Assembly (NCBI RefSeq): GCF_000143415.4
Contig: NW_003314290.1
Location: 62,001 to 126,000 of the forward strand
Origin: Selaginella moellendorffii
Lineage: Eukaryota > Plantae > Lycopodiophyta
Direction: 5' to 3'
DNA length: 64,000 nt
In this document: positions 1 to 64,000 of the stretch, in pieces
Layout of the letters: the number at the start of each line of letters is the position of its first letter
How positions within the stretch are numbered: the first letter of the stretch is position 1
Made by a program: the position numbers and the translations under genes
The notes under the pieces: model-generated
Database searches by the model: none
The model's input: the letters and a program-made list of their open reading frames with translations, nothing else
Told to the model about the DNA's origin: nothing

Positions 1-772
1 TAAAGCCCAAGAAGCAAAGTTGGACTGACATTGTAAAAGAGAAGGAGAGTGCCATAAGAAAAGGCACTATTGGTAGCATCTCTAGCCAATGTCAAGGGAA
101 AAGATGCCCAAGAGTGTGTTTGTATTTGTTCTGTGGATATTGGTTCTTTACACAAGCTCAGGGCCACTGTGTTGCCATGAGATTCTCTCTAGAGGACATT
201 CCATGATCTAAGTCTCAAGAATCATGGTAAATGCCTTTAAACATGGGCTTGGAGAGTTTTATGGCAGTGGCTTCTGGGTGCGTGGGGATCAACCCCATGA
301 GATTCGTTATGATCTACAGTTGTTCTGGAGCTCTTCCAGTGCGTGGAGAGTGGCTGGGCGCAGAGGGCCGCAGATACCCGCGAAGGGAATTCATGCGAGT
401 TGGGCGCCTGCCAGACAGGCGGCCCAAGAGCAGAGGAGGCTATGGGGACGAGTTCGACTGTTCTACTCTGTTGGATGGTACAAGCGATCGCTGTTAACTA
501 GAAAACATTAATTTAACTGCTATATGAATCACTCAGATCTCTCGCAATGGCATCACAAACCAGAGCGGCCATGTCGTGGTTGATGTTCTTCACGCAAATG
601 GTTGATCTGCTCGGAAGAGCCGGATGGCGCTGTGAAGCACGCCTGGAGAGCCTTCTTCCGAAACCTGGATGTCTTTACTTGGTTACATGTAAGCTGCAGA
701 GCGTGTCAAAAGTCTGTGGTGCGGCAGGAAACCTGCTTGCTCCACCGGATAATCGTTTGAAATTTGCTGGTA

Positions 773-934
773 CTACCAAAACTTCGCTCGAATTTTGTAG
801 ACTTTGAACATAGCGACTATGGCAACAAGAAGTGCCATGTAGCCAACCACGATGACAACCGAAAGGCCTGGAAGAACAAATATCGTGTCCATGGACAGGT
901 TCACCAGACCAGTGAGTACGTTTGCCTGTAAGGA

Positions 935-990
<56 letters not shown>

Positions 991-2862
991 GAAAGTATTG
1001 CTTGCTGCTCACCACTAAGAATGTCAATAACATATTGTCGTCGACGGCCTCTACAAGGACGAGTTTTGATGAGAGAAACGCTTCCGCCGAGGCAAAGATG
1101 GCCATAACCTGTCAACAATGTATGCGTTAGAGCCTATATGGTGCAAAAATATATTGGTGAAATGGTAAGATACCTCTAAGTTTTGGGCGAGGACAAACAT
1201 CACGTACGCCATGTTACACTGGCCACAAAGAAGGATTTTGAGATGCATTAGCAAATCACGGAGTATACCGTGCGGCGTGAAACGTTCTCTACGATTGAGT
1301 CAAGCACCACAACCAAAAGCCTGCACAAAAACAAGAGTTAATAGCGAGGTATTAGCAAAGATAGACTTCACCACAGAGCCCCATCAAGAAGCCAAAGCTC
1401 CGCTATGCTTAGCCAGCGGCTGTTTTCATTTGAGGACGAAGCTATCCATTTCAAGAAGCCTCCCGGATTGAAAAATATGTGTTGTCCAAGATGGACAGAC
1501 AGGAGGTACAAGCTCCAGTATCCTGATATCAGCAGCATCAGAAGAGTTCCAGAAAGCGAGTTCTTTACCAAAGATGCTGAAAATGCCTTCTTTGTTCAAA
1601 TCAACAAGTCCGGAACTCCTGTGCGGGGAAAGAATGTAATCTTTTAAACCGCAGCGAAGGGTGAACTGATGCACTGACATAAGAGTGTCAAAACAAACGA
1701 CACATTCCACCAAAACGAGCGACCAACCTGACAGTATGCCAAGCCCAAGATATCCACAATACGAAACAGGCATGCGAATTACTGAAGTAAGAAGAGAAAC
1801 AGCCGCCAAAGTGAAGAAAAAGTTCCAGTGGACGCCATATTCCCCTACGTGAACCTGAACAAACCAATAAGTTTCACCATTTGCAATTGAGTCACAAAGA
1901 AAAACCTGATAATCTGCTCCTTTCGTCGCTATAAGTCTCGCAAAACCCAGAGCCAGCAATGGACTCACGCTTTTAAGAATGTCCACGGTTCTAGTCCTTC
2001 TGAAACAGGAAACAAAGAAAGAAAAGGAGGCTTTTACATGACATCTACAACGAGAAAGGTTACGTACAGAAGATCTCGACTTCTTGCTTGTCTGGAGACT
2101 ATAGCATTCGCAGCAACAAACGATCCAACGCCTAGATCCATCTGGGAAACTTTCACTATCCATCAAACGAAGATCCATCGACTCACCAAGCCAGTGCCAT
2201 AAGTCTCGGTCTTGGCATATCTGCGAGGAAAAGCAGTGAAGTCCACAGCTAGGATTGTAACGCAAGTAACCAGTATCTGCAAGTTTAGGAGCATAAGTTG
2301 CGGACAAACGAGCCAAAACACGTACCATAATAAATCTATAGTATGTCAGGAACGGCCTTTTGAATGGAATAGAAGAGGACTTTAGCTTTTCTCGCTCCAG
2401 AAATGGCAGGAAACTACTCATTCCCAAGAGAATGGAAACGAGAAGCGCGATTCCATAAACTTTGTCCGCAAACACCTGTTAAGAAAGAAGATCTCGTGAG
2501 AAAACGATCACTAAAACCACGGATCTTACCGTGAGGCTCAAGACGGTAGGAAGAACAATGAAAGTAAAATCCAAAGCGAGGCATGTCCAAAAACCCTTTT
2601 GTGGCAAGATTGCAAAGCTCCGGAGAATAACAAGGGCCTGCAATCATTCTTCCACCAGAGCTTCATCTCACAAGGAAACAGAAGAAACAAAGATGTAGGT
2701 ACCGGTATGAGCGCCGAGAGTGCCGCAATCTCGATCTTGGAAGAGCCTTGCAAGTTGCTCACAAACCTGAGGAAGATATCACGCTTGGAATGATCAAAGG
2801 CGAGGGAAACCGAGGCGCGCTTACTCTTCTTTCAAATGCTTGTTTGGATTGAGCTGCCCCAT
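773..2862 (-). CDS. PIGW: GPI inositol-acyltransferase PIG-W/GWT1 homolog (multi-exon)
   Basis: Spliced reading starts [29 protein letters not shown] (ATG 2862). It contains [25 protein letters not shown] and [14 protein letters not shown] and ends [14 protein letters not shown]...YKIRAKFW* (TAG 773-775). Many short GT-AG introns. Confidence 0.9.
941..986. repeat. (AG)23 microsatellite in last PIG-W intron
   Basis: Perfect AG run at 941-986. It reads (CT)n on the sense strand, just upstream of the final acceptor. Confidence 0.97.
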
Positions 2863-3127
2863 CGTCGAATCCACGAATTCACGCTCTCACATCGCCGAAT
2901 TATAACCTAATTTTAAGACGCTTGACTTAGATTGACTTCGCTTAAATCGAAATCAAGCAGTGAATTATAGCAAAAAAACTATTACAACGCTAGTAAATTA
3001 CTATTTGATTTGATGCATTGCTAACACGTTATATTTGTGAAAGCCAAAAATCACGATCTCATAGAAAACAGAAAAATCCAGAGCTGAGAACTATACGCTA
3101 GAGAATGTTTACAGTCAAGAGCGAGGG

Positions 3128-5968
3128 TCATTTCCTGAAGTGGAAGTTAACAACCGACGCTTGGAGGAAGGATTGCTGAATCGATATAGCAAACGGAAAA
3201 ATTGGATGGAACACGAACGCAGCAACTCGCTTGATCCGAGTCTCGTTGGCACCATTCTCTGGACCTGCAATTTTTTTTTATTGCGAGTGTTAGAATGACT
3301 CACTTCTTGCGTTGCTTGGAGCAAATAGCGTACCTGGATTGATCTTGAACTTCAAAATGTGTGGTCTCCTTCGAGATAGGAACTTGATAGGATGCTCCAT
3401 GGAAGGCTTGTGTCGATCAGTAGCAGAGATAAGCTGTCCATGAAGGCTGTGTGAGTGTAGTGGAGAAGCAGCACGAAAAAAGAAAAATAGCCTTTACCTT
3501 CTCATCAAAATGGAAGAGTGAATGGTCGAAATACACAGAAGGGCTTTGGGACTGAGAGTTTACTGGCAACGATGCAAGTGTACGCCTAGCAATCTGAGAG
3601 AAAAAGGCAGTGGTTTACAGAAAAAGACGTAGCTTACGGGTGCGAAGCTGTTCGCTTTGTTGCTGGCTTTGGTATTGATGCAGGCTACTTTTTGCTCACG
3701 GCTTTGCTCTCGCACAAACACGTTGTTTGAAAACGATGTCACGTAGTTCATGTACACGGGGTAGCGTTGTGCGGAGCGAAAGTGATCCGCGAAGTTCTCA
3801 AACAGCTGGAGCAATTCTAGGGAAGAGTTCTGCAAGAAAAAGACCTCAGATCAACAGCACAAAATGGTCTCTCGATCCAAGCTACCTGTTGGAACTCCAA
3901 AATCTCCGTAGTCTCAAAGTTGTATACCACGAAAAATGCAAGCTGCTGAGAAACATCACAGCTCCGAGAAATCTGCACAAGAAACAAGCTAACACATCAC
4001 ATTCCTGCTAATGACACGAGCAAAAGATACGGACCACTCCATCCGCACTGCCAAACTTAATCAGCAAATGGTAGCGGTCCAAGAATTGCACCTGCTAAAC
4101 GGGATAAAAAATGGAAATAATGGCAGCCAGTGTTTTACCTTCCACATCACCAGCTCCGTGTAATGCTGAAAGTGGTAGTAAAAACGTTTCAAGCGTTGCG
4201 CTCGCTGCAAAGTCACCTTCAACTCAAACTCAGCCAAATCTCAGCAAGCAAAAATACCTGGACATGATCGTCGTCATGCTCAAGAATACTTCGGAATATA
4301 AAAGAAAGGAGCCGCTGTTTAATACCGCCCAGCACCGGCGGTCCTGTTTCGGATGATGAATTGGATTGCTCTCGACCAGACCTTGCGTTACTTTCACTTA
4401 GACTTCTAGGAAAAGCTCTCGGCAAACTGTGAACGACGTCATTCCTGCTGCTGGTGACAGGCGTGGAAACATTTGTAGTCGTAGCTTCAATGCTGCTGCT
4501 ATGATGATCCCGTGAGTGAGCATACGCCGGCTCCCAAATATTTCTACCTCCACTTACGTGCCTGCTTCCACTCGAGGAGACAGGAGTCACATTTTGGCCA
4601 GCTTCTCCCGTTGTTCCCAAAGTTAATCCAGATGAGTCGTCAACATGACCAAGCTCACTTCTAGCTTCAAAATCTTGCTGGTGTGGTGTCCTGCTACTCA
4701 GGACGAAATCCGTCCGTCTCTGCGCGTTTGCATTGTTGACGCTGCTCTGCTGGTTCTGGTCGCCGTGACGAGCACCCGTCATGTCATAGGATAATATCAA
4801 AGGTGTATAAGCTGTATAAGTCATTGGCAACTCGGTGACGCCTTGAGAAGATGTGCCAGCCCCAGAAGAAGAGGCACCAAGCAGCCCTCTGAAATAGCAC
4901 TCGAAATCGGATCCGACGGGAATGTGGCTGGAGTCATGATCATTATAGTTCCTTGAGTTCCTGTCGTCGCGAAGGATCTTGGAATCCTTCTCCAAGCTGG
5001 TTCTCGACTCCGTAGTCTCGTTCTCTTTATGTAGGACAGCTTGTGTGCTCTGATACCATGCTTCTTTCTGCAACACATTGTTTGTTTTAAGATTTACAAA
5101 GCAGATGACTCCTAGCTAACTTACTTGAGTTTGAGAACTGACGAGAAGCTCGTCATCTTCCTGGCAAAAGTCGCCAACACTTCGCACATCTACAAAAGTG
5201 CCAGAATCTCTTATCTGCAGGATGTGAACGCATTGGAATCGAACCGAAAGAATCGCCAAAAGATCCTCATACATGAACACCCCCATGTTGTGAGATAAGT
5301 GGATGAAATCGTCATGATAGATACGATCATCCGTGATAATACCATCCGCTAATCTGGAAAGAAACCAACACAAAAGTTATTAATTGCATCGTTTACGTTT
5401 CCATTTGCAAGCTCACCTCACAGCCAGAATTCTTATTTTCTCAATCGATGGCACGCCTGGAACGGCTCCTTGAACCGAAGCTGCATCAGCGTCAGGGCCC
5501 GTAGATGTTGCGAACAGTCCATAGACTCCATTCTCCGTCGTCAAGAAAAAATCCTTACAAATAGTCTCAGTTCCCGTGGCCAAAGCAACACAATAAAGCT
5601 CCGTGAAGAAGCTCTCGAACTTTGCTGCTTTCGGAGGGAGCTCGGCATCTTCAGCTTCACCTTTGACGCAAAAATTCAACCAGTTGAAACGATAAACCAC
5701 CAGGTGCTGGAAGCTTCGAGTGAAAGCTATCAAGTACTGGCCGTCGTTGGTGAATTTGCGGAATGTATGATCGGGACACTCCACATCGTAGACAGTATGA
5801 CTTGGTACAATATTCTCGTACAAAGTCCTCACCGTGTGCAACTGCGAAGAAGAATAGAAGGAAATACAGTATCCCTGTTTCCTTGCATCATACCTGAGAG
5901 CCAGAAGGTTTGCAACTTAGTTGTCGATTGAACAGCCTGTGAGTGATATTCTCACTCCGTTTCACCAT
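3128..5968 (-). CDS. DET1: De-etiolated 1, light-signalling repressor and CUL4-DDB1 adaptor (multi-exon)
   Basis: MVKRSENITHRLFNRQ..., LYENIVPSHTVYDVECPDHTFRKFTNDGQYL, HNMGVFMYEDLLAILSVRFQ, GIKQRLLSFIFR; C-terminus FVFHPIFPFAISIQQSFLQASVVNFHFRK* (TGA 3128-3130). Confidence 0.93.
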
Positions 5969-8650
5969 TCGAGCCGGAAAGAGAAGCCTCTTTACAAGGA
6001 CTTCTGCTGAGAAGAACGAGGCGGGAGGGAAAATGAAGAGCGGCTGCCATACCCATAAAAGAGAAGATCTCGCCGCTGGAGCCTCAACTCGCCGTTCATA
6101 ACAAGCTACTCATAGCGATAGCAATGCTTTCCTGCCACAAGACGGAAAAACAATCAGCAATGCAGAAAACCCAGGAACCACGGCACAACCGGAGAAGAGG
6201 CACGGATCACAGGCACATGAGAATACGGTGGAGGCGAAAAGAGGAGAATGCTGTTGCCCACCTGATTCCACGCTGCTGGCCTTGATATCTCTCTTTCTTC
6301 CAGTCCTCTCTCTCTTCTCTGTGGTGGATGTAGACCCTTGAATTGATAGCCTCTAGAATGGCATCTTTTGGGCGGAGGGGATAGAAGGCTACCGGAAAAG
6401 AGCTCTTTTCCTCCTCACTCCTGCCTTTTAGATCTACAAAGCAATCTACAGCACAAAAACCCCGTAAATAAAAGCCGCGTGGACCGAAAAAAAGGAAAGA
6501 GGAGTGTACGAATTTTTTTTGTTTTCCTAAGATCACCTTGCAAAGATGTCGTCTCAAGTTCACTGGCTGCAATGAGCCATCCATCTGTATGTGACGGAAA
6601 GGTTAAGCCACCGCTTTCTTTCTAAACATAGACGAGGAAACCCACCGTTCGTTTTTTGACTTATCTTCGCCAAGTTGTATCATATCAGATGTTACGTATC
6701 AAGCGCTGCGAATTTTCAGTGATCACAAATGCCAGCTTTCAACGAACGAAGGCACAACTTACCCAAACCAGCTTGTCTTTGTCTTTTCCTGGAATACAGA
6801 AGGAACAGTCTGCGTGCTGCTACATTACGGGCAAAGATGAGAAGAAAACCAACCAGAAGCTGTGAAATCTCACCACGAAAGCTAGCTTTACACAAAGCTG
6901 GAATATGCATTTGGTACTCCCGTGGACAGCGACGGAGACATTGCATTTACACCCTTGACCATCCTGCCCCCACAGCACAGAAAGCACGTTTCGCAAAAAA
7001 CCGCAAGCTTACAAACCAAGAAATATACGTGCCTGCAGCTTGCCTGCAGCTTGCCTGCAGCTGTCATGGGGACTGGCCCTTGTACATAACTCCGCAACCG
7101 ATGGAACAACGTCCGCGTCTCTGCGAGAAAACACAATTAGCCTCTCCTCCCCGCTTTGCGTCTCAACAGGGAGGAGCGGCTTACTGCTTGCTTAGTAACA
7201 GATGGCGGTCTCAATCGGCCCTGCAAAAGGTAGGAAGACGATGAGAAATGGAAAGAAAAAGCTCATAAAAGCACGTTACAATCTCTCGCCGTAAAAGGGA
7301 CTACTCTCTTTGCCGAGAAAACAAGCAACAGAATCTAAGCCACTGGACAGCCACACGTTGAACAAAAGATTCATAACCATCTACGTGTTCAGCTACCATC
7401 CATGAGAAACTCATTTGACACTCTCTGCCAAAAGCCACACCCAACCGATCCAATCCAATCCAATGGAGTCCGACCATCCTGTACACCGACCAGCAGTAGA
7501 CTCTACGGGCTAAGTGAAAAAGATATCCACCTGGAATATATGACCACCGCTCTCGCCTTTAATCGAGACGTGTAGCGCCCACCAAACCACCAAAAGCTTG
7601 AGCGCCCTTGAATAGATAAGGTGACATGGTACCATTACCACCAAGCGCTCCTGACTGGCACTGTTCACAAGCACAACAAACGTTAGCTCCACGAAAAAAA
7701 AAACAAAAACGAGTGACTACAGAAGTCTCACTGTTGCAAAGGCCAGTGAATTGGTGGCCCTGCACTCGAACGTCATCGCGCGCACTGGACAGAAAAAGAA
7801 GTGCTTTCGGAACATTATCGGTTAAGTAAGCCAAAAGAGAGAAACAAACTGTCATAAAAAAACAGATGTCTTACAAGCTTGGCTGTTTCATTTGCTAGAA
7901 TGCGATTCCATGGTCTCCAATGCCCCGAGAATCGCTGCCACCTGAGATCAAAACAAAAGCAAACCTCTTGAGCAAGAAGTTGAAAAAGACAGATTTGTTT
8001 AAGACCGGCATAGCGCTCCAAGGTAAAGACCGAGATGACGGCGGCTCTAAGAAGATTTAAAACGCTACCCCTGTGGAAACAACCTTCGCTATTGGAAAGG
8101 CATGCCACTAGAGAAAGTCAAAGGTACCTGTGAGCGAAACGTTAGCGAGAGCATAAAAACAAGAGCTTCTTGCCTTTTGATTTGCCCCGGCTTTCCTGAA
8201 GAGAGCAAAGACGAAACATGATAGGCCGATCCACCGCGAAATGAAGCACAAGAACACCTCAAACAAGGAAAACATGAGTGTTTTCGTCGATAACGAGAAG
8301 CTGACGATCGTTTGATCTAGAAACGAAGAACTCGGTCACACTGAGAATCACTTAAGGACCTAGATGTCTAGAAGTGCTGGGAATCACGGCTACGATTACA
8401 CGCCAAGCAAGACAATGCCGCTTACCCCAAGCTCTGCCCGAATTCTCCTGCGATTCCTTCGATCGATGCGCTCGCTTTGATCGCTACGCTTGCAGACACG
8501 TGCTGGTGATCAAGCGGAGTCCATCGCGGCAGCGCCTAGAGATCGAAGGCGCAAGACGCTTACCCTAGACCTTCTTCTTTAAACCCTTACGTTTTAAAAC
8601 CCTTTAGTAAAGCACATAGATTCGTGTTTCCTTTCTCTGTGGCGATCGAA

Positions 8651-10674
8651 TCAGATCGTGGTCGCTGCTAGGATTGTGCGATTCGACACCTCGAGAACTT
8701 CCAGCTTCTTCTGGAGCCTCTCTCGCTTGTACTGGAGCTGCGTGTCCTCGGCCATGAGCTCCATCAACTTGTCCCGCGACGCAAAGCTCTTCATCACCAC
8801 CGTCTCAAACTCCCCGATCAGCGACTTGTCCAGCGAGTACCGCAGATGCATTGGAACCTCGTCGCAAAGCCTGTTCTTGATCACCTCCATGTACGAATCC
8901 AAGCTGTTCTTCATCTCCCTCATCGTGGAGCTGGAGCTGGAGGATTTGGAGTACATCCTGTTCTTGGACAACTCGCAAGAATCCATCTCCGATACCGCCA
9001 AGAGCTGCTTCTTCTCGACCAGCTCCATGTACTTTGGATTGAGAGTGAAGGTGATGGTGGTCTCCTTCTCGAGCTTGTCCTGGACGAACTCCTTGCACGC
9101 CGACTGGGATTTTTCGAGCACGCCTTGCATGTTCTTCTTGAGCAGTGCTTCGGGTACCCCTCGGTTTTCTTGCTGATCACTGGCATCACCACCTGGGCTG
9201 CGTAGTTGTGAACCTCGTCAACCGTGGCAATGCTCGGCTCATGGAACTCCTTCACGTTGTAGGCCACCATTTGCTTGAGCACCGATGACTGGAGAATGTT
9301 TGGCAGCGTCACGCCTTTGGCCTCGTGAAGGAGCTCCTCCAGCTTTCTCTGTGACCCGGAGCTTGAAGAGCCTTCGTCTCCATTAGAACGGATCTGGCTG
9401 GAGAGCTTGACGAAATACTCGTGGAGCCGAGCAGCGTAGTTCATCTGCTTGTCGTCGGGAAACTCGGGTAGAGAATCACCAGCGAGAAGCCTCTCGAGTG
9501 ACCTCCGGATGCTCTGGTAGCAGTCCATGGCCAGAGGCAGCGCCGACTCGGAGTCTGCTACGCGCTGAGGGAGAGCATCCAGGTCTCTCCTCACGGCGGT
9601 CAGTGCACTCCGGATGTTCCCCACGAGTTTCGGTAAGTTCTTCCGCAAGCTATCGGCTTGAAACTCTGTCAACCGCTTCGCAAGTTGACGGATGCCCAGC
9701 ATGCTCTCGGGTAAGTCTCTGAGATGGGGATCAGTTCGAAAGAGCTCGGCTTCCCTGTCTCTGCCTTCCTCATGAGTTTCATCACCTATCCTGTTTCGGA
9801 CACATATGTATCCCAAGCCGATGCCGACCACGTCCGCCATCACCTTCTCCTTCAAATCCTTCGGCGACATATCCACTTTGGTGACGACGGCCATAGTCCT
9901 TTCACCCTCCCTGTCAACCTGCCTTGACATGAGAATCGATTCGCAAGTTGGGAAATCCACCGTCGAGCAGATGACGTTGAGGATAATTGTTTCCTTCGGA
10001 GAAATGTATTCCTGTATGATCTTCTTTATCTGCTCCTCGATGTCCTCGGGTTGGCCATGGACGGGAACTCTAGTAATGCCAGGAAGATCGATCATTGTCA
10101 AGTCAGGAGCACCCGGCTTGGTTATGTGCAGCGATATCGGCTTGTTGACAATGTGCTTGTCTCCGGCAAGCTCGATAGTAGCTTCCACAACTGCCGCAGA
10201 GATCTCAGCTTCCTCGATAACCCGCTTCTTGCCACCGTACTGAATAACTACCTGGTGAGACTGATCAGTGACGGAGGTATTTTGAAGCCGCAGGACTAGA
10301 GGCACTCGTGTCACGACGCCTTGGCCGCGGGGTAAGTCCACCTGAGCGAGTGACTCCAGGACGCTGCTTTTGCCACTCGACTGGTCCCCGACAACAACTA
10401 TAGTTGGAAGCTTGATACCTTCCTCCGCGACGGACAGCTGCCTCAGCGTGTCGACAGCATCCAGCAAAGAACGAACATTCTCGTTGAACGGTGTCTGCAA
10501 TGCGCATTCCTCTGGTGTCCGCCTGCTTCTATACCTTTCCATGATAGCCATTCTGTCGGGATCGATTGGCGACGAGATGCTTTCCTGCAATACAAACTTC
10601 GAAAACGAAAACTTGGATATATCACTTACCCAGTTTGACAACGCAGAGCTCACTGCACTTCCAAGTCGCCTCAT
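8651..10674 (-). pseudogene. Dynamin-related protein, DRP4/Mx-like, with one frameshift near 9150
   Basis: G1 GDQSSGKSS, TRVP, DLPG and TKVD GTPase motifs and the LLDAVDTLR Mx/DRP4-type N-terminal helix. The GED (YMEVIKNRLCDEVPMHLRY...KRERLQKKLEVL) is in a different frame (ORF 8651-9130). No GT-AG intron is evident at the junction. Confidence 0.8.
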
Positions 10675-10964
10675 CGGTAACAAAGAAAGTCGAGACAGAA
10701 CCTCAGCAGAAGTGAACGTTGACTATCACCGAATCTCCGAACTCTTTATCCTCCTCAAAACAATATCAGTGATCCTCGAAGGATGTCAAGATATTAATAG
10801 ATACATCCGTCCAGAATTAAAACCGCCGAACCGATTTTCTAGCATAAACAAGATGTGACTGCTTGAAATGACATGCATTACAGAAGAACGTGAAGACACG
10901 CTGCAAGCACACTCGCAAATACAGAAGGGAAGTATGTACCTCGCAGTAGTCTTAGTAGCGGAGC

Positions 10965-12542
10965 CTAACAAGTGTTGACACCATCTTTGCAGTCGCTCGT
11001 CAAATGCCCAAACGTCTCAATGCGCTTCTTTGCACGTAGAAAAACCTCCGAGTCCACCTCCGCTCTCATGTAGCCATCGAACTCCACTCGCTTGTTCCTT
11101 GTGAGAGGCATTGTTTGGTTGTACCAAAGGCTGTGCGGACCCCAGAGGCTCTTAAAATCGCTGAGTAAGTGTACTCGGTACTTGGCCCGCAGCTTATCGA
11201 AGTAACCTTCGAGCCTCTCGTTGGTGGCTATATACAAAGTCCGGCCCTCCTCTACTTCCTTTTCTAGCTTCTCCATTATCGCCTCCGGCATTGTATCCCT
11301 GTCCAAGTTCGGCCACCGCTCCTTGTCCTCGGCTTTTTTTCCTCTGACAACGTGAACAGCATCGAAGTCCCATTCCATTTCCCCGCAGATTGAGTTGACC
11401 ATGTTCATCAGCCGCTTGGATTTCCACAGGAGATCCCACGGCCTGTGGATAACTTTCTCTGGCTCCCCTTCACAAACTCGATACCAGTAGTTGTTTGGCT
11501 CGGGCTGCTCGAATTTTCTCCAGAGTATAGTGTTCTCAAAGCTGCGTAAGTGCATCGGAGTGACGTTAAAATCCTCCACCACCCTGTAGCTCAGGGGGTG
11601 CTGCGGATGCTTCTTGTTCCAGTTCAGCCACCTTTTTAGGAACTGCTTCTGCTCGACTACAGCAGCTTTCTTCTGCAAGTGCTCGTAGTCGAAGTAAAGC
11701 CGAAAATCTTTTCCTTCCTGCGGCTTGAGATCGGGACTGTAGCTGCCCTCGAGGCACATCTCTAGATCCACCACGAGTGTCCTGTTGAGATACCGAGCCT
11801 CGCCTAGAGCACACAAAAAGCTCCACATATACTGGTTCATGCTCTTGCAGTAGTCGCCACCCCGAGAGTAGTATAAATACTTGCCGCTCCAGAATGTGTT
11901 GAATGACCTGTTATATATCGAGTCATTGACGAAATCCCTCTGGAAGAAAGCATTTTTTCCCGAGTGCCATCCGCCAATCTTCTCGACAACGTAGTCGCAC
12001 GATGTGTTGACGAGCAGCTTGTACTCCCTGTAATCCCTATACATCCGCAAAGACTTCTCATGCCTGGGTTTGAACCTCCAGGCTATGTCGCACGTCGAAT
12101 CCTTCGAGCCTCGAACAGGAACTCCATACTGGAACACTCCCATGTCGGGGAACTTCTTCTCGTTAGCCAACTCGATGGCGACCAAAACATCTGGGTCGGA
12201 GCAATTGATAAACGTCGTCCCGGGATCACAAACTCCAACGCTGACGCTCAAGTTCTTCTCCAGCGCTGGCCCAAGGATTTCTGCCGGTGCTTGAGAAGGA
12301 ACTGGAGCTAGAATGTCTTCGCCCGTGACGACAACCGTGTCCTCCTTCTCAAACGTAGCGTTTCTCAGCGTGGAGACAACTTGGTCCATCACCTTCGAGG
12401 CCTGGAACACTGGATCCGGAGGTTGATACCCAATGGCGAGAAGCGTGAGGAGCAGCGCTAAAGTGACCACCGCCGCCATGGAAATGGTGCTACTGGCAAT
12501 CCTCTGGATCATCTCCAGAGAAAAAACGTGGATGTGCTTCAT
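10965..12542 (-). CDS. SUB1-like (SHORT UNDER BLUE LIGHT1 family) type II membrane protein, O-fucosyltransferase-like; intronless
   Basis: N-terminal TM segment, CDIAWRF, GKYLYYSRGGDYCKSMNQYMWSFLCALGEARYLNRTLV, DFDAVHVVRG, ends DCKDGVNTC*. Start codon uncertain. Confidence 0.85.
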   Translation of the reverse strand: MKHIHVFSLEMIQRIASSTISMAAVVTLALLLTLLAIGYQPPDPVFQASKVMDQVVSTLRNATFEKEDTVVVTGEDILAPVPSQAPAEILGPALEKNLSVSVGVCDPGTTFINCSDPDVLVAIELANEKKFPDMGVFQYGVPVRGSKDSTCDIAWRFKPRHEKSLRMYRDYREYKLLVNTSCDYVVEKIGGWHSGKNAFFQRDFVNDSIYNRSFNTFWSGKYLYYSRGGDYCKSMNQYMWSFLCALGEARYLNRTLVVDLEMCLEGSYSPDLKPQEGKDFRLYFDYEHLQKKAAVVEQKQFLKRWLNWNKKHPQHPLSYRVVEDFNVTPMHLRSFENTILWRKFEQPEPNNYWYRVCEGEPEKVIHRPWDLLWKSKRLMNMVNSICGEMEWDFDAVHVVRGKKAEDKERWPNLDRDTMPEAIMEKLEKEVEEGRTLYIATNERLEGYFDKLRAKYRVHLLSDFKSLWGPHSLWYNQTMPLTRNKRVEFDGYMRAEVDSEVFLRAKKRIETFGHLTSDCKDGVNTC

Positions 12543-13034
12543 TGCTATCGTTGATTTTCCTCTCACACGGTAAGAGTTTCCTTACGGTCTGGCCATGGCA
12601 CTAGTTAGTCAGGAGAGGGAAATTCTAGAAGTAGCTCACAAACCTGGAGAATCAGTGCTATGCCGCGCAAGCCGATTTGAAATCCCGGGAAGTTTTCTCA
12701 TCGAGCAGAAGAATTGATGCCTTCGATTCGCGCTAACATGTCGAGCGAGCGCTCTCTCGCGAAATGTAGCGTAAACACGATCAGACAAAAACCTGGAAGG
12801 AATCGCCGGGCGGATAGATCAGCTCCTCAGCCGCTCGCGATCGACGATTCACTCAATGCCGGACGATTCCCATAGATCTAGGGAGATCTCTTCGCTGCTC
12901 CGGCCAGATCTAGACGAATGAAAACCTCAAAACCCTGGGAATATTGTTTGAACACTCCCTCTACCTAATTGCTCCATTAGCGCAAATAACGCGTGTTCTC
13001 TTGACAGCGGGAAGGAGCTCTTTACTATCGTCCA

Positions 13035-14575
13035 ATGGCCACTCCTCTGCGATTTAGGGCTAGCGCCATTGGCGAATGCTTCGCGAGGCAGCACTCCTCG
13101 CGCCTCCCAGCGCAGAGGAGCGGCGCCGGGAGATCTGGAACGCGGCGCCATTGCAGCGCCATCACTGCCAGCCGCAGCACTGGCGTCTTGAATTCGCGCA
13201 TTGGAGCTGCCAGATCGGGGTCCCTGCCGTTCGAGGAGCTTCTAGCCGGTGCCGAGGCGGCAGCGAAGCTTGGCTCTCAGGTGTCGATCGGTAGGGAATT
13301 GTCCTCATTCTCAGCCATGGATTGTCTTTTTGAGGCCAGGTTGTGCTCGATGCATTGGACAAGCCGCGCAGAATCGATTACAAAGGAGCAACGGATCTCG
13401 TGACCGAGTATGTCGACTCGATTTCTTTCTTTCTCTCTTCCTTGATTGACGCTCGTTCCAGCACGGACAAAAAATGCGAGCTTGCTGTGCTTCAAGAAAT
13501 CCAGCGAAGGTTTCCTGACCACTTGATATTGGGTGAAGAGGGTGGTGTGATTGGAAACTCATCCTCTGATTACCTCTGGTGTGTCGATCCTCTTGGTAAG
13601 TTGGATGGTTCGCTTCGATTTTCCTTGAAAGCTTGAATTTCTGTAGATGGAACGACGAATTTTGCTCACGGATATCCCAGTTTTGCTGTTTCGGTTGCAG
13701 TCCTTTACAAAGGAAGACCAGCAGCTGCAACAGTGGTATGTAACACTTACGACTTTCTTTGTTTCTCCCATGTTTACTCGCGTGATTTGGACCGACTGTA
13801 GGTGGAATTCGCGGGAGGACCGTTCTGCTGGGTCACACGCACTTTCACCTCATCTTCAGGCAAAGCTGCGATATCATTTCATTTGCTGAAGTCACACTAA
13901 ACTTACAGGGGGAGGAGCCTTTTGCGAAGGCAATCCTATATCCGTCAGTAACACTGATCAAGTGAGTGTGTCTGCGACACCTTTCTTGTGTCTTACAAGA
14001 GCTTCTCGAACCAGGTGGAAAGGTCGCTATTAGTTACCGGGTTTGGATACGACCATGACGAAGCATGGGCTACAAACATCTCGCTTTTCAAAGATTTCAC
14101 GGATGTTAGCAGGGTAATGCTTTTTCTAATTTTCTTTTTGGTCTTACTAATACTGTACACAGGGTGTTCGTCGCCTGGGAGCTGCCGCAGTTGATATGTG
14201 CCATGTTTCCCTCGGCATTGTAGAAGCGTATTGGGAATACCGACTGAAACCTTGGGATATGGCAGCTGGGGTCCTGGTGAGTTGTTCTAGACTTGCATTA
14301 ACTCCATAGCTTAACTTTATTGTTTGTAGATGGTTGAGGAAGCAGGAGGGAAAGTAACTAAAATGGATGGTGGGGAGTTTTCGGTTTTTGATCGCTCAGT
14401 GTTAGTTTCAAATGGTGTAATACATCCCAAAGTGAGTAGTTGCAAATATTCTAGTTTATTGATTAATTTTTGGTTGCAGCTATTGGACAGAATATCTCCT
14501 GCAACAAAAACTTTGGTCAACCAAGGCTTAGATTTTTCACAGTGGTACAAACCAGAGGGTTACAGTTGCAACTGA
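13035..14575 (+). CDS. IMPL1: Myo-inositol monophosphatase-like 1, chloroplastic (multi-exon)
   Basis: Transit peptide, then YKGATDLVTE, ILGEE, WCVDPLDGTTNFAHGYP, GVRRLGAAAVDMCHV, LKPWDMAAG, EEAGG; ends QWYKPEGYSCN*. Confidence 0.92.
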
Positions 14576-16374
14576 AACGTTGTATTCCCTTTCTTTCTAA
14601 TAAATGATCAAAGACATTCAAAAATTGATTATAGACATTGTCAATTTCTTATGTTATTTTTTCTGTTTAAAACTCTTAATCACCATACACTACAGTAGAT
14701 TTCTTGCCATCTGACAGGAGAACTAGCTTGAGAGGATGATTGTTTCCCAGCCAGAGACTGTCATTCTAAACCCGGTTTCTAATAAAAGATATAATCGCTG
14801 CAAATTATCAGATTTATTTAGAAATCATGGCTTATTTAACTTCTGATTTTCAAATTATCATCTTGAAAAACCAATCTGATTTGAGGTTTATGTTTACCAC
14901 CATGCAATATTTGGAAATTTGGTCCTTTAAGAAACTAAGTTAAAATCATTTTATATAGTAAGAAACGTTAAGAAATACAATCACTAGGATAATCCTTGTT
15001 ATCTAACCTTTTTACTTGGGAAAGAGTCTCTTATAATAAAAGGTCCTTTATTATTCAAGTTTTGAGCATATTTATTTCTTTTTATTTTCTCATTTTTGCC
15101 TTAAAAATTCTTCTTTCAATGCTTATTTATCCATATTTTCTTTTTTCACAATGTTTCTTCCTTAATTTTTCTTGGTTTCTCTTCTTTATCCCAATTCTTT
15201 CTACTTTTTTTCTTTAAGGAGGGGATAAAGAAAATATAAAAATAAATGATTTAAGTTTGATTTCCCATGTGCAATGCTAGATAAAGATGATAGTCATAAA
15301 TATGAGTTAACATAGGCTTTAAAGGTTAACTAAAGGGAAGATGCAATAATAAATGTTGTTGATAGTAGTGAGTCCCAAGTTAATGATGGTATTAGAAGAC
15401 GACTAATAGACAAATTTAAAAATGGGATATATCATTTGTTACAATGGTGTTTTGTGAATTGAAATAGTTCTTAAAATCCTTTATTTTGGTTCAAAATTGA
15501 GATTGGTTTGAGTATTTTACAATCACATATTGAGTGGTAGTTAATTTATTAGTTCTATAGTTGACTAATGCTTGTGCTATAGCTTTAGGTTTTTATTTCT
15601 ATCATTGTTGTTAGCAAATCTATTTTGGTATATAAATAGGGGTTTAGACACTGCATATTCTGATATCCACATATAGCACTCACATATGTGTGGAGTATGT
15701 TCAACAAGATGACTCCCAGGGACTTAGTAGAGTGAAACTAGGTATTGGAGATGTAAATACACTTAAAAACAGTGAGTTTCGATCTGGAAAGTACGGAAGT
15801 ATGTAAGATAACTAAAAACATGCAATAACCAGACAGTTAATCTCTCGACTTAATGGCAGATGCACGGCTTGAAACAAGTCAGCCGTGTTTCCTGCTCCGA
15901 AAGCCACTCAAAAGAAAACTAGATCCCAAACTCACCAGTGAAAGCTTAATCGTGGCTTGAGTAGTGCGCTTTAGACTTCAATGTTTGGTCTTTTTGATTG
16001 GCTGTTGTGGTATATAGCCACTTTCAACAAAACACCAAGTCATAGAAAACTCTGGCAGTAGTAGGTAAGAATGGTTTTGCTTGACGAAAGATCTCTAGAG
16101 CATGCTGGAATGCTGCATTGCTAGTAAAATCTCACGAAATGTCATGCTCTGGAGCTATCTTGGCAAAAGCTAAAAAGGTACTCGTCAGTTTTCTTTTTCC
16201 ATCTCTCTGGACAGTGGCTTAAGCTTGTTTTTAGTTATTGGATTCAAGGACCATATGGACGACTTACAAGAGTAAACTCGTCAAACTTTAGCAGCAGATC
16301 GTTATCTTTAAGCTTGAAATGTATAAATCCTTTTTGATTTTATTCTTTCTGATTTTGGTGCTTCTCTCAATTCA

Positions 16375-16940
16375 CTAGAGGCCGTAGCGACTGCAAATGA
16401 CGAAGTTTCCATGGTCGTTGCTTATGTGCGAGTTGAGGTCAATGCTTGTTCTATGCTGGCCAGTTACCATCTGCGCCTCAGGTAGCCTCCAGATTCGAAC
16501 CAACAAGAGCAATGTCGCTGCAAGTGGCCCAAAAACCACCTTCTCTGCCATAAGCCAGGCTGCCATTAAGATTTGTGAATGTGTTATCGAGCAGTGTCCG
16601 TGCTGAATACTCTCCAGAGCAGTTGGCTTCGAGTACGTCGGTATTAAGATGGTATTTGGGATCCTTGAATGGCAAACAAAGAACAATCACATTTTCGAGC
16701 AAAGTTATAAGTGTTTCCTTACATATTTGTGAGCGAGCAGTGTCGTGCTGTGCCAGAGAAGTCGGCTTCGAGTATGTCAGTATCGGGAAAGTATCTATGG
16801 TCCTTGTAGCTGTTAAAAAAGGCACCGCAGCATAACTGATTGAATGGCAAACAAAGAACTCTTTAAACTTGTGTTCCTTAACATATGGTTTGATGAACTT
16901 GTGAAAGGAGGAGCAGCAGTAGCATTGCTATGAACGCCAT
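16375..16940 (-). pseudogene. Disrupted cyanovirin-N homolog (CVNH) gene with internal partial duplication
   Basis: Signal peptide MAFIAMLLLLLLSQ (ATG 16940). Pieces in different frames: VLEANCSG...LLDNTFTNLNGSLAYGREGGFWATCSDIALVGSNLEAT* and HRTSIDLNSHISNDHGNFVIC. The intron end and exon start are present twice. Confidence 0.75.
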
Positions 16941-17379
16941 TTGATGCGAAGGCATAAAATAAGCATTCAAGTTTGAAGCTGGCGGAAAGAATAATTTCTA
17001 AAGTTTGTTTTATTTGATAATCATAGTTGTTTGGATTGCAGCAACATCGTTTAATAAAAGGTGGCTTTATGACAAGAGTTTTGGTTCTTTTAGCATCTTG
17101 GGCAATGTTTTCTATTCTCGTCTTTGAAAATGAAGCAATGCATTAGCCAATTATTCTGGAAGTGACATAGATCTTCATTGAAACAACAAGAACTTAAGAA
17201 AGTGATCCTCAAGATAAAGAGGATTTTGAATGGCCACTGAAGATATATAGTACATTTTTGTGGTGTGCATCGGAACAACATGGGTGTCATAAAAGTGTGA
17301 TAAAAGGAGCATGCAATCAGTTGTGTTTATTAATATAAATACTTTTTACTCCTCAGGAAAATAAGATAAAGTTGAATTT

Positions 17380-17850
17380 TTACTGATCTCTATTTTGATT
17401 ACAAAACACTAACTTGTTATTTTGATAAGAAATCCATAAGTTCAAGTCAATAGTTGTGTAATGAAGATAAGAAGTTACTGAAGCACATTGTGTTTTTAAA
17501 ATGGATCCTTCAAGTGTTGTACCTTGACATGAATGTGTAAAATAACCATTATCATGTGATCCCACAGTAATAGCTTGAATGTTTCCATTTACATTTGTTA
17601 AATAGTATTCTAAATCTAGTTCCACATCATTTGGACAATTTGCTTGTAAAACACTATCTCCAAGCAATTGAACATCTGGACAATGATATAGTAATCCATA
17701 GCACTAAACGGTTAAGAAGGAATTAACAAAGAAAAACTTCAGAAATTAGCTTACATTATCAGTTTGAATAAAGCAGTCAATGAATGTTATAAGAAAATTC
17801 CACATAATCAAAACATAAACTATTTTCATAATTTTGGTATAAGTATTCAT
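17380..17850 (-). CDS. Secreted cyanovirin-N homolog (CVNH) lectin, 139 aa, 2 exons (17850-17755, 17703-17380)
   Basis: Exon 1 is a 32-aa hydrophobic leader. A 51-nt phase-0 GT-AG intron joins it in frame to CYGLLYHCPDVQLLGDSVLQANC...LDLEYYLTNVNGNI...FTHSCQGTTLEGSILKTQC...TTIDLNLWISYQNNKLVFC, the two half-repeats of the CVNH pattern. Confidence 0.82.
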
Positions 17851-19031
17851 AATTACAAATTTAAATGAAGCTTTAAATACGACAATATATTCTGTCGTTT
17901 ACAAAAAGTTTATTCTCTTTTATATATTCTAATAAAAATTAACTATAATTTTAATATTCTAATTATCTTAATTTTTTTCTTTTGATAAGAAATAAAATAT
18001 AAAAAAATTTAAAAGAAGATTCATAGTAGCTAGAGTATATATAGATTTTTGTCCTTTTGAAAAATGTTTCATAATTACAAGCTAAATCTCTATTATACTG
18101 TCTTAGAATAATAATAATATATTCAAACTGGTATATACATGTTGTAATTCTACAACTAGTAGACGTGAATTTAACATAACTTCTTGGTATGAATTATATA
18201 TATTTCTTAATTCTAAACTTAACCATTCTCCTTTAACTAATAAGTTTGAATTATATCCTCATGAACATAAAGGTGGATTACCTTCCATTCATTGAAAAGT
18301 TAATTGAACTTGAAATCTATCAAACTGAATAACAAATAGATTCTCATTTTTAGAAGGATAATCATTTCCTTTTCTATCTATTTCTGATAATAATCATTTT
18401 ATTAGCATTTTATGTCATACTATTAACCTAATTTACTTTAATTTTCTTTTAGATAATAAAATAAATAAATAATAAATATAAAAAATCATCTTTTAACTTC
18501 ATGTCTCACAGCACCAAAAGCTCATTAATGCCAAATGAAGACAACAAAGTAATATATGCAACCTGCAATGATACACTCCTTGATCAACAATGCATAGCAT
18601 AGTGAAAGAAGGATAATGTAAAGAAGGTTAAAGGAAAAGCAAATTTAATAGATACATGGCAACACATACAAGAAATCTAAATCTAAAGAACAAGAGAATC
18701 AAGAAATAAAATCATAATCCCAAACACTAAAGCAATACATTACAAAAAACTTTGCCCTTCAAGGACAATTTGCAATGTTCCTTGTTCCTGGACACCATGA
18801 GTGCTTATAATATAGGAATAGATAGGGAGGTGGATTAATTGAGACAAGCTTAAAGCTTTTGTTTTTCCTTCTTTCTTTTTTTAAATGCTATATCAATACT
18901 AATGATGGTTCTGTTTCGGAGCAATTATCAAGCAGATGGAGTGCTTTCTAGCACAGAAGTAAGCTTTGTGAAAAATGATTTTGACTGACCATCTTTTGTT
19001 GTAAGCAATCACCTGTTGATGTCATATGAGA

Positions 19032-19192
19032 TGGGCCGACAACCACATATCTTTGAGAATGGTGTGATCGGTGGTACCCTACCGGAACTCAAAGTCTCCT
19101 CAACAATGTTGGCTGTTTTCTCATCGATCAATCTTGTACCAGTTTATCGCATAGAGCTGCTTCAATGCCTTTTTAATGACCAGGTCTGAGCA
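19032..19192 (-). pseudogene. Degenerate fragment of SDH5 (copy of ~42158-42316)
   Basis: CATATCTTTGAGAATGGTGTGATCGGTGGTACCCT...GAGCTGCTTCAATGCCTTTTT aligns directly with the SDH5 exon, same orientation, with indels. Confidence 0.88.
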
Positions 19193-21439
19193 AGGGTGGC
19201 GAGGGAGGGGATGGACAGCTTGCGGGCAGGAGCACTGCCACTGGATCAGGCAACGGCAATCCATTGACGATTACCATGTCAATGCTGTAATTCAACATTG
19301 CCATGCACGAATGGCAGGGACGAACGGCAGGGACGATCCCTAGAACGTCTCCTCCAAGGTAACTGGCATGGAATGCACTGCTAAAAGGCTCTCAAAAGAC
19401 TCCCAGGGTAGCAGTGGCCTAGGTTGGTTGATGTAAGTTCTTTCTTTATTCTTTAGAAGTGAGAGGGCGAGCACTGCTGCGAGAGAGACTGGAGTGACAA
19501 CCATCTCATCATACACTCTATTAAACACTAGTAGATTCCCAGGTAGAGACTATCTGTGAGGCCATTGTCAATGCTGGATTTCACGCGGCCCTCTTGGAGG
19601 ATCCTGTCGAGCAGTTGACCAACACAGTGTGTCGTCTCTGGATCAGAGGTACATGTTGTGGTCGGATTCCAGGAGGTGGCACTCAGGAAGATTCAAGGGA
19701 TGAAGACTGTGGTGGCACCGAGCATCCTCTGTCCCCTGAGTCATGAGCTTGGAGGTGATCGCATCGACCCACGAGGGCTCCTTGATGTGATCCTTGGCAA
19801 CACAATCGTCAACACGTGATCTTATAGGGAAGGTGTACTGTGACTTGGAACAAAATGACTGCGGTGTGTTTGTCAGTTTTACAGCAGTATATTTAGAACA
19901 TATACTTTAAATATATAGTAAAGGGTTTAAAGATGTATATTATTAATCATCATTAATAAGAATTCCTTAAACATGAAATGTTGCTCATTTTGCATGATCA
20001 TGATGTTTGTGGAGTCTATTTTCTAGAAATCCCTTATTCAGAAGAACATTTACCATATGAACATTCTAAATCCGCATCCTCATTGTCATTATACTTTTGG
20101 AGGACATGTTATTAAATTCTAACTAGATCATGTAATTTCATTAAATGAGTTATTCAAGCTTGAGTACTCAAGTCTCTCCAAAGTTGGCCATGAAATAATA
20201 AGACTAAGATTTATAAAGCTCTCTTCTGCAAAAATATGGAGATCACCACAAGCAAATTCAGCTTTTTAAGATTTATAAACAATGTAATCACTTACAACAC
20301 GCTTGAATGATAAAAATGTGGCAATGGCTAATGCCAAATTAACACTAAATATGGCCTTCTATGACTTTGTGCATTCCATCACAAAAACAATAACTTAGTG
20401 ATTGTGCCTATAAATGGTTTTCAAATTGCTTGCTCCCAATTACAACCCAAAAACACCATTTGGTATTAAATGATGCTTTTCAGTGTTGCCCAATAGGTGA
20501 CCATTCGGTCTGAATAGCGTTTAGGACACTTTTAAAAAACTAGTGCCATTTTGAATTTAATCATTTTTGGACATCAGGGTTGGGTCAATAATATCTTTTT
20601 TGTCAGCCTGGGAGTCCTGCTTTGCATTTAGTGGCCAAATGGTTTTGCTTAGGTGGCACCATTTGGTTTTATATAAATGGATATTAAATTGCTCCAATTA
20701 AAAAGTTGCAGAAGTTGCCTAGGAATCTTAATTTTTACATAAATTATAAAAATTGTGAAGATTCTTTGTTACTATTGCTAGTTCTTTTTATTCCTCTTTA
20801 TGATAATTTGGTACATTTATTTAAAATTTTCCTTACTTTATTCAACGAAAATAATGATTCTAAGAATATATATGATAAATAAACCCTTAAGTTGTACACG
20901 GAGATGATCCATGCCTCTTCTATTCACCAGTTTTTAAAGTTGCGTAGCTTTCCCTGTACTCGAGCGTAGGAGATGGGGGGCTTTGGGACGAAATCGGGAA
21001 CGCTTCAAATCGCTCTTTTCCAAGATCAAGCTCGGGGAGAAGTTCCAGAATGGGTGCAGAGGAAGTGTAGTTCCGACAGAAACGTTTGTTATCCCGACCA
21101 AGGGTACTACATGGTCACCCAACAATCAGGTATATCGAAATATTATAATATCTGTGTTGTATGTCAGCAAAGACATCTCGGCCAGCGGTGGTGCGGCACA
21201 ACTGGATCACAGGAGGTTCTATGAGGCACTTCTGAAGATCATAGTTGAGTCCCGGGTGGCTAATTGGACGATAATACTGCACTGGCAGAATGAAAGGAAC
21301 GCGTTGACAACATCGCCAAAGTGGTTGTCACTGGCTCAGCCTGATGGGAAGAAAGTTTTCCTCATTTTAAGTTATCTAGTGTAAGCTATAAACAGGTTTA
21401 TAGCCGGAATTAACAAAAAAATCAACACCACTTCACCAG

Positions 21440-22200
21440 AATCGAGAGGAACGTTAACACACCTTGCAAGTTCATCCTTGCGAACAGGTCCAGCGTCTCC
21501 TTGCCTTCGTCACGAGGAACGTAGAGCGCGTTCCACACTGTCATGTCTCGCACCAATCGAAGGCTCGGTCTGGATTGTTGCACTTGCCATACATGTCCAC
21601 CAATGTGGTCTGGAGCACCGGGTCGAACTCTATCCCACGGCCGTTGATCTCCTTGATGAGGGCTAGAGCTTTCGAGCTAGCCCGGGCTTCGTCCTTGGTG
21701 GAGAAGGCCGCTACCACTCAAGGAGGTTGACGAAGGTGAAGCTGTCGAGCTTGAGGCCTTCATAGTCCATTCTCCTGCCATGGCCGTGTGTGCATACACT
21801 GCTAGCAAAGTCATTCAAGAGATCTTGTCTCTCGTTGCGATCTCTTCCAGAGCATGCCCCACAGCTCGGAACTTCACACACTTTCCATACAGGTTGACGA
21901 GTGCATTCGCCACGGCATTGTCTGACTCCAATCCCTGCCAGCGACCATCTCGTGGACGATCTGGCCCAGGGAGATGGATTGCATCCACGTGCAAGCATCA
22001 ATGACGCTCACCAGAGTGATCTTGTTCAGTTGCAAACCATGGCAGCGTCAGAGGTTGTCCCGTTTTCCACAAAAACAGAGCCAAAAACGTCAAGCACCCC
22101 ATATTTCCAGTGGTCACCAGACCACTGCATGACGTGAATGGGTTCTACACAATCTTTGCTGATGTTGCTCAGATCTTCCCTACATGCATACTCCTCACTT
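21440..22200 (-). pseudogene. PLS-type PPR gene remnant
   Basis: Fragments in shifting frames: NAVANALVNLYGKC, RRMDYEGLKLDSFTFVNLL, DPVLQTTLVDMYGKC. Confidence 0.7.
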
Positions 22201-22205
22201 AAAGG

Positions 22206-23150
22206 CTAAAGAGAAATACCAAAACCCAAAGCAAGCAAAGTCCCTTCCACAACGAGCTTCGTGATCCATACATTTATGGAGAAGTCATTCCTAGAGAGTT
22301 CCGGGGTACTGGAATAGGCATCAGATTCAATGCCTTCTTCATTTTCTGCTTCTTCATATAATTGTTCTTGCGCTTCATTTTCTGCTTGTTCGTCTTTGAG
22401 CTTCTTCTGCAGACTGCTGAAATGTATTGTATGACGTTTGCAAATGAAGATATTGGAATACCATATCAACTTGATCCACAAACAAGCCTGCGATGTCCAA
22501 GTCTTGGTTCACTTTACCAGACAGTAGGTTGAACGGCTCCTCTTCCTCTTCCACGTCTTCCTCTTCATGGACGCCTTCTACTTCCTCTTCAGCATCTCGG
22601 TAAAGTCTGGAGAAGGTCTGGTTAGATGCCAGCATCCAGTCAAAAAGGTTTGGTGCCACAACTTGAGTGCCATCTCATTTCTCCTGAATTTGGAAACACT
22701 GCCACAAAACTTAAGAATAAACTTATTCTGTGTAATACCAGCATCTTGGTGATAGCATGTGTTAATGTTTGTGGATTCATGATCATGTCCATCACCTGAA
22801 ATCATGAGCAAACAAGAAAGCAAGCGTCAAAATAAGAAGTGAAACCTTGTCTCACCTTGTCAGCCAAAGGGGAGTTCGAAACAAAGGTGAAAAATGGCTG
22901 ATTGATCAGTAGAACATCCTGATCGGTACAGGCTGGGTGGAAACAAGAGAAGATTCATGATGCTAAACACATGCCATTTCTGCTTCTTAGCACTGGGAAC
23001 TTCATCAATGCTAAAGAGATTGTGAGAGGGACCAGCAATCTCCTCCTTTGACATACTCCTAATGTCCAAGCTAGAAAATAAATGGTGAATAGCAGCTAAA
23101 CAAATGCACAATGTAGCAACTGACCTTGATGATGCCAGACTCATGGTGAT
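22206..23150 (-). pseudogene. Acidic (E-rich) coding-like remnant, product unknown
   Basis: Overlapping short ORFs with EEDVEEEEE and EQAENEAQEQLYEEAENEE in different frames; no continuous frame. Confidence 0.3.
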
Positions 23151-23759
23151 TTAGGTGATCAGATTAAGCCTCTGATGAAGCTTGTCTTGTTGCTGGATGG
23201 CGCAAACAAATTTATTAGAGCACCTTCCAGGTTTATTGTAGTTAACCTAACTAACATGAGAAACTATAGGAATATTCTAAAAGTATTCTATGGTACTCCT
23301 TAAGCATATTCTTCTACCTAAGGGTTAGGGTTCTTGGTTTTACGTGGGAATAGAAAGAAAGAAGAAGCCATGGCAAAGAAGTTCAAAATAGGAAAGAATC
23401 TGTGCATGGCAACTCCCTTGCTATTGTGAGCTGGTCGGTAGCAATCCAACTGCAAGAAGGCCCCTAATTGGCGAGCCAGACAAGCTCAAGAGCAGTGAGA
23501 AGAAAAAGAATAGACACATGGTTCAATCTTGCTACTCCATGTGGATTAAAACTCCCACCCTCTGCCAGTCTCAAAGCATGCTTCAAAAAGGCACTTGCCA
23601 CATTGAAGATGCTAGGGTCGCCCGCTCTTTCCAACCATTAGTTAGTTTCAACTTGCCGCCACCTTTTTGTGAACCAGATGACCTAATATCAAGAAAGGAT
23701 CTAAAAATATCACATAAAAAATGTTAAACGAAATAGGGCTAACTAAAAAATAAGGGCTG

Positions 23760-26700
23760 ATGGAAGTAAGAATGGTGGGCGCCGCTATGGTAAGCGTGGA
23801 GACAACGATTTTGATCATCGGACTACTTGTCTTGGGTATGGCACTGTGGTGGGGTCTTTTGTGGAGCCACGGCCGCAAATCCCGTGCGATTATGCCCGTA
23901 AACACGGGCACAGACCAGGGAGCCGTCATCTTGCTTGTGCGCGAGGAGGACGAGAGGATCGGACATGTATCTGGTGTTGCCGAGGTTGAGCGCGAGGTGG
24001 ATGTAAACAGCTTCTTTGGTCAGGCTTCTACTTTCGAACAAGGTCATTTTATTCTGAGTTGAATGAGTTTGATTCAGTAAACATTCAATTGTTTTGCAGA
24101 TGCCATGAGAGTCAAGCATGGCCATGAGGTTCAGGCCGCTAGCAAGATTGGTGGTGACGTACTCGGAGCTGAGTTTATCGCTGGTTTAGAAGAAACACTC
24201 GCTCGTCGGAGGCAATGGATTGATCGGTGCGCTCGCTCCCTCAACATCCATTTCAAGCTTCTTGAGGAAGGAGACTCTGGCAACACAAATAGTGCTCTGG
24301 AAAAGTGCGAGAAGCAGGATGAGTCGGATCATGAAGAAGAAGAAAAGCTCGTGACAGATCTAGACGTTACTGAGTTGAGCTTGAAGAAGGATCATAATGG
24401 AAGTGGGAAGACAAGTGGAGCTGAATGCATCATCTTTATCGAAGGTATGATCAATGCAAGGGGTCATTAGAAACTAATGTCATTCGTTTACAGGTGAACA
24501 GATCGAGGGGGATCAACTTGTCAGGACTCCCAGGAATCTCGATAGTATGGTGGGCCTTTCATACAGGGACGATGCAGAGGAGAGGAACTCTCAGCCTCTG
24601 GAAGTCGAGATGGTGGAGAGTGGCCAAGTTCCTTGCAGCCAAATCGTCGGCCTTCCACCGCGGGGATTTGAACGGGCTATCGAAGTCCACAAGAGAGCGA
24701 TGTACCACGCGTCTGTTCACGAGCATGAGATCGCGGATGAAGATGAAATGAGAAGGAGAAGGGATATTGACTCCTACAGCGATATACTCGACAACAACAA
24801 AGGTTTGAGTATCCAAAATTCTTCGATGACAGAAAGCTTATCTACGATTGTTTTGCAGGTGCGACTAACTGCATGAAGCTTGAGTGCAAGCACGCTCCTT
24901 CTGAATGGATCAAGGCAAATATTCAAGACTGGAGTGACAGAGATCTCCAGAAAATGAGGGACAAAGGTTCGAGGATCTAAATTCTTCGATGATAAAAAGC
25001 TTATCTACGAATGTTTTTGCAGGTGCGATTAACAGAGAAACCAAGATGGTGGAGCACATGTCTTTGGCTTGTATGGAGCTTGATTTCAAACATGTTCCTG
25101 CGTCATTGTGGGAGTGCAAGGCGGATAATCAAGATGGGAGCGATGGAGATCTCAAGGGAAGTAAAAGCTTTCTTGGTCAGGCTTCTACTATCGAACAAGG
25201 TAATGTGATTTTGAATTTGACTCAGTAACCATTCAATTGTTTTGCAGATGCCATGAGATTTAAGCATGGCCACGAGATTCAGGCCGCCAGCAAGATTGGT
25301 GATGACGTGCTGGGAGCTGAGTTTGTCGCCGGTTTAGAAGAAAAACTCGCTCGTCGGAGGCAATGGATTGATCGGTGCGCTCGCTCCCTCAACATCCATT
25401 TCAAGCTTCTTGAGGAAGGAGACTCTGGCAACACAAATAATGCCCTGGAAAAGTGCGAGGAGCAGGATGAGTCGGATCATGAAGAAGAAGAAACGCTTGT
25501 GACAAGTTCACACAGAGACTCATTGGCAGATCTGGGCGTTGCTGAGATTAGCTTGAAGGCAACAGCTGTGGAGGAAGTTGAGAAGACAAGTGAAGAATGC
25601 ATCATCTTTATCGAAGGTATGATCACTCTCTGCAGGGATATGTAGAACTCACACGTCATTCGTTTACAGGTGACCAGATTGAGGGGGATCAACTTGTCAG
25701 GACTCCCAAGAATCTTGATAGTGACAATAGGATGGTGGTTCTTTCAGATGCAAAGGAGAGGAAATCTCAGCCTCTGGAAGTCGAGATGGTGGAGAGTGAC
25801 CAAGTTCCTCGCAGCCAAATCCTCGGCCTTCCACGCCGCCAAAAGAGAGACCATCTTGACTGGGAATCTGCTATGGAAGTGTCTCGACTCCGCAAGAGAG
25901 TGAAGTACCACGCTTATCACATCGACTACTACGACGCGCAGCTCAAGGAAAACTCGATCCAGGCTTGGAGATCAGACTTTTCTTGGCTTGTTCACGAGCC
26001 TGCGATCATGGACGAGGATAAGATGAGAAGGAGAAGGGAGTCTCATATTGACTTCTTCAACGGCTACACCGCTGAGCTCGAGAATTATTACAAAGGTAAG
26101 ACGATCTAAAGTTTTCCATGATAGAAAGCTTAGCTACGATTGTTCTGCAGGTGCGATTAATAGCGAAACCAAGATGGTGCTTGATTTCGAGCATGTTCCT
26201 GCGTCATTGTGGGAGTGGATCGAGCCGGACAAGCAAGATTGGAGAGATGGAGATCTCAAAGGAATGAGACATGACTGTAACAGCTTTTCTAGTCATGCCT
26301 CTACTATCAAAGAAGGTAACTTGATTCTGAATTTGATTCAGTAACCATTCAATTGTTTTGCAGATGCCACGAAATTCAAGCCTGGGCATGAGATTCAGCC
26401 CGCTAGCAAGAATGGTGGTGATGTACTCGGAGCTGAGTTTATCGCTGGTTTAGAAGAAACACTCGCTCGTAGGAGGCAATGGATGGATTGGTGTGCTCGC
26501 TCCCTCGACATCCATTTCAAGCTTCTCGAGAAAGAAGACTCGGCTGGCAACACGGGGAATGCTCTGGAAAACTGGGAGGAGCAGGATGAAAAGCCCGTGA
26601 CAAGTAGTGACTCAGAAATGATCAAAGAAGTGGCAGATCTGGAGGTTACTGAGTCGAGCTTGAAGGGAACAGCTGTGGAGGAAGCAGCTTCTTCCAGAAT

Positions 26701-27115
26701 CAACGAGCTGGACGTTGTCATAGCTGTGCGTGATCAAGCTCCAGCTTCCGCTGTGGAAGAAGTAGCGAACCATGATCAAGCACCAGTTCCTTCCCGACAC
26801 AACGAACAGGGGAATCTCGACGTTGTCATAGCTGTGCAGGAAGAAGTGCCATTGTTTTTAAGTGGGGAGGACGATCGTGATGGAGTTGAGAAGACGAGTG
26901 GATCCTTTCCTCCGGCTGCCGAGCAAGCGGATCTTCTTGGCCGTCTTGCAACATGGTTTGGTGGTAGAAGAAGAAAAGTGGACAGAGCAACTTGCGGGCT
27001 TCCATCTCGGGAGGATGGACCAGTACACCTCTTTTACGATCATAAGGACGACTGTTACAAACAACTTGGGGAATTTTATGGCACAGGGAAGGTGTCCGTG
27101 GAGGTTGTCCGGTGA
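23760..27115 (+). CDS. Unknown ~977-aa protein: N-terminal TM anchor plus three internal repeats; 9 exons, all introns phase 1
   Basis: Exons 23760-24042, 24100-24444, 24494-24802, 24859-24966, 25023-25199, 25248-25616, 25670-26095, 26151-26315 and 26364-27115 join via GT-AG introns into one stop-free 2934-nt frame. The motif GAEFxAGLEExLARRRQWxDxCARSLxIHFKLLE occurs three times. The 3' end could splice on at GTGAG 27112. Confidence 0.75.
24005..26700 (+). repeat. Three tandem ~1.1-kb direct repeat units (exons plus introns)
   Basis: CATTCAATTGTTTTGCAGATGCCA recurs at ~24082, ~25230 and ~26346. Confidence 0.93.
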
Positions 27116-27445
27116 GCCGTGCCATGACGGAGAAGAGAGCGCAGCTCAAGGTTCTCAAAATTTTCCACCATGAAAAAATTTCATCGGACAAGGAGCTGAG
27201 ATCCTCACTGAGGAGCTCGTGGGGAGGTCCAAAGACGATTAGCAAACTTAACTACTATATCATGGTAAACATCATCTACGAGAGCGTTCGTCACCCAACA
27301 GCCATGGCAGCAAGGTGATCTTCAGCAGCTTTCGTCACTGACTGTGGAGTAGAGCGCAAACTTGTGCCAGTACCTGCATGGTTGATCTCTTTACTTAAAG
27401 AAACTACTTATTAATATATTTATATACATATATATATCGACTTCG

Positions 27446-27890
27446 TTAGAAAGCAGAACTCACAAGTGGACGAGGTGTCTGCCAGACCATAAGAACAATC
27501 CCCAGTGTGAGGTCCCGACGACATGATCTCCGATTCTGTCTTGTCGGGCAGCCTTGAGCGCGATCAAACAGATAGCCTCCGTCTAGCGCCAGCAGCGGCA
27601 AGATATTCACTACTGCTAGATTCAAGTTGTGCAGCGCCGTGAACTGGAACAGCCCCGCAACATCCAACCTCACAACCTCAGCTCCCACGGCAACGATGGC
27701 AACCGGGCCTGAGAGTTTGTCTGCGGTTTTCATCACCGCCTGCGCCAATCCCTCCACGACTTTGCTGCCCAGCTTCCAAAACTCGCGGCTGGCTTGCACG
27801 GTGGCGTCCGCCAGATCTCTGGTCTTCACCCTGGATGTTTGGCGAGGGCTGGACGCCAATCCTTCCATACTCATCCTGTCCGGAAAGAAG
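27446..27890 (-). pseudogene. C-terminal fragment of a chloroplast M50 metalloprotease (RseP/ARASP-like)
   Basis: KLSGPVAIVAVGAEVVR..GLFQFTALHNLNLAVVNILPLLALDGGYL contains the NxxPxxxLDGG motif. The HExxH N-terminal part is absent and the C-terminus is frameshifted. Confidence 0.82.
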
Positions 27891-27899
27891 ACGTCCTTA

Positions 27900-30270
27900 C
27901 AGAGCTTTGGCTTCTTGTGGGGCTCCGTCGTAAAGTCGCTATTAACTTTTGTTCTTGTGAGACTCAATCGTAGAGAAACGAACTAATGCATCTCAAACCG
28001 TTCCTTGTGGCCATGAGCAGCAAGGCATTCATACACTTCTCTCACTGTTTGGTACAGGCAAACGTACCCACTGGTCTGGTCAACCTGTCCATGGACACGA
28101 TATTGTTCTTCCAGGTTTATCGTGGTTGGCTACATGGCACTTCTCGTTGCCATAATCACTATGTTTAGCGAAGTTTGATAGCAAATTTCAGTGACAAACG
28201 ATTAACCAGCTTTCCTGCCACATCACAGACGTTGGACTCGCTCTGCAGCTTACTTGTAACCCTCTTGTAAGTTGAAGTGAAAAGCCATTACAAATTTCCA
28301 CACAACTGGCATTAGTCGGGTACAGACACCCTGGGTGGATGGAGATGGGCTGGAGAAATTATATTAGCAGGAGTCCACGCTAGTCAACTCAAGAATTGAA
28401 GGAAGTCGGAAAAGAGATATAAAATATGTTCTATCTATCTATCTATATATATAATCTCTTCATTAATTGTACTATATATTTTCAGAATGTTATAAAATAT
28501 TTTTAATAATACTTTTATCATATATATATATATATTTTAAAATCACTTATAATTATTTATCTTTTTATTAATTCACTTTCTAACATAACAAACAACAACA
28601 AAGCTATACTAAACAAAATTATGCTTTCTAGGGGTAATGAATATGCGTAAAATATGCATAAATATTCTGGGATATTCTACTATCTAACTGTTGTTATTCA
28701 TTTAGATTTAAATCATAAAATTTCCTAAACACTTTCTAATATATTATAATTTATTATGCAATGAGATCGATCTTGTGTTTACAAACATGTTTATAGTTAT
28801 ATACTTCATGTGTTAAATCTGCTTTCAATACACATTATAAACTCAGATTATGTAGTGATCAATTCATCATTACATAATGATAAATAGGAATAACACCAAA
28901 CAAAGCATTGTTGCATATTGTTTTGGTGATGAATTTAGTAGAAATATTTTAAATTTAAAATATCATTAAAACTGCTGAATTAAATTATTTTATTTACTTT
29001 ATAAAATACAAAATAACAATCGCAGATGAATTAAAAAATTATAAAAATTATAAAAAATAAAATTCACATGTATAGTACCTTTATGTTAATTGTTACATAG
29101 CTGTATATTTAAGAGTTAAAACAACTTTTCAAATATAAAGTGAACTATAAAATATTGAATTTAGCAATACTAAGTTGATCTTGTCAACCATTTCAGCTGA
29201 GGTTTATGTTTGTCACAAACGTTTGACATGCTTTGTAATTTACGTGTAACCAAGTAAGATATCCAAGTTTTGGAAGAAGGCTCTCTAGGTGTGCTTCACA
29301 ATACCATCTGGCTCTTCTGAGTAGATCAACCATTCATATATAGTGACTCTAGGAACAGCCAGCCGAAGTGGTGAAAGCCTCTGAAGGGCCGAGAAACCAT
29401 CCATGGCTATTGCGTGAAGAACATCAACCATGATATGGCTGCTGTGGTAGATGATGTTTTTGACGCCATTGCGAGAAATCTGAGCGATTCATATAGCAGT
29501 TAATTTAATGTTTTCTAGTTTCATATTGCTAGTAAAGCTAGCAGCTATTGCCTGTACCATCCACATCCCTATAGACTAGGCCAGGAATCCCCAAGGGCAA
29601 CTTCCTCCAAGCTCTCGCCCAAGATCCTCTACTTCACTGCTCTTGGGCCGCCTGTTTGGTAGGCTCCCAATGCACCAGCTCCCACAAATTCCCCCTCACA
29701 GGCATTTGCAGGCCTGTGAGAGATCTTTCCGTCCAGCCACTCTCCACGTGTAGAGTGGCAGGATATACTGATTGAGCAAACATGAAAACGTTCAAATGCG
29801 GTCATTGTCAGTAACAAAATAAGAAAACCCTAAAAAAATGTTTAATATTTCCATGAAGAACCTCCATGGCAATGCTTAAATCCATGAATATTGAGCATTT
29901 TCAGATCCTCTGCCAATGCCCAATCCTTCTCCATATCAGTTTGTCTCCCAGCATCTCTCTTCAGCATCGTGTCACTCCGCTCAAGAGCCCTAACAGAAAA
30001 GAACATGGTTAGAAAACGTGTAACAAACAAGAGCAGCAAATGCAGTGTTTGCAGGGCCAGTGTGTTACTATTGGCAACCCATGGGATGCTCTCACACAAG
30101 CTCAAGGCTACATTATAAACCAGGTATAAAAGGCAAGGAGAAGAGGTGAAGAAGGTAGAAGCCAAGCCTCCATCCCATCCCCTCTAGAGAATCTTGTGTT
30201 TAAAGGCATTTACTAGTGATTCCTAGGACTTAAATCATGGAGTGTCCTCTGGAGAGGATCTCACAGCCTG
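27900..30270 (+). pseudogene. Inverted, degenerate duplicate of the PIG-W 3' exons and downstream flank (~170-1400)
   Basis: 28055-28170 (CAGGCAAACGTACCCACTGGTCTGGTCAACCTGTCCATGGACACGATA) is the reverse complement of the last PIG-W exon. 29250-29520 matches rc 496-690, 29635-29750 matches rc 340-440 and 30195-30265 matches rc 170-245. An AT-rich block at 28260-29210 interrupts it. Confidence 0.85.
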
Positions 30271-32208
30271 TTAGTGGTACATGGTATCTACTCCTGATCC
30301 TTCTGGATCTCCTCTCGATTGCATTACCGCATGTATTTACCCATTCTGGAGATCTGCAACCATCCTGAATTTGATCTTCCACAACATTGTTTAGGCTGGT
30401 TCTCCACGTCCTTGCCAGCATGCTAGCCTCCCCCACCTCGCAGATTTAATCCCTTTATGTCATGTCTGTTGTACCAGTTTAGATGGCATATACCATCCTA
30501 GAAGGTACATTGAACAAACTTATCACTCAAGCTAGATGGCATGAAATATTTAAAATGTCAGCATAATTATGCTTTTTTTATCCTTGCTGATGCAACTTAG
30601 TTGCTCTCTACTTGCTAGTGGGAGCTTCATGAGGCAAAACAAATATGTACCTGTGACCTAATCTCTCAGCACACTACAAATGCCAACACAAGATCTCCCA
30701 CTCACTCCAAGTTATTTTGGACACTGATGGAAAAACACTTGCTAATCAAAGAAAAAAACCCATATCCATATGCACAAGCACACTCTAATCTAAACCACAC
30801 TCAAAATGCATTAAACAATCCTTATTCTAATTCACACTCACAAAATCCCCAAGGGGAGCCTAACCCATACTCTTTATTACTTCCCACTTTTATTTTCCAG
30901 CTCCAAGATTCTCAGGATCTTAGAATGCACTCTAGCTCCACCACTGCCCTACCTACCTCATGCAGTTTTATTGCAGGCGCAGTGGGGTTATGTCACAAGT
31001 TGTGAGGATGCAAGTTAAATTTGCATCCTAGTTTGAGGGCAACTGCACAAACTTGAAAACAAGTGGATTCCCTTCTGATTGCACACTTTCAATTTTCTTG
31101 CAACAAGAGGAACCTTGCTAGTCATATCAGTCTCTAACTTGATCTGATACTGTCTTGATAGTCACTATTTTAGACTTGGCCACATATTGCAGATCTCCCT
31201 CACAAGTGCCTTGAAGACCTGATTGCAACAACATTAGTGCTGAATCCCTTATTTGCCATCTTAGTAGGACTCTCTTTTAGAATTCCTCACTAGCCACCAT
31301 ATTATAGAATTCCCTTCTGAAATCTCCTAAATATGAGGCTTTTTCATCATTATATAGCCTCCATTAGCAATCATTCACATTCCCCCATTAGGTTCCCTTC
31401 CACTATTTTCTATCTCCACATTATAAGTTTTTCCTGTAGTGAACATGACTTGAAACTTGTTCATAATTCTCCCATTCAAGGATTCCCTGTCAGCATCCTC
31501 CTTTATCATGTAATAATGCATGGAGCTCTACTACCTCGCTGTAATGCACCACATTAAACCACACTTACCCCAATCTAGTTCCTCACAAATAGGTAGATTC
31601 CCCTTAACACATCAATAAGATTCTCTTCTATAATCCCTCTCAAGAATCTCCATTGCAAAGTTGTGTTATTGCCTAAAAAAAATCCGCTACTAAGATCTCC
31701 ACAACATCCTCAACTACAAACCCTGGCTTCTTAATATTTGCATCCTTATTAAGTTTTGAAGCTCAGCTCATTTTTTTCTTTTTTTTCTCTTAAAAATCCC
31801 TTTATAGAATCTCTTGTTATCTTAGTCAACTCCACAATACCTTCTTTAACATATGTAGCATGATCATAGCTGGACATTGTTGGTTGATTAAACAATCTTG
31901 AGCCAATGGTCACCATCACACTTAAAACAAATGTTGTGTCATCCACCACTACTTTTGTTGCCTAACCTTCTTATAAAAAATGTGAGCTGATGATTTATTT
32001 GACTCTTCAACTCATATATCAATGTATGGTATAAAGATATAAATATATACCCTTTATAAAAATATAAAAGGTATATCTTTATACCCTTTTGTGCGTAAAG
32101 ATGTTCCCTAACCTTTTATTCCATTAGGTCAAGGAATATCCCTATAAACTAAATTCTTAACCGTACAATGGTCTTTTTTGCTAAGTTGATAAAAGAGCTA
32201 AAAGATTG

Positions 32209-34139
32209 TCAAGCCTCAACTTGCAACTTCTTGAGCAGACTGTGCGTCTCCTCGTTCGCCTCCACTCCCTCCGCCTTCATCCTTTGCAAGAATCCATAGG
32301 CGGGTACCTGCGCATTCACGTATGCCTTGAGCAGCTTGTTCCACACCCCAACCTTGGCCATGTTGCCCGCCTTGCACTTCTCAAACGCGCTCTCCGCCGC
32401 CTTCACGTCCGCCTTCTCCACCGCCTCCTCCAGCCCCTTCCTCGCCGCCATCTCCTTCTCCTTGTCCTTCCTCACCACCGCCTTGGCCGCCTTGCTCATC
32501 TTGATCGGCTCCTTCTCCCAGTCCACCAGCGTCACCCTCAGATCCATCTCGTTCATCTTCTTCTCCAGCTCCTTGATCTCGCACTTCATCCCCTTCTTGT
32601 AGTACGCCAGCAGCAGGTTGTTGTGCCGCTTCAAGTCCACCGTTTTGCTCCGCTTCCACTTGTCCATATGCTTGAACATCGAATCCACCCTCTGCACCTC
32701 CCCTGCCAGCGCCATCGCCCGCTGGAACGCCAGAAAGCTGTTGAATCCATCGCCTGGAACCATCTTGCACTTCTGCCACATCCGCTCCACGTCCGAGATC
32801 AGTCCCAGCTGACCGTAAGCCAGCATCATGTACTCGAACGTCGCCTTCGTCCTCCGGAAGGGCCCGACTTCCATCCGCAGGAGGCTCACCTCCGCCTTGT
32901 CGGTGAGCCCGGCCTTGAGGTAGCCTTTGCAGAGCGTGAAGTAGGAGGTCCCGTCCGGCTTGGCGTTTGGATTGAGCTTCATCTCCTCGAAGATCTTCTC
33001 CATGCCTTCGACGTCCCCGGCCTTGGCCTTGAGGTCCAGCATCACGTTGTACGTGAAGATGTTCGGCTCCACCGCCACGTCCTTGGCCTTCTCCAGCATC
33101 TCCTGGAACTTTGCGTTGTCGCCCTTGTGCTTGTAGAGCTTCATCATGAGGTTGAGCGCGAAGGGGCTCTGGGACAGGAAGCCGGCCTTGTCCATCTCCT
33201 CGAACAGCCCCTCGGCCTTCTTCACATTGTGGAGAAAGACGTAGCGAGTGAGGAGAGCGTTGTACACGGGCCGGGTCTTCTCCTCGGCCGAGAGCTCCTC
33301 AAACAGCTTCTCAGCGGCCGCGATCCCCTTGGACCTCGCAGTTATCTCGAGCTGGAAGGATCTCGCCAACTTGAAGTCTTTGTAATCGGGCTCATCCACG
33401 ACCCACTCGATCATCTAGCAAAGTAGAAGAGAAGTTAAAAAACAGAAGAACGAAACCGAAACTTTTCTTTCTTACCTCCAAGGCATGAGCCATCCGGTTA
33501 GAGTTCTTCAGCCTGTTGATTACCGTCACGATCATGCTCACGGTGAGATCTTTCCCTTCCTCCTTCCACTTGTCCAGCACCGAGGACATACTCTCGTCCT
33601 TCTTGCAAGCAAAGATCCTCGCGAGAAGCTCTTGCTCCAGCTTGTCACTGTGAGCCAGCGTAAGCCGCCTCTCAGACTTCGATTTCTCCACAGACTTCAC
33701 GGTAACCGGCTCGTGCGAGTTCACGTCCTCGTGTTCCTCCTCTTCCTCGTCTTCATCCTCCTTGGTCTCCTCTGGCTCGTCCTCGATCTCTTTTAGGCTG
33801 CTGCTCGATTCGGGCTCTTCAAACTCGTCGCTCTCGGACAGGTCGGAGGCGCTGTCGTGCCTGGTGGCGAAGCCCCGATACGAGAAAGAGAGACCCCGGC
33901 TGGTTTTCACGTAGCTGGTCGCGTCACCAGGCAGCAGCGCTCGAGAGAAGCACCGTCTCGCAAATGCCGCTCTTGAATCCGAGCTCCCTAGTCCCGGTGA
34001 GCACCGAGGCACATTCTTCTCTGTAAAGCACCTGGAGCGCGAGAAAGCAAGCGAGACAATCGAAACCAAGCAAGAAAAGCTCGAAATACCATTTGCGAAG
34101 CGATGAGGAACACGCCGCTGCTCTCCGGACCTTCCACAT
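32209..34139 (-). CDS. P-class PPR protein, probably mitochondrial (3 coding exons)
   Basis: Arg/Ser-rich presequence MWKVRRAAACSSSLRKW|CFTEK..RGFAT and an acidic linker. Then HALE|MIEW, KGIAAAEKLFEEL, VYNALL, PNIFTYNVML; ends GFLQRMKAEGVEANEETHSLL. Confidence 0.88.
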
Positions 34140-34299
34140 TGCGCGCGTGAGCGAGAAAACACACCACAGCGGCGGCGATCACTCGCTGCAGCACCGCGCA
34201 CTCGATCAAACGGCGAAACAGGGCGAATCTAGCAAAAGCGCTTACCAGTTCTAGGACGAGGACGACGACGCCGCTGGCGCTCGCGGCATAGACGAAACT

Positions 34300-34567
34300 G
34301 GACGAAGAAAATGCAGACCCTAAAACCCTAAGCCCTATACCCTTGGACGCATCAGACCGTTAGAACCTGCGGTTGGATCTACCTTGCCAATGGCCCACTC
34401 ACAAGACGTCACGTGGCACAGGCTGCTCCAGATATTTTTTCCCGGCAGCTGTGGGGATTCGAACGCCGGACCTGTTCAAATAAAGCATATGCGCTTGAAC
34501 AGTAATGGAATATCCTTCTAGGGTTTTGCAAAGCCGAGCTATGGCGTCGTGAGGATTGTGCTCGAGA
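34300..34567. promoter_or_regulatory. Short divergent promoter (PPR / DnaJ) with telo-box-like repeats and a G-box/ABRE
   Basis: ACCCTAAAACCCTAAGCCCTA at 34317-34337, GACGTCACGTGGC at 34405-34417, CTAGGGTTTT at ~34518. Confidence 0.55.
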
Positions 34568-36556
34568 ATGGCCATGGCGCCGGTGGCTGGAGCGCTGCCC
34601 TGCAATTCACCGCTCCATCGATGGGACAAGACGGCCTCGGTGAGCTTCTGCGGCGCCAAATCGACGTGGAGTGGCAGAGTTCGTCTCCAGCAGCAGCGGC
34701 AGAGGAAGAGATTTCGGATCTGTGCGGCGGGGGATTACTACGGAGTTCTTGGCGTCCAAAGGGGGGCGAGCAAGCAGGAAATCAAGAGCGCGTATAGGAA
34801 GCTGGCTCGCAAGGTAGGCCAGCTCGTTCTGTCCCGCATTTTTGTGATTGGAGGCAATGATCTGCCGCAGTTCCATCCAGATATCAACAAGGAGAAAGGC
34901 GCAGAAGAGAAATTCAAGGAGATCAGCTCGGCTTACGAGGTAAATGCGTCTCATCCTCATCCGAAAAAGAAAAAAAGTAAGAGTGGTAGAATTTTTCACG
35001 TAGGTGTTATCCGATGATGATAAAAGGCGCTTGTATGATCAATTCGGGGAGGCTGGAGTCAAGGGCTCTCCTGGAATGGGATCTACTGCTGGCGCTTATG
35101 CGGTATGGGATTTGTTTCTCTCCCTCCTTTCTCTTGTTTGATCTCTTTCTTGTTTACAGAGCAATCCCTTCGACTTGCTGGAGTCGTTTTTTGGAGCTGG
35201 AATGGGTGGCATGGGAAACTTTGGAGGCATGGGAACTGGAACAAGGCGGAGAAGCACTGCCGTGCAGGGTGAGGACGTTCGGTAAGCTTGTGAGGAGTCT
35301 TGTAAGTTGATTGACCTCGTCTGGTTTTCTAGTTACGACATGACTTTGGAGTTCTCCGAGGCCATTTTCGGCGCAGAGAGGGAGTTTGAGGCGTCACACT
35401 TGGAATCCTGTCGAGCTTGTGGCGGCTCTGGTGCCGTCTCGAGCACGAGTCGAAGGGTGTGTCCTACGTGCGGAGGGAGAGGCCAAGTAATGCGTACTCA
35501 AGAAACTCCTTTCGGCATGTTTTCTCAGGTTCGAGTATCCGTTTCTATACGTCCTTCGGGATTTTCACACAGCCATCTTTCAGGTGTCTACGTGCACGTC
35601 CTGCGGAGGAGAGGGGGAAGTTATTGCAGATTACTGCCGCAAATGCGGTGGTGAGGGACGAGTACGATTGAAAAAAAGTTTGAAGGTGACTATACCGGCT
35701 GGTGTAGACAATGGCAGCACTTTGAGAGTTCGCGGAGAAGGCGATGCTGGGCTGAGAGGGTATGTTGTTGCCTATCAGACGCGTTTTTTTTCTAATTTGT
35801 CTTCGGTTTCGCAGTGGACCACCGGGAGATCTCTATTTGTATCTAAGTGTCAAGGAAGTTCCTGGCATTCAGAGAGATGGGGTGAATTTGTACTCGACCG
35901 TTTCGATTAACTACACGGACGCAATTTTGGGAACTGCTATCAAGGTACTGTCGTGATGATATCAGTCGGATCGATGTCAAAAGATGGGCTTATAGGTACA
36001 AACTGTAGGCGGGACCATGGACTTGCAAATACCTCCTGGAACACAACCAGGTGACGTTCTCGTGCTTTCAAAGATGGGAGTTCCTCGCCTGAGCAGGCCT
36101 TCTGCGCGGGGGGATCACTTCTTTACAATCAAAATAGTGATTCCAAAGCGGTTAAGGTGACTGAATCGTTTGTCGATATTGGCTATATGGTTTCTTATGT
36201 TGGTTGCTCTTTCATTGCAGTGAATCGGAGAAGAGCCTGATCGAGGAGTTGGCAAATCTGCAAAAGCAGCAAAAATCTCGAAGTCCAATCAAAGGAAAAG
36301 CGCGTAAGTCACACCGAGCAGCTATTTTGCGGTGGCTTAGAAGCTTGGAAACCTGTGCAGGTGTGAACGGAGAGAATGCACAGAGCCAAAGCCAAGGCCA
36401 ACAAGACGAAGAAGAAGATGGTGGAGTTTTGGGCAAGGTGACGAGCGCCATTGGGTAAGTAAAGAACGAGAACAAAGCAAAGAAAAAGCTCGGCTTATTT
36501 CTCTCCGCAGGTCCGCTGCCCAGGGTGCTTTGAGATGGCTACGCGAGAACCTATGA
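34568..36556 (+). CDS. Chloroplast type I DnaJ (DJA-class) chaperone, multi-exon
   Basis: Transit peptide, J-domain [20 protein letters not shown]|FHPD, G/F region and four CxxCxGxG zinc motifs; ends [10 protein letters not shown]. Confidence 0.93.
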
Positions 36557-36989
36557 CACATTCTTTCCTCCTTTTTTGATCGTTTCTACCTTTTTATATC
36601 CAGAGTCGTCAATCAACACCCAGCAGCAGCAAAACGTTTTTCCAATGAATACCGATCGCTGGCCATCTAAACAGGTGAAACTTTCGTGTCAGTTTTCGCC
36701 ATTCTAACCAGTTCTTACAGGGAAGAAGAGAAGAGCACACTCCGTGCCTTTGTATAGCTATTTGCATAAAAGGATATGGGAAAGCCCCCCCACCAGGTGA
36801 TCAAACAATCGTCTCGTAATCGAAGCCCCCGAACTACAACGAAAGCTTTGTGGGTAAGCATCACATTTAAAACGACTACCTTTTTGATCATGAAGATCAT
36901 AAGAAAAAAATGTTGATCTCCACACTTGTCACTGTAAAGCGAAAGATTTGTCATCTTTCAAACGGATCGCGAGAGCTTCTTACCAGCCT

Positions 36990-39900
36990 CTACACAGCCG
37001 ACAATGGCGAGGTGAGGTCCGACGATGCCACCTCCGCGCCGCCGCCGCCGCCGCCGCCGCCCCGGCATCCCTCGAGCATGAACACCACCTCGGTCATGGA
37101 GGGCCGGTCGCTGGGATCCGGCGCCGTGCACAGCAGCGCCACCTTCACCGCCAGCAAAAACTCCTCCCACTCGGACGACTCCTGGTCGAAGAGCTCCAGC
37201 AGTCCCGGATCAAACATCTCCGCCGCCTGCCTCCCTTGCAGCTGCCGCTTCACCCACTTGACAATGTCCTCCTCGGCCGAGAACGTCGCGGGCTTCCGCC
37301 CCGTCAGGAGCTCCAGCAGCAGGATCCCAAACCCGTAAACGTCCGACTCTTTGCTGGCCACCCCCGTCGCGCCAGCCTCGGGCGAGACGTAGCCCAGGGA
37401 TCCCCCGGCCGGCGTGGAGGACGAGGACGTCGAAGGGTCCGCCGGGGGCGTCACCGCCAGCCTCTCGACGCCAAAGTCGGATATGTGGGGCTCGAAGTCG
37501 GCGTCGAACTGGACGTTGTGAGGCCGGACGTCGCCGTGCACCACTGGCGGGTCGCACGAGTGGTGGAGGAACTGGAGGCCGCGCGCGATGTTGAGAGCGA
37601 TCAGGTGCCGCATCCGCCAGTCGAGAATGCTCCCGTCCTGGCTGCTGGCCTGCTGCAGCAGCACCGCCAGGTTCCCGTTGGGCATGTAGTCGTAGATGAG
37701 CAGCTTCACGTCGGCGCTGTAGTAGTAGCCGCGAAGAACGAGCAGGTTCTTGTGCTTGAGGCTCCCCAGCCGCTCCGCCTCGCCCCGGAACTGCGGCTCG
37801 TCGATGGAGCCGTCCGGGAGGCGCTTCACCGAGAGGACGCTGCCGTCTTCCAGGCAGGCCTTGAAGACAATGCCGAATCTCGTCCTGCTCAGGACGCTGT
37901 CCTCGTCGAACTGTCGCGTCGCCTCGACAACTTTGGCGTAGGGAATCGGGTCGTGGAACATGACAAGGTTCCCGGTAGGCGTCCCTGTTCCTGGGTCTGC
38001 TTTTCTCTCGTCCTTGTCTCTGTGTTTTCTCAGTAGCAGTATGTAAAGCAGGAAACAAGCGCCTGCCACCAAGACCGTGCCAACCACGACGGCGCCCAGC
38101 ACTGTCGCGATCAAAACTTTCCCACTGAGTTTCTTTCTTGTCGATCGCGAGCACTGCACCACTAGAGGTCTTCCACACAGACGTGCATTGCCTTGAAAGG
38201 AGCTGGCTCCAAACTTCTTGCTTAACGCTGGAGGAATCTCGCCCTGGAGATGGTTGTATGATACGTTCAGCGACCTTAGATTTTCAAGGTTGGCGAGGAA
38301 CGATGGAACTGGTCCTGTAAGACTGTTGACGGAGACGTCGAGCGCTTGTAGATTTACCAGAGCACTGAAACTTGCCGGTATACCGCCAGTAAGATGGTTG
38401 TTTTCTAGACGGATCTGCTGCATCTGTTCTAAACCACCGAGTAGAACCGGAATAGTTCCCGATAGCCTGTTGTTTCCAATATGCAAATACGTCAAATTCT
38501 TGCAGCCGATTAACGTTTCTGGTATCTCTCCTGAGAGCTTGTTGTCCCGCAGTTGCAATCTTTGAAGCTTAGAAAGATATCCTATCTCAGGTGGGAGGGG
38601 CCCGTCAAGCCTGTTATAACTCGCTTCCAAGACCGCCAAGTTGCTGCAGTTGCCGATTTCGGGCGGTATACTTTTTTCCAGAGAGTTGTGCGAGAGTGAC
38701 AAACTTTGTAGCTCTTGCAGCCTGCCGATGGTGAGTGGCACATTTCCCGAGAGACTGTTGTAAGAAAGTGACAGACGCTGCAAACCGAGATTAAAAGTCA
38801 GATGGAATACTTCGCGTCAGTATGACTTCCAGTACCTTCAGCGACAAAATGTTGAGAAGAGAGCTTGGAATTTCACCGGAAAGATTATTCCCTCTCAGAT
38901 TTAGTATCTGAAGCCCTGTCAAAGAGTTCCACGAGTCCGGTAACTTTCCAGAAAGTTTGTTGCCTTGCAGTCTAAGAATTTGCAGCTTTCGGCAGTTTAA
39001 CAGCTCCGATGGAATACTTCCACTGATATTGTTGAAAGAGAGCGTAAGATTGGCCAGCTGACTCAGCGAACCCAGTTCTGTGGGAATTTCACCGTTGAGA
39101 GCATTAACCCGTACATCCAGAACCTGAAGGGTAGTACACCCTGCTATTTGAGGAGGAATGTTACCGGTCAAAGCGTTTCCAGACAAGTTCAGCACCTGGA
39201 GCTGTTTGAGCGCGCCGACGGACGCAGGAATAGGACCCCCAAGCGCGTTGTCTTGCAAAAACAGCTGGGATAATACCGAAAAGTTGCCAAGTGCAGGCGA
39301 GATGCCTCCGATCAGCATGTTGGTACTCAGGAACAGTCTCTCGAGCAAACGAAGCTGGTACAGAGGATCTGGTATAGCCCCAGACAGCAAATTGTGCTCC
39401 AGATCCAGACTCACTAGCTGAGAGCAGTTTCCGAGCGAGGATGGAATCATTCCTGTCAGCTCGTTCCCACCCAGAGCAAGCTTGCGCAGCAGACCAAGCT
39501 CCCCGAGAGATGGTGGTATGGAACCTGTAAGCCTGTTCTTGGAGAGGTTGATATACAACAGCCTGGAACAGTTGGATACCTCTGACGGAATGCCAGCTGA
39601 AAGAAAGTTGATGGACAGATCGAGCGTCTTCAATGATGTGAGTTTCCCGAGTTCGCGAGGAATGCCTCCGGTTAGCCTGTTGTTGGCGAGATTGAGAACC
39701 TGGAGTTTTTGCAGCGCAGCCAAACTCGCTGGGATTTGGCCATCAAAGGCATTGTTGTGGAGATAAATGACCCGGAGATTGGAAGCAGCGGATAGAGAAT
39801 CTGGAATAGACCCATTAAAGGCGTTGGAATGAAGGCTCAACGTATCCAAGGATCCCAGCCTCCCCAAGTCTGTGCATAGGCAACAAGTGAAAGCACTCAT

Positions 39901-40267
39901 CACTCAAAAGAATTTGGGAAAACAGAGTAAGAGACCACATACCGGCGATCGATCCTTGGAGATACATGCGTGGAAGATGGAGCTCCCAGACTCTCCCGGC
40001 GAAGCAACTCACCCCTCGCCATCGACATGGAGCGCCGGCATTCGATGGATTCCAGCTGCTGAGCCTGTCACCTGGATCAATCAAGCCCGCCTTGAAATCC
40101 AGCAATGCCGAAAGATCGCTGTCAAGGCCCCCATCGCTACTCTGTGCCGCCACGATATCGATTCCAAGAAAGAGAGGCGCCGCCGCCAGGAGCAAAAAGA
40201 ATGCTGGAGCGACGCCATCGAGCCAGTCGATCAAAGAATCACCGGGAAGAGCCCTGGAGCCCCGCAT
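36990..40267 (-). CDS. LRR receptor-like kinase, MUSTACHES/At4g36180-like (3 exons)
   Basis: Signal peptide, LRRNT (LSSWN..CRWRGVSC), many plant LxxLxLxxNxLxGxIP repeats and a TM segment. Kinase region: LVMFHDPI..VEATRQFDEDSVLSRTRFGIVFKA, HGDVRPHN, DFG. Start codon uncertain. Confidence 0.92.
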
Positions 40268-41713
40268 CACCGCATAATCCCGTGCCCGACCGCTGCTAGA
40301 ATCGAAATCCACGCCCGATCACCAATGCCGGCTGGCAAGAACTGCCGATCGATCGGCAAGAACAACGCAGGGGCTGGTCAGGATCATAGAATGTCACATT
40401 TTGGAGCAAGGATCGCGTCCATACCTGGAGGAAATCTCCGTGCCGGCGATCGACATGCAGATTCCACCGCGCCTCCTCATGGCGATAGCGCGCGCCGCTA
40501 GCGTCTCGATCGACGCAAAACCCCTCGCGAATGGATTCAAGCTTCATCCTTCCTCCATTCCACACTTTCTTGAAATATTTCTTCTCTCTCTCTTTCGCCT
40601 TGAGGGCGTTCATCACGTCATTCTAGGAGGCCGGGCCGTGACTACGTGGCGGCCCCATGACCGTGCGATCGCACGGACAGGATGGCAGCCGGCGGTGACG
40701 GCCATGATGGCCTGGAGCTCGGACGGAGGCGATCCAAGACCGTTTATCAATGCCAGTGAAATGTAAATGAACTATGTTGTGTGATTTAATGCATGACCAT
40801 TTTCCTATCAATATAACGTTTCTTTAACATCTGGGGAGATTGGCTGGCATGGGATGTATTACCAAGCGTATATCACGCGTATGAGCCCTGTAGCGACTGG
40901 AACTGGACGTCTCTTTCCCGGCGTATAGAACATCACAACACATGAAAGAGCAAAGCTCTTTACATACCTACACGACGATTTTTTATTTTCCAACATCAAC
41001 ATCAATACGACTAATATCAAACCTTGCAATGGTTTCCAAATTTTTCCCAAGCACACACAATCCACCCAACCATAAAGTACTGACACACAGATTTATACCC
41101 GTTGCTATACGTATAGCATGTGAGTTCCCCCTCGTTTTTACCAAAGCTTCACTTTTTACCGTTCCCGCCACGTCAGCGTATGGACGAGTCGACATCCCGG
41201 GCTATGGTGGTCGAGGGTGCCTCACAGGCACAGTGAAAACGAGCCCTCGAGTTTTAAAACCTTTAGACGAAAAAAAAGGTTAAAGGACGTAGAGGGCGGT
41301 GGTGAAGCCAGGAATCTCTCGAGCAGTGATAGAGATGAAACTTTTTTCTTAAATTCGCGTCGCTAGCGCTCGAGCAATGCTGGTGGGTCGATCGTCCTTC
41401 CTGTAACGCAGTGCGAATAGCGTGACACAAAACAAACTAGGACGGAGTCTTACCTCGCAGAAAGTTTGCTTTTGTAGCCCGACGAAAAAGCCGTGGTCCC
41501 TCTGGAGAACCACCATGAAAGTGTGTAGAAATCCTGTCTGGAGCACACGTATTTTTGTCTGATTAGTTGCGTATCATCGCTCCAGGGAGTTGCAACGAAT
41601 GGATGACGCCATGAATCCTGTGTGCTGGAAGATCCAGAGAACTCAAATCTGTCAAGAGATGGAAAGAGAATACGCTCACTCGGACTTTTTTATTGCTTGT
41701 TAACCGGAAGAAG

Positions 41714-42510
41714 TCATTCCCTCTGTTCGATATACGAGCCACTAAGTCCTGAAGTACCAAGCAAGCCAACCTGCGAAACACAAAGTTCCATATCTCAACG
41801 TAAGAAACCAATGAAGAAAACACGAACTTACATCTCCCCACTTCGGTGGAAGCCCGGAGACTCTTTGTTTGAGGAGGACGAGCGTACTTCCCAGCTCCAG
41901 CTCCACTTTCTTCTTCAAGGAATGCTCGTGTTCTCCAAAGGACGACAGGTACTTCACGTACTTGGAGTGTACCGCTTCCAAAGCACGCTGGTGTTGGTCA
42001 GGAAGAGGTCCAGTGTTCTTCACAGAGTACCAAAAACCAAAGTCATGCCCAAGAACTCCCTCCCAGAAACAATGAAACGTACCTCTCCAGACAATCCCAT
42101 TAAATCGTCGATAGACTTCCTCAGCGCGTCCAGAGTGCCGTAAAACGTCTCCACCGCACGGGCGGACGACCACGTATCTTTGAGAATGGTGTGATCGGCG
42201 GTACCCTCGCCGGTGCTCAAAGTCCCCTCGACAATGTTGGCCGTCTTCTCATCGATATCGTACCAGTTGATCGCGTAGAGCTGCTTCAATGCCTTTTTTA
42301 TGGCCGGATCCGAGCACTCTGGGATCGTCCCCGCCGTGGCAAAGCCGCGCCTCCACAGATTACTCGCAGCTACTGCGGCATTTCCAACATAAATTTCGGG
42401 GCGCCATTTGAATTCCAGAAAACTCTAGTACCTGATGATCCTTGGCGATTCCGGGAGCTGGGAGAAGCAAACGCGCGCCAGTGACGCAATGCGCTAAGTG
42501 ACGATGCCAT
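41714..42510 (-). CDS. SDH5: Plant-specific succinate dehydrogenase subunit 5, mitochondrial
   Basis: SDPAIKKALKQLYAINW..ARAVETFYGTL..IDDLMGLSGE|..YLSSFGEHEHSLKKKVELELG..WGD|VGLLGTSGLSGSYIEQRE*, the SDH5-type C-terminus. Confidence 0.88.
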
Positions 42511-42652
42511 GAGAGTGGAAAAAGCCCTAATTGTGCAAGAACCCTAATTTTGCTGTTTATTGACGTCGTCTGATCGAATCTCGCGACGAGCAGTGTCTAC
42601 GTGGACCTTTGTGTGCCTTAAACTAATTTCCCTCCTACAGTTCTTGTTCGCG
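42511..42652. promoter_or_regulatory. 142-bp head-to-head intergenic region (SDH5 / cyclase) with telo-box-like motifs
   Basis: ATGs at 42510 (-) and 42653 (+). AAAGCCCTAAT and AACCCTAATTT at ~42521-42550, ACGTGG at ~42599. Confidence 0.5.
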
Positions 42653-43735
42653 ATGGAGCTTTGCGCGATCGTTCTAACCCTTGTTCTTGTTCTTGGGGCC
42701 GAATCGATCGCCCAGAGCGAGCAATGGTGCACCAGCGGCAGTGGCGCGACGAACGCGAGGATCATCGATATTACGCATTCATTTAGGGAAGGGCTGCCGG
42801 TTTGGGAATCCTTCCACAGGGGGCTGGGGAAGCTCGTCCATCAGGTGGAGAGCATTGCCAATGGATCCATAGCCAATGGTTCCGAGCTTAAGAAGATGGG
42901 CGTGCACACAGGGACGCACGTCGATTCGCCCAGCCACTTCTTGGAGGATGCCTTCCTTGCTGGGGTGGACACGAGCAATGGTTTGGATCTCGGCATTCTC
43001 AATGGTTAAGTGTGGATCGATCGAGCTCTCCTATAGTTCTAGCTTTCGCTGATGGATTTTTTTTTTCTTTCTTTTTTTTTGTTCTTTCTCCCAGGGCCAG
43101 TGCTCGTTGTGGAAGCTCCCAGAGAAACAAATATATCAGGTCTGGCTTTGCAACTTTCAAGTTCCATGTTTTACTTTGTTTGATTCTTTTCACGTATAAA
43201 CCAGGGAGTGTGATCAAGGAGATAGTTCCTCAAGGTGTAAAGCGTGTTCTCTTTAGAACTTTAAACACGGACAGGTGAAAATCTCTCAAGTTTCAGGCGA
43301 TTGCTAACTTGTTTCATACAGGCGGCTCATGTGGAAACCAGAGTTTGTGACTGACTACACGGCGATCACAGGAGAAGGGGCCGAGTATATAGCCGAGAAA
43401 ACTCAAATCAAACTAGTTGGTAATGTTTCATTCCAAGTTTTGCTCCAGGGATCCTTAAAACAAGTTTCGTTAGGAGTGGATTACTTGTCCGCTGCAGTTT
43501 ATGAAGCTCTAGCGAGAAGTCACAAGGCTCTTCTAAGGAAGGTCAGGAACAATGGGCTTTTATTTTCTTATTTTGGATATCTTCGAGTAAGTCGTGATTT
43601 AATGAACAGGGAGTGATCCTTGTGGAAGGACTCAACCTTGACAATGTGGACACTGGAATGTACACGTTACACTGCCTCCCTCTTCGGCTGGTTGGCTCAG
43701 ACGGATCTCCAACACGCTGCATCTTAACCGATTAG
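42653..43735 (+). CDS. Cyclase-like / kynurenine formamidase family protein, secreted (multi-exon)
   Basis: Signal peptide, [17 protein letters not shown] metal motif, [15 protein letters not shown]|[35 protein letters not shown]. Confidence 0.92.
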
Positions 43736-46700
43736 CTCCAAACTTGGTCAGTGTTTGCTCTTTGTACACTTGCTCGATATATATATATATGAGTTTGAGT
43801 TGGCATTTTTTTTTTTGTGAATATTGGTAAAGGTGTAATTAGAATTCTTTATCAAATGACTTCACTGTATGTATTGTGCATACAGCTCTTTTATAGCACT
43901 CATTTTTTTATTGTATTAGGTTTAGTACTCATATTTTTCTTACAAAGTTATTAAAGATATTTTAGTAGGCTTAATGAGGTCCAAGTGACTATTGTTATAT
44001 GTTAATATTAGTGTAATGGGATTTTGGTAATTGCCAAATTAGTTTCAATTTGGACCATTCGTATTCACTTTCCATATTCCATGCACTTATATACTTTAAT
44101 TGTCTTTAAGGAGTGTTTGGATTTGAGATTTTGGTTTAAATCTTCGTCTAGATCTAACTTTTTCCATTTCCTTTCTTTTATTTTTTCCATTCAAAATTTT
44201 GGTTTAAATATAGCTTTTTGTATTGTCTAGATTTCCCTTTCCTTCTATTTTTTTTTTCATTTTTTTCTTTTATTCTTTCCTTTTCATTCATGTTCATGGC
44301 AGAGTAGTAGTCTCCTCCTCTTTTAACTCTGGAACAACAATTGATGCAATTGCTCAATGCTATACAATTGTAATTGAACAACCAAATTCAATTGATGGCA
44401 ACATTCAAGGCACGTGGTACAGTTCCTCCTACTCTTAGTGCTAATCCTTACGTTCAACCAGAGTTCTTTCGTGGGAATCCTAGGGATGATGTGTACCATT
44501 AGTTTGATCACTTCATGATGATTGCCACATATCATTCTTGGGATGATGTTTGACATTTGCATGAGTTTCCCACATGTTTCCAAGGGATGGCATTGCAGTG
44601 GTACAATGGTTTGAGCATAGCCACCCATGAAGATTGGAATCTTTTCCCAAATATCTTCAAACACACATTTGGATATGCTAACCATTATGATGATACTTTT
44701 CAACAATTATATCATTTTTGTCAAATGCCATTTGAGTCGGTAATGCAATTTGGTGTTCATTTCCGAAGCCTCTTGCTTTGTGCGGAGCCAAATATGTCAA
44801 AGTGGATCAAGCTAGAAATGTTGTGGCTAGTACTTTATTAAAATCTTGTAGGACTTATACATGCACTTGCTTGAGCCACCCTTAACAATGTCCTTCGCTT
44901 GGTACAACGTTATGAGATGTCACTTTTTCCACTTCTCACTGCACATCTTTCAGTTCTACTTCATGTGGGAGATGATCTTGTTTTAATGAAGGTTGATGTT
45001 GTTATTGCTTGAGTTCAAGGAGAAAGGCGAGGATATGGTCGTGGTCATGATATTTGCTGCTAGGTGTGTGATGAAGTTAGTCACACTTATTGGTGCTGTT
45101 AGTATTTTCCGGATTGGCAACCTCCATTCCTAGGTGGAGACTTTAGTGTCAACAATGTCCTATTGGTGCTGTTGTAGTGGAAAGTTTGGACACCAAGACA
45201 TGGTTTTTCCATGTTGGCATGTCAACTCTACCTTTGTCAATATCATTTGGTTGCGTTTAGTTTGTAGTGTTGGATTTCATTAAATTTTGGACATGGTGAA
45301 TCACTCGTTGATGAAGTGTTATCTGTAATTGAGTTTTGCTAAAGGATTGATCTTGGATATTGATTAAAGTATCTTTGACTTTGATTAGCTTACTTACTAA
45401 AGAGTTTTGAGTGATGATTCATTCGTGCTTTCTTCTAGCTTTGTTATGGTGTTGATGGCATTGAAGTGATGCCTTATTGTTGACATTGTTGATGTTGAGA
45501 GTTGAGTGAAATGAGATGTCTTTTTGAAAGATTGATGTCGAGTTTCATTAATCTCAATGAAAATAGTGTTGATGATTTGGCTATGGTTTAGTGTTATTGG
45601 CATTTGTGCATTTGCTAGTTAGCAACTATGTTAGCGATCAAATGAGCTAAGTGGTAAGTTGAGTTAGTCATATTCTAGACGAGATTATTTAGTAGGGGTT
45701 GAGCTTTGGCTTTTCCTTGTAAAGTGATTTAGTCATGGACTATACTAACTTTATAAGAGGAAGAGTTAGTGATTGATATTAAAGTGATTGAATCCTTGTT
45801 GGATTTGAATTGGGATATCTCGATCATTATTAATTTTTCTTGTGCTTATTATTTAGTGAGTTACGTCTTGCTAAAATATGGATTCATGGAGGATGGTTTA
45901 GTGATCACTTGTTGAGCATAACTTCGTTATGCATAACTTTTGGATTGATGTAGGTATGCTCTTCATTAGCTTTGGCATTATGAAGTTTAGCTTATGGATG
46001 TGTTGAGAAGGATGTTGTGGGTTATACCATGATTTCTTCTTTAGCATTGAAATTAGTTCATGCAAGATTTGTGATCATTATTAGGCAAGACTTAGCTATA
46101 GGCTTCTTCAAGCTTTTAGTTCCTTAAGTTTTCATGCTTGTGGTCCATTTGTTAGAAGTTGTTGGGGAAGGCATTTTTGCTCATTAACTTCGATGTTGAA
46201 GTTGGCTTTGTGTTTGGCAATCATTAGTGATGATTGACTATCATCTAGGATAGTTGATTATCCTTGTCAAAAGGTTTTGCTTAATTGTTGTTGATATGGA
46301 ATGAGTTGCCGTTCTTTGGGATGGTGAATTCCTCTTTGACAATAATTATGCATCTCTTCATTGATGGGATGATTCATGATTTTTCATGATGGTTAGTTAT
46401 TCTCTTTGATAGCTTATAACTTTTTGCAATACCACATGTTATTTGTGGTTTGCTCTAGATTGGTCTTTTGGGTTTGAGACATTAGTAGGATGTTACTGAC
46501 ACTTGCTTAGGCAACTTGAGTTCTTTGGTGTTGTTGGCTGAGATCTATTCGAATTGGCTAGTGTGATAGTTGTCATAAATAGGTGTTTGTTGGTCTTACC
46601 GCATCCATTCTGTTCTATTGATTATTGTTCGGGTTAGTTCTGATAGATTGGGATGTTATTTCCTTCGGGTAATACATTCGCAAGTAATGTGCTTGTTAGT

Positions 46701-46974
46701 CGATAATATTTTGGTTCTTTGAGTTATCTTTAGTAAGTTGTTTGGCATATTGTCTCCTATCTTCGATAGTTAAGTTTCATCATTGAGTTTCCGTGATGAT
46801 ATATTTGCTATTGAATTTTGTTGGATGGTCAATCCTATGTTTCCGAAAATGATGATTTTGGTGGTTTCTATACTATACTACTAGTTTATCAGATGATAAC
46901 TTACTTGGAATACTTTTTTGTTCTCATCTAAGATTTATTCACTGATAATTAAGTTTCTAAGATATCATTGTCTA

Positions 46975-47136
46975 TGTAGTGCACTTTATTTCTCTCCCCT
47001 TAAGCCAATTGGAAAAGGGGCAATTGCTTAATGAGAGAGCCCTTAGTGGCTATTTTATCCCCATTTATCCCTCAAGGTTTCAAGGATCCACAGTGATAGT
47101 ATATCCAAATCTCATCCCATGATCACATGTGCTACA
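46975..47136 (-). mobile_element. 162-bp mini-LTR (TRIM-like) with adjacent PPT
   Basis: Bounded TGTAG...CTACA and followed by CTCACCCCCCCTTC (a PPT on the minus strand). An inverted second copy lies at 48586-48733. Confidence 0.7.
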
Positions 47137-48585
47137 CTCACCCCCCCTTCAAAGATGTAAATATCCTCATTAACTATTGACTAACAACCCTTACTGAGCC
47201 AAGGGGAACCAACACCTCCATTTCCACACTCAATCTACCAATCCTTCCATTGTGTAGACTAGTTATTCCATGTGAGGCAACTAGTCATCCACCTGTACCG
47301 TAGTCCCACAGTGAATACCTTTGTCCATGGATACTCCACACAAGAGGAAGGACGTACATATGGATGTCCAATATGTATGATTTCAAATTTAGGGGTAAGA
47401 ATATATCTTGCTCAAGGGTATATTATATTTTTAAGTAGCCACTAATTAATGGGAATCGAACCTGTGCCATTTGCTTCAATACCAACTATACTCCCAAGTA
47501 TGGAGCCAAGGAGTGACGGAACCGGTCCACGAAGCAACTCTTGAAGATACAGCCCAAGGAGCGAAGGGACAAGAGCCGGAGCGACTTGGAACAGTCCTGG
47601 AGCAACAAGCATCCCAATGCCAGAACTAGCACGCAAAATGGAGCTAAACGGAGTTTGGCACTATTTCGGCATACCGGTGGCCTAACGCGAGGACATGGGT
47701 ACTCCACTAGCTAGCATGGAATGGAACTTGGGCTTAGACCCAAGCCGGACGCAGAACAAGGACAGGCACGTAAGCGGAAGCTAGATTATGCCTCAGGTTG
47801 GTCGGCCATGCCCGACCTACCCACTATCCCTACTATCCCTAGGAATTCCTTCCTTATGCTCATCTTGCCAAGTATAGATGCAAAATCCAGTTTACTAACA
47901 CTTGAACAAAAGGGGTTGATAAAAGGTCCAGCAATACCAACCTCCTGCCATCATGGCAGTAAGGTAATAGTGTCTGTAAGGACTAGCCGACATGTAACTT
48001 TCGATATCCGAAGTCACATTTGCAACACTCTCCCCCCCTAGGGAAGATCGACGTCCTCGTCGATGCATACTCGAGTCTAGAATACCACCAAGAAGACAAC
48101 TCCAAAAAAAGTTCATGGTACTCACACTATGTGAGAAATGCACCAACGTTAAGGGTAACTTTTTTGTCTAACGCGGATGCATTACCAGCTCAGAGACCTT
48201 CCGGCCGTCGTCGACAAGGAAATGACCAACTGAATCAACCACCCTTATTGTTCTAAGAGTCACCCAGCTTACAAAAGTGTGATACGCCTTTGCCTGCAGG
48301 GACATAGAGAGAGAAGCCAGAGGCCCCAACCCTCCTAAGCAAAGAAACCAAACCTGTCAGTAAGGTTTAGATAGACTACTGTAAACAGGCAGTTAGAGTT
48401 GTTTACACGGTTACACCCTTTTAACAGAATAAGGAACATCCACAAAGAGGTGGGTGATGTGACTAGTCGACAGTAGCTACCCCATGACTAAAGATTTCAC
48501 CATACACACGAAGTGCCGAAACCAGTCTGCCTATATTGGCCCAAATTCAAAGATCAATAGATGGACAATATCAAAGTCATAAACT

Positions 48586-48733
48586 GTAGTGCATGTGATC
48601 ATGGGATGAAATTTAGATATACTATCATCGTGGATCCTTAGAACTTTGGGGGATAAATGGGGATAAAATAGCCACTAAGGGCTAAACAATTGCCCTTTTT
48701 CCAATTGGCTTAAGGGGAGAGAGATAAGATGTG
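48586..48733 (+). repeat. Inverted copy of the 46975-47136 mini-LTR
   Basis: TGTAGTGCATGTGATCATGGGATG...GGATAAATGGGGATAAAATAGCCACTAAGGGC...GGCTTAAGGGGAGA is the reverse complement of 46985-47136. Confidence 0.85.
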
Positions 48734-49373
48734 TTTTGGCACTATTCCTTTGTTCAATGGCCCAAGGCCCTGAACCTTGGGTTCTACACCACTGTCCTAT
48801 GGACATGTGGTATATGACATGTGGCATAAAAAAGGGTTTAGGTTCCACTTCGTGGTGTTATCTTATGGTAAACCACCATAAGATAAAGGGTAAAAACCAC
48901 ATGTGCTACAACTTTTGTGTTCTTATTACTTCCTCTTATATTTCCATCTTATTCTACTCTTCTTTTTTCCAATCCCTCTGATGGTTTTTGTGTTATAATA
49001 GTTGATTGGCTTATGAAGGAGTATGTCAATCTTTTTGAATTTGACCTATTGTATGAGGCTAAGATTGCCATGCTTCATCTGATTCTAACTGGGGATGCTT
49101 GTCCAATCAAGGTTCTTATTTGTCATTGGTCACTCAAAGAAATAAATATTTTACATGTAAATATTAAAGAGATCTTGGAAAAGGGTGTTATTCAAAAGTT
49201 GCAGAGTTCTTGGGCATGTGAACTTTATCTTACGACAAAGTTTGATGGGAGTATTCATTTTTGCAGCGACTATCGTCCATTAAACGAAGTGATGATCTTG
49301 GATGTGTACTCTATTCCTCATACTATTAATCTCTTGGATCGTTTGGTGAGAATTTGTTGGTTCACTAAACTAA

Positions 49374-52300
49374 TGTAAGCGACTAAATTTTCCATTTCTA
49401 CTTTAGTCACTTAACCACACCTTCGACCATTTGGAGGAGTCTCATTCACAACTTCCATAAGTCCCACTCAGGACTTGGGGCTTGCTAGCCCCGAGAATGG
49501 TGTCCATGCCACTCAACCTTTGCACTTAGTCCCAGTGCTCCATGTGTCCGGTCCCATGACCGACACCCCAAGGCACCACCAACATACCAGTTTGTTACGC
49601 TAGGCCATGCCCAATCACCTTGGTCACATCGGTGGTCCAACACCACTTACATTGTAATCCCGTCTCTCCAAGACTGGGCCATCCGTCCATGAGTGGTCAT
49701 CCCAGATCCACCCTTTAGCATCCTTAGGATGCCCACATAGAGTAGTCTTCTAGTGTAGAGACCAAAGATACGGTCATGTGAGGAGGAAGTCCCAGAGGAC
49801 CATGGGACTTAATGGTCAAGCTTGTGAGCCTTGATCCAGTGGCAGTGTTGGCGAACACGGCTAGGGACAAAAAAAGGACTTGGTGGGGACCGGAAAAGAG
49901 ATATTGGGGAAGGCTAATCCTCATGTCTGTGAGCATCCTAAGGATACTAAAGAGTGGATCTGGGATGATCACTCATGGATGGATGGCCCATTCTATGAGA
50001 GACAGTACAATGATGCAGATGGTGTTAGACCACCGGTGTAACCAAGGTGAAGGGGCATGGCCTTAGTGTAACAAGCAGAGATATCGGTGGTACCTTGGGA
50101 TGTCGGTCATGGGATCGGACACGTGGAGCACTTGAACCAAGTGCAAAAGTTGAGTGGCGGGTATGCCATTTTCGGGGCTAGCAAGCCCAAGTCCGAAATA
50201 CGACTTATGGAGGTTGTGAGTGAGACTCCTCCAAGTGGTCGGTGGTGTGGTTAAGTGACTAAAGTATAATGGAAAATTTAGTCGCTTACAATTTGGTATC
50301 TGAGCTATTCCTTAGTTTGACCTTTATTGGTGCTCAAGTATATCATCACTGGTGTTGGCATTGGAAGGTTTTAGGAGTGGACCTATCCTTGAGGAGTAGC
50401 AAGTCGGAAAGACATGGCTCTCCAGTACAATTCAGGTATGAACTTGTAGGTGAGGTGGTGGATAGAAAAGGGCGAATAAGGGAATGACTTTGGGATCTTG
50501 GGAACAATATAAATGTTTTCTCAGAGAGTTGAGGATGTGATCCAAATGAGCATTTGACTTAGCAAACTAGCTGATGTAGTTGTGATAAACAAATACAGTT
50601 GGGATCACGGGAAAGATGTAGACTCCAAAATAAAAGAGTCACAAGATGACCCTTATATAGTTGAGGCTGGTGCTCATAAATTTGAGACTGGAATTGATGA
50701 CCGTGGGAGGTCAAATATAGAAGAGGACACAAGTCCTTGAAATGGTAGCTGGGGCTACCTTTAATAAATGCTGGCACCTCAAAAGTAGGACCTCACGGGT
50801 CGTTGGATGACAAAGTCCAAAAAGCTGGATGACTCAAATAGAGTCAAGGAATAATTCTAAAGGATTAATGGAAGCATTTGGACGAAGGTGTGTTGTACCC
50901 CACAAAAGATGGGGGGGATCATAAGATCCAAGTATGAGAACGAAGGGTATCTCATTGATGGCAGAATGTGCTATACTAAAGTCGTGGGAAAGGTGTTCCC
51001 CAAAAAAGAAAGCAATTTTGGCATAAAATTGTGTATGAACACTATGGTGCAGTGCTAACTGATAATTGGTATAAGAAACAATCATATTGGTTTTTGGCAA
51101 AGACCTAGACAAAAGTAAGAAGTGTCATAGAGGTAGGCTCGTGGAGTTGATGGTGTGGAAACACCAAGTGTGCCAAGACATGCTACCTTGAGGTCAAGTT
51201 TGCGGGTTCATGAGAACCACTTCCAAAGGAATTTCAATGGAAATGGGAATGGCATAGCCTAAGCTGGAAGGTAAGTGGTTAGAGTGTGGTGACCCAAATA
51301 ATGATGGAGGTGTGAAAGCACCAGCAATGAGTTGTAGGACTTGACAATTATAAGGCAACTAAGCAAAAAGTGCAAAATAATTGGTTAAATTGGTAGAAGG
51401 TAAATACCTAAGACTTCTTATGGGGATAAGGAAGTTAGATATACCCTTATGGGGGAGAAACTACTTATGTTGCAAAATAGTAAGTCAATATTGTAAAAGG
51501 AATGCTCATTGCCAAAGAAGGCCATCATTGGGACACTTAAACACTCTAAAACACCAGAAAGTGGTGTTTGGTGTCACGAGGGCATTTTATAAGGCCCAAG
51601 GGACTAAGTCCCTAGCAAATGATGGATAGGAGGTGCTATCCAAAGGTCCAAGGTTTTGGAGACGGGAAAAATCCGCCTACCCGATTTGGACAAAGCCAAA
51701 AATGGGATTTTAGCAAAGGCTAATAATGGGCAAATAGAGGCCCATAAGTAGCAATGTTAATCCCGGTATGTGGGATTATAAAGTGAGCATGTCCAGATTG
51801 AGGGACCATTCCCTAAGTTATTGGGTAGGTTCATCCCTATGAATACTTGCTAAGGCATGGTAGAAGGTGCAAAGCTATCCTCCTAGTCTGGAGGAGAATA
51901 ACCAAAGGAAACGTATAAGGCCAAAAGGCAAATAGTATTGGGATGGAACTGAACCATAGAAATCGAAGGGCATAACCAATGGTGGTTATGCAAGTTGGGA
52001 GTGGAGAATCAAGAGGGTGTTCAAGGATGTTGTTACTAGCAACCACGAGGTCATGAAGAGTCTAAAATGTGGAATAATCCATGTTAGACCATATGGTGAG
52101 TAGAGAGCTTGCGAAGGAGAAACCTTAACAAGTTAAGGAACAGAGTTCCTTGAACGTTCCCAAAGACAATTCTAGGTGGATAACTACCTAGAAAGCCAAG
52201 TGTAAATGGTTCCTAGAATGCGCAAAATCAAAGTGGCGCAACAGAAGCGTGGTCTTGAAGCTGGTCATGAGGCGAGGCTATCAAGGTTGGGGAAGTAATT

Positions 52301-55300
52301 CCCAAGTGTTCAAAGAGAGGGTTTTGAACAAAAGTCGATGGTTAAAGACTTTCACGCTTATTCATGAACCATGTTACGGTGGCCAAATGACTTGCTAAGT
52401 GAGATTGGCAAATCAAGGGAACAAATCCCCTAGTCAAAGCTGCTAACTTCGAAAGGGGTGGCCCATGGGGCCGAGTATGGAGGAGTCCATGCATGATCAC
52501 AAACTTGCCAAGTGAGAGGATTTGGCAGTGCGGAGGAACTAGGTTCCTAAGTTGTGATCTATAGTGCGTTTTAAGTATATGTTGGTGCACTAACGTGGGG
52601 AGTCACGCCAAACATCTTGTGTGATGTCATCTGTAGATGCATATACAGAGGTTGGGTTCAAGTCCCGACCCTCTAGTGCTTGGGTTCAAGTCCAAAATCA
52701 CTAGGGCGTGGTGATGGTTTGGAATATGAGAACACTCATTTTTCGGTGGTTATGGACTCTCAATGAAGAGACTGGTTTGGGCACACTGCCAAACGAAGGA
52801 TGCCTCGGAGTCGTGATGCACAGTTAGATTGCTTAGTGTGGCTCGACATATATAACTTGAACACTTGGTGAGAGTGGCACCAAGGATGTGGTGAATGAAA
52901 TGGGGACACCCAATCTCAGTTACTATAGACCCCTAGCCGAAAGGGCTAGCTTGGGTGCACTGCCAAATGTGGGGGATGCCCCTAGGGTCATTGTGATCAA
53001 AGTGTTGGTTTGAAGCATTGATGATAGTGTGGCTTGGTCAAGGTGACCAAGTGGGAAAAACACCTAAGGGAAATGATTTGTGATTATGCGATGGCATAAT
53101 GAGTCTGAAGAAAGTAGTATCTAGGACTTATAGAGGTTGTGAGTGACACTCCTCCAAGTGGTCGATGGTGTGGTTAAGTGATTAAAGTAGAATGGAAAAT
53201 TTAGTTGCTTACACACACCATCAACTCCACAAGCCTACTTTTGTAACACTTTGCATTTGTGTCTAAGTTTTTGCCAAGACCAACAGAGTTGTTTCTCATG
53301 CTAACTATCCATTAGCACTACCCCATAGCATTCGCACACAACTCTAAACTGAAGTTGCTTTCTTCTGGGAACACCTTTCCTATGACTTTAGTATGGCACA
53401 TTCTGCCATCACTGAGATACCCACTATTCCTATACTTGGATTTTATGATCCTCCCCATCCTCCATAAGCACTACACACCTTAGTCCAAATGCTTCCATCA
53501 ATCTTTTAGGACCATTCCTTGACTCCAATCAAGTCATTTAGCTTCTTGGACTTTATTAATCCCACGACATATAAGGTCTTATTTTTGAGGTGCCAGTTTG
53601 TTAGAATACAACTTTTTGTATTCATGTCCTACTCACCAAGACCACCATTACAAGTGTTATCCCAACACTTGATTATTTTTTGTTCTTTTATGGGCTACCT
53701 TCACCCCTTAGGACTATCTGTCCATATGATGAGAATATAAACTCATCCTCTAAGTACACCCCGAACTCCTAGAGTTGTTCCAACATTTATTCAAAGTAGC
53801 TCCAGCTACCATTTCAAAAATTTATGTCTTCATCCATATTTGACCTCTCACGGTCCTTAATTCCAGTCTCAAATTCATGAGCACCAGCCTCAACTATATG
53901 AGGATAATCTTGTGACTCATTTATTGTTTTGGAGTCTTTATCTTTCACGTGATCCTAACTATAGTTGCCTACCACAACTACAATAGCCAGTTTGCTAAGT
54001 CAAACGCTCATTTGGATCATATCCTCAACTCTCTAAGGAAACTTTTATACTGTTCCCAAGATCCCAAAGTCATTCCCTTATTCGCCCTTTTCTATCCACC
54101 ACCTCATCTACAAGTTCATACCTGAATTGTACTGGAGAGCCCATGTCTTTCCGACTTGCTACTCCTCAAGGATAGGTCCACTTCTAAAACCTTCCAATGC
54201 CAACACCAGTGATGATATACTTAAGCACCAATAAAGGTCAAACTAAGGAACAGCTCAGATACCAAATTGTAAGCGACTAAATTTTCCATTATACTTTAGT
54301 CACTTAACCACACCACCGACCACTTGGAGGAGTCTCACTCACAACCTCCATAAGTCATATTTCGGACTTGGGCTTGCTAGCCCCGAGAATGGCATCCCCG
54401 CCACTCAACTTTTGCACTTGGTTCAAGTGCTCCACGTGTCCGGTCCCACGACCGACACCCAAAGGTACCTCCGACATATTGGCCCGTTACACTAAGGCCA
54501 TGCCCATTCACCTTTGCCACACTGGTGGTCCAATACCACTTGCATCACAATCCCATCTCTCCAAAACTGAGCCATTCGTCCACGAGTGGTCATCCCAAAT
54601 CCACTCTTTAGTATCCTTAGGATGCCCATAGATATGGGGAATAGCCTTCCCCAATATTCCTTTGTCAGTCCCTATCAAATCCCTTTCTGTCCATGGCCGT
54701 ATTCGCCAACACTACCACTGGATCAAGGCCCGCAGACCCGACCACTAAGTCTCATTGTCCTTTGAGACTTCCTTACCATGTGACCGTATTCTTAGTCACT
54801 ACACTAGAGGATTGCTCCTCCTCCTTTCCACAATCTGGGACTTTGGGACAACATTTCAGAACACCGTGGCCCTACACGAGCCTCAGGGGTACTCTTTCCA
54901 TCTTCCGTCTTTTGGTGCTCTAGCCATGGGCTTAGAGCAAGGTTCCATTGAGCCACACTAGGTGTCCAAGTAGGTAATGCCACCCACACTTTGACTGAGA
55001 GCATCGACCATTTGATCTCCCAGGGGAACTAAAGCCAGCTCTTGAACACTTCACCAAGCTACCCCGCTTGTCAGTCTGTATTCACTCTAGCTTTGGACTT
55101 CCCAGTGGTTATCCCATCACCCAACACCTTGGTACAACTTTCCTGGGCCAAACTGGCCTTCCTTGGCCAAATTGGCTCCACTAGAGTCCTCCCCTACTAT
55201 ACTTTTGGAGCTCATCAAACCCCCTAGGGTCTGGGAGACGAACAATTTGGGCTTTCACCCTCTCAGACTCGAACTCAAACTCAGACTCAGACTCAGACTC

Positions 55301-55849
55301 AGACTCGGACTCGAGCTTGGGCTCGGTCTCGGCCTCGGTCCCGGTCTCAATCTCAGTCTCAGTCTCAACTTCAGACTCCATCTCGGGTCCTTCTCAGACT
55401 CCATCTCTGATTCCATCTCAGGTCCATCTCAAACTTCATCTTGGGTCCATCTCGGACTCCATCTCGGTCCATTTCGGACTCCATCTCGGACTCCATCTTG
55501 CATCCATCTCGGACTCCATCTTGGACTCCATCTCAGGTCCATCTCGGACTCCATCTCGGTCCATCTTGGACTCCATCTCGGACTCCGTCTCGGGTCCATC
55601 TAGGACTCCATCTCGGACTCCATCTCATGTCCATCTTGGGTCCATCTCAAGTCCCTTTTCTAGAGACTCTCTTATTGTTCGCTTCATGCTCGTTCTTTGA
55701 GCACTCCAACCGGAGTTCCACTCCCGCTCTTGACCTTTCAAGTCGGAGCTTTTAGTCCAAACATGTTACGCTCATTTGGCTTTGCTTCGGCCACTACCAC
55801 GTGGCACCCTTTTAGCTCCACTTTGGGGCTTAGGGATTTGTGTTTCACA
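49374..55849 (-). mobile_element. LTR element (1.6-1.7-kb LTR family) inserted in the gypsy RT and interrupted by an opposite-orientation copy of itself
   Basis: 5' LTR at 54268-55849 with an iMet-type PBS (rc ATTTGGTATCTGAGCT, 54252-54267); 3'-LTR end at 49374-49740. The plus-strand copy has an LTR end at 49741-50290, a PBS at 50291-50306 and a second LTR end at 53213. Confidence 0.8.
55260..55645. repeat. Hexamer plus 11/12-mer tandem array (CTCGGACTCCAT / CTCGGGTCCAT) inside LTR
   Basis: Visible CTCAGA/CTCGGT hexamers followed by CTCGGACTCCAT-type units. Confidence 0.93.
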
Positions 55850-57132
55850 ACAACTTATCTTGGGTACTATATTTTTCATGAGGGTTTGCAAGTTGATCCT
55901 AACAAAATTATGACTGTTCTAAAGTTCTGTACTCCGAAGTGTGTGAATAATGTATAACACTTCCTAGGTAAGGTGCAATATCTCAATTGTTTTATAAATC
56001 ATCTTTCTGATCACACTGGACTATTGCAAGCATTGATAAAGTCATCAACGTCATCTTTTATTTAGTCTACATACTGTGAGTGGGTGTTCATAGATCTTAA
56101 GGAGCTATTAATGACTTCTTTGGTTTTTGCGTATTTTGACTACACTCAACTTTTCATTCTGCACATGGATGCTTCTGATAGTGATCTTGAAAATGTGTTG
56201 ATGCAAAAGAGTCCAAATGTGCCTAATCAGCAACATCCCATTGCATATATAAGTTGTATATTATAACCAATAGGGCAAATTACTCCACGATAGAAAAAGA
56301 CTATTTAGCAATAATTTAGGGTTTTTAGAAACTTCATGCATATCAACATGGTTCTTGAACATTACTAAAAGGTGATCATGCTGTCATTATTTCATTATTG
56401 AAGAGGAAAAATTTGGTTGGTTATATTCCTTAGTGGGTTTTAAAGCTTTAAATATATGTTATTCATCACTCGGGAAGTTTTATGGTTGATGTTGATGCCC
56501 TTTCTTTAGCTCCTCTTCTTTTTTCACTCTCTTTTCATATTTTTGATAAGTATGTTGTTCTAGCTAATGATAGTTGTTGTACTTGAGATTCAGTGTCCAT
56601 AAGGTGCAGAGCAAGATTTATCTGTTTTTGATGAGGTTTGCAAGACTCAAAAGATTAAGCTATGGATTTGAAGGCTTCAAGATGAGTTTGAGAATCTTGC
56701 ATCATTTATTGATGACTTGACATTCTAGCATTTATATTTTCAATATCACTTTGAAAACAACTTTCTTTATTTTGTGAAGACAGATCCTGATGATCATTTA
56801 TGGTTGGTGGTGCCTTCAATCTTTATTTCACAGTTTCTCCATACCTACCATAATTTTTCTATTGTAAGCAGGCATATGGGATATCATTATGTGACCGAGA
56901 AGTTGCGCAAGTCTTTTTATGGGCCAGAGATATGACATGATGTTATCCGGTATATGTGTAGCTACATTTGGTGCCAAATTTGTAATACTCCCCCTCATGC
57001 TACGGAAGGATGGTTGAAATTAATTGTAATGTCTCATCTATTTGAGTTAGTGGCATTTGATCTTATAAAACCTTTTCCACAATCAACTACTAGCAATGAG
57101 TATTTTATTATTGCTTTTGATTACTTAACTTG

Positions 57133-58859
57133 TGTAAGCGACTAAATTTTCCATTCTACTTTAGTCACTTAACCACACCTCCGACTACTTGGAGGAGTCT
57201 CATTCACAACCTCCATAAGTCCAATTCAGGACTTGGGACTTGCTAGCCCTGAGAATGGCATCCATGCCACTCAACATTTGCACTTGGTCCAAGTGCTCCA
57301 CATGTCTGATCCCATGACCGACACTCAAAGGTACCACCGACATGGCAGCTTGTTACGCTAAGGCCATGCCGAATCACCTTTGCCACACTAGTAGTCCAAT
57401 ACCCCTTGCATCACAATCTTGGCTCTCCAAGACTAGGCAAACCATCCGTGAGTGGTCATCTCAGATCCACTCCTTAGCATCCTTAGGATGCCCACCGACA
57501 AGGGGAATAGCCTTCCCCAATATCCCTCTGTCAGTCCCCACTAAGTCCCTTTCTGCCCCTAGCCGTGTTTGCCAACACTGCCACTAGATCGAGGCCCACA
57601 GGCCCGACCACTAAGTCCCACGGTCCTCTGGGACTTCCTCACCACACGACTGTGTCCTTGGTCACTACCCCAGAGGACTGCTCCTCTTCCTTTCCACAGT
57701 CTGGGCCTTTAGGACAACATTTCGGAACACCGTGGCCTTACGCGAGCCACCTGGGTACTCTCCCCGCCTTCCGCCCTTAGGTGCTCTAGCCATGGGCTTA
57801 GAGCGAGGTTCCGTTGAGCCACGCTTGGTATCCAAGTAGGTAGTGCCACCCACACTTGGACTGGGAGCATCGGCCAGTCGATCTCCCGAGGGAACTAGAG
57901 CCGGCTCTTGAACACTTCACCAAGCTACCCCGCTTGTCGGTCCGTATTCACTCTAGTCTTGGACTTCCCAGTGGTCAGTTCATCACCCAACACTGGGTCT
58001 GGCCTTCCTGGGCCAAACTGGCCTTTCCTGGCCAAACTGGCTCCACTGCAGTCCTCCCCCTACTATACTTTTGAAGCTCACTAAACCCCCCAGGGTCTGG
58101 GAGACGAACGCTTTGGGCTTTCACCCTCTCAAGCTCGAACTCGGACTGGGCCTCGGACTCGGACTCGGATTCGGACTCGGATTCGGACTCGGCCTCGGCC
58201 TTGGTCTCGGTCTCGGTCCCGATCTCGGTCTCGGTCTCGGTCCCGGTCTCGGTCTTGGTCCCGGTCTCGACTTCAGACTCCATCTCGGGTCCATCTCGGA
58301 CTCCATCTCGGACTCCATCTCGGGTCCATCTCGGGTCCATCTCGGGTCCATCTCGGACTCCATCTCGGACTCCACCTCGGACTCCATCTCGGGTCCTTCT
58401 CGGACTCCATCTCGGGTCCATCTCGGACTCCATATCGGACTCCACTTCGGACTCCACTTCGGATCCATCTCAGACTCCATATCGGACTCCACTTCGGGTC
58501 CATTTCGGACTCCATATCGGACTCCACTTTGGACTCCACTTCGGATCCATCTCGGACTCCATATCGGACTCCATCTCGGACTCCACTTCGGACCCCATAT
58601 CGGACTACTTTGGGTCCATCTCAGACACTTCCACGTGTTATGTGTTGGTCCTTTTTGGGTCCCTTTTTGGAGCCTTGCTTATTGGTTGCCTCGTGCTTGC
58701 TCCTCGAGCACTTTGTTGGGAGTTCCACTCCCGCTCTCGACCTTCCAAGTCGGAGCTTTTTAGCCCGAATGCGTTATGCTCGTTTGGCTTTCGCTTCGGC
58801 CACTATCACATGGCACCCTTCCGGCTCCACTTTGGGGCCTAGGGATTTTGTGTCTCACA
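57133..58859 (-). mobile_element. Solo LTR, 1727 bp, with 5-bp TSD ACTTG, inserted in the gypsy integrase
   Basis: ACTTG (57128-57132) | TGTAAGCG...TCTCACA | ACTTG (58860-58864). Colinear with the LTR at 54268-55849. Confidence 0.93.
58130..58625. repeat. Longer copy of the hexamer plus 11/12-mer tandem array inside the solo LTR
   Basis: CTCGGA/CTCGGT hexamers, then CTCGGACTCCAT, CTCGGGTCCAT, ATCGGACTCCAC and TTCGGACTCCAC units. Confidence 0.95.
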
Positions 58860-59450
58860 ACTTGCTAGGTGGAAGTTAGTGCTTTTGTAAGCACCTCCAC
58901 AACTACTGTTAGATAATTTCTCCTCAATCGAGTGGTGTTCCAGCAATCTTGTTTAGAGCGGATTACCTAGGCCACATACAAGTAAAATAACAATAGTGCT
59001 ACAACTTCTATCATTTTCCACTTACAAAGTACATAATAGATGGCTTGGTATTAGTTTGTTTTCCCCATTTTACAATATGTGGTTTATATAAAGCTCCAAA
59101 AATTATACATGTGCAACAATTGAAATACTTTGTACAAAAAGATCAGGAATAGTTGGCACCACCTACACATCCACTAATGCTTCCTCTTGATATTCCTCTA
59201 AATCCTAGCCCATCTATGAGAGAACCTTGATGGTCTTCCATTATTCCGAGAAGAGGGGATAATATAAGGTCCAAGTGTATGGTTACGCTACCATATATTA
59301 ATATTAGTGTAGTGGGATTTAGGTAGCTGTTGGATTAGTTTCAATCCAAACCACTCACTCTTATATATAAACTAGGTTTTTTAGGCTAATTGATATGCAC
59401 ATTTTCTATATTGCCTTTTTATATTCCATGCACTTACAGCTCTAATTACA

Positions 59451-61150
59451 AAACAATTCTAAATCATCATGATGTATAATAAAATTTTAAAAAGTGATCC
59501 AAGATTTTATTATAATATTTTATCCTAATTATCCTAAATAATTCACCCACTTTAACTAATACACAAGAAATAATGTTTTGAAATAAAATAAAAAATATTT
59601 ATATATCAAATTGAAAAATATTATAAAATCTAAAAAGTGTATAATAGCATATTCGGAAATCTAGATGAGTGGATGTCATAACTTAAACCATCTAAATGTT
59701 TAAATATTTTATAAATTTTTAAAAAGTAACAGTATATTAATTATATTTTTTGATAAAATTAAAATAAATAAAACATTATAAATGTATATACTAATATAGT
59801 TAAAAGGGATGTTTATAAACATATATATTTGAAACACTTCTTATTCAATAAATTTATTAATGTATTAATAAAAGATCATTTAAAGTATTTATTAAAGTAA
59901 ACCATATTATCTATTTAAGTCTTCTATAGCTCTCATAAAATTAATATTTTTAGGTTTTCACATGCTATATCTCATTAACTTTATTTATAATAGAATATTA
60001 GTTAAGATAAAAACATAAACACATGTCTGATTTTATCATAAAGAAATAAATTAATATCAGGGATAGAGGCAATTTGCAACTAGTAAAAAAATAGAAATTT
60101 TTCTTCTTGGTCAAAAAACTTTAATTAGTGTCAATATAGACAATTATATTATTATTTTCCATTACCTTACAAACTTGTATATTTTCTTCTTTTTCATAAA
60201 ATTTTTTGTAACACTAAACATATTTTTATAACATTAAATTGCCCATCTTATGTAAATAAAATTTATTTATATTTTCTAATAATAATATTTAAGTAAAATA
60301 TTTGATCAATTTTATAAATGTGTTGATTATAAATATTACTTATGACTCTTCTTTTGTAAACTATTAAATTATAATACACTAAACAACTACATATCACTCT
60401 CTTCTGTAAAAGTTATGGGAATAATCATAATGATTTTAAACACTGATCTTGTAACAGTTCTCTGACATTTACCAATTATGTTAATAACTAACTCTAGGTA
60501 ATTTATTTTTGATTTCCAAAGTCCACATAGTACCAGATCAAGTTAATCACTAAAACTTTGTCATTCACATGTTAACTAAAGTTGAAAAAATATAGAATCA
60601 CTTCAATATACATAAGGTTATTGACTAAAGTTATTAACTAAATCAAAGTATTTTTCAATAACAAATAACAAAATTTATTAATAAATTTAAATAAAATAAA
60701 AAAGGATTTAGTGTATATTTTTTATAAATTTAATTATTTTTATTTACAAATGATAATATATTTTATTAATTTTATTTTATTATTTAATATCAAATTTAAC
60801 TTTTGATGATTCTTCTATGTAAAATAATTGATTAAAGTGGCATTAATTTATAACATTTATGTTATGACTAATTTTTTCAGTCGTTACTTTTTATTTTTTA
60901 ATTATATCTGTAAATGTAGTTTATATTTATCTCACAATTTTTAATTGTAATAAAAGTTATTTTAAATATTAGTTATTATGTAGGTAACTTAATATATTTT
61001 GATTTTTAAATTATTTATTTATTTTTAAAAATATTCTTTATTACAGATATATTGAGAAAATTTTACTTTCAAATATTTTTTTTATCTATTAGTAATATAA
61101 AATTTTGTTGTACTTATTTAAAATTTTGTTCAGAAATTTGATTACATTTG
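59451..61150. other. Extremely AT-rich non-coding block
   Basis: Almost only A/T runs; no ORF of 60 aa or more in the supplied track. Confidence 0.8.
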
Positions 61151-61789
61151 AATGTAGTCAGAATCCTTTGAAATGAGCTAAAGGGCAGAAAAGAAAACAA
61201 TAGGGCATAAACAGCTCTCATGGAAATCCATATCCCACCCTTAGACCAAATGGATTTATGAACTAGTTACAAAGTCTTTCTTTTTTTCTCACCTTAATAA
61301 GATCTCATTGCAAGAAGAATTCATGCCCGTGTGCACCACACACACCACCACTGCTGCCAGCCATCCCAGTCAACTCTCCATATGGCACCACTGTCCGCCG
61401 CACAGCACCAGCAGTGGGAACTGGCGAGCTTGATCGCACCTCGACCACTTTACACACATGAAAAGTGGAAAACAACAAGTTGGACATCCAAATGTGGTTG
61501 TATGTATCATCAGGATGTCTACAGAAAGTTAAAAGCATCACTTCTGAATGGTTTTGGGTCAACTGTCAAATCATAATTTTTTCAACTACAAATAATCCAA
61601 ACTTTAATTCACATGGAAAAGTTTTGTGGAAAATCCCTTTTATAATATAGTTTCATCTAATATTAATTTGTTTTCAGTGAAGATGTGAATACTGAGAAAC
61701 ACAGCTCTAGCTGCTAAAGCTACAGGAAGAGGGAGGCAGTGTAGCATGTACATTCCAGAGTCCACGATGTCAAGGTTGAGTTCACTAGC

Positions 61790-61848
61790 TCGGACGGATC
61801 TCCAACACACTGCATCTTAACCGATAGCTCCAAACTTGGTCAGTGTTT
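61790..61848 (+). repeat. Duplicate of the cyclase gene 3' end (43698-43757)
   Basis: GACGGATCTCCAACACACTGCATCTTAACCGATAGCTCCAAACTTGGTCAGTGTTT versus GACGGATCTCCAACACGCTGCATCTTAACCGATTAGCTCCAAACTTGGTCAGTGTTT. Confidence 0.92.
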
Positions 61849-61882
61849 ACCATTTCTTTCTCTCGACCAAGCTCGTTTCTCT

Positions 61883-63877
61883 TCAGTTCTTTGAATGTAG
61901 GATCATATCCATCACCAGCAAGTGAGAGGCAGGATCATCATAATCCACCTCGTGAAGTCCCCTCGCAGCTCGTATCCCTTGCGTGACTCTAGAGTGCAAT
62001 CTACACGCTCCAAGAAACGCCCCCCAGGAAGCTCCGTCCGCCAGCCAAGGCATCACTTGGATCAAAGCCTCGGCCCGCTCCGTGTGCCCGGACTTCCCGA
62101 GAATGTCAATCAAACAGCAGTAGTGCTCCTGCCGAGGAGTGATCCCGTAATCGCTTTCCATGGACCGGAAGAAGCAGCACCCTTGTTCGAGCATTCCTTC
62201 GTGGCTACAAGCTCCTAGAACGCTCAACAAGCTCGTAGTATCCGGCTCCAAGCCCTCTTGCTCCATCCTCCTGAAGAGCTCCAGCGATCTTTTCCCGTGA
62301 CCAAGCGCAACCACCATCGTCGTCCACGAAACTAGATCTTTCATTGGCATTTTTTCAAAGAACTGGCTCGCTAGCCCGGCTTGGGCATACCCTTTCAGCA
62401 TTATATTCCATGCAAACATGCCCTTCTCGGGCATATCCTCCCAAATGCCATGAGCCTTGAGAAGATTCCCTGACCCGACGAGCATCTCCAGAACTATTGT
62501 CCATGATACCAAATTCACATCTACCATCGATTTGAACATAGCCATGCCTTCCTCTATACATCCACTTCTTACAAAAGCGTGAAGTAAAGCATTATTTACT
62601 TTGGCATTATGTATGGGCATCTTATCATACATGGATTTGGCCATCTCTAAGTCACCATTCTGCGAATATGCGGTGACCATAGACGTACACGCGACTAAGC
62701 TTTGACTGGGCATCCGGTCAAACATAGTCTTTGCTTTGATCACGTTGCCACTCCTTGCGTAGGAAGCCAGCATGACGTTCCAACAGATTAAGTTCCATTC
62801 GGGCATATTTTCAAAGAATGTGATCTCTGCTTGTTTTTCGTTTAAGGCTGCTAGCAATGTAGTCCATGAGACAATGTCATGTTGGGGCATAGAGTGAAAA
62901 ACCCTTTTGGCGGTATCTATTTCGTTCGCATGAGAATATGCGTGGAGCAATGCTGCCCATGAAACAATGTCCCTCTCAGGCATGGAATCAAACAGTTCCT
63001 GAGCCTGATAGATATGCCCGTTTCGGGCATATTCTGAAAGGAGTATATTCCAGGACCTGAGATCCCATTGAGGAATCTGTCTAAAAAGGAGAACTGCCCG
63101 TGATTCATGTGCCTCACAGTAAGCTTGCAAAAGTATATTCCAAGCGAGAACAGTGTTGTGAGGCATTGAGTCGAAGACTTGTTTAGCTCCACTTAGATGC
63201 CCAGCACGGGTATATACTTGAAGGATTGTTATCCAAGATACAAGATTCCTTTCTGGCATTGCGTCAAAGGTTTCTGATGCTGCGGGAATGTTTCCAAGCT
63301 GGAAATATGCTGCAAGCATGGAGTTCCAAGATGCTAGATTCTTTTGTGGCATTTGTTCGAAGAGAATCTTGGCTGACTCAACATCACAGTTTCGACAATA
63401 GGCCGAAATCATAGTGTTGTATGAAACAACACTCCGATCTGGAAGTCCATCGAAAAGGGATTTGACCTCACTGAACTGGTCATTTTGTGAATATGCCGAT
63501 ATCAACGAGTTCCAAGAAACTACACTCCAAAAGGGCATCTTATCAAAAATATCCTTTGCTCCATTTAAATCCCCACTTTCTGCATAGGCCGCCAACATCG
63601 CATTCCACGAAACCTCATTCCGATCCGGCATTACATCAAAAAGATGCTTCGATTTAAGAAAATGCCTCTCTTGGGCATATGCCGAGAGCATTGTGTTCCA
63701 CGATACTATGCTCTTATGTGGAATGGAATTAAAACAAATTTCCGCCCCTCGTATATTCCCGTTCCTAGAATAAGCGGCTAAAAGTTTATTCCATGAAATG
63801 GTATCTTCTGGATTTGCAGGCACACACACGCACTCGATCTTTTCTAGATGCCCATTGTGGGCATAATTCGTAGACAT
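61883..63877 (-). CDS. PLS-class PPR protein with E domain and no DYW (664 aa, intronless), probable organellar RNA-editing factor
   Basis: Long run of 31-aa SS-type motifs (VSWNxMLxAYA..G....A...FD.MP), then VLGACSHEG, EHYCCLIDILGKSG and WGAFLGACRLH. Confidence 0.92.
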   Translation of the reverse strand: MSTNYAHNGHLEKIECVCVPANPEDTISWNKLLAAYSRNGNIRGAEICFNSIPHKSIVSWNTMLSAYAQERHFLKSKHLFDVMPDRNEVSWNAMLAAYAESGDLNGAKDIFDKMPFWSVVSWNSLISAYSQNDQFSEVKSLFDGLPDRSVVSYNTMISAYCRNCDVESAKILFEQMPQKNLASWNSMLAAYFQLGNIPAASETFDAMPERNLVSWITILQVYTRAGHLSGAKQVFDSMPHNTVLAWNILLQAYCEAHESRAVLLFRQIPQWDLRSWNILLSEYARNGHIYQAQELFDSMPERDIVSWAALLHAYSHANEIDTAKRVFHSMPQHDIVSWTTLLAALNEKQAEITFFENMPEWNLICWNVMLASYARSGNVIKAKTMFDRMPSQSLVACTSMVTAYSQNGDLEMAKSMYDKMPIHNAKVNNALLHAFVRSGCIEEGMAMFKSMVDVNLVSWTIVLEMLVGSGNLLKAHGIWEDMPEKGMFAWNIMLKGYAQAGLASQFFEKMPMKDLVSWTTMVVALGHGKRSLELFRRMEQEGLEPDTTSLLSVLGACSHEGMLEQGCCFFRSMESDYGITPRQEHYCCLIDILGKSGHTERAEALIQVMPWLADGASWGAFLGACRLHSRVTQGIRAARGLHEVDYDDPASHLLVMDMILHSKN

Positions 63878-64000
63878 TGAGAATTTGGAGCTTGCAATAA
63901 AGTCAAAACTGGCACTAAAATATAATAGTTAAAATAGATTAATACGGTATTGCGTTTGTTTTTAAAAATGTGGCCCATTTAAATCGACGGTAGAGATTGG

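What the first reader, a model, noticed from the sequence alone, without database searches (positions are those of the whole stretch)
23760..27115. Unrecognised ~977-aa membrane-anchored protein built entirely from phase-1 exon cassettes
Seen: the ORF track shows only fragments, but splicing at canonical GT-AG sites gives one stop-free 2934-nt frame. All 8 introns are phase 1 and all 7 internal exons are multiples of 3 (345, 309, 108, 177, 369, 426, 165 nt). One TM helix (ILIIGLLVLGMALWWGLLW) precedes three copies of a ~50-aa module (GAEFxAGLEExLARRRQWxDxCARSLxIHFKLLE) separated by faster-diverging acidic linkers. A second module (HVPASLWE..QDWxDGDL) also occurs three times. Indels between copies are all frame-preserving, although the neighbouring sequences are pseudogenes. 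Inference: a lineage-specific gene under selection, expanding by symmetric exon duplication. Any internal exon can be skipped without frameshift, so many isoforms are possible. I do not recognise the domain.
Basis: partly seen in the sequence, partly recalled or inferred. Interest (0 to 1): 0.8.

Follow-up and report, generated by a model that had tools for sequence, protein, structure and literature searches.

The report
Selaginella orphan gene of repeated exon blocks
This is a real, transcribed and spliced gene found only in the spikemoss Selaginella moellendorffii; it encodes a membrane-anchored, acidic, mostly disordered protein whose length changes (2 to 4 units) as blocks of frame-neutral exons are duplicated or lost, which is a tidy example of a known way genes evolve rather than a new kind of system.

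Summary
Nine exons joined at eight GT-AG introns (48-57 nt, all phase 1) give one 2934-nt frame of 977 aa. RNA contigs from three runs carry seven junctions as joints and the eighth as loose ends. A DNA run carries none.

The window is Selaginella moellendorffii scaffold GL377594.1. The gene is already deposited as hypothetical protein SELMODRAFT_415907, but that model lacks the N-terminal membrane helix.

An exhaustive phmmer search of 1.84 billion representatives found only S. moellendorffii copies. These are two inverted paralogous loci on each of two haplotypes, with 2, 2, 3 and 4 helix modules. Pfam, PDB and the ESM Atlas gave nothing. AF2 and ESM models are mostly disordered.

Selection is weak but real:
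- dN/dS is 0.34-0.87 between loci and 0.22-0.60 in the conserved module.
- Every exon indel is a multiple of 3, while flank indels are of any length.

The one apparent exon-skipping joint matches the ordinary junction of the 4-unit allele, so isoform diversity is not shown. Function is unknown. My inference is a multivalent tether facing the cytosol. This is a new member of a known kind, of modest interest.

The parts
23760..24042 (+). Exon 1 (283 nt). In-frame ATGs lie at 23760, 23772 and 23787. The membrane helix I17-W35 is encoded at about 23808-23864 and is followed by the basic stretch HGRKSR. The last ~14 codons are homologous to the ends of exons 5 and 8.
   Evidence: the RNA contigs start at 23757-23777
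24100..25199 (+). Repeat unit 1, exons 2-5 (345, 309, 108, 177 nt) with introns 2-4. Exon 2 holds the conserved helix module plus an acidic linker. Exon 3 is the B type. Exon 4 is a short extra copy of the C type. Exon 5 is the C type.
   Evidence: junctions seen in RNA
25248..26315 (+). Repeat unit 2, exons 6-8 (369, 426, 165 nt) with introns 6-7.
   Evidence: junctions seen in RNA
26364..27115 (+). Exon 9. It holds the third copy of the helix module and linker, then a unique acidic tail and C-terminus, with the stop codon at 27113-27115.
   Evidence: RNA contigs run unspliced across 26860-27185, which supports this stop rather than the old JGI 3' extension
24043..24099 (+). Intron 1 (57 nt, phase 1), type A. 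Its copies are intron 5 (25200-25247) and intron 8 (26316-26363), which differ from it and each other by 8-15% (p-distance).
24445..24493 (+). Intron 2 (49 nt, phase 1), type B. Its copy is intron 6 (25617-25669).
   Evidence: splicing shown by loose ends at 24446 and 24492 in X3 and by a joint for intron 6
24803..24858 (+). Intron 3 (56 nt, phase 1), type C. Its copies are intron 4 (24967-25022) and intron 7 (26096-26150).
27116..27268 (+). 3' untranslated region, at least as far as RNA coverage reaches.
   Evidence: depth table and records 6 and 27
27425..27889 (-). Truncated, degenerate Peptidase_M50 fragment (pseudogene) that travels with the gene in three of the four copies. It is not part of the gene. 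No RNA coverage was seen.

Best explanation
**Shown**
- This is the protein-coding gene SELMODRAFT_415907 of Selaginella moellendorffii.
- It belongs to a family of two inverted paralogous loci, about 25 kb apart, each present on both haplotypes. No relative was detected anywhere else.
- It is transcribed and spliced at all eight predicted junctions.
- The coding region is a tandem array, about 1.1-1.15 kb per unit, of a 3-4 exon block. Every intron is phase 1 and every internal exon is a multiple of 3, so gain or loss of a block, or of a single exon as with exon 4, never breaks the frame.
- The four genomic copies carry 2, 2, 3 and 4 helix modules. Units are mosaics of one another. The array therefore changes by unequal recombination and gene conversion within the species.
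- Selection keeps the frame open. It constrains a ~55-aa module more than the acidic linkers.

**Inferred**
- The protein (pI 4.9, net charge -73) is anchored by one N-terminal signal-anchor helix. Basic residues follow the helix, so the positive-inside rule puts the short N-terminus outside or in the lumen and the bulk in the cytosol.
- The bulk is mostly disordered. It displays 2-4 copies of a conserved, partly basic and amphipathic helix spaced by acidic linkers.
- The most likely mode of action is a membrane-tethered multivalent scaffold. The repeated helix would be the binding element and the copy number would set valency or reach. The partner and the membrane are unknown.
For: - **Gene model:**
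- **Splicing:** RNA runs X1, X3 and X8 carry the junctions, and DNA run X2 does not.
- **Identity and family:**. Loci and synteny come (L002 1-8451 equals window 8451-1 at 100%). All four copies are intact, with 5, 5, 9 and 13 exons.
- **dN/dS between loci:** 0.34-0.87. The bootstrap upper bound is below 1 in four of the six between-locus comparisons, and also in the comparison of the two duplicated units within L001.
- **Module versus linker:** dN/dS is 0.22-0.60 in the module and 0.58-0.92 in the linker.
- **Indels:** all 20 exon indel runs listed in five overlapping pairwise comparisons are multiples of 3 (some are probably the same event seen twice). Only 1 of 18 runs is a multiple of 3 in the W/L002 3' flank.
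- **Gene conversion:** the exon 2 module differs by 0.6% from the module of the allele's exon 10 (its third full unit), whose linker is of the exon 6 type. Paralog coding divergence is about 0.03 against 0.19-0.23 in their 5' flanks.
- **Membrane helix and charge:**
- **Disorder:** ESM model pLDDT 0.36. The AF2 unit model has mean pLDDT 35, and only the module helix reaches about 70.
- **Amphipathic half of the helix:** the segment RQWIDRCARSLNIHFKLL has a hydrophobic moment of 0.58, among the highest in the protein.
Against: - No functional data of any kind exist. Topology and localisation rest on sequence rules alone.
- Overall dN/dS is high (0.5-0.9 between units; 0.87 with a CI spanning 1 for L002 vs L003), as expected for a young or weakly constrained gene.
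- Over its full 38 residues the module helix is not significantly more amphipathic than shuffles (about 10-15% of shuffles reach it).
- Restriction to one species is only as good as the databases. Genomes of other Selaginella species could not be searched directly. Exons 1, B and C were searched only with the word-indexed tool.
- The RNA evidence comes from assembler contigs of runs that also contain the allele and paralog, so which locus gave each junction is not always clear.
Confidence: 0.6

Rival explanations
1. A young, transcribed proto-gene with no real function. Under this reading the ORF and the unit structure persist only because the duplications are recent and gene conversion keeps the copies alike.
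For: - dN/dS is 0.5-0.9 between units and 0.87 (CI 0.48-1.90) between L002 and L003.
- There are no homologues outside the species.
- The protein is predicted to be disordered.
- There are clear signs of gene conversion.
Against: - All four copies are intact over 645-1289 codons.
- All exon indel runs are multiples of 3, while flank indels are of any length.
- Several dN/dS intervals exclude 1.
- The module is far more constrained than the linkers (pN 0.04-0.09 against 0.20-0.37).
- Units differ by up to 13% in the module and far more in the linkers, yet none has a stop.
Confidence: 0.15
2. A surface-exposed or secreted repeat protein, with topology opposite to my reading or with the hydrophobic segment cleaved as a signal peptide. 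Repeat number would then vary under diversifying selection, for example in interactions with microbes.
For: - Repeat-number polymorphism between haplotypes is typical of surface proteins; this comparison rests on general knowledge.
- Cysteines are conserved in the module and at the end of the linker.
- The dN/dS is relatively high in the linkers.
Against: - The hydrophobic stretch is 19-21 residues, long for a signal-peptide core. It is followed by four basic residues in HGRKSR and has no small-residue cleavage motif (sequence).
- The positive-inside rule favours a cytosolic C-terminal bulk.
- No dN/dS estimate exceeds 1.
Confidence: 0.15
3. A highly diverged member of a known family, or a domesticated transposon protein, that sequence searches missed.
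For: The only lead is a sub-threshold Pfam match of exon 2 to DUF1068, a plant membrane-protein family (E 0.0024, 18.2 bits against a cut-off of 25).
Against: - The match is absent from the other two module copies and from the full-length proteins.
- The PDB profile search was empty at E up to 10.
- Atlas feature scores are all 0.61 or lower, below the chance level quoted by the tool.
- There are no other copies in the window and only four loci in the genome records, which is unlike a transposon.
Confidence: 0.07

Closest known systems
Disordered proteins assembled from symmetric exons by internal tandem duplication (Schad, Kalmar & Tompa 2013, PMC3632108)
   Same: The protein is mostly disordered and is encoded by phase-symmetric exons that arose by internal tandem duplication. 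The modules are short functional elements set in disordered linkers.
   Different: That work describes human genes, whereas this is a lycophyte orphan. Here the unit is a 3-4 exon block, its copy number differs between haplotypes of one individual, and the original breakpoints lie inside exons.
Classical phase 1-1 exon shuffling of extracellular modules in animals (Patthy; cited from general knowledge, not checked here)
   Same: All introns are phase 1 and all internal exons are symmetric (1-1), so cassettes can be inserted, duplicated or lost in frame.
   Different: - No module is shared with any other gene, so there is duplication but no shuffling between genes.
- The modules are not folded, disulphide-rich domains.
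- The protein is probably cytosolic.
- The organism is a plant.
Pfam DUF1068 (PF06364), plant membrane proteins of unknown function
   Same: There is a weak local similarity of exon 2 to profile positions 18-96 of 165. In this protein that region lies downstream of a single N-terminal membrane helix.
   Different: The score of 18.2 bits is below the 25-bit cut-off. The match is not reproduced by exons 6 and 9 or by the full-length paralogues. The protein should not be filed as a member.
Taxonomically restricted (orphan) genes of plants
   Same: No detectable homologue exists outside one species. The protein is acidic and disordered, evolves fast, and is expressed.
   Different: It is unusually long for an orphan (977 aa, 9 exons). 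It is multi-copy, with a clear internal growth mechanism and evidence of frame-preserving selection.

Membership tests
Pfam DUF1068 (PF06364) | Score at or above the curated gathering threshold (25 bits) for the protein | tested here: not met
   Exon 2 alone scores 18.2 bits. Exons 6 and 9 and the full-length P0002 and P0003 give no match.
Gene built of symmetric (phase 1-1) exon cassettes | All internal exons are multiples of 3 and are flanked by introns of the same phase | tested here: met
   The window gene has seven internal exons of 345, 309, 108, 177, 369, 426 and 165 nt and eight phase-1 introns. The same holds in all internal exons of the three other copies.
Gene built of symmetric (phase 1-1) exon cassettes | Cassettes are demonstrably duplicated or lost in frame | tested here: met
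   The allele L001 has an extra 4-exon unit, and locus 2 has a single unit. Exon 4 with intron 3 is a single-exon duplicate.
Gene built of symmetric (phase 1-1) exon cassettes | Cassettes are used as alternative exons (exon skipping) | tested here: inconclusive
   One joint, 25197->26362, appears in one run with 22 nt on its short side. It matches the normal e5-e6 junction of allele L001 at 78/80. Only contigs were available, not reads.
Single-pass signal-anchored membrane protein | One hydrophobic segment of about 19 or more residues near the N-terminus, none elsewhere, with charged flanks | tested here: met
   The Kyte-Doolittle 19-residue mean is 2.3 at aa 16-35 and at most 0.87 elsewhere. 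The segment is followed by HGRKSR.
Single-pass signal-anchored membrane protein | Experimental membrane association and topology | not testable with these tools
   This needs fractionation, protease protection or imaging.
Taxonomically restricted (orphan) gene | No homologue outside the lineage in sensitive searches | tested here: met
   phmmer with exon 9 against 1.84 billion representatives found two hits, both S. moellendorffii. The full-length and unit-profile word-indexed searches found the family only. Limit: genomes of other Selaginella species could not be searched as DNA.
Intrinsically disordered protein | Low predicted order over most of the chain | tested here: met
   The ESM Atlas model has pLDDT 0.36 and pTM 0.19. 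In the AF2 unit model 281 of 320 residues are below pLDDT 50. These are predictions only.

The most novel reading that the evidence does not exclude
A gene family born within the Selaginella lineage in which protein length and valency are tuned by the copy number (2-4) of a frame-neutral exon block. That copy number is still polymorphic between haplotypes, and the family is kept uniform by gene conversion between two inverted loci. The product would be a membrane-anchored multivalent scaffold whose repeated basic amphipathic helix binds a conserved partner; a calmodulin-like protein is one guess. It could then serve as a natural system for watching a new protein grow by cassette duplication.
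Probability: 0.15. Interest if true: 0.5.

Novelty: new member of a known kind. Interest (0 to 1): 0.3.

Why it matters
This is a clean, fully documented case of a known process: a disordered repeat protein growing by tandem duplication of phase-symmetric exons. It comes from an early-diverging vascular plant, where such cases are rarely described.

Four intact copies (two loci on each of two haplotypes) carry different unit numbers. One genome assembly therefore shows unequal recombination, single-exon duplication and gene conversion together.

On the practical side, the public model of this gene (951 aa) lacks the membrane helix. The old models of two paralogues run on into antisense pseudogene sequence. 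Both could be corrected.

The finding does not open a long-standing question, and the function remains unknown.

Tried and rejected
- **Pfam.** I scanned every exon and the full-length paralogues. Only sub-threshold noise came back (DUF1068, DUF6232, DUF6303, Phage_Orf51 and others). I rejected these because none is reproduced across the repeat copies.
- **PDB.** A sequence search with a profile of ten units was empty at E up to 10.
- **ESM Atlas.** I searched by features and by structure on the whole protein, one unit and the tail. The best score was 0.61 and TM was below 0.5. The neighbours are unrelated repeat or disordered proteins.
- **AF2 of one unit**. Mean pLDDT was 35, so I did not run fold searches. 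The tool itself warns that a low-confidence model gives meaningless matches.
- **Exon skipping.** The joint 25197->26362 and the 'goes back 1176' joint are explained by the 4-unit allele or by assembler switching in a 34-nt identical stretch. I rejected both as evidence of isoforms.
- **Co-duplication of the M50 fragment.** My first idea was that the fragment dated the locus duplication. I rejected it because the same fragment lies next to the gene at the other locus too, so it predates that duplication.
- **Tandem Repeats Finder** found nothing because its period limit is 500. The repeat tool did find the 1148 and 1116 nt spacing.
- **Literature.** A search for the six locus tags and accessions returned no paper.
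- **Earlier scan notes.** They held nothing on this gene.
Full report
**What is in the sequence**

It has nine exons:
- 23760-24042
- 24100-24444
- 24494-24802
- 24859-24966
- 25023-25199
- 25248-25616
- 25670-26095
- 26151-26315
- 26364-27115

The eight introns are 48-57 nt and all phase 1. The internal exons are 345, 309, 108, 177, 369, 426 and 165 nt. The frame is 2934 nt with a single terminal stop, giving 977 aa.

The repeat tool finds three copies of a 293-nt core spaced 1148 and 1116 nt apart. A tblastn of the model against the window finds only self-matches, so there is no further copy in these 64 kb.

**Transcription and splicing**

Three RNA runs and one DNA run of the same organism were laid on 23300-27700. 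The RNA contigs carry joints at introns 1, 3, 4, 5, 6, 7 and 8, at exactly the predicted positions once the '+2 cut' is applied. Intron 2 is shown by loose ends. The letters behind 24446 are the start of exon 3, and those before 24492 are the end of exon 2. The DNA run has none of these joints.

RNA coverage starts at about 23757-23777 and is zero upstream. The start codon could therefore be 23760, 23772 or 23787, and all three keep the hydrophobic helix. Contigs run unspliced across 26860-27185. This supports the stop at 27115 rather than the 3' extension used in older models of the paralogues.

**Organism and public record**

An exhaustive phmmer search with exon 9 against 1.84 billion cluster representatives returned two proteins only. 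Exact look-up names them and their cluster mates as Selaginella moellendorffii hypothetical proteins:

| Id | Length | Accession | Locus tag |
|---|---|---|---|
| P0001 | 951 aa | EFJ22738.1 / D8RYK2 | SELMODRAFT_415907 |
| P0003 | 1289 aa | EFJ33184.1 | SELMODRAFT_406784 |
| P0002 | 657 aa | XP_024526154.1 | LOC9633975 |
| P0004 | 720 aa | EFJ32846.1 | SELMODRAFT_406789 |

P0001 is this window's gene, but it starts at an internal Met that cuts the membrane helix. A full-length word-indexed search added P0005 (857 aa, SELMODRAFT_415899) on the window's own scaffold.

The gene is therefore already deposited, as a hypothetical protein. No paper mentions any of the identifiers.

**The family and its layout**

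I fetched the three other loci and aligned them to the window.
- **Paralogue position.** L002 1-8451 is the reverse of window 1-8451 at 100%. The window is therefore GL377594.1:62001-126000. The paralogue 415899 lies about 1.5 kb left of the window start on the minus strand, about 25 kb from our gene in divergent orientation.
- **Haplotype partner of the window locus.** L001, on scaffold GL377571.1, is colinear with window 18-37.6 kb, at 98.5% over the last 4.2 kb. It has the same downstream PPR, DnaJ and LRR-kinase genes.
- **Haplotype partner of L002.** L003 carries the same Det1, GWT1, M50, PPR and LRR neighbours.

Mapping the proteins back to the DNA gives intact models everywhere:

| Copy | Exons | Length |
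|---|---|---|
| Window | 9 | 977 aa |
| L001 | 13 | 1289 aa |
| L002 | 5 | 645 aa |
| L003 | 5 | 657 aa |

All introns are phase 1 and all internal exons are multiples of 3. The unit is exon A (helix module plus acidic linker), exon B and exon C. The first unit of locus 1 has an extra short C-type exon. The helix module is present 3, 4, 2 and 2 times in the four copies. L001 differs from the window by one whole extra 4-exon unit, which is a block copy-number difference between haplotypes.

**Selection**

Between units within the gene, dN/dS is 0.5-0.9.

Between loci it is 0.34-0.87. The bootstrap intervals exclude 1 in four of the six between-locus comparisons. They also exclude 1 in the comparison of the two duplicated units within L001.

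Within exon A the first 56 codons have pN 0.04-0.09 and dN/dS 0.22-0.60. The linker has pN 0.20-0.37 and dN/dS 0.58-0.92.

The strongest signal comes from indels. All 20 exon indel runs listed across five overlapping pairwise comparisons are multiples of 3 (lengths 3 to 48; some are probably the same event seen in more than one comparison). In the non-coding flanks runs have any length. For example, only 1 of 18 is a multiple of 3 in the 3' flank between the window and L002.

Short introns of the same type are as similar as the exons or more so. That is expected when most of a 50-nt intron is splice signal.

**Concerted evolution**

The module of window exon 2 differs by 0.6% from that of L001 exon 10, yet the linker of L001 exon 10 is of the exon 6 type.

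The two loci differ by about 0.03 in coding sequence (dS about 0.06). This is no more than the haplotypes differ (dS 0.03-0.05). Their 5' flanks, however, differ by 0.19-0.23.

The last ~14 codons of exon 1 are homologous to the ends of exons 5 and 8. The repeat period therefore does not coincide with intron positions.

Together these points indicate unequal recombination and gene conversion among units and loci, rather than intron-mediated shuffling.

**Isoforms**

The one joint that looks like skipping of exons 6-8 (25197->26362; one run, 22 nt on the short side) is 78/80 identical to the ordinary exon 5-exon 6 junction of the 4-unit allele.

A 'goes back 1176' joint has 34 identical letters on both sides, so it is what an assembler does in a repeat.

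An 18-nt in-frame variant at the exon 8-9 junction, seen in all three RNA runs (table 5c), shows that another copy is also expressed and spliced.

There is thus no evidence for exon skipping, and none against it.

**The protein**

There is one hydrophobic segment (aa 17-35, Kyte-Doolittle mean 2.3), followed by HGRKSR. Nothing else exceeds 0.87. The protein has pI 4.9 and 193 acidic against 120 basic residues.

The ESM Atlas model of P0001 has pLDDT 0.36. An AF2 model of one unit, built with a ten-unit alignment, has mean pLDDT 35. Only the module helix (residues 20-56 of the unit) reaches about 70. The C-terminal half of that helix is basic and amphipathic, with a moment of 0.58.

Pfam, PDB and Atlas searches give no family. 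A sub-threshold DUF1068 match to exon 2 is not reproduced by the other copies.

**Reading**

The following points are shown:
- It is a real, spliced coding gene restricted, as far as the databases reach, to S. moellendorffii.
- It is built of frame-neutral exon blocks whose number varies between haplotypes and loci.
- It is under frame-preserving, weakly purifying selection that is strongest on a ~55-aa helix module.

The following points are inferred:
- It is a signal-anchored protein with its acidic, disordered bulk in the cytosol (positive-inside rule).
- It acts as a multivalent tether whose repeated helix is the binding element.

The general phenomenon is already described for human genes: disordered proteins assembled from symmetric exons by internal tandem duplication (PMC3632108). 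This is a new, well-resolved plant example.

**Neighbour**

The sequence at 27425-27889 (-) is a truncated and degenerate Peptidase_M50 fragment. It has no RNA coverage. An intact M50 gene lies next to the other locus.

A copy of the fragment also lies just 3' of the gene at L002 and L003, so it predates the locus duplication. L001 has lost most of it.

Noticed in passing
window 23760-23840 and P0001: The public protein model for this gene (EFJ22738.1, 951 aa) starts at an internal Met (MALWWG...) in the middle of the membrane helix. The RefSeq and JGI models of the paralogues start at the ATGs equivalent to 23772 and 23787.
   Followed up: partly
L002 12231-13199 and L003 12257-12393: The old JGI models of the paralogues (P0005 857 aa, P0004 720 aa) add 3' exons that run antisense through the M50 pseudogene fragment. 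The RNA contigs over the window's equivalent region are unspliced and support the shorter C-terminus.
   Followed up: partly
window 27425-27889 (-): A truncated, degenerate Peptidase_M50 fragment (Pfam E 2.6e-14; aa 278-434 of the 443-aa intact copy). It has an apparent frame disruption and no RNA coverage.
   Followed up: yes
window 23363-28261 versus L002/L003: The two paralogous loci form an inverted duplication of about 4.6-4.9 kb that flanks about 25 kb holding GWT1, Det1, a dynamin-like gene and others. The coding parts are much more alike than the 5' flanks, which suggests gene conversion between the inverted copies.
   Followed up: partly
window 49374-50290, 54268-55850, 57131-58860: A repeated element of about 1.7 kb with dinucleotide or hexanucleotide-like runs (ORFs reading LGLGLG and SISDSISD) occurs three times in the window and once upstream of the allele (L001 5776-7430). 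It is probably a transposon or satellite.
   Followed up: no
I did not examine it.
   Followed up: no
window 27585-28717 versus L001 14938-15131: The haplotype partner L001 lacks about 0.9 kb of 3' flank, including most of the M50 fragment, that the window, L002 and L003 retain. L001 exon 1 also carries a net 21 nt of extra in-frame sequence that reads as a partial internal repeat.
   Followed up: partly
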